Shown piece by piece: positions 1 to 56,688 of a stretch of 56,688 nt of DNA. This DNA comes from Solirubrobacteraceae bacterium. GTDB taxonomy: Bacteria; Actinomycetota; Thermoleophilia; Solirubrobacterales; Solirubrobacteraceae. The DNA is taken from contig DASXCR010000070.1 of assembly GCA_036491075.1 (NCBI GenBank), positions 1 to 56,688 on the forward strand, in the 5' to 3' direction. Positions within the stretch are counted from its first letter, which is position 1. Every line of letters begins with the position of its first letter. The notes below the pieces were generated by a model. The model saw only the letters and a list, made by a program, of their open reading frames with translations, made no database searches and was not told the DNA's origin. A program made the translations under genes and the position numbers.

Positions 1-1188
1 CGTCGCGATCGCGATCTGCGGATCGACCTTCGACGCGCCGGACGCCGGCGCCGGCGCGGTCGTCGTGCGATCGGCGCTCGCGGGCTTGCCGCCGCCGCCT
101 GACAGCAGCAGCGCGGCCAGGACGCCCGCGACGACGACGAGCGCTCCCAGCAGCAGGAGCGGACGGCGGGCGATCCCCCCGAGGCCGCCGCTGCCGGCGA
201 GCCTCCCGGTGACGGCGGTCTCGCCGAGGCCGGGCCCGACGCCTGGATCGGGCGACGCGCGCGTCTCGCCCTCGTGGGATGGCAGGCTCGCGCGCGCCGT
301 CGGCAGCGTCTGCGGCGTGCCCTCCGGCGCCGCCTCCCCACGCGCGACGTTGCGCTCGGGCCCCGTCGCGCCGCTGCGCCCGGCCGCCGCGAGCGCCGCG
401 CGACCGAGGTCGCCGGCCGACGGGTAGCGGTCGGCCGGGTCCTTCGACAGCGCCCGCTCCACGACGGCCGCGAACTCCGGCGGCACGCGATCGGTCGGCG
501 GTGGCGCGTTGAGATGCGCCCACAGCGTCGCCTCGTCGGAGTCGCGCAGGTAGGGCGCCCCGCCGCTGAGCGCGTGCACGAGCACGCAGCCGAGCGCATA
601 GACGTCGGTCCGCGCGTCGACGCGCTCGCCGCGGATCTGCTCGGGCGCGACGAAGCCGAGCGTCCCGACCCAGCCGCCGGCGCGGCTCACGCCGCCGGTC
701 GAGGCCTCGCGCTTGGTCAGCCCGAAGTCCGTCAGGTAGGCGTGCTCGCCCTCCCCGAGCAGGACGTTCGCCGGCTTGACGTCGCGGTGCACCAGCCCGT
801 GCGCGTGAGCGGCGTCCAGCGCCCCGCCGATCTGCGACACGATCAGCGCCGCGCGCTCTGGATCCAGCGAGCCCTGGGCGCGCACGAGCGCGCGCAGGTC
901 GGGACCGTCGACGTAGCGCATGACGATGAACAGCACGCCCCCGCGCTCGCCCGCGTAGTACAGCGGGATCACGTGCGGGTGCTCGATCGACGCCGCGGCC
1001 TTGGACTCGGCGACGAAGCGCGCGCGGAAGTCGGGGTCGTCGGCGAGCGCCGGTGCGATCACCTTCAGCGCGACGACGCGGTCGAGGTCGAGGTCCGTCG
1101 CGCGATAGACGACGCCCATCCCGCCGCGACCGGCGAGCCCCTCGATGCGGTGGTTGACGAAGACGTCACCTGGCGCGAACTCCGGCAT
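1..1188 (-). CDS. Serine/threonine protein kinase (N-terminal part; C-terminus runs off the left window edge)
   Basis: Absent from the ORF track because there is no stop in the window. Reverse translation from ATG (1188-1186) gives MPEFAPGDVFVNHRIEGLAGRGGMGVVYRATDLDLDRVVALKVI...HRDVKPANVLL...DFGLTK...GTLGFVAPEQ, matching Hanks kinase subdomains I, II, VIb, VII and VIII. A Pro/Gly-rich linker and a hydrophobic LLLLGALVVVAGVLAALLL segment follow. Confidence 0.9.
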   Translation of the reverse strand, partial: MPEFAPGDVFVNHRIEGLAGRGGMGVVYRATDLDLDRVVALKVIAPALADDPDFRARFVAESKAAASIEHPHVIPLYYAGERGGVLFIVMRYVDGPDLRALVRAQGSLDPERAALIVSQIGGALDAAHAHGLVHRDVKPANVLLGEGEHAYLTDFGLTKREASTGGVSRAGGWVGTLGFVAPEQIRGERVDARTDVYALGCVLVHALSGGAPYLRDSDEATLWAHLNAPPPTDRVPPEFAAVVERALSKDPADRYPSAGDLGRAALAAAGRSGATGPERNVARGEAAPEGTPQTLPTARASLPSHEGETRASPDPGVGPGLGETAVTGRLAGSGGLGGIARRPLLLLGALVVVAGVLAALLLSGGGGKPASADRTTTAPAPASGASKVDPQIAIAT

Positions 1189-1249
1189 GCCCGCCAGACG
1201 CTACCCGGATGCCCGCAACCTTTGATTCGCACGTAACGTTCAGCACACC

Positions 1250-2578
1250 ATGCGCACCCTCGCCCGCCACCCCCTGGTCGTCGCCCTGCTCGCGACGCTC
1301 GCCGCCACGACCGCCGCCGCGCCCGCCGTGGCCGCGAGCAGCTGGACCAAGCCACAGGCCTTCCCAGTCGGCAGGAACTACGAGCCGGTGCCGCGCGCCG
1401 CGATCGCGAGCGACGGCACGAGCGCGGTCGCCTACGAGTCCAAGTCGGGCAAGCTGATGCTCTCGACCGGACGCGCGAACGGGACCTTCACGGCCCCGAA
1501 GCCGATCGACCAGAAGGGCGCGCTGGACTGGTCGGTCGCCGCGCGCCCGGGTGGCGGCTTCGTCGTCGTCTGGGAGGACGGCGACGGGATCCGCGTCGCG
1601 GTGCGCGCGCGCAGCGGCGCGAAGACCGTCGTGCGGCGCGCGGTCGCGAGCAACGGCGAGGAGATCGACGGCGTCCAGGTCGCCGCCGACCCGCTCGGCG
1701 GCTGGGTCGTCGCCGAGCGCCAGTTCCGCAAGGGCGAGGGCGACCACTACTGGGTGCGGGCGTTCTCGCTCACCACGGCCGGCAAGCTCACCGGTGCGGT
1801 GCAGGATCTCGGCCCGGGCCAGTTCGGCATCGACGCGCGCCCGACCCAGGCGCTCGCGGTCGACGCGCACGGCCGCGCGGTGCTCGCCTACCGCCAGGAG
1901 ATCCAGACGAAGGGCTCGCTCGCCTACCCGATCCTCGTCACGACGCGCCCGCACGGCGGCGCCTTCGCCGCGCCGGTGCAGCTCGGCGCCGCCGACGCCG
2001 CCGACCCGCGGGTCGCCGTCGGCAGCGGCGGGCGCGCGCTGATCGCCGCCACACAGGTCGTCAGCAGCGGCGACGCGGGCGAGTTCGGCAGCCCCGTCGT
2101 CGCGCGGGTCGGCCCGGCGGGCGCGCTCGGGACGCCATTCGGCCCCGCGATCTCCAACCCCGCTCGCGCGTTCGCGCCGAGCGCGGCGCTGACGAGCCAG
2201 GGCCGCGCGGTGCTCGTCTACCAGCAGAAGCAGTCCTCGCAGCCGTTTGAGACGCGCGCGCCCGTGTTCGCCGTCGCGATCGCCGCCGGCGGCACGGTCG
2301 GTCCGATCCAGACGCTGACGACGGGCCTCGCGAAGGAGCCGGTCGTGATGGCGCTCAGCGGTGGCCGCGCGCTGACCGTGTGGTCGGGCGCGAAGGGCAT
2401 CGGCGCGTCGCTCGCGGGGCCCGACGGCGCCTTCGAGAAGACGGCCGAGCCGAAGGGCCCGCCCCCGCCCGCGTTCCACACGAACTCGACCAACCGCGAC
2501 CTGCGCACCGGCGGGCGCTGGGCGATCTTCACCTGGGAGGCGAACGGGCGCGTCTACAGCGCCGTGCGCGGGTTCTGA
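1250..2578 (+). CDS. Secreted hypothetical protein with repeated beta-strand (propeller-like) modules
   Basis: 442-aa ORF with strong GC3 bias. Signal peptide MRTLARHPLVVALLATLAATTAAAPAVAASS. About 7-8 recurring modules (GGFVVVWEDG, GGWVVAERQ, GRAVLAYRQ, GGRALIAATQ, QGRAVLVYQQ, GGRALTVWSG, GGRWAIFTWE). No catalytic motif recognised. Confidence 0.7.
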   Translation: MRTLARHPLVVALLATLAATTAAAPAVAASSWTKPQAFPVGRNYEPVPRAAIASDGTSAVAYESKSGKLMLSTGRANGTFTAPKPIDQKGALDWSVAARPGGGFVVVWEDGDGIRVAVRARSGAKTVVRRAVASNGEEIDGVQVAADPLGGWVVAERQFRKGEGDHYWVRAFSLTTAGKLTGAVQDLGPGQFGIDARPTQALAVDAHGRAVLAYRQEIQTKGSLAYPILVTTRPHGGAFAAPVQLGAADAADPRVAVGSGGRALIAATQVVSSGDAGEFGSPVVARVGPAGALGTPFGPAISNPARAFAPSAALTSQGRAVLVYQQKQSSQPFETRAPVFAVAIAAGGTVGPIQTLTTGLAKEPVVMALSGGRALTVWSGAKGIGASLAGPDGAFEKTAEPKGPPPPAFHTNSTNRDLRTGGRWAIFTWEANGRVYSAVRGF

Positions 2579-2650
2579 CGGTCGGCGGGCAACCTGGCGC
2601 GGAGCACCCCTCGTGCCCATCCCGACCGCGCTGGTAGGATTACCGACAGC

Positions 2651-3133
2651 ATGTTCTTCACGACCAAAGCCGAGTACGGCGTCCGGCTGCTGATCGAGCT
2701 CGGGCGCCAGCCAGGCCACCAGCCGGTATCGCTGAAGGCGATCGCCGACGCCGAGAACCTGCCGCTCGCCTATCTCGAGCGGATCGTCGCGCTACTGCGC
2801 CGAGCGAACCTCGTCGAGAGCACGCGCGGCGCCCACGGCGGCTACCAGCTGTCGCGCGCACCCGAGGACATCGCGATGAACGAGGTCGTCCTCGCGCTCG
2901 AGGGGACCGTCGCCCCGATGGAGTGCTTCGTCGAGGAGGACGGCGACGGCCGCGTGCTGTGCTCGCACCACGACGACTCCGGCCGCGGTTGCGCCACCAA
3001 GCTGCTCTGGACGCGCGTCCAGGCGAACGTCCTCAAGACGCTCGCCGACACGACGCTCGCCGAGCTCGTCGAGTTTCAGACCGGCCACGTCGCGCCCGCG
3101 CGCGAGCCCGAGCCGGCAACGACCACCGTCTAA
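2651..3133 (+). CDS. Rrf2 family transcriptional regulator (IscR/SufR-like position)
   Basis: MFFTTKAEYGVRLLIELGR...SLKAIADAENLPLAYLERIVALLRRANLVESTRGAHGGYQL is a typical Rrf2 winged HTH. Cys residues (CFVEE...CSHH...C) could ligate a cluster. Sits directly upstream of sufC. Confidence 0.9.
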   Translation: MFFTTKAEYGVRLLIELGRQPGHQPVSLKAIADAENLPLAYLERIVALLRRANLVESTRGAHGGYQLSRAPEDIAMNEVVLALEGTVAPMECFVEEDGDGRVLCSHHDDSGRGCATKLLWTRVQANVLKTLADTTLAELVEFQTGHVAPAREPEPATTTV

Positions 3134-3147
3134 GACCCAAGGAGACC

Positions 3148-3912
3148 ATGCCCGAGCTCGAGATCCGCAACCTCCATGTCCAGGCCGAGGACAAGCAGAT
3201 CCTCAAGGGCGTCAACCTGACCGTCGCCTCCGGCGAGATCCACGCGCTGATGGGCCCCAACGGATCCGGCAAGTCCACGCTCGCCAACGCGGTCATGGGC
3301 CACCCGAACCTCACCGTGACCGACGGCCAGATCATCTTCGACGGCCAGGACATCACCGAGGCCGACACCGACGAGCGCGCCCGGATGGGCCTCTTCATGG
3401 CGTTCCAGTATCCCGTCTCGATCCCCGGCGTCACGATCACGAAGTACCTGCGAATGGTCATAAACGCCCACCGCGAGGCGCGCGGCGAGGCCGACATCTC
3501 GCTGAAGGAGTTCCGCAAGACCGTCGAGGCCGCGATGGAGCTCGTCAACGTGCCACGCGAGTTCAGCTCGCGCTATCTCAACGAGGGCTTCTCCGGCGGC
3601 GAGAAGAAGCGCCTGGAGATCCTCCAGATGGCGCTCCAGAAGCCGCAGCTGGCGATTCTGGACGAGACCGACTCGGGCCTGGACATTGACGCGCTGAACG
3701 TCGTCGCCCACGGCGTCAACACGGTCGCCGACGGCCACATGGCCGTGCTGATCATCACGCACCGTCAGCACATCCTGCACATGGTGAAGCCGACCCGCGT
3801 CTCGATCATGTTCGACGGACGGATCGCCACCGAGGGCGGCCCGGAGCTCGTCGATCGCCTCGAGGCCGAGGGCTACGCGCAGATCCGCGAAGAGTACGCG
3901 GCGACGGTCTGA
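3148..3912 (+). CDS. sufC: Fe-S cluster assembly ATPase SufC
   Basis: Starts at [24 protein letters not shown], inside the longer ORF 2923..3912. Walker [10 protein letters not shown], signature FSGGEKKR, Walker [16 protein letters not shown]-type SD at 3141-3144. Confidence 0.95.
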
Positions 3913-3914
3913 GC

Positions 3915-5132
3915 ATGAGCACGATCGCCGACACTCCGCTGGCCACCGGGTTCCCGTCGCTTCAGCGCGAGAGCACCGTCTACCTCGACTCGGCCGCGAC
4001 ATCGCAGACGCCGCGCCCCGTGCTCGACGCGATGAACGACTACTACGAGCATCATCGTGGGACCGTCCACCGCAGCGTGTATCCGCTCGCCGCCGAGGCG
4101 ACGGAGCTCTTCGAGGGCGCGCGCGACCGCATCGCGGCGTGGCTGAACTGGCCCGCCCGCGCGACGATCTTCACGAAGAACGCGACCGAGGCGCTCAACC
4201 TCGTCGCCTACTCGTGGGGTCGCGCGAACGTCGGCCCCGGCGACACCGTGGTCGTGTCCGAGATGGAGCATCACTCGAACTTCGTGCCGTGGCACATGCT
4301 CTGCAAGGAGATCGGCGCGAACTTCGAGGTCGTCGGCGTCGACGACGAGGCGATCCTGAAGCTCGACGACCTCGACCGCCACCTCGCGACCGGCACGGTG
4401 AAGCTCGTCGCCGTGGGGCATGTCTCCAACGCCGCCGGGACGATCAACCCGGTCGCCGAGATCGTCGCGCGCTCGCACGCCGCCGGCGCCGTCGTCTGCA
4501 TCGACGGCTCGCAGGCGATCCCGCAGTTCGCGGTCGACGTCGGCGAGCTCGACGCCGACTTCTACGTCTGGACCGGCCACAAGATCTACGGCCCGACGGG
4601 GATCGGCGTGCTGCACGGGCGTCCCGAGATCCTCGACGCGATGCCGCCGTTCCTCGGCGGCGGCCACATGATCGCGAACGTCACGATCGAGGAGATCCGC
4701 TTCGGCACGCTGCCGGCGAAGTTCGAGGCCGGCACGCTGCAGGTCGCCGAGGGCATCGGCCTCGGCGCCGCCGTCGACTTCCTCGACGGGCTCGGCATGG
4801 ACAACGTCCGCGCGCACGAGAAGGAGATCTGCGCGTACGCGCTGCAGTGCCTGCAGGAGGTGCCCGGCCTGAAGATCATGGGACCCCTGGACGCCGACCG
4901 CCGCGGCGCGCTCGTCGCGTTCACGATCGAGGGCATCCACCCGCACGACGTGGCCGAGATCCTCGGCGACAGCGGGGTCTGCGTGCGCGCGGGCCATCAC
5001 TGCGCACAGCCGCTGATGAAGCGCTTCGACGTCGCCGCGACGACGCGGGCGTCGTTCGCGGTTCACACAACGCGCGCCGACATCGACGCACTCGTCGACG
5101 CGATCCACGAGGTTCGGAGGATCTTCGCATGA
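3915..5132 (+). CDS. sufS: Cysteine desulfurase SufS (class V aminotransferase fold)
   Basis: 405 aa. [26 protein letters not shown] (PLP lysine) and [10 protein letters not shown] (catalytic Cys loop) are typical of group II desulfurases. Confidence 0.9.
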
Positions 5133-5560
5133 GCGCCAACATGGAGAGCATCTACCGCGAGGAGATCCTCGAGCACTACAAGCGCCCCCACAACTGGGGC
5201 CACCTCGATCCGCACGACCTGTCCTTCGAGGACACCAACCCGCTGTGCGGCGACGAGCTGAAGGTCGAGATCAAGGTCGACGGCGACAACAAGATCGAGG
5301 ACGTGCGCTTCTCGGGGCACGGCTGCGCGATCTCGCAGGCGTCGGCGTCGATGGCGTCCGACGAGGTCAAGGGGATGGCGATCGAGGAGCTGCTGAAGCT
5401 CGATCGCCAGTACATCCTGGACCTGCTCGGCATCAAGATCTCCGCGACGCGGATGAAGTGCGCGCTGCTGACCCTGAAGGTGCTCAAGGGCGCGGCGCTC
5501 GGCCAGGCCGTCGACTGGGAGCCGGCGACCCCGAAGAGCGAGGCCGAAGCCGGTCGCTGA
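5129..5560 (+). CDS. sufU: SufU/IscU-type sulfur acceptor/scaffold protein
   Basis: [24 protein letters not shown]...NPLCGDEL...[15 protein letters not shown] matches the SufU family. Its ATG overlaps the sufS stop (ATGA). Confidence 0.9.
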
Positions 5561-5572
5561 AGGCGATCGCCG

Positions 5573-6532
5573 CTACCACAGGCCCGAGAACCGGTGGCGC
5601 GCGCTGCGCGTCGCGACGAAGGGGTGCTCGTAGCGGCGCTGGAACGCCGGCGTCAGGGGCGGCCGGAAGAGGCTGCTCAGGTCGACGCCCCAGCGCCCGT
5701 CCCACGCGTTCCACGACGCCGGCGCGCCCTGTGCCTCGGGCAGCAGGTCGATGCAGCGCCGATCGCAGGTCGCCGGGTCGTTGGCGACCCACGGGCTGGC
5801 GCCGTCGTAGCGGCCCTCCGGGCTCAGGGTCCGCGTCTGCGTGCACGCGCGTGCACACGCGCGCGGGTAGGCGGCATGGCTCCCGCGGGCGAGGTAGACG
5901 CGCACGTGGCGCCCGCCGTCCAGGCGGGCGACGCCGTCGTCGTAGCGCCAGATGCTCGCGTGCGCCGCGAAGTGCACCTCCTCGACGCGCCGGCCCGTCG
6001 CGTCCACGACCACCGTCACGCCCTCCCAGTCGCCCTCGTGCTGGTCGAGCAGGAACGCGTTGTAGCGCAGAAACCACCAGTAGTCGATCGCGATCCGCGT
6101 GCGCTCGGTCGTCACGTGCGCGTAGATCCGCGTGCGCCCGCCCTCGTCGCAGTCAAGCAGCGCCGGCTTGGACCTCGCGCACGTCTGCAGGTCGGGTGCC
6201 GTCGCGTCGGCGCCGCCGGCGCTCGTCCCGCGCAGGTCGAGGTACGCCACCGCCGGCGTCAGCTGCGCGACCGACGTCAGCGGCGCGCAGACCGGGGTGC
6301 CGGACGCGGCGCTGCACGCCCGATGGCCCGGCTCGGCGAGGAACGCGTCGACGTCGATCGGGCGCCACGGCTCGCCGCGGTCGAAGAGCAGGTGCGGCTG
6401 GAAGCGCAGCGCGAGATCCAGCGGGGTGACCGTGCGCGCCGTCGCGCCGGCGGGAACGCCACCGGCGATCAGGCACAGCGCGCTCGCCATCGCGATGCGC
6501 GCTCGCCATCGTCGTGCACGGTCGGCGGGCAT
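5573..6532 (-). CDS. Secreted hypothetical protein, Vps62/DUF946-like motif
   Basis: 319 aa with signal-like N-terminus RARIAMASALCLIAGGVPAGATA. The central stretch IYAHVTTERTRIAIDYWWFLRYNAFLLDQHEGDWEGVTVVVD resembles the Vps62 family core. Trp-rich, with good GC3 bias. Confidence 0.6.
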   Translation of the reverse strand: MPADRARRWRARIAMASALCLIAGGVPAGATARTVTPLDLALRFQPHLLFDRGEPWRPIDVDAFLAEPGHRACSAASGTPVCAPLTSVAQLTPAVAYLDLRGTSAGGADATAPDLQTCARSKPALLDCDEGGRTRIYAHVTTERTRIAIDYWWFLRYNAFLLDQHEGDWEGVTVVVDATGRRVEEVHFAAHASIWRYDDGVARLDGGRHVRVYLARGSHAAYPRACARACTQTRTLSPEGRYDGASPWVANDPATCDRRCIDLLPEAQGAPASWNAWDGRWGVDLSSLFRPPLTPAFQRRYEHPFVATRSARHRFSGLW

Positions 6533-6686
6533 CGGCCAGCGAGCCTATCCGCCGCCCGTCGCGGGCCTCGCCGCGCGCCCGGGTCTGGCGGTCCGGCGCT
6601 CTACCACGGCTCCGGGGTGCGGCGCTACACTCCAGAGAGGCAAATCCGAGCGCGCCGGAAGGGATTGCGTCCGGAACCCAGCATCC

Positions 6687-7004
6687 ATGACCGAGACCAT
6701 CGACATCTGCCCCCTCTCCGAGCTGCCGCCAGGTGCGGCGCGCGTCGTCGAGTGGGAAGACCTCGAGATCGGCATCTTCAACTGCAACGGGACCCTCTTC
6801 GCGATCGAGGACCGCTGCTCGCACGACGACGGCACGCTCGCCGAGGGCGACGTCGACCAGGACGCCTGCACGGTCGAGTGCCCGCGTCACGGTTCGCTCT
6901 TCGATCTCCGTACCGGAACGCCCAAGACCCTGCCCGCCTACGTCCCCGTCGAGACGTTCGACGTCCGGGTCGAGGACGACATGATCAAGCTGGAGGTGCA
7001 GTAA
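6687..7004 (+). CDS. Rieske-type [2Fe-2S] ferredoxin domain protein
   Basis: [16 protein letters not shown]...CSHDDGTL...[13 protein letters not shown] contains the CxH...CxxH Rieske motifs. Real start lies inside ORF 6132..7004. Immediately upstream of sufB. Confidence 0.85.
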
Positions 7005-7008
7005 CCAC

Positions 7009-8445
7009 ATGGCCACGACTCCCGAGACCATCGCCGAGCAAGCGGGCCTTCAGGGCATCAACTCCGACTACACGGAGAAGTACGGCTTCCATGACGCCGA
7101 GAACTACCTCTACAAGGCGCCGAAGGGTCTCTCCAAGGAGCTCGTCGCGAAGATCTCGGAGTTCAAGTCCGAGCCGGCCTGGATGCTCGAGTTCCGCCTC
7201 AAGGCGCTCGAGTACTTCTACGCCCGCTCGATGCCGACGTGGGGCTCGCCGCACCTCGCCGAGGTCAACTTCGACGACATCCACTACTTCGTGCGCGCCT
7301 CCGAGAAGGCCGAGCGCTCGTGGGACGACGTCCCCGACGACGTCAAGAAGACCTTCGACCGCCTCGGCATCCCGGAGGCCGAGCGCAAGTTCCTCGCCGG
7401 CGTCGGCGCGCAGTACGAGTCCGAGGTCGTCTACCACCAGATCAACGAGAAGCTCGAGGCGCAGGGCGTCATCTTCATGGACATGGACTCGGGGCTGCGC
7501 GAGCACGAGGAGCTCGTCCGCGAGTACTTCGCCACGATCATCCCGCCCAACGACAACAAGCTCGCGGCGCTCAACAGCGCGGTCTGGTCGGGAGGCTCGT
7601 TCGTCTACGTCCCGCCGGGCGTCCACATCGAGATGCCGCTGCAGGCCTACTTCCGCATCAACACGGAGAACATGGGCCAGTTCGAGCGCACGCTGATCAT
7701 CGCCGACGAGGGCTCGTTCGTGCACTACGTCGAGGGCTGCACGGCGCCGACGTACTCCTCGGACTCGCTGCACTCCGCCGTCGTCGAGCTGATCGCCAAG
7801 CCGGGCGCGCGGATCCGCTACACGACGGTGCAGAACTGGTCGACGAACGTCTTCAACCTCGTCACCAAGCGCGCGATCGCCGAGCGCGACGCGACCGTCG
7901 AGTGGGTCGACTGCAACCTCGGCTCGAAGCTCACGATGAAGTACCCGTCGGTCTACCTGACCGGCGAGCGCGCGCACGGCGAGATCCTGTCGATCGCCTT
8001 CGCGGGCGCCGGCCAGCACCAGGACGCGGGCGGCAAGATCATCCATGCGGCGCCGAACACGACATCGAACATCTTCGCCAAGTCGATCTCCAAGGACGGC
8101 GGGCGCGGCTCGTATCGCGGCCTGCTCGAGGTCGCCAAGGGCGCGCACGGCTCGAAGAGCAAGGTCGTCTGCGACGCGCTGCTGCTCGACGACAAGTCGC
8201 GTTCGGACACGTACCCGACGATCCGCATCGGCGAGGACGACGTCGACGTCGGCCACGAGGCGACCGTCTCGAAGGTCGGCGAGGAGCAGCTCTTCTACCT
8301 CATGACGCACGGCCTGAACGAGGAGGAGGCGTCCAAGCTGATCGTCAACGGCTTCATCGAGCCGATCGTCAAGGAGCTGCCGATGGAGTACGCCGTCGAG
8401 ATGAACCGGCTCATCGAACTGCAGATGGAGGGCTCAATTGGCTAG
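7009..8445 (+). CDS. sufB: Fe-S cluster assembly scaffold SufB
   Basis: 478 aa. [35 protein letters not shown] and [26 protein letters not shown] are typical SufB blocks. Confidence 0.95.
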
Positions 8446-9703
8446 CCGGACCCTGATCGAGCCCGCATGGCTGACGGCGCGCCGCGAGCGCGCCGTCGGT
8501 CTGAGGGACAGCCTCCCGCTGCCGTCGTTTCGCGGCAACCCGGGCTGGGAGTTCACGTCGCTGCGCAAGCTCGACCTCGACGCCTTCGAGAAGCCGGCGC
8601 GGATCGGCGCGCATCTCGACGTCCCGTCGCTGTCGGTCGTCGACGCGCCCCAGGGCGCGACGCGCCTGGAGCAGGTCGACGGCGCGTTCGAGGGCTCCGC
8701 GTCGACCGACGGCTTGGGCGAGGGCGTCGTCGTGCTCCCGCTGAGCCTCGCGGTGCAGCAGCACCCCGAGCTCGTCGAGCGGTACTTCGGTACGGTCGTC
8801 GACGCCGAGGACCCGTTCGTCGCGCGCAACGAGGCGGGCTGGGAGGGCGGCGCGTTCGTCTATGTCCCGCGCGGCGTGGCCGTCGAGGCGCCGATCGTCG
8901 TGACCGTCGTGCAGGCTCAGGGCCAGACCGCGTTGCAGTGGCGCACGCTCGTCGTGCTCGAGGAGGGCGCGTCGGCCGAGGTCTGGGAGCAGTACGTCTC
9001 CGCCGACGACGACACCGACGGCCTGCTGAACACGGTCGTCGAGCTGTCGGTCGGCCAGAACGCGCGGCTGCGCTACGTCTGCGCGCAAGGGCTCAGCGAG
9101 AAGGCATGGATCTTCGGCACGCAGCGCGCCACCGTCGACCGCGACGGTGCGCTGGACTGGATCGCGCTGGGCTTCGGCGGCGGCAACGGGCGCGTCGCGA
9201 TGGACACGAAGCTGATCGGCCCGGGCGCCGACGCGAAGGTCACGGGCGCGTACGCGACGCACGGTCGCCAGCACCTCGACTACGCGACGACGCAGGTCCA
9301 CGACGCGCCGAACACGACGTCGGACCTCGCCTTCCGCGGGATCCTCGACGGGCGCTCGAACACGGTCTGGTCGGGGATGATCAAGGTCGAGCCGGGGGCG
9401 CAGCAGATCGACGCCTTCCAGGAGTCGCGCAACCTGCTGCTGACGAAGACCGCGCACGCCGACTCCGTCCCGGGCCTGGAGATCCTCGCCAACGACGTGC
9501 GCTGCACGCACGCGGCGGCGATCGCGCAGATCGACCTCGAGCAGCTCTTCTACCTGCGCTCGCGCGGGCTGCCGCCGGAGAAGGCCAAGCGGCTGGTCAT
9601 CGAGGGCTTCCTCGAGGCGACCGTCGAGCGCTTCGAGCAGGGCTTCGTGCGCGAGGCGATCGCGGGCGCGCTCGAGCGGCGCCTGGAGCTCGTGCTCGGC
9701 TAG
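8438..9703 (+). CDS. sufD: Fe-S cluster assembly protein SufD
   Basis: 421 aa with a TTG start overlapping the sufB end. [39 protein letters not shown] and IEGFL match the SufB/SufD family C-terminal beta-helix. Confidence 0.9.
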
Positions 9704-9821
9704 CGCCCCCCGCGGGCTGTGGCGAATCGTGACCGCCATCCGGTCACCGTTCGCCCCAACCGCGTGTCTCGCCGACGACGGCAGCGGGTTGGACGCGCCC
9801 GCATCCGGTAGAACCAACCGC

Positions 9822-10949
9822 ATGGACGCCTGGATCGCCGCTGCCGCGCAGGAGATCGCCGCGCGCGCGCCCGAGGAGCTCGAGCGCCTCGTCGCGATCT
9901 CGTCGCCGTCGGGCGACGTCGCGGGCGCCGAAGCCGCGATCGCGCTGGCGCTGGAGCTGGTGCCCGCGGGCGTCGACGTCGAGCGCGCTCCCTGCTCGAC
10001 CGCCGGCCACGCCGATGACCTGATCGCGACGCTCGCCGGCAGTGGGAGCGGGCGCGTCGTCCTGCTCGGCCACGTCGACACGGTCCACGCGCACGAGGAC
10101 CACAGGCCCCTGCAGCGCGACGGCGCCAACCTCAGCGGCTCGGGATCGGTCGACATGAAGGGCGGCGACGTCCTGGCGCTCGGGGTCCTGCGCGCGCTCG
10201 CGCAGCGCACCGAGACGTTCTCCGAGGTCGCGCTGCTGCTCGTCTGCGACGAGGAGTGGCGGGCCGGCGACTTCGTCCACACCGAGCGCTTCGCGGGCTA
10301 CGACGCCTGTCTGTGCTTCGAGGGCGGCCAGCTCACCGAGAGCGGCGAGGAGGCCGTCGTCGTCAAGCGCAAGGCGGCGGGCACGCTGCGGGTGCTCGCG
10401 CACGGGCGCTCCGCGCACTCCGGAGCCGCGCCGGAGAAGGGCGCCAACGCGCTGCTCGCCCTCGCGAGCGCCGCCCAGTCGGTGGCCGGGCTGCACGACC
10501 CGAGCGGTCCAGCGCACCTCACGTCGGTACCGACCGTCGTGCGCAGCGGCGACGCGTTCAACGTCGTCCCGGCCGCGGGCGAGTTGCTGTGCGACCTGCG
10601 CGCGGACGAGCTCGGAACGTTCGACACGGTGCTCGCCGGCCTGCCGGCCAGCATCGACGGGGTGCGCCTCGAGGCCGCGTTCCTGCGCCGCTGGCCGGGG
10701 ATGGACGCGCTCCGCGCCACCGCGCCCATGCTCGAGGCCGCCGGCGAGCGCCTGGGCCGTCCGATCCGCGGCGCCGGCCGCGGAGGCGCCAGCGACGCGA
10801 GCTACCTGTCGGCGGTCATCGACGTCACCGTCGACGGGCTCGGCCCGCGTGGGGGCGGGGCTCATACGCCGCACGAGCACATCGTCGCGGCGTCGCTGCG
10901 CGAGCGCGCCGAGGTCGCGCTGGCGCTCGCCGCCGCTGTGCTCGCCTGA
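9822..10949 (+). CDS. M20 family metallopeptidase (carboxypeptidase G2-like)
   Basis: LLGHVDTVH...GSGSVDMKGG...LLLVCDEEWR...HSGAAPEKGANAL...GGASDASY are M20 metal-ligand blocks. Start is uncertain: ATG 9822 is preferred over GTG 9729. Confidence 0.8.
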   Translation: MDAWIAAAAQEIAARAPEELERLVAISSPSGDVAGAEAAIALALELVPAGVDVERAPCSTAGHADDLIATLAGSGSGRVVLLGHVDTVHAHEDHRPLQRDGANLSGSGSVDMKGGDVLALGVLRALAQRTETFSEVALLLVCDEEWRAGDFVHTERFAGYDACLCFEGGQLTESGEEAVVVKRKAAGTLRVLAHGRSAHSGAAPEKGANALLALASAAQSVAGLHDPSGPAHLTSVPTVVRSGDAFNVVPAAGELLCDLRADELGTFDTVLAGLPASIDGVRLEAAFLRRWPGMDALRATAPMLEAAGERLGRPIRGAGRGGASDASYLSAVIDVTVDGLGPRGGGAHTPHEHIVAASLRERAEVALALAAAVLA

Positions 10950-11002
10950 CCCGCGGTTACATCCTGTGCATAACAATCGACAACAAAGGTGCAAACGTCG
11001 GG

Positions 11003-11175
11003 AACCTGCGCTAGGCTTGCCGCGTCTTGACCAGCCGAATCCCTGTCGGTCGTCGACGGGGAGCGGGGGAACCACTTGGGGTGCTTCGGCACCTCGGGGG
11101 CGAATCGTCGCGATACGCGACATAGCGCTAGCTCTTTCTGCGCGAGCCCGTCAGCTAACCCCGCAGGCATACGAA
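11003..11175 (+). promoter_or_regulatory. Candidate ydaO/yuaA-class cyclic-di-AMP riboswitch
   Basis: In the 250-nt leader of the NlpC/P60 gene I see CCGAAUCC (11035-42), ACGGGGAGC (11056-64), GGGGGAACCA (11065-74), UUGGGGUG (11076-83), GGGGGCGAAUCG (11096-11107) and GAGCCCGUCAGCUAACC (11144-60). A closing CCUGCG (11005-10) / CGCAGG (11162-67) helix is possible. These resemble the conserved blocks of the B. subtilis ydaO element as I recall them. This riboswitch class is known upstream of actinobacterial cell-wall hydrolase genes. Confidence 0.65.
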
Positions 11176-11200
11176 GGAGAAGGGGAGGGGTTCAGCCAGC

Positions 11201-12025
11201 GTGAAGTCGGGGATGCGTCTTTCGTTGTTGTGCGTGGCCGTGTTGCTGCTCGTTCCCGCCCAGGGACTCGCGGCGAAGAGGAACTGGCATCTCGGTGACC
11301 GCACCCTGCGCCAGGGCGACCAAGGCCACGACGTCAAGGTCCTGCAGAACTTCCTGACCCGCGCTGGACTGCGCATCACCCAGGACGGCGTCTTCGGTCC
11401 GGGTACGACGAAGGCCGTCAAGGCGTTCGAGGCCTCGCAGAAGCGCACCGTCGACGGCAAGTTCAGCCACCTCGACGTGCTCGTCCTGCGCGACGTCGTC
11501 ACGAACGGCGGCGCCGTCGCCAAGGCCGCGCTCACCGGCGGCGCGCTGCCGATGAACGCGCCCAAGCCGCCGCCGCTGCCCCCAATCGTCCCGCCGGCAC
11601 CGACGTTCGGCCCCGGCATGAAGGCGACCGTCGGCGCGGACGGACTCGCGGTCATCCCCGCGCTCGCTCCCCCCGCCATCCAGCAGGTCATCGCCGCCGG
11701 CAACAAGATCGCCAAGCTGCCGTACATCTACGGCGGCGGCCACGGCAAGTGGGAGGACACCGGCTATGACTGCTCCGGCTCGGTCTCCTACGCGCTGCAC
11801 GGCGGCGGCCTGCTCGCCACGCCGATGGCCTCCGGCAACTTCGAGAACTGGGGCGACGCCGGTCCCGGCCAGTGGATCACGCTGTACGCCAACGGCGGAC
11901 ACATCTTCGCGGTGATCGCGGGGCTGCGGTTCGACACCAGCGGGCAGTCGTCCGCCGGCACCCGCTGGCAGACGCCGATGCGGCCCAGCAAGGGCTACGT
12001 CGTGCGTCATCCCGTCGGCTGGTAG
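11201..12025 (+). CDS. Secreted cell-wall hydrolase: peptidoglycan-binding domain plus NlpC/P60-like C-terminal domain
   Basis: Signal peptide MRLSLLCVAVLLLVPAQGLAA. PG_binding_1-like GHDVKVLQNFLTRAGLRITQDGVFGPGTTKAVKAFE. Pro-rich linker. C-terminal LPYIYGGGHG...GYDCSGSVSYAL...GGHIFAV has the Cys/His arrangement of NlpC/P60. Confidence 0.85.
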   Translation: MKSGMRLSLLCVAVLLLVPAQGLAAKRNWHLGDRTLRQGDQGHDVKVLQNFLTRAGLRITQDGVFGPGTTKAVKAFEASQKRTVDGKFSHLDVLVLRDVVTNGGAVAKAALTGGALPMNAPKPPPLPPIVPPAPTFGPGMKATVGADGLAVIPALAPPAIQQVIAAGNKIAKLPYIYGGGHGKWEDTGYDCSGSVSYALHGGGLLATPMASGNFENWGDAGPGQWITLYANGGHIFAVIAGLRFDTSGQSSAGTRWQTPMRPSKGYVVRHPVGW

Positions 12026-12100
12026 GCAGCGAGTCGGACTCGGGGGTAGGGCCCGCGGGTAGGCTCGCGCCAGGTGCGATCCGTTGCGAAGGAGGCTGCC

Positions 12101-12511
12101 TTGCGCTTGGTCCACACGAACGTCCGGGTTCGCGACGTCGATGCCTCGCTGCGGTTCTACGCGGCGCTCGGCTTCGAGCATCGCGGCCGGCTGCAATTCG
12201 ACGGCGCCCACAACGTCTACCTCGGCCTGCCCGGCGATGGCGACACCCTTGAGCTGACGGTCAACGAGGACCGCGAGGAGCCCTACGACCTCGGCGACGG
12301 CTACGGGCACGTCGCGCTGACGGTCGAGGATCTCGACGGCCTGCTCGCCCGTCTTGCCGAGCAGGGCATCGAGCCCGAGAAGCCGCCGTACGGCCCGGGC
12401 GGCCGTGACGAGTATCGGATCTGCTTCGTGACGGACCCGGATGGCTACAGGATCGAGCTGATCGATGGCGACTTCGTGACGCCCCAGGACCCCGACCCCG
12501 CAGGAGGCTGA
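12101..12511 (+). CDS. Glyoxalase I / VOC family protein
   Basis: (M)RLVHTNVRVRDVDASLRFYAALGF...GYGHVALTVEDLD...ICFVTDPDGYRIELI matches lactoylglutathione-lyase-like proteins. TTG start at 12101 sits 5 nt after AGGAGG. The ORF track starts at GTG 12074. Confidence 0.85.
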   Translation: MRLVHTNVRVRDVDASLRFYAALGFEHRGRLQFDGAHNVYLGLPGDGDTLELTVNEDREEPYDLGDGYGHVALTVEDLDGLLARLAEQGIEPEKPPYGPGGRDEYRICFVTDPDGYRIELIDGDFVTPQDPDPAGG

Positions 12512-12513
12512 AG

Positions 12514-12837
12514 ATGCTGTTCTTCGTCCGTTTCGACGTCACCCAGCCGGCGAACGTCAGCAACGAGGATCTCGTCGCGATCTGGATCCGCGAGGCCACG
12601 GCCGCGATCGGGGCGATGGACGCCGGCGCGGTCCCACACCTCTGGAAGGTCGCCGGCCAGCGCGTCGTGCTCGGCGTCGTGGACGTCCCGACGGCCGAGG
12701 ATCTCGATCGCGCGCTGGCGAGCCTGCCGATCATCCGCGAGATGGGTCCGGGCATGAAGACCGAGGCGTGGCCGATCTACGACTACCGCACCTTCGCCAA
12801 GGACCTCGGTGACGGCGCGCACGGACCGGTCACCTGA
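12514..12837 (+). CDS. Muconolactone delta-isomerase family protein
   Basis: MLFFVRFDV...PHLWKVAGQRVVLGVVDVPTAEDLDRALASLPI resembles the MIase fold (MLFHV...HLWRVAG...LPL). AGGAGG SD. Only 2 nt separate it from the upstream gene. Confidence 0.7.
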   Translation: MLFFVRFDVTQPANVSNEDLVAIWIREATAAIGAMDAGAVPHLWKVAGQRVVLGVVDVPTAEDLDRALASLPIIREMGPGMKTEAWPIYDYRTFAKDLGDGAHGPVT

Positions 12838-12867
12838 CGAGGGACGCCCGACACCGGCGCCCGCCGG

Positions 12868-13281
12868 TCAGTCCTCGTGCGCCGGTCGGCCGCGATCGCG
12901 CTTGCGCGCGGACGCGTGGCGCTTGGCCTCCAGCCGGCGCGTGCGCGAGGCCTTCGTCGGCTTCGTCGCGCGGCGCGCGCGCGGGACCTCGAGCGCCCGC
13001 GCGAGCCGCTCGGCCAGCCGCTCGAGCGCCAGCGCGCGATTGCGCGACTGTCCGCGGGCATCCTGCGCGACGGCGCGCACGACCGGGCCGCAGCGCGCGA
13101 TGACGCGCCGCTTCTGCGCGTCGTCGAGCACCGACGACGCGGCGACGTCGAAGGTCGCCTCGATCCGCGACTCCGTCTTGTTGGCGTGCTGTCCGCCGGG
13201 ACCCGACGAGCGGCTCGCCTGTAGGCCGATCTCCTCGAGCGGGATCGCGACGTCGCGGTTGATCGGCAGGACGTCGGGCAT
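12868..13281 (-). CDS. arfB: Alternative ribosome-rescue factor ArfB (peptidyl-tRNA hydrolase, GGQ domain)
   Basis: 137 aa. MPDVLPINRDVAIPLEEIGLQASRSSGPGGQHANKTESRIEATFDV followed by a basic C-terminal tail (KPTKASRTRRLEAKRHASARKR) matches ArfB/YaeJ architecture. Confidence 0.85.
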   Translation of the reverse strand: MPDVLPINRDVAIPLEEIGLQASRSSGPGGQHANKTESRIEATFDVAASSVLDDAQKRRVIARCGPVVRAVAQDARGQSRNRALALERLAERLARALEVPRARRATKPTKASRTRRLEAKRHASARKRDRGRPAHED

Positions 13282-13407
13282 CGACACATCATGCCCGCGC
13301 GCCGATCGAGGCCGTGGGCCGCGGCCGCCCGGACCCGGCCGGCGGCCACGCGCGTCCCGCCCGGAACCCGCTCGGCGGCCATCGACGATCTGGCATCCTG
13401 GGCGGTG

Positions 13408-13776
13408 ATGAGCCCTGCGATCGCACGTCGCCGTCGGGCGGCCGTCCTCGCGATCGGCGCTGCGCTCGCGGCGGTGGTCGCGCCGGCCGGCGCGGCCGGA
13501 GCCGCGGCGCGCGTCGAGCGCGGCGCGAGCCTGCCGAAGGCCGTTCGCCTCGCCCGTGGCGACGCCGCGAAGCGGCGGCACGTGAAGGTCGTGAGCGTGC
13601 ACGTCGTCAGCGTGAAGGCGAGGACGTGGCCGGACGGGTGCCTCGGACTGCCGCGTCACGGCGAGATGTGCTCCCAGCTCGTGACGGCGGGCTACCGCGC
13701 GACGTTCTCCGTACGCGGCCACCGGCTCGTGTACCGCACCGATCGCAACGCGTCGTTCCGCCGCGAGTCGGGGTAG
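13408..13776 (+). CDS. Small secreted hypothetical protein
   Basis: MSPAIARRRRAAVLAIGAALAAVVAPAGAAGAA is a signal peptide, possibly Tat-like (RRRR). Strong GC3 bias. Two Cys residues (WPDGCLGLPRHGEMC). No family recognised. Confidence 0.55.
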   Translation: MSPAIARRRRAAVLAIGAALAAVVAPAGAAGAAARVERGASLPKAVRLARGDAAKRRHVKVVSVHVVSVKARTWPDGCLGLPRHGEMCSQLVTAGYRATFSVRGHRLVYRTDRNASFRRESG

Positions 13777-13845
13777 GGACGGCGCCCGTCGTGGGCGCGC
13801 GCCAGCTGTCCGGCGCGCCCGCGACCTGCCGTTAGAGTCGACTCC

Positions 13846-15339
13846 ATGTCAGAGAACCTCGCGCTCAACCTGACGCGCACGGCCGCGCAGCACCCCGGCG
13901 AGATCGCCTGCCGGCTCGACGACGCGGCGTTCGACTACCGCACGCTCGACAACGCGAGCGCTCGCATCGCATCGATGCTCGCGGGCAAGGGGATCGGCGA
14001 GGGCGACCGCGTCGGGATCATGCTGCCGAACGTCCCGTACTTTCCGGCCATCTACTACGCCATCCTGCGCCTGGGCGCGGTCGTCGTGCCGATGAACGTG
14101 CTGCTCAAGGGCCGCGAGGTCGCGTACTACCTCGAGGACTCCGGGGCCGAGCTGCTGTTCGCGTGGCACGGCTTCATGGACGCCGCCGAGCAGGGCGCCG
14201 AGGCGGCCGGCGACGTCGAGGTAGTGGCGGTCACGCCCGGCGAGTTCGAGGGCCTGATCTTCGCCCATGCGCCCGACGCAGCCGTCGCCGATCGCGCGGC
14301 CCGCGACACGGCCGTGATCCTCTACACGTCGGGCACCACCGGCAGGCCGAAGGGCGCGGAGCTCACGCACGCCAACCTGCGCAGCAACGTCGAGGTCGCG
14401 GTCGCGCTGTTCGGCCTCGGCGTCGGCGACGTCATCTTCGGCGGGCTGCCGCTGTTTCACTCCTTCGGGCAGACCTGCACGATGAACGCCGCGATCTGCT
14501 CCGGCGCGGCGATCACGCTGCTGCCGCGCTTCGATCCGGCCAAGGCGCTGGAGATCCTCCAGCGCGACCGCTGCACGGTCTTCGAGGGCGTGCCGACGAT
14601 GTACGGCGCGCTGCTGCATCACCCCGACCGCGACAAGGCGGACGTCTCGAGCCTGCGCATCTGCGCGTCGGGCGGCTCGTCGATGCCGGTCGAGGTCATG
14701 CGCGGCTTCGAGGAGGCGTTTCGCTGCAAGGTGCTCGAGGGCTATGGCCTGTCGGAGACCTCGCCGATCGCGTCGTTCAACCACCCCGATCGCGAGCGCA
14801 AGCCGGGGTCGATCGGCACCCCGATCGCCGGCGTGCAGATGAAGCTCGTCGACGACGATCGGGTCGAGGTCGCGGCGGGCGAGATCGGCGAGATCGTGGT
14901 CAAGGGCGAGAACGTGATGAAGGGCTACTGGGAACGGCCCGAGGCGACGGCGGAGTCGATCCGGGACGGCTGGTTTGCCACCGGCGACATGGCGAGGGTC
15001 GACGAGGACGGCTACTTCTACATCGTCGACCGTAAGAAGGACCTCATCATCCGCGGCGGCTACAACGTCTATCCGCGCGAGGTCGAGGAGGTGCTCTACG
15101 AGCATCCGGCCGTGCGCGAGGCGGCCGTCGTCGGGATGGCGCACGACGAGTGGGGCGAGGAGGTCGGGGCCGCGGTCGCGCTGAAGGAGGGCGCCTCGAT
15201 CGGCGCCGACGAGCTGCAGGCGTATGTCAAGGAGCACGTCGCGAGCTACAAGTACCCGCGCCGGATCTGGTTCGTCGACGAGCTGCCGAAGGGCCCGACC
15301 GGCAAGATCCTCAAGCGCGAGATCCAGGTTCCGCAATAG
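13846..15339 (+). CDS. Long-chain fatty acid-CoA ligase (AMP-dependent synthetase)
   Basis: 497 aa. AMP-binding motif ILYTSGTTGRPKGAELTH, plus GYGLSETSP, TGDMARVDEDGYFYIVDRKKDLII and PKGPTGKILKRE. Confidence 0.9.
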   Translation: MSENLALNLTRTAAQHPGEIACRLDDAAFDYRTLDNASARIASMLAGKGIGEGDRVGIMLPNVPYFPAIYYAILRLGAVVVPMNVLLKGREVAYYLEDSGAELLFAWHGFMDAAEQGAEAAGDVEVVAVTPGEFEGLIFAHAPDAAVADRAARDTAVILYTSGTTGRPKGAELTHANLRSNVEVAVALFGLGVGDVIFGGLPLFHSFGQTCTMNAAICSGAAITLLPRFDPAKALEILQRDRCTVFEGVPTMYGALLHHPDRDKADVSSLRICASGGSSMPVEVMRGFEEAFRCKVLEGYGLSETSPIASFNHPDRERKPGSIGTPIAGVQMKLVDDDRVEVAAGEIGEIVVKGENVMKGYWERPEATAESIRDGWFATGDMARVDEDGYFYIVDRKKDLIIRGGYNVYPREVEEVLYEHPAVREAAVVGMAHDEWGEEVGAAVALKEGASIGADELQAYVKEHVASYKYPRRIWFVDELPKGPTGKILKREIQVPQ

Positions 15340-15443
15340 GGCCCACGCGCCTTGGCCGGCGCGACGGGACGCTGTGTGCGGCCGGTCGCAGCGGTTGTGG
15401 CGCCGCCGCGCCGTGCCGCCGGCGACCGTGACCGGGCGGTTGG

Positions 15444-16590
15444 CTACAGCCCGGGCGGGTGGCGCGCGACGAAGCCCGCGTTGCTGAGCAGCTGGCGCGA
15501 CCAGCGCGTGCCGCCCTCGGCGAGCGCGACCGTGTCGAAGCGCCAGCCCGCGACGACCATGTACGCGTGCCCGGCGTTCGCGTAGACCGTGATCCACTTG
15601 CCCGGCCCGGGATCGCCCCAACTCATGAACGGGCCCGAGGCCATCGGCGCCGACACGAGGCCGGCCGCGGCGAGCGCGTAGCTGACCGAGCCCGAGCAGT
15701 CATACGCGGTGTCCTTGAAGCCGGCGTGACCGCCGCCGTAGAGGTAGGGCAGGCCGGCGATCGCGTTGCCGGCCGCGATCACGAGCGAGACGGCCGCGGG
15801 GGCGCCGGGTGGCGCCTGGGCCTGGCCGCCGGGATCGGTCGCGATGCCGGGCCGAGCCGTGCGCGCCAGCCGCTTGCGCAGCGCCGTCAGCTGGCGCGCG
15901 ATCTGGTGCAGCTCGCTCGCCTTCGACGCGCGCCCCGCCAGCCGGCGCTGCTGCTCCTGCAGCAGCGCGGTCTCGAGCGTCTGCGCGTGCTCGCGGCGCT
16001 GCTCGAGCGCGTTGGCGAGCCGCAGATGCGTCGCCTGCATCGTCGCGAGCGCGTTCGCCTGCTTGGTGACCTGCGCGCGAGAGGTGCGCGCCGCGCCCAT
16101 GATCTCGGCGTTCTGGTGGGCGATCCGCTTGAGGAAGTCGGCCTTCTCGAGCAGGTCGGTGAAGCCCTTCGCGTCGATGATCACCGAGACGATGTCGGGG
16201 GCCGGGTTGCGGTATGCGTTGAGCAGGTTCGCGCGCAGCGCATCGGTCGCCCGGTGCTGGCGGGCGACGAGCCGCGTGAGGTGGTCGCGCGACGTGACGA
16301 GCGCGGCCTCGACGCTGTCGAGCTTGGCCTGCTCTGCGGCGGCGGCGGCCTGGATCGCGCCGAGGCGGCGCTGGGCGGTCGCGAGGCCGCCGGCGGACGC
16401 GCGGATCTTGGCCGATTCGGCGGCGACGGCCGCCTTCAGCGTTGCCGCCCGGCTCGACCTGGACTGGATCGAGCTGTTGAGGTCCGCGCCGGCCGGCCCG
16501 GCGGTCGCGAGGACCGCGGCGACCGCGCCCGCGCACAGCAGTGCCAGCGCGCAGAGGGTGAGGAGTCGGCGGAGGGGGATGGTCGTCATC
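15444..16590 (-). CDS. Secreted coiled-coil (CwlO/RipA-like) NlpC/P60 cell-wall hydrolase
   Basis: Start chosen at MTTIPLRRLLTLCALALLCAGAVAAV. A long Ala/Gln/Arg-rich coiled-coil region follows. The C-terminal LPYLYGGGHAGFKDTAYDCSGSVSYAL...AGHAYMVVAGWRFD is paralogous to the C-terminus of 11201..12025. Confidence 0.85.
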
Positions 16591-16728
16591 GGCGGAGCGG
16601 CGTCGCGATCGGAGTGCAGCGGTGCCCCCCGCCTCGACGGCGAGCCGGCGACGCTACCAGCGGTCATCGTGGATCGATCACAAACGCCTGCTCCTGCAAG
16701 GATTCCTGCACGAGGTAGCGTGGGGTCC

Positions 16729-18330
16729 ATGCGCGGCGGTGTGCAGCGGGGTGGGAGCGGCCCCGAGCCGGGCGAAACGGCCGCCGACGACGTGTGGGTC
16801 GGGCTCGATCTCGGGACGCAGAGCGCGCGGGCGTACGTCGTGTCGGGGGACGGGCGGGTCGTCGGAAGCGCCGGGGTCGCGCTGCGCAGCGTGCGCGAGG
16901 GCGCTCGTCACGAGCAGGATCCGCGGCAGTGGTTCGAGGCCGTGGCGGCGGCGAGCCGCGCGGCGCTCGCGGGGATCGCACCGGAGCGCGTGCGCGGGGT
17001 CGCGACCTGCGCGACGTCGGGGACGATCGTGCTCGTCGACGCCGCGGGAGGCCCGCTGACGCCGGGGGTCATGTACGACGACATGCGCGCGGGCGCGCAG
17101 GCCGCGCGGATCGACGCGAGCGGCGCGTTCGAGCACCCGATCTCGCCGTCTTGGGCGCTGCCCAAGCTGTTGTGGATGCTCGAGTCGTGGCCGCAGCTCG
17201 GGCCCGGCGCGCGGCTCGCGCAGCAGGCGGACGTCGTCACCCGCGCGCTCGCCGGGCACGAGGTGCCGTCCGATTGCAGCCATGCGTTGAAGAGCGGCTA
17301 CGACCAGCAGCACGAGACCTGGCCCTGGGCTGAGCTCGAGACGCTGGGCGTGCCCGGCGCACTGCTGCCCGAGGTCGTGCGCGGCGGGTCGCTGCTCGGG
17401 GAGGTCTGCCCCGAGGCGGCCGAGCGCACGGGGATCCCGCCCGGCACGCCCGTGATCGCGGGAATGACGGACGGCTGTGGCGCGCAGTTCGCCGCGGGCG
17501 CGGTGAGGGCCGGCAGCTGGAACGCGGTGCTCGGGACGACGCTCGTGCTGAAGGGCTGCAGCGAGTTGCGTGTGGACGACCCGTCCGGGCTGCTGTACAG
17601 CCATCGCGCGCCGGACGGCGGGTGGCTGCCGGGCGGGGCATCGAGCTGCGGCGCCGGGGTGCTGACCGCCCACTTCCCGGGCCGCGACCTCGACGACCTC
17701 GGCCGCCGGGCCGCCGCGTTCGAGGGCACGAGCGCGCTCGCGTACCCACTGGTGACGCGCGGGGAGCGCTTCCCGTTCGCGGCGCCGGCCGCCGAGGCGT
17801 TCGTCTGCGGCGAGCCGGCCGGCGAGGCCGAGCTCTTCGCCGCGCTGGCGCAGGGGGTCGCGTTCGTCGAGCGACTGTGCTTCGACTACCTCGACCTGCT
17901 CGGCGCGGCGACGGACGGCGAGCTGACGCTGACCGGCGGAGCCTCGCGCAGCCGGCCGTGGTGTCAGCTGCGCGCGGACGTGCTGGGGCGGCCGGTGCGT
18001 CTCGTGGAGCAGCCGGAGGCCGCGGTCGGCATGGCGATCCTCGCGGCGTCGGCGTCGGCGTCGACGTCGGGGCCGGCGTCGGCGTCGGCGTCGAGGTGGG
18101 CGTCGGGGCCGGGGTCGGCGTCGTGGCGGGGGTCGGCCGGCGGCGGGGGCGGGGCGGCCGTCGCGTCCCCGATCGCGCGGATGGTGCGCACGCGCGAGGT
18201 CATCGCGCCGCGGACGGACCGCGCGCCGGCCCTGACGGCGTCGTACCTGCGGCTCGTCGACGAGCTCGAGCGGCGTGGGTGGCTGGGCGAGCGGTTGGCG
18301 TCGCACGCGCGAGCGAGAGCCGACGCGTAG
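16729..18330 (+). CDS. FGGY family carbohydrate kinase
   Basis: Real start lies inside ORF 15766..18330. VWVGLDLGTQSARAYVV (N-terminal ATPase phosphate-1 motif), GMTDGCGAQFAAG and LTLTGGASRSRPWCQLRADVLGRPV match FGGY N- and C-domains. Contains an Ala/Ser/Gly low-complexity insert (see findings). Confidence 0.8.
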   Translation: MRGGVQRGGSGPEPGETAADDVWVGLDLGTQSARAYVVSGDGRVVGSAGVALRSVREGARHEQDPRQWFEAVAAASRAALAGIAPERVRGVATCATSGTIVLVDAAGGPLTPGVMYDDMRAGAQAARIDASGAFEHPISPSWALPKLLWMLESWPQLGPGARLAQQADVVTRALAGHEVPSDCSHALKSGYDQQHETWPWAELETLGVPGALLPEVVRGGSLLGEVCPEAAERTGIPPGTPVIAGMTDGCGAQFAAGAVRAGSWNAVLGTTLVLKGCSELRVDDPSGLLYSHRAPDGGWLPGGASSCGAGVLTAHFPGRDLDDLGRRAAAFEGTSALAYPLVTRGERFPFAAPAAEAFVCGEPAGEAELFAALAQGVAFVERLCFDYLDLLGAATDGELTLTGGASRSRPWCQLRADVLGRPVRLVEQPEAAVGMAILAASASASTSGPASASASRWASGPGSASWRGSAGGGGGAAVASPIARMVRTREVIAPRTDRAPALTASYLRLVDELERRGWLGERLASHARARADA

Positions 18331-18489
18331 GCGGCCGGCGCCCTGGCGAACTCGAAACGCCGACACGGCTCGTACGGCGCGCCAGGACGGTTGCTCGACG
18401 GGTCGGGTGCGCGTGGCGCGAACGTGGTTTCCCGGCAACGCCTTCACGCCGCGACCGTGCGCGGGAGCGGTGGTGCGCGCGCAACTTGA

Positions 18490-18526
18490 GTTGACGAATG
18501 ATCGATCGTCAACTACTGTTGACGAC
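18490..18526 (+). promoter_or_regulatory. Candidate leaderless promoter with three GTTGACGA half-sites
   Basis: GTTGACGA (18490-97) and its complement TCGTCAAC (18506-13) form an 8-bp-arm inverted repeat. A third GTTGACGA lies at 18518-25. TTGACG(18491)-N17-TACTGT(18514)-N7-ATG(18527) fits a sigma-70-type promoter giving a leaderless mRNA. The patch is locally AT-rich. Confidence 0.45.
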
Positions 18527-18772
18527 ATGGCATTCGTTCCCACGGAGGAAGAGGCGGTCCCCCGCGACCCGGCCGAGGGCCTCGCCGCCGTCGTCGCGCT
18601 GCGCCGGCTCGCGGACCGGCTCGAGGCCGGGCAGGTCGAGCGCGCGATCGTCGATGGGTGGTCGTGGGCCGACGTCGCCCTATCGCTCGGCGTCAGCCGC
18701 CAAGCCGTGCACAAGAAGCACGCCAAGCGCCTGCGGGCGCGCGGCGTGCAGAGCGGCCGGCGCGATGTTTGA
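18527..18772 (+). CDS. Small helix-turn-helix protein (sigma-70 region-4-like)
   Basis: 81 aa. WSWADVALSLGVSRQAVHKKHAKRL is a typical HTH. It overlaps the downstream Clp_N gene by 8 nt. Confidence 0.7.
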   Translation: MAFVPTEEEAVPRDPAEGLAAVVALRRLADRLEAGQVERAIVDGWSWADVALSLGVSRQAVHKKHAKRLRARGVQSGRRDV

Positions 18773-19322
18773 GCGCTTCGCACCGGAGAGCCGCGAAGCC
18801 GTCGCCCGCGCGGTCGAGGCCGCGCGGCGCGCCGGCGCCGAGCGGGTCGACCCCGAGCACCTGCTGCTCGCGCTCGCCGGGTGCGCCGTCGCGCACGCAG
18901 CGGACGGTCACCGCGCACCCGAGTCGGCCGGGAGGCCGGTCGCCGAGCCGCCTCGGCAACTCGGCGCGGTCGGCCGCGCGCTCGGCGAGGCCGGCATCGA
19001 CGCCGCCGGCATCGAGGAGGCGATCGAGCGGGCGTTCGTCGCTGCGCTCGAGGTCGTCGGCGTGCCGGCATCCGTCGTCGCGTCGGCGCCGATCCGTCCC
19101 GGCGCGGACGACCCGCGCTTCGGCGACGCGACGAAGCAAGCGCTCGCGCATGCGCTGGTGCACGCGCAGCGACGCGGCGCGCGTCGCCTCGGCACCGCGC
19201 ACCTGCTGCTCGGGCTCCTGGATCCGCCCGCGGCCGGCGTGGCTCGCGTCCTGGAGCGCCTCGACGTGCCGCCGCGGCGTCTCGCGGCGCTCGTACAGGT
19301 CGAGCTTGCGTCCGAGCGATGA
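18765..19322 (+). CDS. Clp amino-terminal (Clp_N) repeat domain protein, no ATPase domain
   Basis: MFERFAPESREAVARAVEAARRAGAERVDPEHLLLAL and a second repeat ALAHALVHAQRRGARRLGTAHLLLGLL match the double Clp_N repeat. Confidence 0.8.
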   Translation: MFERFAPESREAVARAVEAARRAGAERVDPEHLLLALAGCAVAHAADGHRAPESAGRPVAEPPRQLGAVGRALGEAGIDAAGIEEAIERAFVAALEVVGVPASVVASAPIRPGADDPRFGDATKQALAHALVHAQRRGARRLGTAHLLLGLLDPPAAGVARVLERLDVPPRRLAALVQVELASER

Positions 19323-19451
19323 ACATCGCATTCCTGCGGGTCGCGACCGGGTGGACGGCCCGGCGGCCGGCACGGCGCTCGCAGATCTCCGGCCGCGCCC
19401 GCAGCCAATGGGGTCGGTGGCAGCACCCGCCTCCGGGGTAGCCCGGCGTCC

Positions 19452-19826
19452 ATGACCATCTACCCATCACTGCGCTACCGCGACGTCCGCGCCGCGATCG
19501 ACTGGCTCGTAGAGGCCTACGGCTTCGAACCCAAGGAGGTCCATGCCGACGGGGAGGGCGTGATCCGCCATGCGGAGCTCAGCGGCTTCGGCGGCATCGT
19601 CATGCTCGGCACGGAGCCCGAGGGCGGCGATCCGAAGTGGGGCGAGCACGCCGGCCAGAGCTGGCTCTACCTCTCGACCGACGACCCCGACGCGCTGCAC
19701 GACCGCGCCGTCGCGGCCGGCGCGCAGATCGTGCGCGCGCCGGAGGACACCGACTACGGCTCGCGCGAGTTCTCCTCGCGCGACCTCGAAGGCAACGTCT
19801 GGAGCTTCGGCACGTACGCCCCGTAG
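19452..19826 (+). CDS. VOC/glyoxalase-bleomycin resistance family protein
   Basis: 124 aa. YRDVRAAIDWLVEAYGFE...HAEL...YGSREFSSRDLEGNVWSFGTY is a typical small VOC protein. Confidence 0.85.
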   Translation: MTIYPSLRYRDVRAAIDWLVEAYGFEPKEVHADGEGVIRHAELSGFGGIVMLGTEPEGGDPKWGEHAGQSWLYLSTDDPDALHDRAVAAGAQIVRAPEDTDYGSREFSSRDLEGNVWSFGTYAP

Positions 19827-19916
19827 GCGAGGCGAGGCGAGGCGAGGCGAGCGAGGCGAGGCGAGGCGAGCGAGGCGAGGCCAGGCGAGGCGAGCGAGGC
19901 CAGGCGAGGCCAGGCC
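19826..19916. repeat. Imperfect pentanucleotide (GCGAG/GCCAG)n tandem repeat
   Basis: About 18 units of gcgag, with occasional cgag and gccag variants, start on the last base of the VOC stop codon. The array is intergenic. Confidence 0.9.
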
Positions 19917-19961
19917 GGACTCGCTCCTCGGCCGACCCGCACGCCGGCAGCGGATTGCTGT

Positions 19962-19998
19962 TTGACCATCGCATACCGCGTATGCATACTGCGTATCT
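19962..19998 (+). promoter_or_regulatory. Candidate leaderless padR promoter overlapped by twin ATAC-N3-GTAT palindromes
   Basis: TTGACC(19962)-N17-CATACT(19985) ends about 8 nt before the ATG at 19999. ATACcgcGTAT (19973-83) and ATACtgcGTAT (19986-96) are tandem inverted repeats covering the -10 region. Confidence 0.45.
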
Positions 19999-20601
19999 AT
20001 GCCGATCCGCCATGGTCTGCTCGCCCTGCTCGAGCGCGGACCGATGTACGGCTACCAGCTGCGCACCGAGTTCGAGGCATCGACCGGAGCGACCTGGCCA
20101 CTGAACATCGGGCAGGTCTACACGACGCTGTCGCGCCTGGAGCGCGACGGGCTCGTCGAGCCCGTCGGGCCGGCCGCCGCCGAGACCCGCTCGCCCGGCG
20201 GCGCGCCGGGCACGAACGGGAAGCTCACCTACCGGATCACGCCGGCCGGCCGCGAGGAGCTCGCGCGCTGGTTCGCGACCCCGCTCGAACACGCGGGCCG
20301 CCCCCGCGACGAGCTCGCGATCAAGCTCGCGATGGCGCTGACGACCCCCGGCATCGACGTTCGCCGCATCGTCCAGAGCCAGCGCAGCTCCGCGCTGCGC
20401 ACGCTGCGCGAGCTCACGCGGCGCAAGGCGCTGGCCGATCCGGTTGCCGACGCCGCGTGGCTGCTCGTCAACGAGTCGATGATCTTCCAGGCCGAGGCGG
20501 AGACCCGCTGGCTCGACCACTGCGACGCGCAGCTCACGGGGGACGGTCGATCGCCGCGTCCCGCCACGACGAGAGAGACCCCCACGGAGGTACCCCGATG
20601 A
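19999..20601 (+). CDS. PadR family transcriptional regulator
   Basis: MPIRHGLLALLERGPMYGYQLRTEFEASTGATWPLNIGQVYTTLSRLERDGLVE is the canonical PadR winged HTH. Its stop overlaps the next ATG (ATGA). Confidence 0.9.
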   Translation: MPIRHGLLALLERGPMYGYQLRTEFEASTGATWPLNIGQVYTTLSRLERDGLVEPVGPAAAETRSPGGAPGTNGKLTYRITPAGREELARWFATPLEHAGRPRDELAIKLAMALTTPGIDVRRIVQSQRSSALRTLRELTRRKALADPVADAAWLLVNESMIFQAEAETRWLDHCDAQLTGDGRSPRPATTRETPTEVPR

Positions 20602-21322
20602 GTCAGCACGTCCTCGAGCTGCGCGACGTGTCGCGCGTGCATGGAAGCGGGGAGGCCGGCGTCCACGCCCTGCGCGGCGTCAGCCTGGCGGTGGCGCGGG
20701 CGAGCTCGTCGCGGTCATGGGCCCGTCGGGCTCGGGCAAGTCGACGCTGCTGAACCTCGCCGGCGGACTCGACGCGCCGACAGGCGGCGCGGTCGTCGTC
20801 GAGGGAACGGACCTCGGCGGGCTCTCGGCCCGGGACCTCGCCGCGCTGCGCCGGCGCGCCATCGGCTACGTCTTCCAGGACTTCAACCTGATCCCCGCGC
20901 TCACGGCGGCCGAGAACGTCGCGCTGCCGCGCGAGCTGGACGGCGTCGGCGTGCGCCGCAGCCGCTCCGAGGCGATCGTCGCGCTCGACGAGGTCGGCCT
21001 CGCCGGCGTCGCCGACCGATTCCCGGACGAGATCTCCGGCGGCCAGCGCCAGCGCGTCGCGATCGCACGGGCGCTGATCGGGCCGCGGCGGCTCGTGCTC
21101 GCCGACGAGCCGACCGGCGCGCTCGACAGCCACAGCGGCGAATCGGTGCTGCGGCTGCTGCGCGCGCGCTGCGACGCGGGTGCCTCCGGCGTGCTCGTCA
21201 CCCACGAGGCCCGGCTCGCCGGCTGGGCCGACCGCGTGGTCTTCCTGCGCGACGGCGAGGTCGCCGACGACACCGGCCGGTCGGAGCCGGCCGCGACGCT
21301 CGCGTCTGGACAGCGGGCATGA
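20598..21322 (+). pseudogene. ABC transporter ATP-binding protein (MacB/LolD-like) with a 1-nt frame disruption before Walker A
   Basis: One frame from ATG 20598 reads MSQHVLELRDVSRVHGSGEAGVHALRGVSLAV. From about 20696 another frame reads AGELVAVMGPSGSGKSTLLNLAGGLD...ISGGQRQRVAIARAL...LVLADEPTGALD. Joining them needs one extra base in gtggcgcgggcgag (20691-20704). The ORF track only finds 20717..21322. Confidence 0.8.
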
Positions 21323-23284
21323 CCGCGAGCGGCTGGCGCCCCGCGCTGCGGATCGCCCGGCGCACGGTCGTGCGCAGCCCCGCGCGCTCGCTGCTGATCG
21401 CGATCCTCGTCGCGCTGCCCGTCGCGGGCGCGACGTTCGCCGACGTCATCGCGCGCAGCTTCGACGGGACGCGGCTGGATGCCCAGCGGATCGTCGGGTC
21501 CGCCGACGGCGTGGTCACGCTGACCGGCCTGCACCGCCTCCCCGGCGGCTATGACCCGCGCTGGCTCAGCGACTCCGGCCAGCCGCCCGGTGCAATGGGC
21601 ACGCAGTCGGCGAGCGAGCTCACCGCGCTCCTGCCGAGGGGCACGCGCGTCGTGGCGGTGCCGCGCGCTCGCACACTCGCACTGCGCGAGGGCGAACGGA
21701 TCGTGCGGACCGAGATGCTGATCGGCGACGTCGACGAGCCGCTGCATCAGAACGTCATGCGCCTGGACGGCGGGGCCCGCGCGCCGGGCGCGGGCGAGGT
21801 GCTCGTCACGCGCACGCTCGGCGAGCGGATGGGGCTCGTGGACGGCGGGGGCGTGCGGCCGGGCGCGACGATCACGCCGGTCGGCGGGCGCAGCAGCTAT
21901 CGCGTCGCGGGACTCGTGGTCGATCCGGGCTGCCTGTCGTGCGAGCAGATCGTCGCCGCGCCCGGCGCCGCGATCGTGCGGGCGACCCGCTCGATCCGCC
22001 GGCCCGACGCCAACACCGTCGGCGCCGACGCACCGACCTATCTCGTCGACCTCCCGAACGGCACCGACGCCGACGCGGTCGGGCGCACGCTCGCCGCGCT
22101 CGGCATCGCCTTGACGACGCGCGAGGGACTCCTGCATCCGACGGACGGCGGCGGTCATCTCTCGCTCGACGCCGACGCGATTCGCACCGGCGCGCTCGTC
22201 GCCGTGATCGTGGCGCTGGGACTGCTGGAGGTCGTGCTGCTCGCGGGCACGGCGTTCGCGGTCGGCGCGCGCCGTCAGGTGCGCGAGCTCGGCCTCGTCG
22301 CCGCGGGCGGCGCCAGCCCGCGCGACATCCGACGGATCGTGCTCGCACAGGGACTCGTGCTGGGTGCGCTCGGCGCCGCGCTCGGCGTCGCGGTCGGGTT
22401 CGCGATCGCCTTCGCCGGACGGCCGCTGTGGGAGAGCATCGCCGATGCGCAGGTCCCCGGCTGGTCCTTCGGGCCCTACGAGATCGCGGGCGCGGGGCTC
22501 GTCGGGCTGCTGTCGGGGCTTGCCGCGGCCGTCGTCCCGGCGATCGGCGCCGCGCGCATGCGGCCCGTCGACGCGCTGTCGGGGCGCTTTCGCGTCGGTG
22601 CGGGCGCGCGCCGTCGCAACGGGCTCGCCGGTGCCGGCCTGGTGCTGCTCGGCATCGCCGGCGGGCTCCTGGGCGCGCACCGCCTCGCGGCCGACTTCGC
22701 GGCGTACGACCGTGCGGTGCTCCAGGTCAAGCTGACCGGTCGCTTCCTCGGCACGCCCTCCTCCGACGGTGCCGTGACGCTCGTCATCGCAAGTGCCGCG
22801 CTCGCGGTCGTCGGCCTCGTGCTGCTCGCCCCCAACCTCATCGGGTGGATCTCGCGCCTGGGCGGAAGGTTGCCGCTGTCGGCGCGTCTCGCCGTGCGCG
22901 ACGCCGAGCGCCAGCGACACCGGACCGGGCCGGCGACCAGCGCGATCGTCATCGCGGTCAGCGGGTCGGTCGTGCTCGCGTTCCTGCTCGCGGGGCGCCT
23001 GCATGGCCGACATGGCGACGCTCGCGGCCGTGGGAGCGCCGCCGCAGCGCCGGCGGGCGCTGATGGCCAGCCAGGCGCTGCTCGTCGGCGGGCTGGGCTG
23101 CGTGCTCGGCGTCGCTCTCGGCACGTTCGTCGCGTACACGGCGCGCGCGACGACGCTGTCGCCGACGTTCGTCGTGCCGTGGGCGAACCTCGTCGCGACC
23201 GGCCTCGGCGTGCCGCTGCTGGCGGCGCTCGTCGCGGCCCTCTGCACGCGCGGTCGGACGGCGCCGGTGCGGCGCGCGGACTGA
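21319..23284 (+). pseudogene. FtsX-family ABC transporter permease with a frame disruption and probable internal deletion in the second half
   Basis: ATG 21319 overlaps the ATPase stop (ATGA). The first FtsX domain is intact (GARRQVRELGLVAAGGASPRDIRR). The second-half entry helix RLAVRDAERQRHRTGPATSAIVIAVSGSVVLAFLLAG is in the starting frame. The remainder, DMATLAAVGAPPQRRRALMASQALLVGGLGCVLGVALG...stop at 23284, is in the frame of ORF 22793..23284. The switch falls near 22990-23005. Confidence 0.7.
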
Positions 23285-23611
23285 GCCTGGATTCAGGCTG
23301 ATCCGTCGTCGCGTTCGCGCCCGGTCGACGACCGCGTCGCGGTCCGCGCCGAGGGCTCCGGGGCCACCGAGGCAGCGCGTACGCGAGCATTCCTGGGCTC
23401 GCGAGTCGTCCGCCGGCGCCTGCGGCGCGTAGGGATTTGCGTGGACGCCAGCGAGGACCGCGATCCGCGTCATGGGTCGAAGTATCGTGCGCGTCGGGGT
23501 CGTGCCGAGATCATGAGATCCGCGGTCACGACAGCCGGTTGCGGCCGCGGGCCGCTTCGCAGCAGGTCCACGACGTCTTCCAATCCCACATCCAGCAAGG
23601 AGCACACGTAC

Positions 23612-24019
23612 ATGGCCGACTACACGGTGGCGAAGATCTCGGAGTTGGAGGGGTACTACAACGGGATCTTCCTGAAGGCGCGCGCGACCCTCGGCGTGAC
23701 CGCCTTCGGTCTGTCGATCGTCGACATCCCGGCCGGCTCGGTGCACTACCCCGAGCACAACCACCCGAGCGGCCAGGAGGAGGTTCTCGTGATCACGAAG
23801 GGCTTCGGCCGCATGACCTTCGACGAGGGCGCCGAGTTCCTCGACCTCGAGCCCGGCATGATGGTGCGCATCGGCGCCGCGACGAAGCGCACGATCCGCG
23901 TCGGCGACGAGGGTCTGCAGGCCGTGGCGGTTGGCGGGACGCCCGGGGAGGCCTACAAGCCGCTCCCCTACACCGAGCTCGGCGCGATCGACCCGCTCGT
24001 CAAGCGCCCCGGCACCTGA
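23612..24019 (+). CDS. Cupin domain protein
   Basis: AAGGAG SD 9 nt upstream of ATG 23612. GSVHYPEHNHPSGQEEVLVITKGFGRMTFD...PGMMVRI matches cupin motifs 1 and 2. Confidence 0.8.
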   Translation: MADYTVAKISELEGYYNGIFLKARATLGVTAFGLSIVDIPAGSVHYPEHNHPSGQEEVLVITKGFGRMTFDEGAEFLDLEPGMMVRIGAATKRTIRVGDEGLQAVAVGGTPGEAYKPLPYTELGAIDPLVKRPGT

Positions 24020-24107
24020 TCGGCGGCGCGGCCACGCATGCCCGAGGGCCGAGCGCGGTTGCGGCCCGGCGACCCGACGCCGGGGCCCGGCGCGGCTGGC
24101 GCGGCGC

Positions 24108-24509
24108 TCAGGTCTCCTCGGACGGCAGCAGGTGGCCGTCGTTGTCGACGTAGCCGTCCTTGGCGCCGACCGCGATGTAGACGAGGTCGCCGTCGCCGAC
24201 GTTGCGGATCCGGCGCACCGTCGCGGCGTCGATGCGCGCGACCCCGCCCGGTCCGAGGCGATGCACGGAGCCGTCGCCGAACTCGAGCTCGGCGTGCCCC
24301 GCGTGGATGAAGTACGTCTCCTCCTGCTCGTAGTGGTAGTGGCGCCGGCCGGCGAACTCGGCCGGCATCACGATCGCGTTGATGCCCAGCGCCTTGACCT
24401 CCAGGGCACGGCGGATCTTGCGAAATCCGCCCCCGTCGCCGAGCGCCCCGATGTTGCCGACCGCGTAGCCCTCGCCGGTCACGACCTCGTGTGCTTCCTC
24501 CTGGGCCAT
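24108..24509 (-). CDS. Cupin domain protein
   Basis: MAQEEAHEVV...GRRHYHYEQEETYFIHAGHAELEFGDG...GGVARI is a cupin fold. Convergent with the preceding cupin gene. Confidence 0.8.
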   Translation of the reverse strand: MAQEEAHEVVTGEGYAVGNIGALGDGGGFRKIRRALEVKALGINAIVMPAEFAGRRHYHYEQEETYFIHAGHAELEFGDGSVHRLGPGGVARIDAATVRRIRNVGDGDLVYIAVGAKDGYVDNDGHLLPSEET

Positions 24510-24695
24510 CGTCGCTCTCCTCTCGCTCCGAACCGTTCGCCGCAGGCTACGCAAACTCGACGCCGAAGCAGGGGATTCGCGTGCCACCTCGCAGCTCTGA
24601 ACGCTCGCGGCGCCTTCTCGCGGCGGCCGACAGCATCGCGGAGTGCCCGCCGGCGAGGGTGGGCCCTTGCGTCCCTCTCGATGACGCCGGCGGCG

Positions 24696-25043
24696 TCAGG
24701 CGACCGTCGCGCCCTCGGGGATCATCGGCAGGCGCAGGTTGTCCCACTGCTCGAGGCCACCGGCCATCGAGTAGGCCTCGTAGCCCGACGCCTGGAATGC
24801 CTGCGCGGCCATCAGCGAGCGCCCGCCGGACTTGCACTGGAAGACGACCGGCCTGCCCTTGTCGATCCTGCTCACGCTGCCGGTGAGATCGGCGAGCGGG
24901 ATGTGGACGGCGCCCTCGATGCGCCCCTCGTCCCACTCGTGCTGCTCGCGCACGTCGATGAGCTGGATCGAGCCGTCGCCCAGTGCCTTCGCGGTCTGTG
25001 CGGGCGAGACCTCGACGTCGTCTGAATCGAAGATGGAAGCCAT
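24696..25043 (-). CDS. Single-domain rhodanese-like sulfurtransferase
   Basis: 115 aa. IQLIDVREQHEWDEGRIEGAVHIPL...VVFQCKSGGRS contains the active-site Cys loop. Confidence 0.9.
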   Translation of the reverse strand: MASIFDSDDVEVSPAQTAKALGDGSIQLIDVREQHEWDEGRIEGAVHIPLADLTGSVSRIDKGRPVVFQCKSGGRSLMAAQAFQASGYEAYSMAGGLEQWDNLRLPMIPEGATVA

Positions 25044-25184
25044 CGCTCGACCCTATCTCAACGTCGCCGGCGCCGATCAGCGCGACCGACAGCGCCCCCG
25101 TCTCGTCCGCCATCCTTTGGCAACCAGGTCGCCGAGACGGTAATCGCCTGCCGACCGCTGGTCAGGAGGGCGTAGGATGGGCCG

Positions 25185-25793
25185 ATGTCCGAGCGCGCCT
25201 ACCGCCGGCTGCAGCGCGACGAGCGCCGCGAGCTGCTGCTCGCTCGCGCCACGGAGCTCTTCTTCAGCCAGGGCTACGAGGGACTGTCGATGTCGCGCCT
25301 CGCGCGCGAGGCGCAGATCTCCAAGGCGCTGCTGTACCACTACTTCCCGAGCAAGCGGCGGCTGTTCGAGGCAGCGCTCGAGGAGCGGGCCGAGGAGCTG
25401 CGCCGGCGCACGGAGCCCGACCCGTCACGTCCTGCGGCCGAGCAGCTCTCCAGGACGCTCGACGCGTTCCTGCAGTGGGTGCAGGAGCGCCCCGCGGCCT
25501 ACGCGACGCTGCTCGAGAGCGGCTCGGCAGACGTGCGCGAGATCATGGCCGAGGTCCGCTCGACGACGGCGTCGCGGATCCTCTCGGGCCTGGGTCCGGA
25601 CGGCGAGCGCCCGGCGACGCGGTCCGCCGTCCACGGGTGGCTCGCGTTCCTCGACGGCGCCGTCCTCGACTGGATCGCTCACGACGATCTCAGCCGCGAG
25701 GCGCTGCACGGCATGCTGCTGGGCACCTTCACCGGAGCACTGGTCGCGTCCGGTGCGACCGGCGGGCTGCCGACGCAGGCACGGCCCGCGTGA
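25185..25793 (+). CDS. TetR/AcrR family transcriptional regulator
   Basis: RRELLLARATELFFSQGYEGLSMSRLAREAQISKALLYHYFPSKRRLF is the canonical TetR N-terminal HTH. Confidence 0.9.
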   Translation: MSERAYRRLQRDERRELLLARATELFFSQGYEGLSMSRLAREAQISKALLYHYFPSKRRLFEAALEERAEELRRRTEPDPSRPAAEQLSRTLDAFLQWVQERPAAYATLLESGSADVREIMAEVRSTTASRILSGLGPDGERPATRSAVHGWLAFLDGAVLDWIAHDDLSREALHGMLLGTFTGALVASGATGGLPTQARPA

Positions 25794-25823
25794 CCGGCCG
25801 GCGCGTTCGTGGACACGACCGCG

Positions 25824-26609
25824 TCAGGCGCCGGCGGCCCAGTCCATCGGCACGTCGCGGCGCTTGCGCGAGACGACGGCGAGGTAGTCCAGCGAGGCCC
25901 CGTCGACGGCGATGCGGTGCGTGTACCGCAGGCGGGCGCGCTCGTCGAGCACGCCGTCGCGAAACAGACGCCGCAGGAAGCCGCCGAAGCCCGTCGGATC
26001 ACGCTCCTCGAAGAAGCGGTCGCGGACGTTGAAGGCGACCCAGCCCCCGTCGGCGATGCAGTTGAGCGCCTCGGCGAACGCGATCGGCGGAACGTCGCCG
26101 AAGCCGAGCGCCGCGACGCACGAGAAGCAGTCGAAGCCGTGCGCGTCGAGCTCGGCGCGCTCTGCGAGCTCGAGGTTCGTGAGGTCGAGCACGCGGTAGT
26201 CGTCGTAGACGCCGGGACGATCGCGCAGGGCGGCGTCGCGAGCCTCCTCGAGCAGGTCGACGCCGACGATCGTGCCGATGCCGAGGCCGTCGAGGCGCTC
26301 GCCGACCATGCCGTTGCCGGCGCCGAAGTCCAGCGCCGTCAACGTCGAGGGATCGGCGCCTTCGACGGCGAGCTGGTCGGCGAGAAGCTCGCTGACGACA
26401 CGCGGCGAGTCGCAGGCGAGGCGTTCGGAGAACAGCTGCTCGTAGAGGCCCGGCACGTCGAAGATCTCCGCGTAGTCGTGCAGCCGGATGCGCCGGCGCT
26501 CACCCTCGACCTCGATCTCACACCACTCCTCGTCCTGGTCCAGACCGTCGACGGCGTTGCGCGGCGGGAGGTGAAGTGCATAGTCGAGCGTGGTGTCGAT
26601 CGAGGAGAT
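25824..26609 (-). CDS. Class I SAM-dependent methyltransferase (5' end unresolved)
   Basis: LDFGAGNGMVGERL (motif I), IVGVDLLEEA and FDCFSCVAALGFGDVP are present, with good GC3 bias. No in-frame ATG or GTG lies near the point where coding bias begins (about 26609). The nearest upstream option is TTG 26708, across a low-GC3 stretch. The first in-frame GTG I found downstream is about 135 nt inside the coding-biased region (the DVPGLY codons). Confidence 0.7.
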   Translation of the reverse strand: MSSIDTTLDYALHLPPRNAVDGLDQDEEWCEIEVEGERRRIRLHDYAEIFDVPGLYEQLFSERLACDSPRVVSELLADQLAVEGADPSTLTALDFGAGNGMVGERLDGLGIGTIVGVDLLEEARDAALRDRPGVYDDYRVLDLTNLELAERAELDAHGFDCFSCVAALGFGDVPPIAFAEALNCIADGGWVAFNVRDRFFEERDPTGFGGFLRRLFRDGVLDERARLRYTHRIAVDGASLDYLAVVSRKRRDVPMDWAAGA

Positions 26610-26750
26610 GGGCTTACCCTTTCGTGGAAGGTTAAGAAAACGTTGATGGCTTACCCCCGAATCAGAGGGCGAAACGGTGCGGCCCCGTTGGCGTGTAGCC
26701 GCTGGCAAGCGGGCGCCTGCGCATTCGCATTCGAGCGTGGCGTGGCGAGA

Positions 26751-26768
26751 CCACGTGCCGGCACGTGG
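26751..26768. promoter_or_regulatory. Perfect 18-bp palindrome CCACGTGCCGGCACGTGG
   Basis: Self-complementary over all 18 nt. Lies 15 nt upstream of the lipoprotein ATG (26783), in the divergent intergenic region shared with the methyltransferase gene. Confidence 0.4.
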
Positions 26769-26782
26769 GATCCTGGTGGGCG

Positions 26783-27385
26783 ATGACCACGCGCGCGCTG
26801 GCCACGATCGTACTCGCCACCGGATTGCTGGCCGGCTGCGGCGGGTCGTCCGGGGCGCCCCGTCGCTCGGCGGCGCAGGCCGCCGCGCCACGTTCGACGC
26901 CGGTGCCGCCATCCGGCGCGCACGACCCTCTTCAGATCCCCGCGAACGTGCCCCTGAAGGCGACCGGCCCCGCCGATCCCGCACGCGTGAAGGTCATCCG
27001 CGCCTGGTCGGCTGCGCTGCGCGACGGCGACGTGGCCGGTGCGAGCGCCCAGTGGGGGGTGCCCGCGAGGGTGCAGAACGGCTCGCCGGTGCTGAGGCTG
27101 TCGAGCGCCGCCGAGGTGCGGATCTTCAACGGGGCGCTGACGTGCGGCTCGATCGTGACGTCGACCGGCGGCGCGAGCGGCGGCTTCACGATCGTGCGGG
27201 TGCGCCTCACGCAGCGCAGGGGCGCTGACTGCGGATCGGGCACCGGGCACAGCGCACGGACGGCGATCCTCGTGCGCGGCGGCCGGATCGTCGCCTGGTA
27301 CCGGCTACCGGACGCTCCGAACGCGCCCGGCCTGGCGCCGCCGCCAACCGGCGACGGCGACCCGCAGGACTCGCAGACGGTCTGA
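26783..27385 (+). CDS. Lipoprotein of unknown function
   Basis: MTTRALATIVLATGLLAGCGGSSG contains a lipobox (LAGC). GC3 bias is good. No family recognised. Confidence 0.7.
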   Translation: MTTRALATIVLATGLLAGCGGSSGAPRRSAAQAAAPRSTPVPPSGAHDPLQIPANVPLKATGPADPARVKVIRAWSAALRDGDVAGASAQWGVPARVQNGSPVLRLSSAAEVRIFNGALTCGSIVTSTGGASGGFTIVRVRLTQRRGADCGSGTGHSARTAILVRGGRIVAWYRLPDAPNAPGLAPPPTGDGDPQDSQTV

Positions 27386-27411
27386 CCCGGCGGTCGCCTG
27401 GGTCCCAGGTC

Positions 27412-27645
27412 CTACACGTACGGGTCGACGTATGGGTCGCGCTCGACGACGCGCTCGTGCGCCACGACGACGCCGCGGCGGTCTGCCTGCATGAGAAACG
27501 CGAGCGAGATCACCAGGCCGACGATGCCGATGATGATGAGGATCGTGCCGACGGTCGCCAGCGAGATGCCGGTGACCGTGGCGGTGACCGCGAACTTGAG
27601 GATCGCGCCCACGGCGATGAGTGTTATCGAGGTTCCTATTCCCAT
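27412..27645 (-). CDS. Small two-helix membrane protein (DUF6458-like)
   Basis: 77 aa. MGIGTSITLIAVGAILKFAV...LATVGTILIIIGIVGLVISLAFLM forms two hydrophobic helices followed by a charged tail. Confidence 0.6.
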   Translation of the reverse strand: MGIGTSITLIAVGAILKFAVTATVTGISLATVGTILIIIGIVGLVISLAFLMQADRRGVVVAHERVVERDPYVDPYV

Positions 27646-27709
27646 GCGACTCGGGATGCCCGGCTCAGACCCTCGGTAAGCGCCGAATCCGCGCGAGTAC
27701 GATGGTTCG

Positions 27710-28858
27710 GTGCCCGTGACCTCCGCCGGCGTCTACGACATCCCGCAGGAGCTGGCGGACCTTCGCGACATGATCCGCCGGCTCGCGCGGGAGCGCATCG
27801 CGCCGCGCGCCGCCGAGATCGACCGCACCGCCGAGTACCCGCGCGACGTGCGCGAGCTGCTCGCCGAGCACGACGTCCTCGGCCTGCCGTTCGACGAGGA
27901 GTACGGCGGCACCGGCACCGGCACGCTGATGCTGCAGATGGCCGTCGAGGAGATCGCCAAGGCGTGCGCGTCGTCGGCGCTGATCCTGATGGTGCAGGAG
28001 CTCGGCACGCTGCCGATCCGGCTGTTCGGGACCGAGGAGCAGAAGCAGCGCTGGCTGCCGCGCTGCGCGACCGGCGAGTGGTCGCCCGCGTTCGCGCTGT
28101 CGGAACCCGAGGCCGGCTCGGACCCGGCGTCGCTGCGAACGAGTGCCGTCCGCGACGGCGACGAGTGGGTCGTCAACGGCCAGAAGAACTGGATCACGAA
28201 CGCCGGCGTCGCCGACTTCTACCTCGTCTTCGCGAAGACCGACCGCGAGGGCAACCGCAGCTCGTGCTTCGTCGTCGAGTCCGACCGCGAGGGCTTCGAT
28301 CCCGGCAAGCTCGAGCACAAGCTCGGCATCAAGGGCTCGCCGACGGGCTCGCCGTCCTTCACCGACGTCCGCGTGCCGGCGTCGAACATGATCGGCCCCG
28401 AGGGCAAGGGCCTGTCGGTCGCGCTCGGCACGCTCGAGCGCACGCGCCTCGGCGCCGCCGCGCAGGCCGTCGGCATCGCCCAGGGCGCGACCGACTACGC
28501 CGCGCAGTACGCGCGCGATCGGATCGCGTTCGGCAAGCCGATCAACGCGTTGCAGGGGATCCAGTTCAAGCTCGCCGACATGGAGACGCGCACCGCCGCG
28601 GCGCGCGAGCTGCTCTACAAGGCCTGTGCCAAGGCCGATCGCGACGAGCCCGATCTCGGCAAGTACTCGTCGATGGCGAAGCTGTTCGCCTCGGATAACG
28701 CGATGTACGTGACGCTCGAGGCGATCCAGGTCCTCGGCGGCTACGGCTACGTCAACGAGTACCCGGTCGAGCGGATGATGCGCGACGCGAAGATCACCCA
28801 GATCTACGAGGGCACGAACGAGATCCAGCGGGTCGTCATCGCCCGCTCGATGAAGTAG
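27710..28858 (+). CDS. Acyl-CoA dehydrogenase
   Basis: 382 aa. FALSEPEAGSDPASL, GQKNWITNAGVADFYLVFAK, ERTRLGAAAQAVGIAQGA and QVLGGYGYVNEYPVERMMRDAKITQIYEGTNEIQR match ACADs. Confidence 0.9.
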   Translation: MPVTSAGVYDIPQELADLRDMIRRLARERIAPRAAEIDRTAEYPRDVRELLAEHDVLGLPFDEEYGGTGTGTLMLQMAVEEIAKACASSALILMVQELGTLPIRLFGTEEQKQRWLPRCATGEWSPAFALSEPEAGSDPASLRTSAVRDGDEWVVNGQKNWITNAGVADFYLVFAKTDREGNRSSCFVVESDREGFDPGKLEHKLGIKGSPTGSPSFTDVRVPASNMIGPEGKGLSVALGTLERTRLGAAAQAVGIAQGATDYAAQYARDRIAFGKPINALQGIQFKLADMETRTAAARELLYKACAKADRDEPDLGKYSSMAKLFASDNAMYVTLEAIQVLGGYGYVNEYPVERMMRDAKITQIYEGTNEIQRVVIARSMK

Positions 28859-28869
28859 GCGCGGCGGCC

Positions 28870-29502
28870 ATGCAGACCCCCAACGTGCGGCGGGTCCTGC
28901 TGTCGGCGGCGCTCGCGCTCGCGATCGGGCTGGTCGCGCTGTCGCTGATGGGCGGCCTGAGCCTCTCGGGCCCGCTGCACGAGCTGCAGGGCGGGACGCT
29001 GATCGTCGTCGCGATCCTGCTGATCGGGATCGCGATGATGGCGCTGGGCCTGCGGATGGCGGGCTGGAACGAGTCGGGGTCCGAGGCCGACTTCGATCGC
29101 ATCGTCGAGGAGGCCGAGCGCCTCGCCCGCGAGGGCGTCGCAGCGGAGCCCGACGAGGTCGAGTTCATGGCGCTCGACCCCTACGACGACGACGACTTCG
29201 CCGAGCTCGTGCGCGACGCGATGGACGAGCTGCCCGACATCCTGCAGCGCGCGCTCGAGCGCAACGTCGCGGTCGTGATCTCCGACGGCGGGCGCCGCGC
29301 GGGCGCGTACGGCCTGTACCACGGCGACGGCGTCGCGCGCGACAACACGTCGGACCGGATCGTCATCTACCGCGACACGCTGCGCCGCGACTTCGGCCAC
29401 GACCCCGACGTGCTGCGCCACGAGGTCACCCGGACCGTCCGCCACGAGCTCGCGCACCATCTCGGCGCAGACGAGCTCGGCGTGCGCGACCTCGGCCTGT
29501 AG
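28870..29502 (+). CDS. Membrane-anchored zincin-like metallopeptidase family protein (DUF1025/Zincin_1-like)
   Basis: Two N-terminal hydrophobic helices. The C-terminal YGLYHGDG...IVIYRDTLRRDF...VTRTVRHELAHHLG contains an HExxH motif. Confidence 0.7.
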   Translation: MQTPNVRRVLLSAALALAIGLVALSLMGGLSLSGPLHELQGGTLIVVAILLIGIAMMALGLRMAGWNESGSEADFDRIVEEAERLAREGVAAEPDEVEFMALDPYDDDDFAELVRDAMDELPDILQRALERNVAVVISDGGRRAGAYGLYHGDGVARDNTSDRIVIYRDTLRRDFGHDPDVLRHEVTRTVRHELAHHLGADELGVRDLGL

Positions 29503-29604
29503 GCGCTGCCGCGGCGTCAGACGGACGCGGGCCGGCACACCCGCCCGCGCGGCCGGCGCCGAGCCGCCGACTCTGCCGCGCGGTGCGTACGATCGTTCGC
29601 GCCG

Positions 29605-30627
29605 ATGATGATCGTCATGCACCCGGGCGCCGAGGAGGCGCAGGTCGAGGCCGTGCGCGCGCGGCTGGCGCAGACGGGCGTGCACGTCGTCGTCATGCCC
29701 GGCGAGCTGACGACGGCGATCGGCGCGATCGGCGATCCCGAGGGCGTCGTCGAGCTCGGCATCGAGGGGATGGCCGGCGTCGACCGCGTCGTGCCGATCT
29801 CGCGCCCGTACAAGCTCGCCTCCTCCGAGCTCAGCCACCACCAGGCCAGCCGCTTTGAGATCGCGGGACGCACCGTCGGCGGCGGCGCGACGTTCTGCCT
29901 GATCGCCGGACCGTGCACGGTCGAGTCGCCCGAGCAGACGCTCGCGGTCGCCGAGGCCGTGCGCGCCGGTGGCGCGTCGATGCTGCGCGGCGGCGCCTTC
30001 AAGCCGCGCACGTCGCCGTTCGCCTTCAAGGGCCTGGGCGCGGCGGCGCTCGAGATCCTCGCGCAGGCGCGCGCGGCGACGGGGCTGCCGATCGTCACCG
30101 AGCTGCTGGACGCCGAGCACGCCGAGGCGATCGCGGCGGTCGCCGACGTCGTGCAGATCGGCGCGCGCAACATGCAGAACTACGCGTTGCTGGAGGTCGC
30201 GGGCCGGCTCGGCAAGCCCGTCCTGCTCAAGCGCGGGCTGTCGTCTTCGCTGGAGGAGCTGCTGATGGCGGCCGACTACGTACTCAAGGAGGGCACGGAG
30301 GAGGTCATCCTCTGCGAGCGCGGGAGCCGCACGTTCGAGACGGCGACGCGCTTCACGCTCGACCTCGGTGCCGTGCCGTGGCTGAAGCTGCACACGCACC
30401 TGCCGGTCGTCGTCGATCCGTCGCACGCCGCGGGCGACCGCCGGCTCGTCGAGCCGATGTCGCGCGCCGCGGCCGCGGTCGGTGCGGACGGGATCATCGT
30501 CGAGGTCCACGACGACCCCGAGCACGCCCGCTGCGACGGCCCGCAGTCGCTGTTCTCGTCGGACTTCGCGGCCTACGCGCGCGACGTCGCGGCGCACGCC
30601 GCGCTGCTCGGCAAGCAACTCGCCTGA
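29605..30627 (+). CDS. 3-deoxy-7-phosphoheptulonate (DAHP) synthase, type I-beta with N-terminal regulatory domain
   Basis: 340 aa. N-terminal ferredoxin-like segment ([21 protein letters not shown]...). Then [46 protein letters not shown] and VDPSHA, as in Thermotoga-type AroF/KDO8PS-like DAHP synthases. Confidence 0.9.
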
Positions 30628-30709
30628 TCGGCGCCGACCGGGATCGCCCAACCGACGCGGTCGGGCGGCTCACGCCCGGAACGACCGAGCATCGCGCGCC
30701 GAGGGCGCC

Positions 30710-31345
30710 TCAGCCGTACAGCGTGTCCTCGTAGCGGGGGCCGTAGTACGTCTCGAGGGCCCCGAGCGTCTCGTCCGGGCGCTCCAGCGTCTGAGCGATG
30801 ACGGCGCGCGAGGCGAGCTCGCCGGCGTCCCAGGTCTCGGGCCTCCACAGCGCCGAGCGCAGGAAGGCCTTCGAGCAGTGGTAGAAGACCTCCGTCAGCT
30901 CGACCACGAGCGCCAGCCGCGGTCGATGTCCGGCCACGATCATGTCGTCGAAGAACGGCGCGTCGCGCACCAGCCGAGCATGGCCGTTGATGCGCAGCGT
31001 GTCGCCGCGACCTGGCACGAGGAAGATCAGCCCCACCTGCGGGTTCTCGAGCACGTTGCGAAAGCCGTCCACGCGGCGGTTGCCGGGGCGGTCGGGGATC
31101 GCGATCGTACGGTCGTCGAGGACGTGCGTGGATCCCGGTGGATCGCCGCGCGGGCTGACGTCGCACGTGCCGTCGGCTGCCGACGTCGCGATGAGGCACA
31201 TCGGCGATGCCGCGAGCCACCGGCGGTCGAGCTCGTGCAGCGTCGCACGCGCCTTGTTCGCGACACGCGGGATCGGCGATCCGACGATCTCGCGCAGCTC
31301 GTCCTCGTCGGCGACGATCGCCCAGTTCGCGTCGTGCTCATGCAT
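30710..31345 (-). CDS. PPOX-class FMN-dependent flavoprotein (pyridoxamine 5'-phosphate oxidase-like)
   Basis: Start chosen at MHEHDANWAIV. SPMCLIATSAADGTCDVSPRGD, IPDRPGNRRVDGFRNVLENPQVGLIFLVPG and ETLRINGHARL-type blocks. C-terminal CSKAFLRSALW. Confidence 0.8.
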   Translation of the reverse strand: MHEHDANWAIVADEDELREIVGSPIPRVANKARATLHELDRRWLAASPMCLIATSAADGTCDVSPRGDPPGSTHVLDDRTIAIPDRPGNRRVDGFRNVLENPQVGLIFLVPGRGDTLRINGHARLVRDAPFFDDMIVAGHRPRLALVVELTEVFYHCSKAFLRSALWRPETWDAGELASRAVIAQTLERPDETLGALETYYGPRYEDTLYG

Positions 31346-31415
31346 GACGCACACGATGGCAGAGGGGGGACCCGCGTTCGCGCGACTCGCGGCGCACTGT
31401 GGCGCGGGAGGCCCG

Positions 31416-31443
31416 TTGACTGACCAGTCAATCGTGTCACAAT
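31416..31443 (+). promoter_or_regulatory. Candidate promoter with overlapping near-palindrome
   Basis: TTGACTGaccaGTCAA (31416-31; arms TTGACT/AGTCAA) overlaps a TTGACT -35 box. CACAAT (31438-43) lies 16 nt downstream. The site is in the divergent region between the PPOX and thiolase genes. Confidence 0.35.
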
Positions 31444-31529
31444 GTGGTCTGGCCGCGGCGAGTGCGACGCCGCCGTGAAACAGCTGCCGTGGAGTGCGAC
31501 CGCCGGGGGCACAACCAACTGGAGCGACC

Positions 31530-32690
31530 ATGCCCGAAGCCGTGATCGTCGACGCCGTCCGCACGCCCATCGGCCGCGCGTTCAAGGGATCGCTGATCGG
31601 CGTGCGCGCCGACGACCTCGCCGCCACGCCGCTGCGCGCGCTGCGCGAGCGCAACCCCGAGGTCGATTTCGACGAGACCGTCGACGTCATGATGGGCTCG
31701 GCCTCCGGGATCGGAGAGCAGGGCTATAACGTCGGGCGCAACGCGACGCTGCTCGCCGGCTTCGACGAGCGCGTCCCGGGCTGCACGGTGAACCGCTTCT
31801 GCGCGTCGTCGCTGCAGACGCTGCGGATGGCGTTCCACGCGATCAAGGCCGGCGAGGGCGAGCAGTACGTCGCCGCGGGGGTCGAGGCGGTATCGCGCGC
31901 GGGCCTCGGCGCGGCAATCGCCGACGAGTCCAAGCACTCGCTGCTGAACGGGTCCGAGGGCTCCCTGTACGACGTCTACATCCCGATGGGGATGACGGCC
32001 GAGAACGTGGCGCGCGAGCGCGACGTGTCGCGCGAGGCGCAGGACGAGTGGGCGCTGATCTCGCAGACGCGCGCAGTCGCGGCGCAGGCGTCGGGACACT
32101 TCGACGCCGAGATCGTGGGGGTCGCGCTGCCCGACGGCGGCGAGTTCCTGAGGGACGACGGCCCGCGCCCGGGGACGACGATGGAGAAGCTCGCGGCGCT
32201 GAAGCCGGTCTTCAAGGAGGACGGCACGGTGACCGCCGGCAACGCCTGCCCGCTGAACGACGGCGCTGCGGCCGTGCTCGTGATGTCCGAGGTGCGCGCG
32301 GGGGCGCTGGGCCTGAAGCCGCGCGCGCGGATCGTCGCGTCGACGGTCGCAGCAATCCGCCCCGAGGTCATGGGCCTCGGCCCGATCCCCGCGATCCAGG
32401 CCCTGCTCGCGCAGACGGGCCTCTCGATCGCCGACATCGACGTCGTCGAGATCAACGAGGCCTTCGCTGCCCAGATCGTGCCCTGCATGCGCGAGCTCGG
32501 CATCACCGAGGAGCAGCTGAACCCCTTCGGCGGCGCGATCGCGCTCGGGCACCCGTTCGGCATGACCGGTGCGCGGATCATGACGACGCTGCTCAACGGC
32601 CTCGATGCGAAGGACGGGCGCTACGGCATCGAGTCGATGTGCGTCGCCGGCGGGATGGGCCAGGCGATGCTGGTCGAGCGGCTGGGGTGA
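31530..32690 (+). CDS. Acetyl-CoA C-acetyltransferase (thiolase)
   Basis: MPEAVIVDAVRTPIGRAFKGSL, VNRFCASSLQ (active-site Cys), NEAFAAQ, GGAIALGHPFGMTGAR and CVAGGMG are thiolase signatures. Confidence 0.9.
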   Translation: MPEAVIVDAVRTPIGRAFKGSLIGVRADDLAATPLRALRERNPEVDFDETVDVMMGSASGIGEQGYNVGRNATLLAGFDERVPGCTVNRFCASSLQTLRMAFHAIKAGEGEQYVAAGVEAVSRAGLGAAIADESKHSLLNGSEGSLYDVYIPMGMTAENVARERDVSREAQDEWALISQTRAVAAQASGHFDAEIVGVALPDGGEFLRDDGPRPGTTMEKLAALKPVFKEDGTVTAGNACPLNDGAAAVLVMSEVRAGALGLKPRARIVASTVAAIRPEVMGLGPIPAIQALLAQTGLSIADIDVVEINEAFAAQIVPCMRELGITEEQLNPFGGAIALGHPFGMTGARIMTTLLNGLDAKDGRYGIESMCVAGGMGQAMLVERLG

Positions 32691-32826
32691 GCCGGCACCG
32701 ATCGCGCTCTGCGTTTCGCGGCGGGCGGGCTGCGCGGCGTCGCGGAAGGAGCCTGGCGCCGCCGCGTCGAGCGGCCCCAGGAGGCTTCGATACGATCGCC
32801 GGCATGCGAGGAAACGGACCGCGGGC

Positions 32827-33525
32827 ATGACGCTGCCCGCCGGATTTCACGGGCTGTGGCCGACTCCGATCGGGGTGCACCGCTACGCCGACGCCGACCG
32901 GGTCAACCCGCTTCTGGTCAGCGCGTTCGCCGACGGGCGTGCCGCGCAGGAGCGCCAGCGGGGCGTCGAGCGCGGGCCGTTCTTCGCCAGCGACGACGAT
33001 CTGCTGCACCGCGTGAAGATCCCCGAGTGGCAGGAGTTCGTCCGCTTCGTCGTGGCCAGCCTCGGCGAGACCGTCAAGAACGCGAACGCGGCGGCCTGGG
33101 GCGGACAGGAGATGCAGCTGAAGGTCAGCATCGAGGGGATGTGGTTTCAGTGCAGCCGCGACGGGGCGTTTCACGACGTGCACACGCACGGCAACTGCTC
33201 CTGGTCGGCCGCCTACATCGTCCAGATCGACGAGTCGCAGCGACGCGTGTCGCATCCGGTCTACGGCGCGGCGAACGGCGTGACGCGCCTGTACGGCCCG
33301 CCGTTCAACGCGCTCGGCGGGGCCTTCGTCGACATCGGCAACGCATACCTGCAGCCGCCGAGCCAGGACATCGAGCCGATTGCGGGACAGCTCGTGCTGT
33401 TTCCGTCCTGGCTCGCCCATCAGGCGATGCCCTACGACGGCGAGAAGGAGCGGATCATCATCTCGTTCAACGCCAGCATCCACGGGACGCAGGGCGACCA
33501 GCTGCACGACTACAGCGCGCACTGA
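32827..33525 (+). CDS. TIGR02466-like putative 2OG-Fe(II) oxygenase family protein
   Basis: Real start lies inside ORF 32605..33525. FHDVHTHGNCSWSAAYIV and GQLVLFPSWLAHQAMPY...RIIISFN match the 2OG-FeII_Oxy_5 pattern. Confidence 0.7.
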   Translation: MTLPAGFHGLWPTPIGVHRYADADRVNPLLVSAFADGRAAQERQRGVERGPFFASDDDLLHRVKIPEWQEFVRFVVASLGETVKNANAAAWGGQEMQLKVSIEGMWFQCSRDGAFHDVHTHGNCSWSAAYIVQIDESQRRVSHPVYGAANGVTRLYGPPFNALGGAFVDIGNAYLQPPSQDIEPIAGQLVLFPSWLAHQAMPYDGEKERIIISFNASIHGTQGDQLHDYSAH

Positions 33526-33569
33526 GCGCGCGGTCGGGCGCAGACGCAGTCGCAGACCCAGCCCCAGAG

Positions 33570-35438
33570 TCAGACGATGAAGGTGCTGCCGCCGCCCTCG
33601 AGCGGGTTGCGGATGCGCTCGGCGTCGGCGGTGCGTCCCGCGGCCTGGTAGGCGTTGGCGAGGTTGCCGCGACTGCCGACCGTGTCGGCGTGGTCGGCGC
33701 CGAGCGTGCGCTCGAGGGCCGAGACCAGCGGCTCGAGGATCGCGATCGCGTCGTCGAGGCGCCCCGCGTCCTGGTAGAGGATCGCGAGGTTGTTGCGGGT
33801 GCGCAGCGTGTTGGGGTGCTCGCTGCCGAGGCTGCGCTCACGGTCGGCGAGCAGCGGCTCGAGCAGCGCGATCGCGTCCTCGGTGCGTCCGGCATCCTGG
33901 TAGGCGTTGGCGAGGCTGTTGCGCATCAGCAGCGTGTTGGCGTGGTCGCTGCCGAGCGTCTCCTCGAGGCCGGCGAGCAGCGGCTCGAGGATCGCGATCG
34001 CGTCGTCGGCGCGCCCCGCGTCCAGGTAGGCGTTCGCGAGGCCGCCGCGCGTGCTGACCGTGTTCGGATGCTCCGCGCCGAGGATCCGCTCGCGGTCGGC
34101 GAGCAGCGGCTCGAGGATCGCGATCGCGTCGTCGGCGCGCCGGGCGGCGACGTAGGCGTTGGCGAGGTTGCCGCGGCTGGAGAGGGTGTCGGGGTGCTCG
34201 CTGCCGAGGGTCCGCTCGCGGTCGGCGAGCAGCGGCTCGAAGATCGCGATCGCGTCCGCCGTGCGTCCGGCGGCCTGGTAGGCGTTGGCGAGGTTGCCGC
34301 GGCTGGAAAGCGTGTCGGGATGGTCGGTGCCGAGGATGCGCTCGAGGTCGGCGATCAGCGGCTCGAAGAGCTCGATCGCCTCCTTGGATCGTCCCGCGGC
34401 CTGATGGGTGCTCGCGAGGTTGCCGCGGCTGGCGAGCGCGTCGGGGTGCTCGGCGCCGAGGATGCGCTCGAGGTCGGCGACGAGCGGCTCGAGGATCGTC
34501 AGCGCGTTCTTCGTGCGTCCGGCGGCCTGGTAGGCGTTGGCGAGGTTGCCGCGGCTGGCGAAGGTGTCGGGGTGCTCGGTGCCGAGGACGCGCTCGAGGT
34601 CGGCTACGAGCGGCTCGAGGATCGCGATCGCCTCCTTGGTGCGCCCGGCGGCCTGGTGCGCATTGGCGAGGTTGCCGCGCGTGCGCAGCGTGTTCGGGTG
34701 CTGCGCCCCGAGGATCCGGTCGCGGTCGGCGAGCAGCGGCTCGTAGATCGCGATCGCCTCCTGGGTGCGCCCGGCGGCCTGGTAGGCGTTGGCGAGGTTG
34801 CCGCGGGTGCGCAGCGTGTTCGGGTGCTCGGCACCGAGCGTCCCCTCCAGGTCGGCGAGCAGCGGCTCGTAGATCGCGATCGCGTCGTCGGCACGCCCGG
34901 CGGCCTGGTAGGCGTTGGCGAGGTTTCCGCGGGTGCTGAGCGTGTTCGGGTGCTGGGCGCCGAGGATCCGCCGCAGGTCGACCAGCAGCGGCTCGAAGAT
35001 CGCGATCGCGTCCTGGGTGCGTCCGGCGGCCTGGTAGGCGTTGGCGAGGTTGCCGCGGCTGGGGAGCGTGTCGGGATGCTGCGCGCCGAGGATCCGCTTG
35101 AGGTCGGCGAGCACGGGCTCGAGGATCGCGATCGCGTCGGCCGTGCGTCCCGCCGTCTGGTAGGCGCTGGCGAGGTTTCCGCGGGTGCGCAGCGTGTTGG
35201 CGTGTTCGGCGCCGAGGACACGCTCGAGGTCGGCGACGAGCGGCTCGAGGGTCGCGATCGCGTCCGTCGTGCGGCCGGCGTCCTGGTAGGCGTTGGCGAG
35301 GTTGTAGCGGGAGCGCAGCGTGCTCGGGTGCTCGGCGCCGCGGATCAGCTGGTGGTTGGCGACGAGCGGCTCGAGGGTCGCGATCGCGTCCTGGGGGCGT
35401 CCGACGGCCGGGTCTCGTCCCGCGTCCTGCTTGGTCAT
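33570..35438 (-). CDS. All-TPR protein: 14 tandem 42-residue (kinesin-light-chain-type, TPR_10/12) repeats
   Basis: Start chosen at MTKQDAGRDPAVGRPQD. Then 14 in-register copies of AIAILEPLLADRERILGAEHPNTLRTRGNLANAYQAAGRTxD, followed by a 17-aa tail. The longer ORF to 35828 has no coding bias upstream of 35438. Confidence 0.85.
   Translation of the reverse strand: MTKQDAGRDPAVGRPQDAIATLEPLVANHQLIRGAEHPSTLRSRYNLANAYQDAGRTTDAIATLEPLVADLERVLGAEHANTLRTRGNLASAYQTAGRTADAIAILEPVLADLKRILGAQHPDTLPSRGNLANAYQAAGRTQDAIAIFEPLLVDLRRILGAQHPNTLSTRGNLANAYQAAGRADDAIAIYEPLLADLEGTLGAEHPNTLRTRGNLANAYQAAGRTQEAIAIYEPLLADRDRILGAQHPNTLRTRGNLANAHQAAGRTKEAIAILEPLVADLERVLGTEHPDTFASRGNLANAYQAAGRTKNALTILEPLVADLERILGAEHPDALASRGNLASTHQAAGRSKEAIELFEPLIADLERILGTDHPDTLSSRGNLANAYQAAGRTADAIAIFEPLLADRERTLGSEHPDTLSSRGNLANAYVAARRADDAIAILEPLLADRERILGAEHPNTVSTRGGLANAYLDAGRADDAIAILEPLLAGLEETLGSDHANTLLMRNSLANAYQDAGRTEDAIALLEPLLADRERSLGSEHPNTLRTRNNLAILYQDAGRLDDAIAILEPLVSALERTLGADHADTVGSRGNLANAYQAAGRTADAERIRNPLEGGGSTFIV
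33624..35387. repeat. 126-bp tandem repeat array (14 copies) encoding the TPR units
   Basis: The same motifs recur every 126 nt: ggcgttggcgaggttgccgcg..., gcgatcgcgtc... and cagcggctcga(g/a)gatcgcgatcgc. No indels break the period. Confidence 0.85.
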
Positions 35439-35699
35439 GTTCGAGCTCCCGCTTTCGAAGTCCAGGTCGACGACGATCCCGCAGGCCGCCTCGCGTCGAA
35501 CCCTACGCCAGGGCAGGCGGCCCGCCAGGGTTGATACGTCAGCTTGCGCCTTCCGGGTCTCATGTCCTGCGGACATTCGTCCGATAGGAAGGTCATGGAC
35601 ACCGTCAGCCCGCGCCGACCGCAGCAGTGTGGTTACCCGCACCCCGATCAGCGGGTTGTCCACATTGCGCGGCCGCCGGCGCCCCGGCAGGCTGAGAAC

Positions 35700-35900
35700 A
35701 TGGCCCACGAGCTCACGACCGACCAGATGCGCGAGATCGTGCGATTGCGCCGGCGCAACCCGCGCGCCGAGGTGCTCGTGCATCACAAGCCGTGGGGGAT
35801 CATCGTCGAGGCGCGCCGGTCGGGACACGCGATCGAGCTCGAGCGCTTCGACTGGACCGGTGCGGTCACGCCCGACCGGCCGATCGCGCTGGCCGCGTAG
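35700..35900 (+). CDS. Small hypothetical protein (66 aa)
   Basis: MAHELTTDQMREIVRLRRRNPRAEVLVHHKPWGIIVEARRSGHAIELERFDWTG. GC3 bias is clean. Divergent from the TPR gene. No family recognised. Confidence 0.5.
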   Translation: MAHELTTDQMREIVRLRRRNPRAEVLVHHKPWGIIVEARRSGHAIELERFDWTGAVTPDRPIALAA

Positions 35901-35942
35901 CGCTCGCGGGCCGTAGCGCCACCGTCACCGCAGCGGCGCGGG

Positions 35943-36398
35943 TCAGGAACCGGCGGCGGCCTGCTCGCGCGCGTAGGTGTCCAGCCGGGCGAGCTCGTCG
36001 GCGTATATCTTGCGCATCACCTTCGGCGCGAACGTGCGCTCGAAGAAGCCGCCGATCCCGCTCGCGCCGTTCCACTGCGTCTGGATGCGGACCGAGCAGG
36101 TGTCGCCCGCCGGGCTGACGGTGAACGTCGTCACGAGCGACGAGTTCTCGTCGGTCTCGGTGATGACCTTGCCCGGCTGCGGCTCGTCGACGCGCATGAG
36201 GTACTCCCGCACGCGGTTGCCGGCGTTGACCTTGAAGCGGTGCAGCGTCCCGGCGCCGACGCCGCCCTCGACGACCTCGAAGTCCGTGATCGCATCCGGC
36301 AGGAACTTCACGTGGTGCGAGTCGTCGGCGATCAGCCGGTAGGTCAGGTCGGCGGGGGCGCCGACCGCCCCGTCTTGTACGACGTTGATGATTCCCAT
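35943..36398 (-). CDS. SRPBCC (START/polyketide cyclase-like) family protein
   Basis: 151 aa. Size and pattern (VKFLPDAITDFEVVEGGVGAGTLHRFKVNAG...SVRIQTQWNGASGIGGFFERTFAPKVMRKIYADEL) fit the SRPBCC ligand-binding fold. Confidence 0.75.
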   Translation of the reverse strand: MGIINVVQDGAVGAPADLTYRLIADDSHHVKFLPDAITDFEVVEGGVGAGTLHRFKVNAGNRVREYLMRVDEPQPGKVITETDENSSLVTTFTVSPAGDTCSVRIQTQWNGASGIGGFFERTFAPKVMRKIYADELARLDTYAREQAAAGS

Positions 36399-36455
36399 GC
36401 GCGAACCCTACGCAACGGCCATCTCGCGGGCTGCGGCCCGCGCGCCGCGCGGTGG

Positions 36456-36878
36456 TCAGCCGGCGACGCGGCCGCAGGCTTGGTCGCGGCAGTCGATCAC
36501 GACGCGCCCTGCCGCGTCGCGCGCGACGAGCCGCCGCAGCTCCGTGCGGCGTGTGCGCAGGACGACGAACAGGCGGTAGCCGTGCGGGAGGCGCCCCTGC
36601 CGCACGGCGGCCGGATCGACGGGTCGCGTGCGCAGCCGGACGCGGCTCGGGTCGAAGTACACCGTCTGGTGCCGCCCGCGCCGGTGGGCCCGGTTCAGGA
36701 ACAGCTCGACGTCGACGACGTCGGACCTGGCGAGCGCCGCGATCCAAGACTGGCCGGCGGTGCGCAGGCCGCTCAGCGCAAGCAGCGGCTGGCGCCGCGG
36801 GTGCGTCGAGCAGGGGGCGCCCTCGCCGCCCGCGAAGCGAGCCTGGTGGCCGAGGAAGAACCCCATCCCGATCGTCAC
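36456..36878 (-). CDS. Hypothetical protein (140 aa)
   Basis: This frame alone shows consistent GC3 bias in the interval. GTG start. Arg-rich, with no recognisable motif. Confidence 0.4.
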   Translation of the reverse strand: MTIGMGFFLGHQARFAGGEGAPCSTHPRRQPLLALSGLRTAGQSWIAALARSDVVDVELFLNRAHRRGRHQTVYFDPSRVRLRTRPVDPAAVRQGRLPHGYRLFVVLRTRRTELRRLVARDAAGRVVIDCRDQACGRVAG

Positions 36879-37354
36879 CGCGCCGTGGTAGGGTCTAGGT
36901 GAGCAGCTCCGAGCGCCGGCGTGGCAGGTCGTGCAGCGGTGGACCGGGCTATCGTCTCAGTGCGCCTGGGAGTTCGTCCACTTCCCTCTGGCAGAGTGCG
37001 CCGCCCGCGGAGGCGCCGGCATCCGCTACGAGCTGCTGCACCTCTCGCGCGCCGGGCTCGACGCGCTGCCCACTGGGCGGCAGTGGTGACGGCGCGAGCC
37101 GCCGGCAGGGTGAGCGCGGCGGCAGCGACGCGTAGAGCCGATCGCGGTTGCGCCACGCGAACGGCGACCGTGAGGGGCGGATGCGAGGAGGTGCGCCGGC
37201 CGGCTGCTGCTCGCTTGTCAGCACCCCCAGGCGAGCTGGTCGCCGCGCGCGGGACGAACCTCGCTCTGCGCGCGACTAGCCCTCGCTACTCCCCCAGGAG
37301 TAGCAACCGCTAGACATCGAAAAAGACCGGCGCAGCGTCGGACTCGATCGGGTC

Positions 37355-37540
37355 GCGCCGGGCCGGGCCGGGCCGCCCCGGCCGCGCCGCCCCGGCCGCG
37401 CTGCCCCGGCCGCGCTGCCTCGGCCGCGCTGCCTCGGCCGCGCCACCCGGCCGCGCCGCCCCGGCCCGCGCCACCCGGCCGCCCTGTCGCCGCGCCGCCC
37501 CGGCCGCCCGGGCCGCGCCGCCCTGTCGCGCTGCCGGCGC
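37355..37540. repeat. GC-rich tandem repeat, about 14-nt unit CCCGGCCGCGC(C/T)GC
   Basis: About 10-12 imperfect units run back to back, e.g. cccggccgcgctgc cccggccgcgctgc ctcggccgcgctgc ctcggccgcgccac. The array ends about 8 nt from the stop codon (37548-50) of the minus-strand secreted-protein gene. Confidence 0.85.
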
Positions 37541-37547
37541 CGCAGCC

Positions 37548-38999
37548 TCAGGGCAGCGGCCCGATGCGCTGGCTGTAGAAGTCGTCGTGGCCGGCTACCG
37601 TCCACGTCGTGAGGACGCGTCCCGCGCCGGCGACCGCGCTGCTCGCGCCGGAGGCGTAGCTCGCGCCGTCCGAGACGGGCTCGCGGACGAACGGCCCGAC
37701 GCCCGCCGCCCCGCGCAGCGCGACCTGCACGGTTGTGTTCGAGACCGCCGGCTGGCTGCCGCGCAGCCCCGACTCGACCGTCACGACCTGCTGGCCGCTG
37801 GCCGTGACCTGCATGTCCGAGAGGACCGTGTCGATCGCCGGATCGCTGACCACCACGGGATCGGTCACCGTCGCGCTACCGCTGTTCGCCGCGCCCAGCA
37901 GCTCCGCGGAGCCGACGACGAAGCGGTCGTTCTCGTAGCCCGTCCAGAGCGCGAGCCGGCGACCGCTCGGGTCGAACGCGACACGCACGCCCGCGCCGCC
38001 GACCTCGTTGCCGGGCCCGAGCGCCGGGACGTCGGCGAGCTTCGTGGCGCCGCTGAACGCGCTGCCGTCGCGCGCCTGTGCGACGTACGCCGCGCCCGGA
38101 CCGCCGTCGCCCTCGGACACCGTCTGGCTGAACCAGCCGACGAGCTCGCCGCGGTGCGTGCTCAGCGCGGCGCTCGGCGCGAGGCCGCTGCCGCTCGCGG
38201 TCGGCCCGACGACCTGGGTCGCCCGCAGCGTCCCGCCGAGCGTGCGCACGCGTGCGCGCACCTGGGCGCCCGTCGTCCACACGGCGAGCGCGTCGCCGCG
38301 CGCGTCAACGGCCGCGGCCACGCGCGGCAGCGGGCCGTCGCCGTCGAACAGCCGCGTCGAGCTGATCGTCGACGTGCCGTGGCGGCGCACGGCGAGGTAG
38401 ACGAGCGCGTGCTCGCAGCCCGCGTCGCGGCAGACGGGATAGACCATCGCCGCGTCGCCGGCGGCATTGACGGCCAGCGCCGTGGCGCCGGCGTGCATGT
38501 TCGCCGGGCCGAGTGGGCGGGGAGCGTCGAGCGACGCCTTGTTCGGGGTCAGGCGACCGAACGTGAAGACGGCCTGCGCCGAGCTCGCGGTGCGCTGCAC
38601 GCCGGCGGCCAGTAGGCGCGTGCTCGCGTACGTCGCGACCGCACCGTCGCCCGGCCCGTAGGCGACGTTCGCCCCGCTGAGCTGGTAGGGGTCGAGGAAG
38701 ACGCCGTTCGTGAAGACGCTCACCTCGGAGTGCGGGCCGAGCGCGCCGCCGGAGCCGCCCCCGGTGTCGGCGACCGCGACCGCGAGGCCGGCGGCGTTGG
38801 CGACGACCTGTGGCGGGCCCTGCAGGATCGGGCTCGTGTCGCCGTAGTGGATCGGGAGCGGCGGCTCCCAGAAGGGCGTCGCGGCGGCGGCGGCGGGCGT
38901 GCCGGCGGCGAACGCGGTGCCGGCGAGGGCGGCGGGTGCGCCGGCGGCGAGGGCCGCGCCGGCGACGGCGAGCAGGAGGGACGTGCGCAGTCGGGTCAT
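37548..38999 (-). CDS. Secreted hypothetical protein with propeller-like repeated modules (paralogue-like to 1250..2578)
   Basis: 483 aa. Signal peptide MTRLRTSLLLAVAGAALAAGAPAALAGTAFA. Recurring modules GDAAMVYPV, GDALAVWTTG, GELVGWFSQ, GRRLALWTGY and GRVLTTWTV. Confidence 0.7.
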   Translation of the reverse strand: MTRLRTSLLLAVAGAALAAGAPAALAGTAFAAGTPAAAAATPFWEPPLPIHYGDTSPILQGPPQVVANAAGLAVAVADTGGGSGGALGPHSEVSVFTNGVFLDPYQLSGANVAYGPGDGAVATYASTRLLAAGVQRTASSAQAVFTFGRLTPNKASLDAPRPLGPANMHAGATALAVNAAGDAAMVYPVCRDAGCEHALVYLAVRRHGTSTISSTRLFDGDGPLPRVAAAVDARGDALAVWTTGAQVRARVRTLGGTLRATQVVGPTASGSGLAPSAALSTHRGELVGWFSQTVSEGDGGPGAAYVAQARDGSAFSGATKLADVPALGPGNEVGGAGVRVAFDPSGRRLALWTGYENDRFVVGSAELLGAANSGSATVTDPVVVSDPAIDTVLSDMQVTASGQQVVTVESGLRGSQPAVSNTTVQVALRGAAGVGPFVREPVSDGASYASGASSAVAGAGRVLTTWTVAGHDDFYSQRIGPLP

Positions 39000-39033
39000 G
39001 CCCGTGGAACCGGATCGCCGCGGGGAAGTTGCG

Positions 39034-40296
39034 TCATGCGCTCTCGGACGGGCGCGCTCGGGAGGCGTGCAGGACGCGCTCGCTCGCGGCCCAGACGACG
39101 ATCGCGACGGTGGCGAAGCCGGCGCCGAGCACGCAGATCGCGCTCCATCCGCCGGCGCCGTAGACGCTCGCCGCGAGCAGCGACCCGACGACGCCGCCGA
39201 TGAACATCGCGACCATGTACGCGGTCGTCAGGCGGCTGCGCGCCTCCGGGCGCAGCGCGTAGATCGCGCTCTGATTGGAGATCTGGGCGCCTTGCACCCC
39301 GAGGTCGAGCAGCGCGATCCCGGCGACCAGTGCGATCACGGAGGTGGCGCCCGCATCCAGCAGCGCCCAGCTCGCGAGGACCGCGACGAGAAACGCGCTG
39401 AGCGCGACGCGCCCGCGGCCACGGTCAGACCAGCGCCCGGCGAACGGCGCGATGCTCGCGCCGGCGACGCCGGCCAGCCCGAAGAGGCCGATCGCCGCCT
39501 CGCCGTAGTCGTACGGAGACGCCCCGAGCAGGAACGCGACCGAAGTCCAGAGCACGGTGAAGTTCGCCATCATCAGCGCCGCGATCGCCATCCGCTGGCG
39601 CAGCACGGGCTCCGACGCGATCAGCTCGAAGACCGACCGCAACGCGCTCGGATAGGTCATGTCCTCGGTCGCGGGGACGCGCGGCAGCATCCGCCGCAGC
39701 ACGATCGCGAGCACGAGCATCGCCCCGGACGCGAGCGCGAAGATCAGCCGGAAGCCGCCGATCTGGGCGACGATCCCGCTGACGATGCGGGCGGTGAGGA
39801 TGCCGATCAGCAGGCCGGACATGACGCTGCCGACGACCTGGCCGCGCTCCTGCGGCGCGGCGAGCGAGGCGGCGAGGGGGACGAGGATCTGCGCGACGAC
39901 CGACAGCGCCCCGACGGCGACGAGCGCGCCCGCGAGGACGGCGAAGGTGGGGGCGGCGGCGCAGGCGGCGAGCGCCGCCGCAGCGACGACGAGCACCGTG
40001 CTGACGAGCCGGCGACGCTCGCAGAGGTCGCCGAGCGGCACGAGCAGCGCGAGCCCGACGACGTAGCCGACCTGCGAGCAGGTCACGAGCAGTCCGGCGA
40101 TCGTGTCGGAGACGCCGAACTCGCCGCGGACGACGTTCAGCAGCGGCTGGATGTAGTAGATGTTCGCCACCGACGCGCCGACCGCGATGGCGAGCAGCAG
40201 CACGAGCGCCTTCGAGATCGGCTGCTTGTCCGTGCCGCCGCGGTCCGGCGCGGCGACGGTCTCGTTGGAATCGATGCTGCGCACGCCCGACACCAT
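39034..40296 (-). CDS. MFS transporter (12-TM type)
   Basis: 420 aa, multiple hydrophobic helices. The loop LLVPLGDLCERRRLV resembles MFS motif A. Lies 21 nt downstream of marR on the same strand. Confidence 0.85.
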   Translation of the reverse strand: MVSGVRSIDSNETVAAPDRGGTDKQPISKALVLLLAIAVGASVANIYYIQPLLNVVRGEFGVSDTIAGLLVTCSQVGYVVGLALLVPLGDLCERRRLVSTVLVVAAAALAACAAAPTFAVLAGALVAVGALSVVAQILVPLAASLAAPQERGQVVGSVMSGLLIGILTARIVSGIVAQIGGFRLIFALASGAMLVLAIVLRRMLPRVPATEDMTYPSALRSVFELIASEPVLRQRMAIAALMMANFTVLWTSVAFLLGASPYDYGEAAIGLFGLAGVAGASIAPFAGRWSDRGRGRVALSAFLVAVLASWALLDAGATSVIALVAGIALLDLGVQGAQISNQSAIYALRPEARSRLTTAYMVAMFIGGVVGSLLAASVYGAGGWSAICVLGAGFATVAIVVWAASERVLHASRARPSESA

Positions 40297-40317
40297 GCCC
40301 TACGACCGCGCGCGGGG

Positions 40318-40740
40318 CTATGCCTCGGCGGGAACCCCGTCCAGCGCGCGCAGCAGGAGGTCGCGCAGTGTCGCGCGCTCGGCCGCGGTGAGGGCGCCGA
40401 GCACGTCGTCCTCGAGCGAGTCGACGGCGTGCTCGGCGTGCTCGAGCGCCTCGAGGCCCTGGGGCGTGATGTCGACGACGTGACGGCGGCGGTCGTCGGG
40501 ATGGCGGCGGCGCTCGGCGAGGTCGCGGACCTCGAGCTCGTTGAGCAGCAGGACGGTGTTGTTCGGGTCGAGCATGAGCCGCTCGCCGAGCTCCTTCTGG
40601 CCGATCCCGGGCGCCTGGCGCAGGTAGCTCAGCGCGATGAACTCCTTCATCCGCACGCCGAGCAGCGGCTCCGTCGCGCGCCGGTAGACGGCGCGCGAGA
40701 GCCGCGTCAGCAGCAGCGTCGAGCCGGGACCATCGGTCAT
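40318..40740 (-). CDS. MarR family transcriptional regulator
   Basis: Start chosen at MTDGPGSTLLLTRLSRAVYRR. FIALSYLRQAPGIGQKELGERLMLDPNNTVLLLNELEVRDLAERRRHPDDRRRHVVDITPQG is the MarR winged HTH. Confidence 0.85.
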   Translation of the reverse strand: MTDGPGSTLLLTRLSRAVYRRATEPLLGVRMKEFIALSYLRQAPGIGQKELGERLMLDPNNTVLLLNELEVRDLAERRRHPDDRRRHVVDITPQGLEALEHAEHAVDSLEDDVLGALTAAERATLRDLLLRALDGVPAEA

Positions 40741-40759
40741 GTGTGGATCATAGCCACAC
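40741..40759. promoter_or_regulatory. Inverted repeat GTGTGG-N7-CCACAC (candidate MarR operator)
   Basis: gtgtggatcatagccacac lies in the 57-bp divergent region between marR (start 40740) and the DHA2 MFS gene (start 40798). Confidence 0.4.
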
Positions 40760-40797
40760 CAGGGACATTCAATTGAGCAGAGATCATCCCTGCTACC

Positions 40798-42273
40798 ATG
40801 ACGATCCATATGGCAAAGATCTCCTCATTTCTCGAACGGCACCGGCGCGCGGCGACGCTCGCCACGGTGCTCATCATCCAGGCGATGATCGTGATCGACG
40901 TGTCGATCGTGAACGTCGCCCTGCCGGTCATCCAGACCGACCTCGGCGTGGGCCAGGCCGAGCTCGCGTGGGTGCTCGACGGCTACCTCATCGTCTTCGG
41001 CTCGTTCCTGCTCGTCGCCGGTCGTCTCGGCGACCTCCTGGGGCGCAAGCGCGTCCTGCTCGGCGGCCTGTCGCTGTTCGTGTTCGCCTCCGCGCTGTGC
41101 GGGATCGCGCCGAACATCGAGCTGCTCGTCCTCGCTCGTGCGTTGCAGGGACTCGGCGGCGCATTCGCTTCGGCGGTCGTCCTGGCGATCATCGCGACGG
41201 AGTACCCGTCGCCGCTGGAGCGGGCGCGCGCGATGAGCCTGTACGTCTTCATCTCGGTCGGCGGCGGCTCGCTCGGCCTGCTCGCGGGCGGCATCCTCAC
41301 CGAGGCGATCTCATGGCACTGGATCTTCTTCGTCAACGTGCCGATCGGCATCGCCGCGCTGCTGTTCGGGCGCGTCCTGATCGAGGACGTCAAGTGCGCC
41401 GGCTTCTCCGAGCGCGTGGACTGGCTCGGCGCGGTGCTCGTGACGGCGACGGCGATGGTCGGGGTCTTCACGATCATCAAGGCGCCCGATCGCGGCTGGG
41501 TCTCGGCCGCGACGCTGCTGACGGCACTCGGCGCCGTCGTCCTCGGCGCGCTGTTCGTCGCACGCCAGCGCACGGCCGAGCATCCGATCCTGCCCGTGCA
41601 CGTGCTCAAGCTGCGCAGCCTGGCCGGGTCGTCTGCCGTGCGCGGGCTGTTCGCGACCGGCCTGTTCGCATCGTTCTTCGTCGGCACGCTGTACATGCAG
41701 CGCGTCCTCGGCTACAGCACCGTCGCCTCGGGCGCCGCGTTTTTGCCGCAGACGCTGATGGTCGCCGCGCTGTCGCTCGGCTTCACGACGAGGCTCGTCG
41801 CGCGCTTCGGCGCGTTTCGCGTGCTGCTCGTCGGGCTGACGAGCATGTGCGCCGGGCTGCTCGTGCTGTCGGGGATGCAGGCCGGCGGCAGCTACTGGCC
41901 GACCCCGCTGGTCGCGTTCCTGCTGCTCGGCTTCGGCGGCGGGCTCGCCGCCGCGCCGCTCGTGACGGTCGCGATGTCCGACGTGCCCGCCGCGGACACC
42001 GGCATCGCGTCGGCGCTCGTGAACCTGTCGATGTACGTCCCGGGAGCGATCGGGCTGGCCGTGGTCGGCGCGCTCGCCTCGGATCACACGGCGAAGCTGA
42101 CGGCCGCCGGCCGGCCGCTCGGCGAGGCGCTCGTCGGCGGCTACCAGGTCGGGCTCTACGTCTGCGCGGGCTGCCTCGCGGCCGCAGTGGTCGTGGCGCT
42201 GGCGGTGCTGCGGCCCAAGCGTGCCGACGCCGCCGAGCCGGTCGTCGTCGCCCAGGCCGTGGGCATCGACTGA
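40798..42273 (+). CDS. MFS transporter, DHA2 (EmrB/QacA, 14-TM) drug:H+ antiporter family
   Basis: 491 aa. MIVIDVSIVNVALPVIQTDLG, LVAGRLGDLLGRKRVLL and WHWIFFVNVPIG are DHA2 hallmarks. Confidence 0.9.
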   Translation: MTIHMAKISSFLERHRRAATLATVLIIQAMIVIDVSIVNVALPVIQTDLGVGQAELAWVLDGYLIVFGSFLLVAGRLGDLLGRKRVLLGGLSLFVFASALCGIAPNIELLVLARALQGLGGAFASAVVLAIIATEYPSPLERARAMSLYVFISVGGGSLGLLAGGILTEAISWHWIFFVNVPIGIAALLFGRVLIEDVKCAGFSERVDWLGAVLVTATAMVGVFTIIKAPDRGWVSAATLLTALGAVVLGALFVARQRTAEHPILPVHVLKLRSLAGSSAVRGLFATGLFASFFVGTLYMQRVLGYSTVASGAAFLPQTLMVAALSLGFTTRLVARFGAFRVLLVGLTSMCAGLLVLSGMQAGGSYWPTPLVAFLLLGFGGGLAAAPLVTVAMSDVPAADTGIASALVNLSMYVPGAIGLAVVGALASDHTAKLTAAGRPLGEALVGGYQVGLYVCAGCLAAAVVVALAVLRPKRADAAEPVVVAQAVGID

Positions 42274-42285
42274 CTCGAAGCAGGC

Positions 42286-43056
42286 TCAGCGCGGGGTCAT
42301 CCGCAGCGCGCCGTCGAGGCGGATGACCTCGCCGTTGAGCATCGTGTTGCGCACGATCTCGCAGGCGAGGCTCGCGAACTCCGCGGGCAGGCCGAGCCGC
42401 GGCGGGAACGGGATCGAGGCGGCGAGCTGGCCCCGCGCCTCCGCCGGCAGTGCCGCCAGCAGCGGCGTGTCGAAGAGGCCCGGGGCGATCGCGCAGACGC
42501 GGATCGCGGACTGCGCGAGCTCGCGGGCCGCGGGCAGCGTGATCGCGGCGACCGCTCCCTTCGAGGCGGCGTAGGCGACCTGGCCGACCTGCCCGTCGTA
42601 CGCCGCGATCGAGGCGGTGTTGATGCAGACGCCGCGCTCGCCGTCGTCGCCGCCGGGCTCGTTGGCGAGCATCGCCATGCTCGCGAGGCGCAGTGCGTTG
42701 AACGTCCCGACGACGTTGATCGCCAGGACGCGCTCGAAGGAGTCGAGGCGATGCGGGCCGCGGCTGCGCGCGAGCCGCTCGGCGTGGCCGATGCCCGCGC
42801 AGTGGATCGAGATGCGCAGGCCGCCATGCGCCTGCGCGGCCGCGTCGACCGCGGCCCGCAGCTGGCCGGCGTCGGTGACGTCGGCCGCGACGAAGCGCGC
42901 CCGCTCGCCGAGCTCGGCGGCGAGCGCCTCGCCGCGCGCCGCGTCGAGGTCGGCGACGACGACGTGGGCGCCCTGCGCGTGCAGCGCCCGCGCCGTGGCC
43001 GCGCCGAGCCCGGAGGCGCCGCCGACGACGAGCGCGCCCGTGCCCTCGATTCGCAT
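42286..43056 (-). CDS. SDR family oxidoreductase (3-hydroxyacyl-CoA dehydrogenase type-2-like)
   Basis: 256 aa. VVGGASGLGAATARAL (TGxxxGxG-type), NTASIAAYDGQVGQVAYAASKGAV (YxxxK) and IRVCAIAPGLFDTPL. Confidence 0.9.
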   Translation of the reverse strand: MRIEGTGALVVGGASGLGAATARALHAQGAHVVVADLDAARGEALAAELGERARFVAADVTDAGQLRAAVDAAAQAHGGLRISIHCAGIGHAERLARSRGPHRLDSFERVLAINVVGTFNALRLASMAMLANEPGGDDGERGVCINTASIAAYDGQVGQVAYAASKGAVAAITLPAARELAQSAIRVCAIAPGLFDTPLLAALPAEARGQLAASIPFPPRLGLPAEFASLACEIVRNTMLNGEVIRLDGALRMTPR

Positions 43057-43167
43057 GCGCGCACCCTAACGCGACGTGCGCACGGCGCCTACGAGCTTCG
43101 CGAAGGCGCCGTACGCGACGGCGAGGAGCGCCAGCCCGACGACGATCGTCGCGGCCCGGCCGGGGGG

Positions 43168-43677
43168 TCAGGCGCCCTCGGCGGGGGCGTCGATCTCCCG
43201 CAGGCGGTGGGTGTCGACGTCGTAGACGAAGCCGCGCACGAGGTCGCGGTGCGGCACGAACGGCGAGCGCCGCACGCGCAGGATCGACTGGCGCACGTCG
43301 GCGTCGAGGTCGGTGAACGACTCGATCGCGAAGGCGGGCGCGACGCCGGTCGCCTCCTGCAGCTCGGCTCGGAAGCCGTCGTCGGTGAGCGACTGCAGGC
43401 CGCAGTCGGTGTGGTGGACGAGCATCACCGCGCGCGTCCCCAGCCGCCGCTGCGAGACGGCGAGCGAGCGGATGACGTCGTCGGTGATGACCCCGCCGGC
43501 GTTGCGCAGGATGTGCGCCTCGCCCTCGTGCAGGCCGAGCGCGGCGAAGACGTCCAGGCGCGAGTCCATGCACGTCACGATGACGAGTTGGCGGGCCGGG
43601 CGGACGTCGAGGTGCTGGGCCGGAAGCCCGTCCGCGAAGGCCTGGTTGTTGGCGACGAGCGCGTCGATCACGTGCAC
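43168..43677 (-). CDS. Beta-class carbonic anhydrase
   Basis: GTG start chosen at VHVIDALVANNQAF. VIVTCMDSRL, HILRNAGG and MLVHHTDCG contain the Cys-Asp-Arg...His-x-x-Cys zinc-site motifs. Confidence 0.85.
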   Translation of the reverse strand: MHVIDALVANNQAFADGLPAQHLDVRPARQLVIVTCMDSRLDVFAALGLHEGEAHILRNAGGVITDDVIRSLAVSQRRLGTRAVMLVHHTDCGLQSLTDDGFRAELQEATGVAPAFAIESFTDLDADVRQSILRVRRSPFVPHRDLVRGFVYDVDTHRLREIDAPAEGA

Positions 43678-43846
43678 GCCAGGCAGCCTAGAGACTTGCG
43701 GGCGCACGGCCCGGCCGCGCGCCCGCGCGGGCGTCGCCGGACAGGCTTTGCGCACGTTGCGGCGAAGCGGTGCTCCGCGAGGACGCGCCGCGCGTAGGAA
43801 CGCGCGAACATCTCCGTGCAAGTAGACGATCAAGGAGCTTTGGAAC

Positions 43847-44323
43847 ATGGCTGGACTGACGGTGCAGTGCCGCGACGAGATGGGTGACGGCGAGTGGCTG
43901 CTGGAGCTCAAGCTCCCGCTGGAGTCCGAGCGCATGACGGTGCGCGAGCTCATCCGCACGCGCGTGGAGACCGAGACCGGCCAGCACAACGACGAGCTCG
44001 ACCGCGGCCGGCAGTTCCGCGGGCTGATCACGGCGCCGCCGTCGGTGACGTCGGAGCTCAACGGCTGGGCCGGGCGCAAGCGCGAGGGCAAACCCGTCGA
44101 GCCGGAGGTCATGCTGAACATCGCGCTGGAGGCCTACGAGCGCGGCGACCTCGTCGTCCTCGTCGAAGGCGAGCCCGCCGGCGAGCTCGACTCCGAGATC
44201 GTGCTCGCCGAGGGCAACATCGCGCTGTTTCGCAAGATGAAGCCGCTCGTCGTGCCGCAGCTGAACGCCGGGCGCAAGCGCTCCAAGCACGAGCTGCAGC
44301 CGAAGCGCAAGCGCGCGCGGTGA
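43847..44323 (+). CDS. Hypothetical protein (158 aa) with basic C-terminal tail
   Basis: AAGGAG SD 8 nt upstream of the ATG. Clean GC3 bias. Ends in RKRSKHELQPKRKRAR. No family recognised. Confidence 0.6.
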   Translation: MAGLTVQCRDEMGDGEWLLELKLPLESERMTVRELIRTRVETETGQHNDELDRGRQFRGLITAPPSVTSELNGWAGRKREGKPVEPEVMLNIALEAYERGDLVVLVEGEPAGELDSEIVLAEGNIALFRKMKPLVVPQLNAGRKRSKHELQPKRKRAR

Positions 44324-44721
44324 CCGAGGAGCCCGAGTGGTTCGAGCGGCTGCTCGAGCTCCAGCTACGCGCGAACCCCGCGATCTGGCAGAACATGAAG
44401 CGCCTCGGCGTCGGCGAGGACACGCTGCTGCGCCTGGCCTTCATCTACCTCGCGCCGGGCGAGGAGTCGGCGAACGTGCTCGTGCGCTTCCTCGAGCAGG
44501 AGACCGACTACGAGGTGCAGGCGCGCGAGCGCGCCGCCGGTGGGTCGGGGCCTGGGGCGTGGCTCGTGATCGGCGCGACCCAGCCCGTCGCCGTCTCGCT
44601 GGAGACGATCGACGCCTGGGTCGAGTGGATGGTCGCGGCGGGCGCCAGCGAGGGGCCATGCGCATTCGACGGCTGGACGTCGGAGATCGTCGGCGAGCTG
44701 CCGGCCGACGCCGAGGAGTAG
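44320..44721 (+). CDS. Hypothetical protein, possibly RraB-like (regulator of ribonuclease activity B fold)
   Basis: GTG start overlaps the upstream stop (GTGA). LRLAFIYLAPGEESANVLVRFLEQETDYEVQ...WLVIGATQPVAVSLETIDAWVEWMVAAG...CAFDGWTSE loosely resembles the RraB pattern (...Y(E/D)V...YDGW). Confidence 0.5.
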   Translation: MTEEPEWFERLLELQLRANPAIWQNMKRLGVGEDTLLRLAFIYLAPGEESANVLVRFLEQETDYEVQARERAAGGSGPGAWLVIGATQPVAVSLETIDAWVEWMVAAGASEGPCAFDGWTSEIVGELPADAEE

Positions 44722-44770
44722 CCGAGCCCGCACGCCCGGACACCGGCGTCCGCCGCCGCGCGGCCCGGCG

Positions 44771-45757
44771 CTACGCCCGCCGCGACAGCGAGACCGAGAA
44801 CAACCGGTCGGGGTCCGTGTAGAGCTCGACGAGCTCGAGACCCGCCGCCGAGAGGTCGCCGGACAGCTTCTCGGGCGTGAACTTCGCGCTGATCTCCGTG
44901 CGCAGCTCCTCGCGTGCGGCGAAGTCGATGTCAAGCGCGAGCTTGCCGATGTGCACCTGCTGCACGTCGGTCGCGCGCAGGCGCATCTCGATCCACTCGC
45001 GCTGGCGGTCGAAGAACGCGACGTGCTCGAACGCGCCGACGTCGAAGTTCGCATCGAGCTCGCGGTTGAGCACGTGCAGGACGTTGAGGTTGAACTGCGC
45101 CGTCACGCCCGCGCTGTCGTCGTACGCGGCCTCGATGACGCGCGGGTCCTTGACGAGGTCGGTGCCGAGCAGCAGGTGGCCATCCTCGCCGAGCACGTTG
45201 CGCAGGCCGCGCAAGAAGCGCCGCCGGCTGCCGGGCGGGAAGTTGCCCAGCGTGCCGCCGAGGAACGCGACCAGCCGCGGGCCGGCGGGCTCGGGCAGGT
45301 GCGACAGGTGGCGCTCGAAGTCGCCGACGACCCCGTAGACCGACATCCCGGGGTACTCCCGGACAAGCGTCTCGGCGGCGGCGTGGACGGTCGTCGCGCT
45401 GACGTCGACCGGGACGTAGCGCTCGAGCGTGCCCGCCGACTGCATCGCGTCCAGCAGGACGCGCGTCTTGGACGCGGACCCCGAGCCGAGCTCGACGAGC
45501 TCGACGGCGCCCGTGCGCTCGACGACGTCCTCGGCGCTGCGCTCGAGGATCAGCCGCTCGGTGCGCGTCTGGTAGTACTCGGGCAGCTCGCAGATCGCGT
45601 CGAACAGCTCCGATCCGCGGGCGTCGTAGAAGTGCTTCGGCGGCAGCTCCTTGAGCGGACGCGTGAGCCCGTCGAGCACGTCGTCGGCAAGCGTGCGCTC
45701 GTCCCCGGGACCGAGGTAGGAGTGCACCTCGACGGTGCCCTGGAGGATCGGCTCCAT
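44771..45757 (-). CDS. egtD: L-histidine N(alpha)-methyltransferase EgtD
   Basis: Real start at MEPILQGTVEVHSYL, inside ORF 44771..46411. LPPKHFYDARGSELFDAICELPEYYQTRTE, LVELGSGSASKTRVLLDA, FLGGTLGNF, TAQFNLNVL and VAFFDRQREWIEMRL are EgtD family blocks. Confidence 0.9.
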   Translation of the reverse strand: MEPILQGTVEVHSYLGPGDERTLADDVLDGLTRPLKELPPKHFYDARGSELFDAICELPEYYQTRTERLILERSAEDVVERTGAVELVELGSGSASKTRVLLDAMQSAGTLERYVPVDVSATTVHAAAETLVREYPGMSVYGVVGDFERHLSHLPEPAGPRLVAFLGGTLGNFPPGSRRRFLRGLRNVLGEDGHLLLGTDLVKDPRVIEAAYDDSAGVTAQFNLNVLHVLNRELDANFDVGAFEHVAFFDRQREWIEMRLRATDVQQVHIGKLALDIDFAAREELRTEISAKFTPEKLSGDLSAAGLELVELYTDPDRLFSVSLSRRA

Positions 45758-46878
45758 CACGTCACGTCCTTTGCCAGTCGGACGCCGGCGAAGATCTGCC
45801 GGCGCAGGGGGAGATCCCAGTTGCGGAAGGTGGTGGAGCGCATGCGCTCGGCGGTCGCCCAGGACGATCCGCGCAGCACGCGGTAGGCGTCCCCATAGAA
45901 GACCTCGGAGTACTCGCGATACGGGTGCGCCTCGAAGCCGGGATAGCCGTGGAAGCGGGTGGAGGTCCACTCCCAGGCCGTGCCGGTGTCCTGCAAGGGC
46001 TCCTGGGTCCAGGTCGCCGCCTTCTCCCACTCCGCCTCGGTAGGAAGTCTCGCGTTGCGCGAGCGAGCGAAGGCGTCGGCCTCGAACCAGGAGACGTGCA
46101 GGGCGGGGTGCTCGTCGTGCTCCGCCGTCCCGTCCGCCGTCCAGCCCTCGGGGTGAGAGATGTCGTACTCCTCCTTCCACGACCAGCCCTCCGCCGACCA
46201 CCACTCGCGGCGCTCGTAGCCCCCGCCCTCGACGAAGTGCATCCAGGAGCCGTTGGTCACGGGGCGCCGCGCGATGCGAAAGGCGGGGACCTCGACCGCG
46301 TGGCGAGGGCGCTCGTTGTCGAACGCGAAGCCCTCGGGCCCGGCGCCCATCTCGAATGGACCGCCGGGGACGTGGATCCAGTCGCCGAAGGGCGACGGTG
46401 CGACACGGCATGACGCGTCGTCCGCGGGGCGCCCACCCGGCAGGCCGCCGAGGAACAGCGTCTGGCGCATCGTCTCGTTGTGCTGGGCCTCGTGGCGGAT
46501 GACCATCTCGAACAGCGTGCCGTCGCCCGAGCCGAGGCGGTCGAGGATCTGCAGCGTGCGCTCGCGCACGGCCGCGATGTACGCGAAGACGTCGTCGCCG
46601 CGCAGGAACGGGATCTCGCCGCGCACGGCGCGCGGGGTCTCGAAGGCGTCGTAGAGGTCGGCGAGGTCTCCGCGCAGCAGCGGCTCGCCGCCGTGGCGGT
46701 GCACGAGCCAGAGATCCTCGTACGCGGCGATGTGGCCCAGATCCCAGTCCAGTGGGCTCATCAGCGGGTGCTGCACGCGCTCGAGCTCGGCGTGATGCAG
46801 CGGCGCCACGAGGGCGAGCGTGTTCTCGCGCACCTCGCGCAGGGCGTCCGCGAAGGCTGTGGCCGGTACGGTCGCCAT
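45757..46878 (-). CDS. egtB: Ergothioneine biosynthesis sulfoxide synthase EgtB (DinB_2 plus FGE-sulfatase domains)
   Basis: 373 aa. N-terminal MSPLDWDLGHIAAYEDLW and RHEAQHNETM (DinB-type His ligands). C-terminal FDNERPRHAVEVPAFRIARRPVTNG, HVSWFEADAFARS, LPTEAEWEKA and RGSSWAT. Its stop overlaps the egtD ATG by 1 nt. Confidence 0.85.
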   Translation of the reverse strand: MATVPATAFADALREVRENTLALVAPLHHAELERVQHPLMSPLDWDLGHIAAYEDLWLVHRHGGEPLLRGDLADLYDAFETPRAVRGEIPFLRGDDVFAYIAAVRERTLQILDRLGSGDGTLFEMVIRHEAQHNETMRQTLFLGGLPGGRPADDASCRVAPSPFGDWIHVPGGPFEMGAGPEGFAFDNERPRHAVEVPAFRIARRPVTNGSWMHFVEGGGYERREWWSAEGWSWKEEYDISHPEGWTADGTAEHDEHPALHVSWFEADAFARSRNARLPTEAEWEKAATWTQEPLQDTGTAWEWTSTRFHGYPGFEAHPYREYSEVFYGDAYRVLRGSSWATAERMRSTTFRNWDLPLRRQIFAGVRLAKDVT

Positions 46879-46960
46879 CCGTGGTCAGCGTACCCGGCCG
46901 CGCCTGTCGGAATCCTGAAGCGTCCGTGTTGGCGGACGGCCGTTGCGTAGGCGCCGGCGG

Positions 46961-48001
46961 TCAGGACGACAGAGCGTCGAGCGCCGTGTCGACGTCCGCG
47001 TCGGTGTTGTAGACGTGCCACGAGACGCGCACGCGGCCGCCGCGCATCGCGGCGCTGACGCCGGCGCGCGCGAGCTTCTCCTCGGCGCCGGGGATGTCCG
47101 CCGAGACGATCGCGCTGTCGGACGCGGGCATGTCCAGGCCGACGCGGAAGCGGTTGGCGAGTGCGACATCGTGGGCGTATACGGCCGGGATGCCGATTCG
47201 GTTGAGCAGTTCGAGCGCGGGTAGCGTGCCGACCCACGAGAACCACGCGGGGGAGGTGTCGAGCCGGCGGGCGGTGTCCGCCAGGCGCAGCGGCGGGCCG
47301 AAGTAGCTCGCGTGGACGTCCGCGCCGGCGTACCAGCCGGCGCTGTGCGGGACGATCCGCTCGAGCCACTCGTCGCCGACGGCCATCAGCGACGTGCCGC
47401 GCGGCGACATGAGCCACTTGTAGGCGCTGCACATGACCGCGCCGAAGCGCGTCGCGTCGATCGGCAGCCAGCCGCACGCCTGGGTCGCGTCGAGCAGCGT
47501 GAGGGCGCCGTGGTGGGCCGCCGCCGTCGCGATCGCGTCGAGGTCGGCGACCTCGCCCGTGCTCATCTGGACCGCGCTGAACGCGACGACGTCGGTGCTG
47601 GCGTCGATCGCCTCGGCGAGGCGGTCGGGTGCGACGGTCGTGACCGTGACGCCGCGATCCTCCTGGACGAGGAACGGGAACAGCGTCGAGGTGAACTCGA
47701 CGTCGGGGACGAGGACGTTCGTGCCCGCAGGCAGCGACGCCGCCACGAGGCCCGCGAAGCCCGAGACCGTCGAGCCGATCGCGACCCTGTCCGGCGTCGT
47801 GTTGACCATCCGCGCGAACGCCTCGCGCGCGCCCTCGCTGCTCTCGCCCCAGTGCTCCCAGCTCGTGCGCCCGCCGCGCCAGTCGGCGAGCGCTGCCTGC
47901 AGGGCGTCGAAGCCGTCGCGCGGCGGCAGGCCGTAGCTCGCGGTGTTGAGGTAGACGCCCTCGGGCGTCCACTGCTCGCGGGCGTCGGCGATGGAGAGCA
48001 T
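46961..48001 (-). CDS. Class V aminotransferase-fold PLP enzyme (candidate EgtE-like C-S lyase)
   Basis: Start chosen at MLSIADAREQWTPEGVYLNTASYG. LLDATQACGWLPID and CSAYKWLMSPRG (PLP lysine). The function is inferred only from its position directly upstream of egtB-egtD. Confidence 0.7.
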   Translation of the reverse strand: MLSIADAREQWTPEGVYLNTASYGLPPRDGFDALQAALADWRGGRTSWEHWGESSEGAREAFARMVNTTPDRVAIGSTVSGFAGLVAASLPAGTNVLVPDVEFTSTLFPFLVQEDRGVTVTTVAPDRLAEAIDASTDVVAFSAVQMSTGEVADLDAIATAAAHHGALTLLDATQACGWLPIDATRFGAVMCSAYKWLMSPRGTSLMAVGDEWLERIVPHSAGWYAGADVHASYFGPPLRLADTARRLDTSPAWFSWVGTLPALELLNRIGIPAVYAHDVALANRFRVGLDMPASDSAIVSADIPGAEEKLARAGVSAAMRGGRVRVSWHVYNTDADVDTALDALSS

Positions 48002-48085
48002 GCGCTGGATCCTTACGGACGGGCGCCCGGGTTGCGGTGTCGTGCCGGGGGCCGCTCGCATCCGCGACCCGCAGCGGCCGCGGTG

Positions 48086-49531
48086 TCAGGCGCCCGCGTA
48101 CAGCACGACCCTGCCGGCGCGCTTGGTGATGGCGAAGCCGTCCGTCTCGTGGTCGGAGACCTCGCCGTCGCGCGCGGTGCGCAGCGGGCCGTCGAGCGAG
48201 CGCACCCGAAGTTCGCCGGCGGTGAAGCAGCGCAGCGACGAGCTGCGCGTCGGGCGGCCGGTGACGATCGCGGCGAGCAGACGCAGGCGCGCGAGGCGGG
48301 GAGCGGCGTCGAGCAGCCGCACGTCGAAGCGGCCGTCGTCGAGGCGCTCGCGAGCCGCCGGCGCCGGACCAGCCGGCAGGTAGCGGCAGTTGCCGATGAA
48401 GATCAGCCAGACGCGCGCGGGCACGCCGTCGATCTGCACGTCGCAGGGCTCGGCGTGGCGCAGCGTGCGCAGGCCGGCGACGACGGTCGCCGCGCGCTTG
48501 CCGATCCTGTCCTCGAGCCGCTCGCGCCGCGCCACGAACTCGGGATAGCCGCCGAAGCTCGCGGTGTTCGCGAACGGCTCGCCGCCGAGGTCGCCGACGT
48601 CCGCCGCGACCGCGCGGCCGGCGCGCAGTGCGTCCAGCGCCTCGTCGACGCTCTCGAGGCCGAGGTCGCGGCAGAGGTGGTTGAGCGTCCCGCCGGGCAG
48701 CACGAGCAGCGGCAGGCCCGCGGCCAGCGCGACGCCGATCGCCGCGTTCGCCGACCCGTCGCCGCCGGCGACCCCGAGCACGCGTGTGCCCGGGGCCGCG
48801 GCTGCGGCACGCAGGCAGTCGAGCAGGTCCTCGTCCTCGCGGCGCTCGACGACGCGGACGCGGGGAAGGCGCTCGCGCAGGCGGTCGGGATCGAGCTCGG
48901 AGCCGGCGTCGGGGTTGACGACGAGCGCGAGCCCGTCGCCGTCGGGCAGGGCGGGCGCGTCCACGTGCGGCTGGCGCGGCCCGGCGGCATGCGGCGGGAC
49001 GGGTATCGGCCGCAGGCGCAGCGACCCCGCCGCGACGGCCGTGCCGATCGCGGCGCCCGCGAGCACGTCGCCGGGGTAGTGCGCACCGACGTACACGCGC
49101 GAGAAGCCGACGGCGCCGGCGAGCGCGAGCAGCGGGCCGCGCGCCGCGCCCGGCAGCTCGGCGGCGGCGCCGGCCGCGAAGGCGAACGCCGAGGCGCTGT
49201 GCCCCGAGGGAAACGACGTCGAGATCGGCATGTGGCGGGGCAGGCGGATGTCGGGAAAGCTCGAGAGCACCGGCCGAGCACGGCGAAACACGCGCTTGGC
49301 GGGCTGGTTGGCGACAAGCGATGCGACGGCGATGCAGGACAATCCCCGTGCCGCGGCGCGGCGGCCGCGCCGGCCGCCGGTTGCGGCGAGGATCGCGGCC
49401 ACGAGCCCCCACAGCAGCGAGTGGTCGGCGAAGTCGCTCAGCCGCCTGATCGCTGAGCCGAACGGCACCGCGCGGCGGCTGATGACGACGAACAGGCGGC
49501 GGTCGAGCGCGCGGAGGCCGGAGAGGGACAT
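48086..49531 (-). CDS. Fusion protein: PAP2 (type-2 phosphatidic-acid phosphatase) membrane domain plus diacylglycerol/lipid kinase catalytic domain
   Basis: Real start at MSLSGLRALD, inside the 1249-aa artefactual ORF. PAP2 motifs KRVFRRARP, PSGHSA and SRVYVGAHYPGDV. Kinase part VLGVAGGDGSANAAIG and LLVLPGGTLNHLCRDLG. Confidence 0.85.
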   Translation of the reverse strand: MSLSGLRALDRRLFVVISRRAVPFGSAIRRLSDFADHSLLWGLVAAILAATGGRRGRRAAARGLSCIAVASLVANQPAKRVFRRARPVLSSFPDIRLPRHMPISTSFPSGHSASAFAFAAGAAAELPGAARGPLLALAGAVGFSRVYVGAHYPGDVLAGAAIGTAVAAGSLRLRPIPVPPHAAGPRQPHVDAPALPDGDGLALVVNPDAGSELDPDRLRERLPRVRVVERREDEDLLDCLRAAAAAPGTRVLGVAGGDGSANAAIGVALAAGLPLLVLPGGTLNHLCRDLGLESVDEALDALRAGRAVAADVGDLGGEPFANTASFGGYPEFVARRERLEDRIGKRAATVVAGLRTLRHAEPCDVQIDGVPARVWLIFIGNCRYLPAGPAPAARERLDDGRFDVRLLDAAPRLARLRLLAAIVTGRPTRSSSLRCFTAGELRVRSLDGPLRTARDGEVSDHETDGFAITKRAGRVVLYAGA

Positions 49532-49732
49532 CGCGCATCCATACCCGATCGGGCAGATCGCACCGATCGAGCCATCGCCAGATCGGCACCGGAGCGCGAC
49601 GCCCACCTCGCGTGCACCGGAGGTGACGCGCAGTGGACGGACGTTCGATTTCGAGGTCCGTTCGCCCCCAATTCCGGGCAGACGGACCCCAACCGGCGAC
49701 GTCGCGCCGCCGGTTGATCTAGCTTCGCTTGC

Positions 49733-51748
49733 ATGACGTGGATCGGCGAGCCCACTGACGTGGCTGTGGCCGGCACGCCGGCGACCAGTTCGCTGCCCGC
49801 CGCGGCCGTCGCGCAAACGCCGATGCTCGACCTCGAGGTGCACCCGGCGCTGGCCGCCGGGCGCCGCGCGCGCTACACGGCGGTGCTCGTCAACCGCGGC
49901 TCCACCGAGATCGAGGCATGGCTGTCGGTCGATCCCGGCGAGGCGGGCTTGCGCTGCGTGGTCATCCCGCCGCGGATGCTGATCGCCCCCGGTCAGGCGC
50001 GCCAGGCCGAGGTGCGGCTGCGCCCGCGCCGGCCGCAGCTCGTGCGCGGCGAGCGCCAGCACGACGCGCAGATCCGGGTCAGCGGCCAGGACGGGCCGGT
50101 CGCGGCGGTGCGGCGCGTGATCTTCGTCCAGCAGCGTGCGCTGCCGCTCTGGCTGCTCGCCCCGCTCGCGGTGCTCGTCGCGGCCGCGGCGTTCGCGCTC
50201 ACGCTGGCGCCCAAGCACGCGACCGTCCCGAGCGTGCAGGGTGCGGCGGACGTCGCGACCGCGGAGCGGGCGCTGCACGCCGCCGGTCTGCAGCTGGACC
50301 CGCAGCTGCGCTCGCGCACGACGACGAGCGCGCGGCCCGGCACGATCCTCGACCAGATCCCCGATCCCGGCACGCGCGTGGACCGGGGCTCGCGCGTGAC
50401 GCTGCTCGTCGCGATCGGCTCGACGCGCGCGGTCACGCCGTCGCTGGACGGCCAGACGCCGGCGCGCGCGGCGCAGATCCTGCGCGCGGCGGGCCTCGCG
50501 GCGGGCCCGGTGCTGCCCGACGGCGCCCCGAGCGCGAGCGTCGTGGCGAGCCAGCTGCCGGTGGCCGGCGCACGCGTGCCGGCCGGCACGGCGGTGACGG
50601 TGATCGTGCGGCCCGCGCGAGCGGGCGCGTCGACGGCGCCCGGCGGCGCGGCGCCGAGCGCTGGCACGGCGGCGAGCACGGGCAGGGCAGCGAAGGTGCC
50701 GGCGATCGGCGGGCGCAGCGTGACGGCCTACGCCCGCGCGGTCGCCGCCGCGGGGCTCGTGCCGCGGATCGTGCGCCAGGTCGGCACGCAGCCGATCGGC
50801 ACGCTGCTCACCGCGCAGCCCGCCGCCGGGACCGCGCTGCGGTCCGGCGACCGCGTGCGGCTGCTCGTCTCCGCCGGCGTGCCGCAGCTCGCGTTCGACA
50901 CCGGCAGCGTGCTGCGCGTCTTCGACCCGACCCGCGGCAAGACGGTACGCGAGGCGGCGCCGCCGCAGGGCACCGCCGTCGAGCCGTCGTGGTCGCCCGA
51001 CGGTCGCCGGCTGCTGTATCGCGTCGGCACGCGGCTGCTGCTCGTCTCCGCGCGGCTCGCCGATCGCGGGCGCGTCGTCTACGACGGCACGGCGAAGTAC
51101 GCGGCGGCGACGTTCGCGCCCGCCCCGGCGGATAATGTCATCGCGCTCGTGCGACGGACCGGTGACGACGGCGATCTCTGCTTCGCCCGCGTGGGGGCCG
51201 GCATGCTGCGCCCGCGCTGCGCTGCCGACCCGCGCTGGGACCTCGGCCGCGAGATCTCGTGGCGCGCGGGCGGGCGCGAGCTGCTCGTCTTCGGCGTGCG
51301 CCGCGGCCAGCCGGGGCGCTTCGGGATCCTGCGCTACACGAGCGCACGGGCGTTCTCGACGAACCCGGCCGACTGGCACGGCCAGATCGTGACCGACACG
51401 TCGGTGAGCGGGCAGGGCGTCATCGCCGCGGCTTATTCCCCGTCGGGGACGAGCGTCGCGCTCGTCTCGAACGTCGGCCTGCCGCGCTTTCAGCTGCGGA
51501 TCGCGGGCGCCGGCGACCTGCGCACCGCGACCAGTCTTCCGCTTCCCGTGCGCGCGTGCGAGGTCGCATGGCGACCCGACGGCCGCGAGCTCGCCGTCGT
51601 GCAGAGCGACGACACGTGCAGTCGCGCGGTCGGCGAGATCGTGCGACTCGACCCGCAGCATCCGCGCACGACGACGACGGTGTCCAGCGGCGGGCGCCAC
51701 CCGGCGTATCAGCCGCTGACGTACACGGGCCCGAAGGGCGTGTCGTGA
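49733..51748 (+). CDS. Single-pass membrane protein: cytoplasmic Ig-like N-domain, three PASTA domains, PD40/TolB-like beta-propeller
   Basis: 671 aa. TM helix LPLWLLAPLAVLVAAAAFALTLAP. PASTA-like units VPSVQGAADVATAERALHAAGL...PGTILDQIPDPGTRVDRGSRVTLLV, TPSLDGQTPARAAQILRAAGL...VTVIV and VPAIGGRSVTAYARAVAAAGL...VRLLV. Propeller motifs EPSWSPDGRRLLY, ISWRAGGRELLVF, AAYSPSGTSVALV and VAWRPDGRELAVV. No kinase or transpeptidase domain. Confidence 0.8.
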   Translation: MTWIGEPTDVAVAGTPATSSLPAAAVAQTPMLDLEVHPALAAGRRARYTAVLVNRGSTEIEAWLSVDPGEAGLRCVVIPPRMLIAPGQARQAEVRLRPRRPQLVRGERQHDAQIRVSGQDGPVAAVRRVIFVQQRALPLWLLAPLAVLVAAAAFALTLAPKHATVPSVQGAADVATAERALHAAGLQLDPQLRSRTTTSARPGTILDQIPDPGTRVDRGSRVTLLVAIGSTRAVTPSLDGQTPARAAQILRAAGLAAGPVLPDGAPSASVVASQLPVAGARVPAGTAVTVIVRPARAGASTAPGGAAPSAGTAASTGRAAKVPAIGGRSVTAYARAVAAAGLVPRIVRQVGTQPIGTLLTAQPAAGTALRSGDRVRLLVSAGVPQLAFDTGSVLRVFDPTRGKTVREAAPPQGTAVEPSWSPDGRRLLYRVGTRLLLVSARLADRGRVVYDGTAKYAAATFAPAPADNVIALVRRTGDDGDLCFARVGAGMLRPRCAADPRWDLGREISWRAGGRELLVFGVRRGQPGRFGILRYTSARAFSTNPADWHGQIVTDTSVSGQGVIAAAYSPSGTSVALVSNVGLPRFQLRIAGAGDLRTATSLPLPVRACEVAWRPDGRELAVVQSDDTCSRAVGEIVRLDPQHPRTTTTVSSGGRHPAYQPLTYTGPKGVS

Positions 51749-53076
51749 GCCGGCGCCGCCGCACGCTCGCCGCGATGGCCGCGACCGCCGCGATCGGCGC
51801 TCTGCCCGTGGTGGCGCCGGGCGCGGCGTTCGCACAGACCGCGGTCGTCGGCGTGGAGGGCGCCGCCAGCGGGCCGCAGCCGTTGTGGGTGCCCGATCCC
51901 GCGCAGGCGGCCGCGGCGCAGGAGACGCAGCCGCCGACCGAGGACGTCCAGGTGACCGCCCCGGTCACGTCGTCGGACACAGGGGTCGCCGAGGACCCGT
52001 CGCACATCGCCGTGGCGCACTGGATGGCGAGCGCGGCGCGCGCGGCCGGCCTGCCCGGCGAGCTGCCGGTGATGGCCGGACTCGTCGAGTCCGGCCTGCG
52101 CAACCTGCCCTACGGCGACGCCGACAGCGTCGGGTTCTTCCAGATGCGCCTCAGCGTGTGGAACGGCGGTGCGTACGAGGGCTTCCTGACCGATCCCGAC
52201 CTGCAGCTGCAGTGGTTCACCGATCATGCGCTCGCGGTGCGCGCGACCCGGATCGCGGCGGGCGACGGCACGTTCGGCGGCGACCCGGCGACGTGGGGCG
52301 ACTGGATCGCGGACGTCGAGCAGCCCTACGCGGGCTACCGCGGCCGCTACCAGACGCGCCTGGACGAGGCGCGCACGCTGCTGGCGCTGCCGGCGCCGTC
52401 GGTCGCGCCGTTTCAGATGGCGCTGACGGTCGGGGGCCCGGCGGCACCGGCCACCGATGCGGGCGCCGATCCGGTCGCGCAGCAGGTGCTCGACGACAGC
52501 GCGATCACGCTCGACCCGCGGGCGGCCGGGGACCTGACGGCGGGGCGGGTGGACCCGCGCGTCAGCGCCGACCTGCTCGCCGCCGCAGCGCAGTCGCCGA
52601 TCGCGATCTCCGTGATCGAAACCGGTCACTCCTATTACACGGTGAACGGCAGCGTGTCCAATCACTCCTCCGGGCGGGCCGCCGACATCAGCATGGTGGG
52701 CGGGGCGCCGGTGAGCCCGGGCAACGCGGCCGCGCACCGCCTCGCGCTCGCGCTCGGCCGGCTGCCCGAATCGATCCGCCCGACGGAGATCGGGTCGCCG
52801 TGGGCGATCGCCGATCCCGCGTACTTCACCGACGCCGACCACCAGAATCACATCCACGTCGGCTTCGACGATCCCGCGGGAGCGGATGCCACGGCGGCGG
52901 CGGCGACGGCGGCCGCCGCGACGGTCGATGACGCCGGTGCGGCCGCGCCGGCGACGCTGACGGCCGCGCCCTCAGCCCGCGACAGCGCGTCCGCGCCCGC
53001 CGAGCCGGCCTTCAGCGCGCATCCGGCCCGGTCTGCGACCGACGACGGCGATCCACGTTTCGAGGCCAAGCCGTGA
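51745..53076 (+). CDS. Secreted muralytic enzyme candidate: SLT-like N-domain plus LAS-type (M15/VanX/hedgehog-fold) zinc peptidase C-domain
   Basis: GTG start overlaps the upstream stop (GTGA). Signal peptide RRRRTLAAMAATAAIGALPVVAPGAAFA. LVESGLRNLPYGDADSVGFFQMR resembles the SLT E-S...G-L-M-Q block. SNHSSGRAADIS...HQNHIHVGF fits the LAS H-x(n)-D...H-x-H zinc site. Confidence 0.65.
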   Translation: MSRRRRTLAAMAATAAIGALPVVAPGAAFAQTAVVGVEGAASGPQPLWVPDPAQAAAAQETQPPTEDVQVTAPVTSSDTGVAEDPSHIAVAHWMASAARAAGLPGELPVMAGLVESGLRNLPYGDADSVGFFQMRLSVWNGGAYEGFLTDPDLQLQWFTDHALAVRATRIAAGDGTFGGDPATWGDWIADVEQPYAGYRGRYQTRLDEARTLLALPAPSVAPFQMALTVGGPAAPATDAGADPVAQQVLDDSAITLDPRAAGDLTAGRVDPRVSADLLAAAAQSPIAISVIETGHSYYTVNGSVSNHSSGRAADISMVGGAPVSPGNAAAHRLALALGRLPESIRPTEIGSPWAIADPAYFTDADHQNHIHVGFDDPAGADATAAAATAAAATVDDAGAAAPATLTAAPSARDSASAPAEPAFSAHPARSATDDGDPRFEAKP

Positions 53077-56000
53077 GCGCGGTCGGCGTGGCGGGGGCGC
53101 GATCGCGTCCGCGACCTCGGGCGATCGCCGTCTCCGTGCTCGGTGCGCTGCTGCTGGCGCTGGCGCTCGCTACCCCCGGACAGGCGGCGGTGACGCGAAC
53201 GTGCACGCCCAACCCGGACCCGAGCACGTCGACGATGTCGATCCAGATCTCCGGTGGCGCCGCGACCACCACCACGATCTCCGTCGCGGACGATGTCGTG
53301 ACGATCGACGCGGACCCGCCCGAGCCCGCCTGCCCGGGGCTCGACGCGATCACCATAAACGGCGACGCCAACGACAACACGGTCACCTACACGGATACGA
53401 CGTCCGACCCCGTGCAGGTGACCGCGACCCTCCTCGGCGGCGACGACACGTTCATCACCCACAGCAGCCAGGCGGTGAACGTCGATGGTGGATCGGGCGA
53501 CGACACGCTCGACGGCGACCAGGGTGACGACACCTTGATCGGCGGATCGGGCGACGACGTGCTCGACGGCGGCGGCGGCGACGATCTGCTGATGCCGGGG
53601 CTCGGCGGCGGTTCGAACACGGGAGGCACGAACTCGGCGACCGGTGGCGACACGTTGTCCTACTCGGACGTCGTCACCGGGGTGAACGCCGACCTGAGCG
53701 CGCCGTCGCCGACGGCGACCGGGGCAGGCTTGAATCAGACGATCGCGGGCATCGAGAACCTGACGGGTGGATCGGGGACCAACACGCTGACCGGCGACGC
53801 GAACGAGAACGTCCTGATCGGTGGACCCGGTGTCGACACGTTGTCCGGCGGAGACGGGGACGACACGCTGAGCGGCCTCGGCGGCGCCGACGTCCTCAAC
53901 GGCGGCGCCGGCGACGACCTGCTGCTGCCGGGGCTCGGCAACGGCTCGAACACGGGTGGGACGGACGGGACCCCTGGTGGTGCGCACGGCGCGAACGGCG
54001 ACACGGTGTCCTACGCGGACATCGGCTCGGTCGCCGTGACCGCGGATCTCAGCGCGCCGACGCCGGCGGCGACGGGCGCCGGGCTCAGTCAGACGCTCGT
54101 CGGGATCGAGAACCTGACCGGTGGCGACGGCGACGACGTGCTGACGGGGGACCGCAACGACAACATCCTCTCGGGTGGCGCCGGCGACGACACGCTGTCC
54201 GGTGGCGCCGGGGACGACGTCCTCGACGGCGACGCCGGCGACGACCTCCTGCTGCCCGGCCTGGGAGGCGGCTCGAACACCGGCGGGACGGACGGCACCG
54301 CGGGTGGCGCGCACGGCGCGAGCGGCGACACGGTGTCCTACGCGGACATCGGGACCGTGCCGGTGACGGCGGATCTGAGCGCGCCGTCGCCGGTGGCGAC
54401 GGGCGCTGGGCTGAGTCAGACGCTCGTCGGGATCGAGAACCTGACCGGTGGTGACGGCGACGACGTGCTGACCGGCGACGGCGCCGACAACGTCCTGTCC
54501 GGCGGCGCGGGCGACGACACGCTGAGCGGCCTCGACGGCGACGACGTGCTCGACGGCGGCGCCGGGGACGATCTGCTGCTGCCCGGTCTGGGCGGCGGTT
54601 CGAACACGGGCGGCACGGACGGCACGCCCGGCGGCGCGAACGGCGCGGGCGGTGACACCGTGTCCTACGCGAACCTCGCGATCGGAGTGACGGCGGACCT
54701 GAGCGCCGCGTTGCCCAATGCCACGGTCGGCGCGTCGAGCCAGTCGATCGCGACCGTCGAGAACCTGACGGGTGGCGCCGGGAGCAACACGCTGACCGGT
54801 GACGCGAACGCCAACGTCCTCACCGGCGGACCGGTCGGCGACACGCTGTCCGGTGGCGACGGGGACGACACCTTGAACGGGCTCGGCGGCGACGACGTGA
54901 TCGACGGCAACGACGGGGACGACACGCTGAGCGGCGCGGCGGGCGACGACACGCTCGACGGCGGTAACGGCGACGACCTGCTGATGCCCGGACCGGGCGC
55001 GGGCACGAGCACCGGCGGCGCCGACGGGACCGCGGGCGGTGCGCACGGCGCGAGCGGCGACACGGTCTCCTACGCCGACGTCGGGACGGTCGCGGTGACC
55101 GCCGACCTGGGCGCCCCGGCCCCGAACGCGACGGTGGGTGCGACGAGCCAGACGCTGACGGGAATCGAGAACCTGACGGGCGGCGACGGCGACGACGTGC
55201 TCACGGGCGACGGGGGCAACAACATCCTGTCCGGCGGGATGGGCGACGACACGTTGAGCGGTCTCGCCGGCGACGACGTCCTCGACGGCGGTGACGGCGA
55301 CGACCTGCTGGCGCCGGGGCTTGGCGGCGGTTCGAACACCGGCGGCACGGACGGGACCGCCGGCGGCGCGCACGGTGACAGCGGTGACACCGTGTCCTAC
55401 GCGAATATCGGTGCAATCGGAGTGACGGCCGATCTCAGTGCCGCGACGCCGACCGCGACCGGGGCCGGCCTGAGTCAGACACTGGTCGGGATCGAGAACC
55501 TCACCGGTGGCGACGGCGACGACGTGCTGACAGGTGACGGCAACGACAACGTCCTGTCCGGTGGTGCCGGCGAGGACACGCTCAGCGGGCTCGGCGGAGA
55601 CGACGCCATCAGCGGCGGCGACGGCGACGACACGCTGAGCGGCGCGGCCGGCGACGACACGCTCGACGGTGGCGACGGCGACGACCTGCTGATGCCGGGG
55701 CTGGGGAACGGGTCGAACACGGGCGGCACGGACGGGACCGCGGGAGGCGTCCACGGCGCGACGGGTGACACCGTCTCCTACGCGGACATCGGCACGGTCG
55801 CCGTGACGGCCGATCTGAGCGCCGCGACCCCGACGGCGACGGGGGCGGGCCTGAACCAGTCGCTGACGGGAATCGAGAACCTCACGGGGGGGGACGGCAA
55901 CGACGTGCTGAGCGGCGACTCCGCGACGAACATCCTGTCGGGTGGGACGGGCGACGACACGTTGAGCGGGCTCGGCGGCGACGACGTCATCAGCGGCGGC

Positions 56001-56688
56001 GATGGCGACGACACCCTGAGCGGCGCGGCCGGCGACGACACGCTCGACGGCGGCAACGGAGACGACCTGCTGATGCCCGGCCTCGGCAGCGGCTCGAACA
56101 CCGGCGGCACGAACGGCACGGTCGGTGGCGCGCATGGCGCGGCGGGTGACACCGTGTCCTACGCCGACGTCGGGACGGTCGCGGTGACGGCCGATCTGAG
56201 TGCCGCGACCCCGACCGCGACGGGCAGCGGACTCAACCAGACGCTGGTGGGCATCGAGAACCTCACCGGTGGCGACGGTGACGATGCGCTCACAGGTGAC
56301 TCCGGGAAGAACATCCTGTCGGGTGGCGCCGGCGACGACACGCTGAGCGGGCTCGGCGACGACGACACGATCAGCGGCGGCGACGGTGACGACACGCTGA
56401 ATGGCGCGGCCGGCGACGACGTCCTCGACGGCGGCAACGGAGACGACCTGCTGATGCCCGGGCTGGGCAACGGCTCGAACACCGGCGGAACCGACGGGAC
56501 CGCGGGCGGGGCGCACGGCGCGACGGGTGACACGGTCTCCTACGCGGATATCGGCGCGGTCGCGGTGACGGCCGATCTGAGCGCCGCGACGCCGACCGCG
56601 ACGGGCAGCGGACTCGACCAGACGCTGGTGGGCATCGAGAACCTCACCGGTGGCGACGGTGACGATGCGCTCACAGGTGACTCCGGGA
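53073..56688 (+). CDS. Giant secreted calcium-binding repeat protein (hemolysin/RTX-type GGxGxD nonapeptides in larger modules); 3' end beyond the window
   Basis: Not in the ORF track because there is no stop in the window. GTG 53073 overlaps the upstream stop (GTGA). Translation: VSAVGVAGARSRPRPRAIAVSVLGALLLALALATPGQAAV (signal peptide), then repeated DTVSYADIGTVAVTADLSAPTPAATGAGLSQTLVGIENLTGGDGDDVLTGDxxDNxLSGGAGDDTLSGLGGDDVLDGGAGDDLLLPGLGGGSNTGGTDGTAGGAHGA. The 1222-aa minus-strand ORF 52848..56516 is its antisense artefact. Confidence 0.85.
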   Translation, partial: MSAVGVAGARSRPRPRAIAVSVLGALLLALALATPGQAAVTRTCTPNPDPSTSTMSIQISGGAATTTTISVADDVVTIDADPPEPACPGLDAITINGDANDNTVTYTDTTSDPVQVTATLLGGDDTFITHSSQAVNVDGGSGDDTLDGDQGDDTLIGGSGDDVLDGGGGDDLLMPGLGGGSNTGGTNSATGGDTLSYSDVVTGVNADLSAPSPTATGAGLNQTIAGIENLTGGSGTNTLTGDANENVLIGGPGVDTLSGGDGDDTLSGLGGADVLNGGAGDDLLLPGLGNGSNTGGTDGTPGGAHGANGDTVSYADIGSVAVTADLSAPTPAATGAGLSQTLVGIENLTGGDGDDVLTGDRNDNILSGGAGDDTLSGGAGDDVLDGDAGDDLLLPGLGGGSNTGGTDGTAGGAHGASGDTVSYADIGTVPVTADLSAPSPVATGAGLSQTLVGIENLTGGDGDDVLTGDGADNVLSGGAGDDTLSGLDGDDVLDGGAGDDLLLPGLGGGSNTGGTDGTPGGANGAGGDTVSYANLAIGVTADLSAALPNATVGASSQSIATVENLTGGAGSNTLTGDANANVLTGGPVGDTLSGGDGDDTLNGLGGDDVIDGNDGDDTLSGAAGDDTLDGGNGDDLLMPGPGAGTSTGGADGTAGGAHGASGDTVSYADVGTVAVTADLGAPAPNATVGATSQTLTGIENLTGGDGDDVLTGDGGNNILSGGMGDDTLSGLAGDDVLDGGDGDDLLAPGLGGGSNTGGTDGTAGGAHGDSGDTVSYANIGAIGVTADLSAATPTATGAGLSQTLVGIENLTGGDGDDVLTGDGNDNVLSGGAGEDTLSGLGGDDAISGGDGDDTLSGAAGDDTLDGGDGDDLLMPGLGNGSNTGGTDGTAGGVHGATGDTVSYADIGTVAVTADLSAATPTATGAGLNQSLTGIENLTGGDGNDVLSGDSATNILSGGTGDDTLSGLGGDDVISGGDGDDTLSGAAGDDTLDGGNGDDLLMPGLGSGSNTGGTNGTVGGAHGAAGDTVSYADVGTVAVTADLSAATPTATGSGLNQTLVGIENLTGGDGDDALTGDSGKNILSGGAGDDTLSGLGDDDTISGGDGDDTLNGAAGDDVLDGGNGDDLLMPGLGNGSNTGGTDGTAGGAHGATGDTVSYADIGAVAVTADLSAATPTATGSGLDQTLVGIENLTGGDGDDALTGDSG
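53649..56688. repeat. Long tandem coding repeats (351, 327, 327, 405, 327, 381, 381, 381... nt modules)
   Basis: The module-start motif GAC-AC(G/C)-GT(G/C)-TCC-TAC recurs in frame at 53649, 54000, 54327, 54654, 55059, 55386, 55767, 56148 and 56529. About 90 nt starting near 56220 and near 56601 are nearly identical. Confidence 0.9.

Follow-up and report, generated by a model that had tools for sequence, protein, structure and literature searches.

At the 3′ end of the window, the whole 56,688-nt stretch of DNA from a Solirubrobacteraceae soil bacterium that was analysed, lie three consecutive plus-strand genes, g1, g2 and g3 (Table 1), all of them backed by the codon-position GC content (GC3 frame plot). 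Neighbouring genes overlap in a GTGA stop/start element, at coordinates that an earlier note on this DNA had given correctly. When ~54 adjacent ORF pairs of the window were crudely surveyed, an in-frame RTGA overlap turned up only in the g1/g2 and g2/g3 pairs, and RTGA is retained at both junctions in ~17 of 18 orthologous loci. SD-like sequences, GAAGGG for g2 and GAGG for g3, lie 7~10 nt upstream of the respective starts; the former is located within the final codons of g1, and the latter is overlapped by the second copy of the (A)EP(R)F motif of g2. Other starts have been called, namely ATG 51775 for g2 by the database gene caller (P0001, 433 aa) and, for a g3 ortholog in the JGI call, a position 108 nt further downstream; with these later starts the signal peptides lose their charged n-region. 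For g3, translation could equally well begin at the in-frame GTG at 53088. A scan of 49300-56688 revealed no terminator-like site. The operon structure described in the earlier note is essentially correct, and the three genes are predicted to constitute a chromosomal cell-envelope operon.

Table 1. Positions of the three genes, their predicted domains and motifs, and the two junctions in the window.
Feature	Position	Strand	Residues	Description and basis
g1	49733..51748	+	671 aa	ORF; GC3 frame; Pfam PASTA and PD40
g1 N-terminal domain	49733..50134	+	1-134	Presumably cytoplasmic, possibly Ig-like; weak matches
g1 transmembrane helix	50135..50221	+	135-163	Single; one segment in Kyte-Doolittle scan, score 2.43
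g1 three PASTA domains	50222..50875	+	~164-227, 232-294, 316-381	PF03793
g1 C-terminal β-propeller	50885..51745	+	385-671	TolB/PD40-like; PD40 and TolB matches
g1/g2 overlap	51745..51748	+		GTGA stop/start; RTGA kept in orthologous loci
g2	51745..53076	+	443 aa	GTG start; GC3 frame
g2 motif PLWVPDP	51880..51900	+		Disordered N-terminal linker; alignments and pLDDT
g2 N-domain	51991..52389	+	83-215	Lysozyme-like/SLT-GEWL-like fold; E115-S116 and GFFQM motif
g2 C-domain	52462..52878	+	240-378	LAS-type (Hedgehog/DD-peptidase clan) zinc peptidase-like
g2 (A)EP(R)F motif, two copies	53002..53061	+	420-423, 436-439	Disordered C-terminal tail
g2/g3 overlap	53073..53076	+		GTGA stop/start; RTGA in every orthologous locus examined
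g3	53073..56688	+	at least 1205 aa	ORF cut by contig end; GC3 frame

The g1 protein is predicted to be a bitopic, kinase-less PASTA/β-propeller membrane protein. Its PASTA domains are matched by PF03793 in three stretches (86.2 bits, the cutoff being 23.2), the PASTA profile matches the PknB/Stk1 PASTA structures 3py9 and 2kui at 1e-10, and neither a kinase nor a PBP domain was found in g1, which confirms the earlier note on both counts. As PASTA domains are extracytoplasmic, the N-terminus, on the other side of the single transmembrane helix, should lie in the cytoplasm. The cytoplasmic Ig-like domain that had been claimed there finds weak matches, with E-values of only 0.01 (FixG_C) and 0.016 (HYDIN/VesB Ig), and the domain is possibly Ig-like. 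The claimed PD40 propeller is matched above the cutoff but marginally (22.4 bits against 20.9); a paralog reaches 2.4e-8, and the propeller profile of g1 matches TolB chains at 6e-4 to 1e-3. The propeller is the best-conserved part of g1, with 64-80% identity among orthologs compared to 35-67% for the N-terminus, and contains four invariant cysteines (C483, C496, C609 and C629). The ~100 orthologs of g1 are all named merely “PASTA domain-containing protein”.

The predicted architecture of g1 resembles that of the PASTA Ser/Thr kinases (PknB, Stk1 and StkP), in which tandem PASTA domains outside the cell come after a single transmembrane helix. However, g1 has no kinase domain (only model positions 343-563 of NF033483 match, and the score is 70.9 bits where the cutoff is 450), its cytoplasmic part is a small domain, and its PASTA domains lead on to a TolB-like propeller. 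Compared to TolB of the Tol-Pal system, which the C-terminal domain resembles in weak propeller profile matches (TIGR02800, E = 0.0017), g1 stays far under the equivalog cutoff (17.3 bits against 343) and lacks both the Tol-Pal context and the TolB N-domain; its propeller shares a polypeptide with PASTA domains and occurs in a Gram-positive lineage. TolB propellers bind partners via short linear motifs.

The g2 protein, which belongs to an unannotated family, is a putative secreted peptidoglycan hydrolase with two domains and a signal peptide at residues 1-30 that ends in AFA followed by Q. All 511 homologs are “hypothetical” and without Pfam domains, and the whole protein has no Pfam, NCBIfam or PDB sequence match. 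The earlier note had assigned an SLT-like block and a LAS-type peptidase to g2; the HMM check of this assignment formally failed at curated thresholds, as no SLT or M15/LAS model scored above threshold, whereas structure, motifs and transitive evidence speak for it. Foldseek comparison of the N-domain, taken from an AF2 model with a pLDDT of 87.7, gave the GH184 muramidase 8b2e as the best PDB match (probability 1.0, TM 0.61, E = 0.026), with further matches to MltE, MltD, Slt70 and phiKZ gp144, the Foldseek E-values for g2 all being above 1e-3. In a viral structure library, the N-domain, which has no Pfam match, retrieved SLT and LT_GEWL proteins and tape-measure lysin domains. Among type A orthologs of g2 (as distinct from the paralogous type B cluster described below), residue E115 shows at least 90% conservation, with Gln instead in one paralog; across the wider N-domain set, the equivalent Glu is less than 90% conserved.

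For the C-domain, no PDB fold was found among the best 50 matches. Its key residues are S305-x-H307-x-x-G-x-A-x-D314, E348, H366 and H369-x-H371, of which H307, D314, H369 and H371 are invariant in type A alignments and at least 90% conserved in wider relatives. Sub-threshold matches among 25 members point to Extensin-like_C (17 of 25), M15_4 (6), M15_3 (3) and HH_signal (2), and those among 105 members to M15_4 (9) and Extensin-like_C (6). The C-domain is carried by 1218 representative clusters, and its wider relatives are fused to SLT, SLT_2, CHAP, NlpC/P60 or M23 domains. Altogether, the model structure, the motifs, the sub-threshold clan matches and the domain associations support the assignment of putative SLT and LAS domains. 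Two divergent members (L032 and L073) have lost the active-site motifs, so pseudo-enzymes exist in this family. In addition, PLWVPDP is near-invariant in alignments of 24 and 89 sequences, with a pLDDT below 50 around it, and E420, P421, F423, P437 and F439 in the C-terminal tail are at least 90% conserved.

Phage phi29 gp13, the C-domain of which is of the LytM type, has the same order of domains as predicted for g2, a lysozyme-like glycan-cleaving domain followed by a LAS-type metallopeptidase. Moreover, the closest structure to GH184 muramidase 8b2e is the N-terminal catalytic domain of gp13 (PMC10394673). Nevertheless, no sequence similarity of g2 to any PDB chain was found and gp13 is not among its best 50 folds; the C-domain has the M15/Hedgehog-type motif Hx6D...HxH instead of the Hx3D of M23, and g2 is a cellular Sec-exported protein rather than part of a virion.

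The g3 protein is predicted to be an extremely acidic RTX β-roll repeat protein with a Sec signal, truncated in the window. That it is an RTX-type protein of more than 1200 aa, as first described, is borne out by at least 1205 residues and HemolysinCabind matches in 22 stretches (E = 1e-86). These residues form nine modules of 109-135 aa with 42 nonapeptide cores and contain 185 Asp and Glu versus 7 Lys and Arg, and the DNA has repeats of 327 and 381 nt. The orthologs are 1450-3000 aa long and possess a MopE-like motif. Like RTX surface/S-layer proteins (Caulobacter RsaA) and RTX toxins, g3 has tandem GGxGxD β-roll arrays and a very acidic, Gly/Asp-rich composition, but it differs from them in having an N-terminal Sec signal instead of a C-terminal T1SS signal, in the family-restricted basic 4-Cys domain at the C-terminus of its orthologs, and in its host, a monoderm actinobacterium. 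The NCBIfam RTX toxin and serralysin models all score far under their cutoffs for g3, no T1SS gene was found in the scanned flanks, and no toxin or delivery domain was detected in g2 or g3.

The synteny that the earlier note proposed to check was found, the triad recurring in ~20 Solirubrobacteraceae loci. A giant RTX gene immediately follows g2 in every triad locus with sufficient downstream sequence, and in ~15 such loci g3 is never lost or moved, though the gene upstream of g1 differs between loci. The ergothioneine genes flanking the triad (EgtD/EgtB/EgtE-like) are syntenic in the same genomes as well, so the conservation of the triad partly reflects shared ancestry and is on its own weak evidence of function. 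The surroundings in the window are chromosomal housekeeping genes. In a paralogous type B cluster, found in ~45 further loci of Solirubrobacter, Gaiellaceae and others, a PASTA/propeller gene is followed by genes for an FHA plus intramembrane (HExxH) protease protein and an NHLP-leader multi-hydrolase that carries the same two domains as g2; a Ser/Thr kinase gene adjoins it. Both cluster types occur on one contig in L009 and in L067. As the type B cluster has no RTX gene, the PASTA/propeller-hydrolase pair needs no such cargo. The type B cluster suggests the g1-g2 partnership as a stronger and independent signal compared to the synteny of the triad. The gene content of the triad is real and uncharacterised, a variant of regulated wall-hydrolase systems, and the literature gave no described system of this makeup, in line with the earlier note.

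We tentatively propose, with nearly an even chance of being right, that the operon encodes a receptor or scaffold (g1), a hydrolase acting at a defined patch (g2) and a wall-crossing cargo (g3). The membrane-anchored, kinase-less g1 would display outside the cytoplasm its three PASTA domains and its TolB-like propeller, the latter with disulfide bonds, and binding of nascent or uncross-linked peptidoglycan by the PASTA domains would site it at wall synthesis. Its ectodomain, most likely the conserved propeller, would then dock the Sec-exported g2, perhaps via the PLWVPDP and EPRF motifs in the disordered linkers of g2. Docking would limit the cleavage of glycan strands by the lysozyme-like domain, and of stem peptides or cross-links by the LAS-type zinc peptidase domain, to a defined patch. 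The wall so opened would serve the export or anchoring of g3: the remodelled patch most plausibly lets this co-translated, Sec-exported giant acidic β-roll, which in full-length orthologs has a basic C-terminal domain with cysteines, cross the wall and be retained there.

A PASTA ectodomain that docks a wall hydrolase has a counterpart in StkP, the PASTA4 domain of which docks and positions LytB (PMC10434722), whereas the putative hydrolase partner of g1 is encoded within its own operon. The idea that a hydrolase is encoded together with a large protein crossing the envelope, and makes room for it in the wall, is shared with the specialised lytic transglycosylases of T3SS, T4SS and flagella and with EssH of T7SSb, a dedicated hydrolase required for a protein complex to cross the Gram-positive wall (PMC13059805). 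However, EssH is a CHAP enzyme, the triad encodes no secretion machine, the Sec signal of g3 is ordinary, and the dependence of g3 on g2 is putative.

A serious possibility, though one with clearly less than an even chance, is that g1 and g2, as a streamlined paralog of the cluster with kinase/FHA regulation, make up a housekeeping autolysin module that acts in growth, division or the separation of cells, and that g3 is a co-transcribed surface adhesin or S-layer-like protein independent of the hydrolase. The same pairing in the type B cluster, which has a Ser/Thr kinase and an FHA protein but no RTX gene, fits this reading, the flanking synteny could make the adjacency of g3 historical, and Sec-exported unfolded RTX chains could pass through the wall unaided. 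By contrast, the g2/g3 overlap and SD sequence kept in all orthologs examined, and the constant position of g3 although the gene upstream of g1 varies, speak against it.

It is unlikely that the operon serves antagonism or predation, with g2 as a secreted bacteriolytic enzyme, g3 as an adhesin or toxin of the RTX type and g1 as a sensor or self-protection factor. Lysins that combine a glycosidase and a LAS peptidase are typical of phage tails, as in gp13, and seven of the orthologous loci have, a few kb downstream, a phage-tail-sheath-like gene as well as one for an eCIS_core (DUF4157) protein; yet such eCIS-like genes are absent within the flanks of the nearest relative (L081) and of L009, the operon contains no small immunity-like gene, g2 and g3 lack toxin and delivery domains, and the housekeeping-gene context and the kinase/FHA-type regulators of type B suggest endogenous wall control. 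Least probable of all, and very unlikely, is a catalytically inactive or merely binding g2 with structural motifs in an operon of surface or structural proteins, since the lack of a significant HMM or fold match for the C-domain and the pseudo-enzymes of the family are set against the conserved H307, D314, H369 and H371 of the C-domain, the conservation of E115 in type A orthologs, if not of its equivalents across the wider set, and the consistent co-occurrence of the C-domain with bona fide hydrolase domains.

The three consecutive plus-strand coding regions, encoding a PASTA/propeller protein (g1), a putative wall hydrolase (g2) and an RTX protein (g3), are joined by two GTGA stop/start overlaps, and the codon-position GC plot revealed that the frame switches exactly at the proposed junctions. 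The SD-like motifs GAAGGG of g2 and GAGG of g3 are located 7-10 nt before the starts, within the end of the gene before. The SD of g2 falls in the final g1 codons (P-K-G-V-S, 51730-51748), and that of g3 in the final g2 codons (R-F-E-A-K-P, 53056-53076); therefore, the strong conservation of C-terminal residues in g1 and g2 may partly reflect a constraint at the nucleotide level rather than the protein level. A crude survey of the window, which has a GC content of 70-78%, found an in-frame RTGA stop/start overlap only at these two junctions out of ~54 adjacent ORF pairs. In addition, the RTGA overlap is retained at both junctions in nearly all of 18 orthologous loci. Automated callers placed the start of g2 later, at ATG 51775 (database protein P0001), and that of the g3 ortholog in L081, a related type A locus, at a GTG 108 nt downstream; these later starts remove the arginine-rich n-region of the g2 and g3 signal peptides. 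A g3 start at GTG 53088 is equally acceptable, and the close coupling holds either way. A promoter/terminator scan found no terminator-like site in 49300-56688, which is weak evidence at 75% GC, and no promoter, which is uninformative in a genome of 75% GC. As the window is the entire 56,688-bp contig, g3 is cut by the assembly.

Coordinates of the genes, junctions, g2 domains and flanking features
Feature	Position	Strand	Description
g1	49733-51748	+	671 aa
g1/g2 junction	51745-51748	+	GTGA stop/start overlap
g2	51745-53076	+	443 aa, GTG start
PLWVPDP motif	g2 aa 46-52		conserved, disordered part
g2 N-domain	g2 aa 83-215		
g2 C-domain	g2 aa 240-378		
EP(R)F motif, two copies	g2 aa 420-423 and 436-439		conserved, disordered part; second copy overlaps the g3 SD
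g2/g3 junction	53073-53076	+	GTGA stop/start overlap
g3	53073 to window end	+	at least 1205 aa
PAP2 phosphatase-diacylglycerol-kinase catalytic domain-YegS_C fusion	48086-49531	-	divergent from g1
Ergothioneine-type set	44771-48061	-	EgtD (Methyltransf_33, 8.6e-111), EgtB (DinB_2 + FGE-sulfatase), class-V aminotransferase (EgtE-like)

The g1 protein has a single TM helix (residues 135-163), preceded by an N-terminal region of 134 residues with weak Ig-like matches (E ~0.01). It belongs to the PASTA family (PF03793, 86.2 bits against a gathering threshold of 23.2), with three stretches that resemble the PASTA structures of Stk1 and PknB (profile against PDB, 1e-10). Assignment as a PASTA kinase was rejected, because Pfam gave no Pkinase (Hanks-type kinase) match and NF033483, the model of the PASTA Ser/Thr kinases Stk1/PknB, scored 70.9 bits (cutoff 450) and covered the PASTA part only (model positions 343-563). 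Similarly, a class B PBP was rejected, as neither Pfam nor NCBIfam gave a transpeptidase or PBP-dimer match. The C-terminal 287 residues weakly matched many TolB chains in a profile search (~6e-4) and gave one marginal PD40 stretch (22.4 bits, cutoff 20.9), a domain that is clear in the g1 paralog of locus L018 (2.4e-8). However, g1 is far below the cutoff of the TolB equivalog model TIGR02800 (17.3 against 343.15 bits), and its identity as TolB was thus rejected. Among orthologs, this putative propeller region is the most conserved, with 64-80% identity compared to 35-67% for the N-terminus. The C-terminal region also has four invariant cysteines, which fits a predicted extracytoplasmic location of the propeller.

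Database searches with g2 recovered 511 relatives, every one of them annotated as hypothetical; nearly all come from metagenomes of Solirubrobacteraceae or Thermoleophilia. Against Pfam and NCBIfam g2 gave no match; phmmer against PDB sequences returned nothing meaningful, its one PTS transporter match (E = 0.38) being spurious, and a g2 profile found no match at E <= 10 among PDB sequences, 8b2e included. The signal peptide ends with AFA, followed by Q. A Tat signal was rejected, since the RRRR run is not conserved as a twin-arginine motif in orthologs. Alignments revealed two globular domains with disordered linkers between them. An initial AF2 model of the full-length protein was of insufficient quality (pLDDT 61.9, fold matches all at E > 0.1), whereas a second model built from 89 sequences reached a pLDDT of 87.7. 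Structural similarity search with the latter showed that muramidases and lytic transglycosylases make up the majority of the best 50 PDB matches, including the GH184 muramidase 8b2e (probability 1.0, TM 0.61), in addition to MltE, MltD, Slt70, MltF, phiKZ gp144 and T7 gp16; the best PDB E value is 0.026, and none of these 50 matches has E < 1e-3. In the viral library, the model matched SLT and LT_GEWL proteins and tape-measure lysin domains, with a best E value of 2.3e-3.

In the N-domain of g2, a GFFQM motif is nearly invariant and the residues E115 and S116 are conserved. E115 and S116 lie at the C-terminal end of the helix 106-116 in the AF2 model, a position of the glutamate that is presumably the same as in family-1 lytic transglycosylases. 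A Pfam search gave no SLT/GH23 (PF01464) match for g2, and 25 N-domain homologs likewise lacked any SLT-type match when the limit was relaxed to E <= 10. Assignment of g2 to the GH184 muramidases by sequence was also rejected, as the profile does not match 8b2e and the resemblance is one of fold only.

The C-domain of g2 possesses the segments S305-N-H307-S-S-G-R-A-A-D314 and H369-I-H371, which carry the signature of the LAS/Hedgehog-DD-peptidase clan; the conserved residues are S305-x-H307-x-x-G-x-A-x-D314, E348, H366 and H369-x-H371. We take the pattern H-x(3-6)-D ... H-x-H, with SxHxxGxAxD as its M15 form, to be the Zn-ligand signature of M15/LAS enzymes. A scan of 25 diverse C-domain copies gave sub-threshold matches to Extensin-like_C in 17 (best 3e-4), Peptidase_M15_4 in 6, M15_3 in 3 and HH_signal in 2, all four of which we assume to be members of the Hedgehog/DD-peptidase clan. 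Among 105 wider relatives, M15_4 and Extensin-like_C were likewise matched below threshold in nine and six, respectively. For g2 itself, the LAS-clan HMM reached 13.4 bits, short of its cutoff of 25, no clan member exceeded its curated threshold, and no LAS structure was found among the best 50 PDB matches of the fold search. The best viral fold match is an actinophage Lysin A (E = 2.3e-3), named for its L-Ala-D-Glu peptidase domain, although the match is not localised to the C-domain; tblastn of the C-domain against 50,697 phage records gave no match. A search of the representative library located the C-domain in 1218 representative clusters; its best 150 matches are all close relatives, so that the search speaks to family size and not to remote links. 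In the 105 matches of this search that were scanned for domain associations, the C-domain occurs together with SLT (12), SLT_2 (12), CHAP (11), NlpC/P60 (7) and M23 (5) domains.

Altogether, g2 is very probably a peptidoglycan hydrolase with two activities, of a family not yet represented in domain libraries. The earlier note had described g2 as a combination of an SLT-like block and a LAS-type zinc peptidase signature, a description that seems right at the level of fold and motifs but not as formal HMM membership in Pfam or NCBIfam. Accordingly, g2 resembles SLT, GH184 and M15 proteins in fold or motifs and formally belongs to none of them; its predicted pair of activities is arranged as in phi29 gp13.

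The g3 protein starts with a Sec-type N-terminal signal and a short Cys-containing N-domain, followed by at least nine modules of 109-135 residues, each composed of 3-6 GGxGxD nonapeptides and one DTVSYAD...IENLTGG unit. HemolysinCabind (PF00353) matched 22 stretches with 284.5 bits, which places g3 among the RTX repeat proteins, and 42 nonapeptide cores were counted. The composition is extreme: Gly accounts for 23.6% and Asp for 14.4% of the residues, and 185 residues are acidic compared to 7 basic ones. The window copy lacks the C-terminus, and the C-terminal features were taken from orthologs. Full-length orthologs have 1450-3000 residues and contain a MopE-like metal motif; their C-terminus is formed by a conserved domain of ~120 residues that is very basic and has four cysteines. 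This domain matches nothing in the PDB and has just eight fragmentary database relatives; our guess is that it could be a wall anchor. A smaller second RTX/MopE paralog often follows g3. In L001, L002, L006 and L016, which are MAG assemblies of related loci, the giant RTX genes appear frame-shifted or split, probably because the repeats were misassembled or misread, and the g3-ortholog lengths from these four loci are therefore unreliable. The possibility that g3 is a T1SS RTX toxin or protease was rejected, as the NCBIfam RTX toxin and serralysin models scored far below cutoff; the N-terminal Sec-type signal and the unrelated basic Cys domain at the end of the orthologs also argue against T1SS export. 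ABC or MFP genes were absent from the scanned flanks.

A scan for g2 relatives with one genome per species found 178 loci, of which 80 were kept and L081 was added. Type A comprises the window, L001-L017, L019, L029 and L081, in which g1 and g2 are followed by a giant RTX protein. Type B comprises ~45 loci, including those of the cultured Solirubrobacter soli, Ca. S. pratensis, Gaiellaceae and others, and type C consists of stand-alone N-domain proteins. The first type B gene encodes a protein of ~1000 residues with a Zn-ribbon, an Ig-like region, a TM helix, three PASTA domains and a propeller. The second encodes a protein with a Zn-ribbon, an FHA domain and an intramembrane HExxH protease, which resembles a daptide protease (5.7e-41, below cutoff). 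The third encodes a multi-hydrolase of up to 1992 residues that begins with an NHLP-type RiPP-leader-like segment instead of a signal peptide; that of S. soli has two LAS copies, three copies of the putatively lysozyme-like g2 N-domain, CHAP and NlpC/P60. The hydrolase gene has a Ser/Thr kinase gene as its neighbour, which in most cases is encoded on the other strand. From its gene content, the type B cluster looks like a system in which a wall hydrolase is processed or exported by way of its leader, with phospho-signalling in control. The types A and B can be found together on one contig (L009 and L067) and are therefore paralogous systems. Their comparison is independent evidence for a joint function of PASTA/propeller proteins and g2 hydrolase domains. 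Type B-like sister clusters are widespread in Thermoleophilia, as in L060:1096-14891 (Solirubrobacter soli DSM 22325) and likewise in L018 and L020-L080; a LuxR-type regulator also adjoins the type B cluster. Divergent LAS-like copies at L032:9971-10438 and L073:4057-4452 lack the SxHxxGxAxD and HxH residues, and are probably non-catalytic (pseudo-enzyme) versions within multi-hydrolases.

The gene directly upstream of g1 varies among type A loci. In contrast, the EgtD/EgtB/EgtE-like flank is also syntenic in type A genomes, with 70-93% identity, and the conservation of the triad thus partly reflects shared ancestry. The farther flank contains MFS, SDR, lipid and other housekeeping genes. An origin of the triad from a mobile element or prophage was rejected, given the ergothioneine, MFS, SDR and lipid genes in the flanks and their synteny in relatives.

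Both the confinement of autolysins and the passage of very large proteins across the thick Gram-positive wall are partly understood, with StkP-LytB, FtsEX-PcsB/RipC and EssH as known examples. The conserved coupling of the operon, the topology and domain content of g1-g3 and the recurrent linkage of g1-like genes to g2-domain genes are direct observations. Judged from these sequences, the system is rated as a putative hydrolase controlled by a membrane partner, with an unannotated hydrolase family. We propose that the PASTA domains of g1 would bind nascent peptidoglycan, and that the g1 ectodomain would dock g2 and confine it, the conserved g1 propeller and the g2 linear motifs being the interface candidates. 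Such docking is likened to the positioning of the hydrolase LytB by PASTA4 of StkP (PMC10434722). Tentatively, and by analogy, the local wall breach might allow the giant RTX protein, translated along with g2, to pass or to be anchored; as a precedent, EsaA requires EssH in order to span the wall of staphylococci (PMC13059805).

The main rival explanation is that g1 and g2 form an ordinary growth/division autolysin module and that g3 is a surface protein that simply shares their transcript. Only type A has the RTX gene, and within type A all three triad genes are present in every locus with sufficient downstream sequence. A role of the operon in antagonism is less likely. A non-catalytic g2 is also less likely: one paralog has Gln at position 115, whereas E115 is conserved at >=90% in type A and the C-domain motif residues are invariant in type A alignments and >=90% conserved in wider sets.

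The most elaborate version of the membrane-controlled hydrolase, which we regard as improbable in its entirety, would make g1 a new non-kinase PASTA receptor whose PASTA domains sense the state of the wall and whose TolB-like propeller captures the g2 motifs PLWVPDP and EPRF, thereby gating a wall breach dedicated to exporting and anchoring g3. In the sister system, a RiPP-like NHLP leader and the FHA-linked intramembrane protease would release the seven-domain hydrolase under Ser/Thr-kinase control. If true, the triad would functionally represent a Sec-dependent actinobacterial counterpart of the dedicated T7SS, T3SS and T4SS hydrolases. The operon and the sister cluster suggest a lineage-wide solution of Thermoleophilia that hard-wires a PASTA/propeller protein lacking a kinase to hydrolases with several activities. 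Most of the hosts are uncultured, and the connection in function with the RTX protein is putative. The analysis also defines two predicted catalytic domains that Pfam and NCBIfam do not recognise; they are testable enzymes and could enter annotation resources. No published description of the triad or the sister cluster emerged from literature searches on PASTA+PD40, Solirubrobacter S-layer and PASTA/LT/FHA operons.

Several further genes were observed around the triad. The PAP2-diacylglycerol-kinase fusion is shared by the window and L081, and other relatives have different genes at this position. In L004, L005, L011 and L014-L017, a LuxR-type response regulator, followed by a tail-sheath-like gene and eCIS_core (DUF4157), is located ~2-4 kb downstream of the g3 orthologs, as exemplified by the phage-tail-sheath-like/eCIS_core genes at L015:19085-21014; these genes could belong to a contractile-injection-system locus. 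The flanks of L009 and of the nearest relative L081 contain no eCIS-like genes, and the window ends before the corresponding region. On the minus strand of the window, 33570-35924 encodes a 784-residue protein with a BTAD domain and a TPR array (TPR_12, 14 stretches, E = 5e-128), which by its domains resembles an actinobacterial AfsR/SARP-like regulator.
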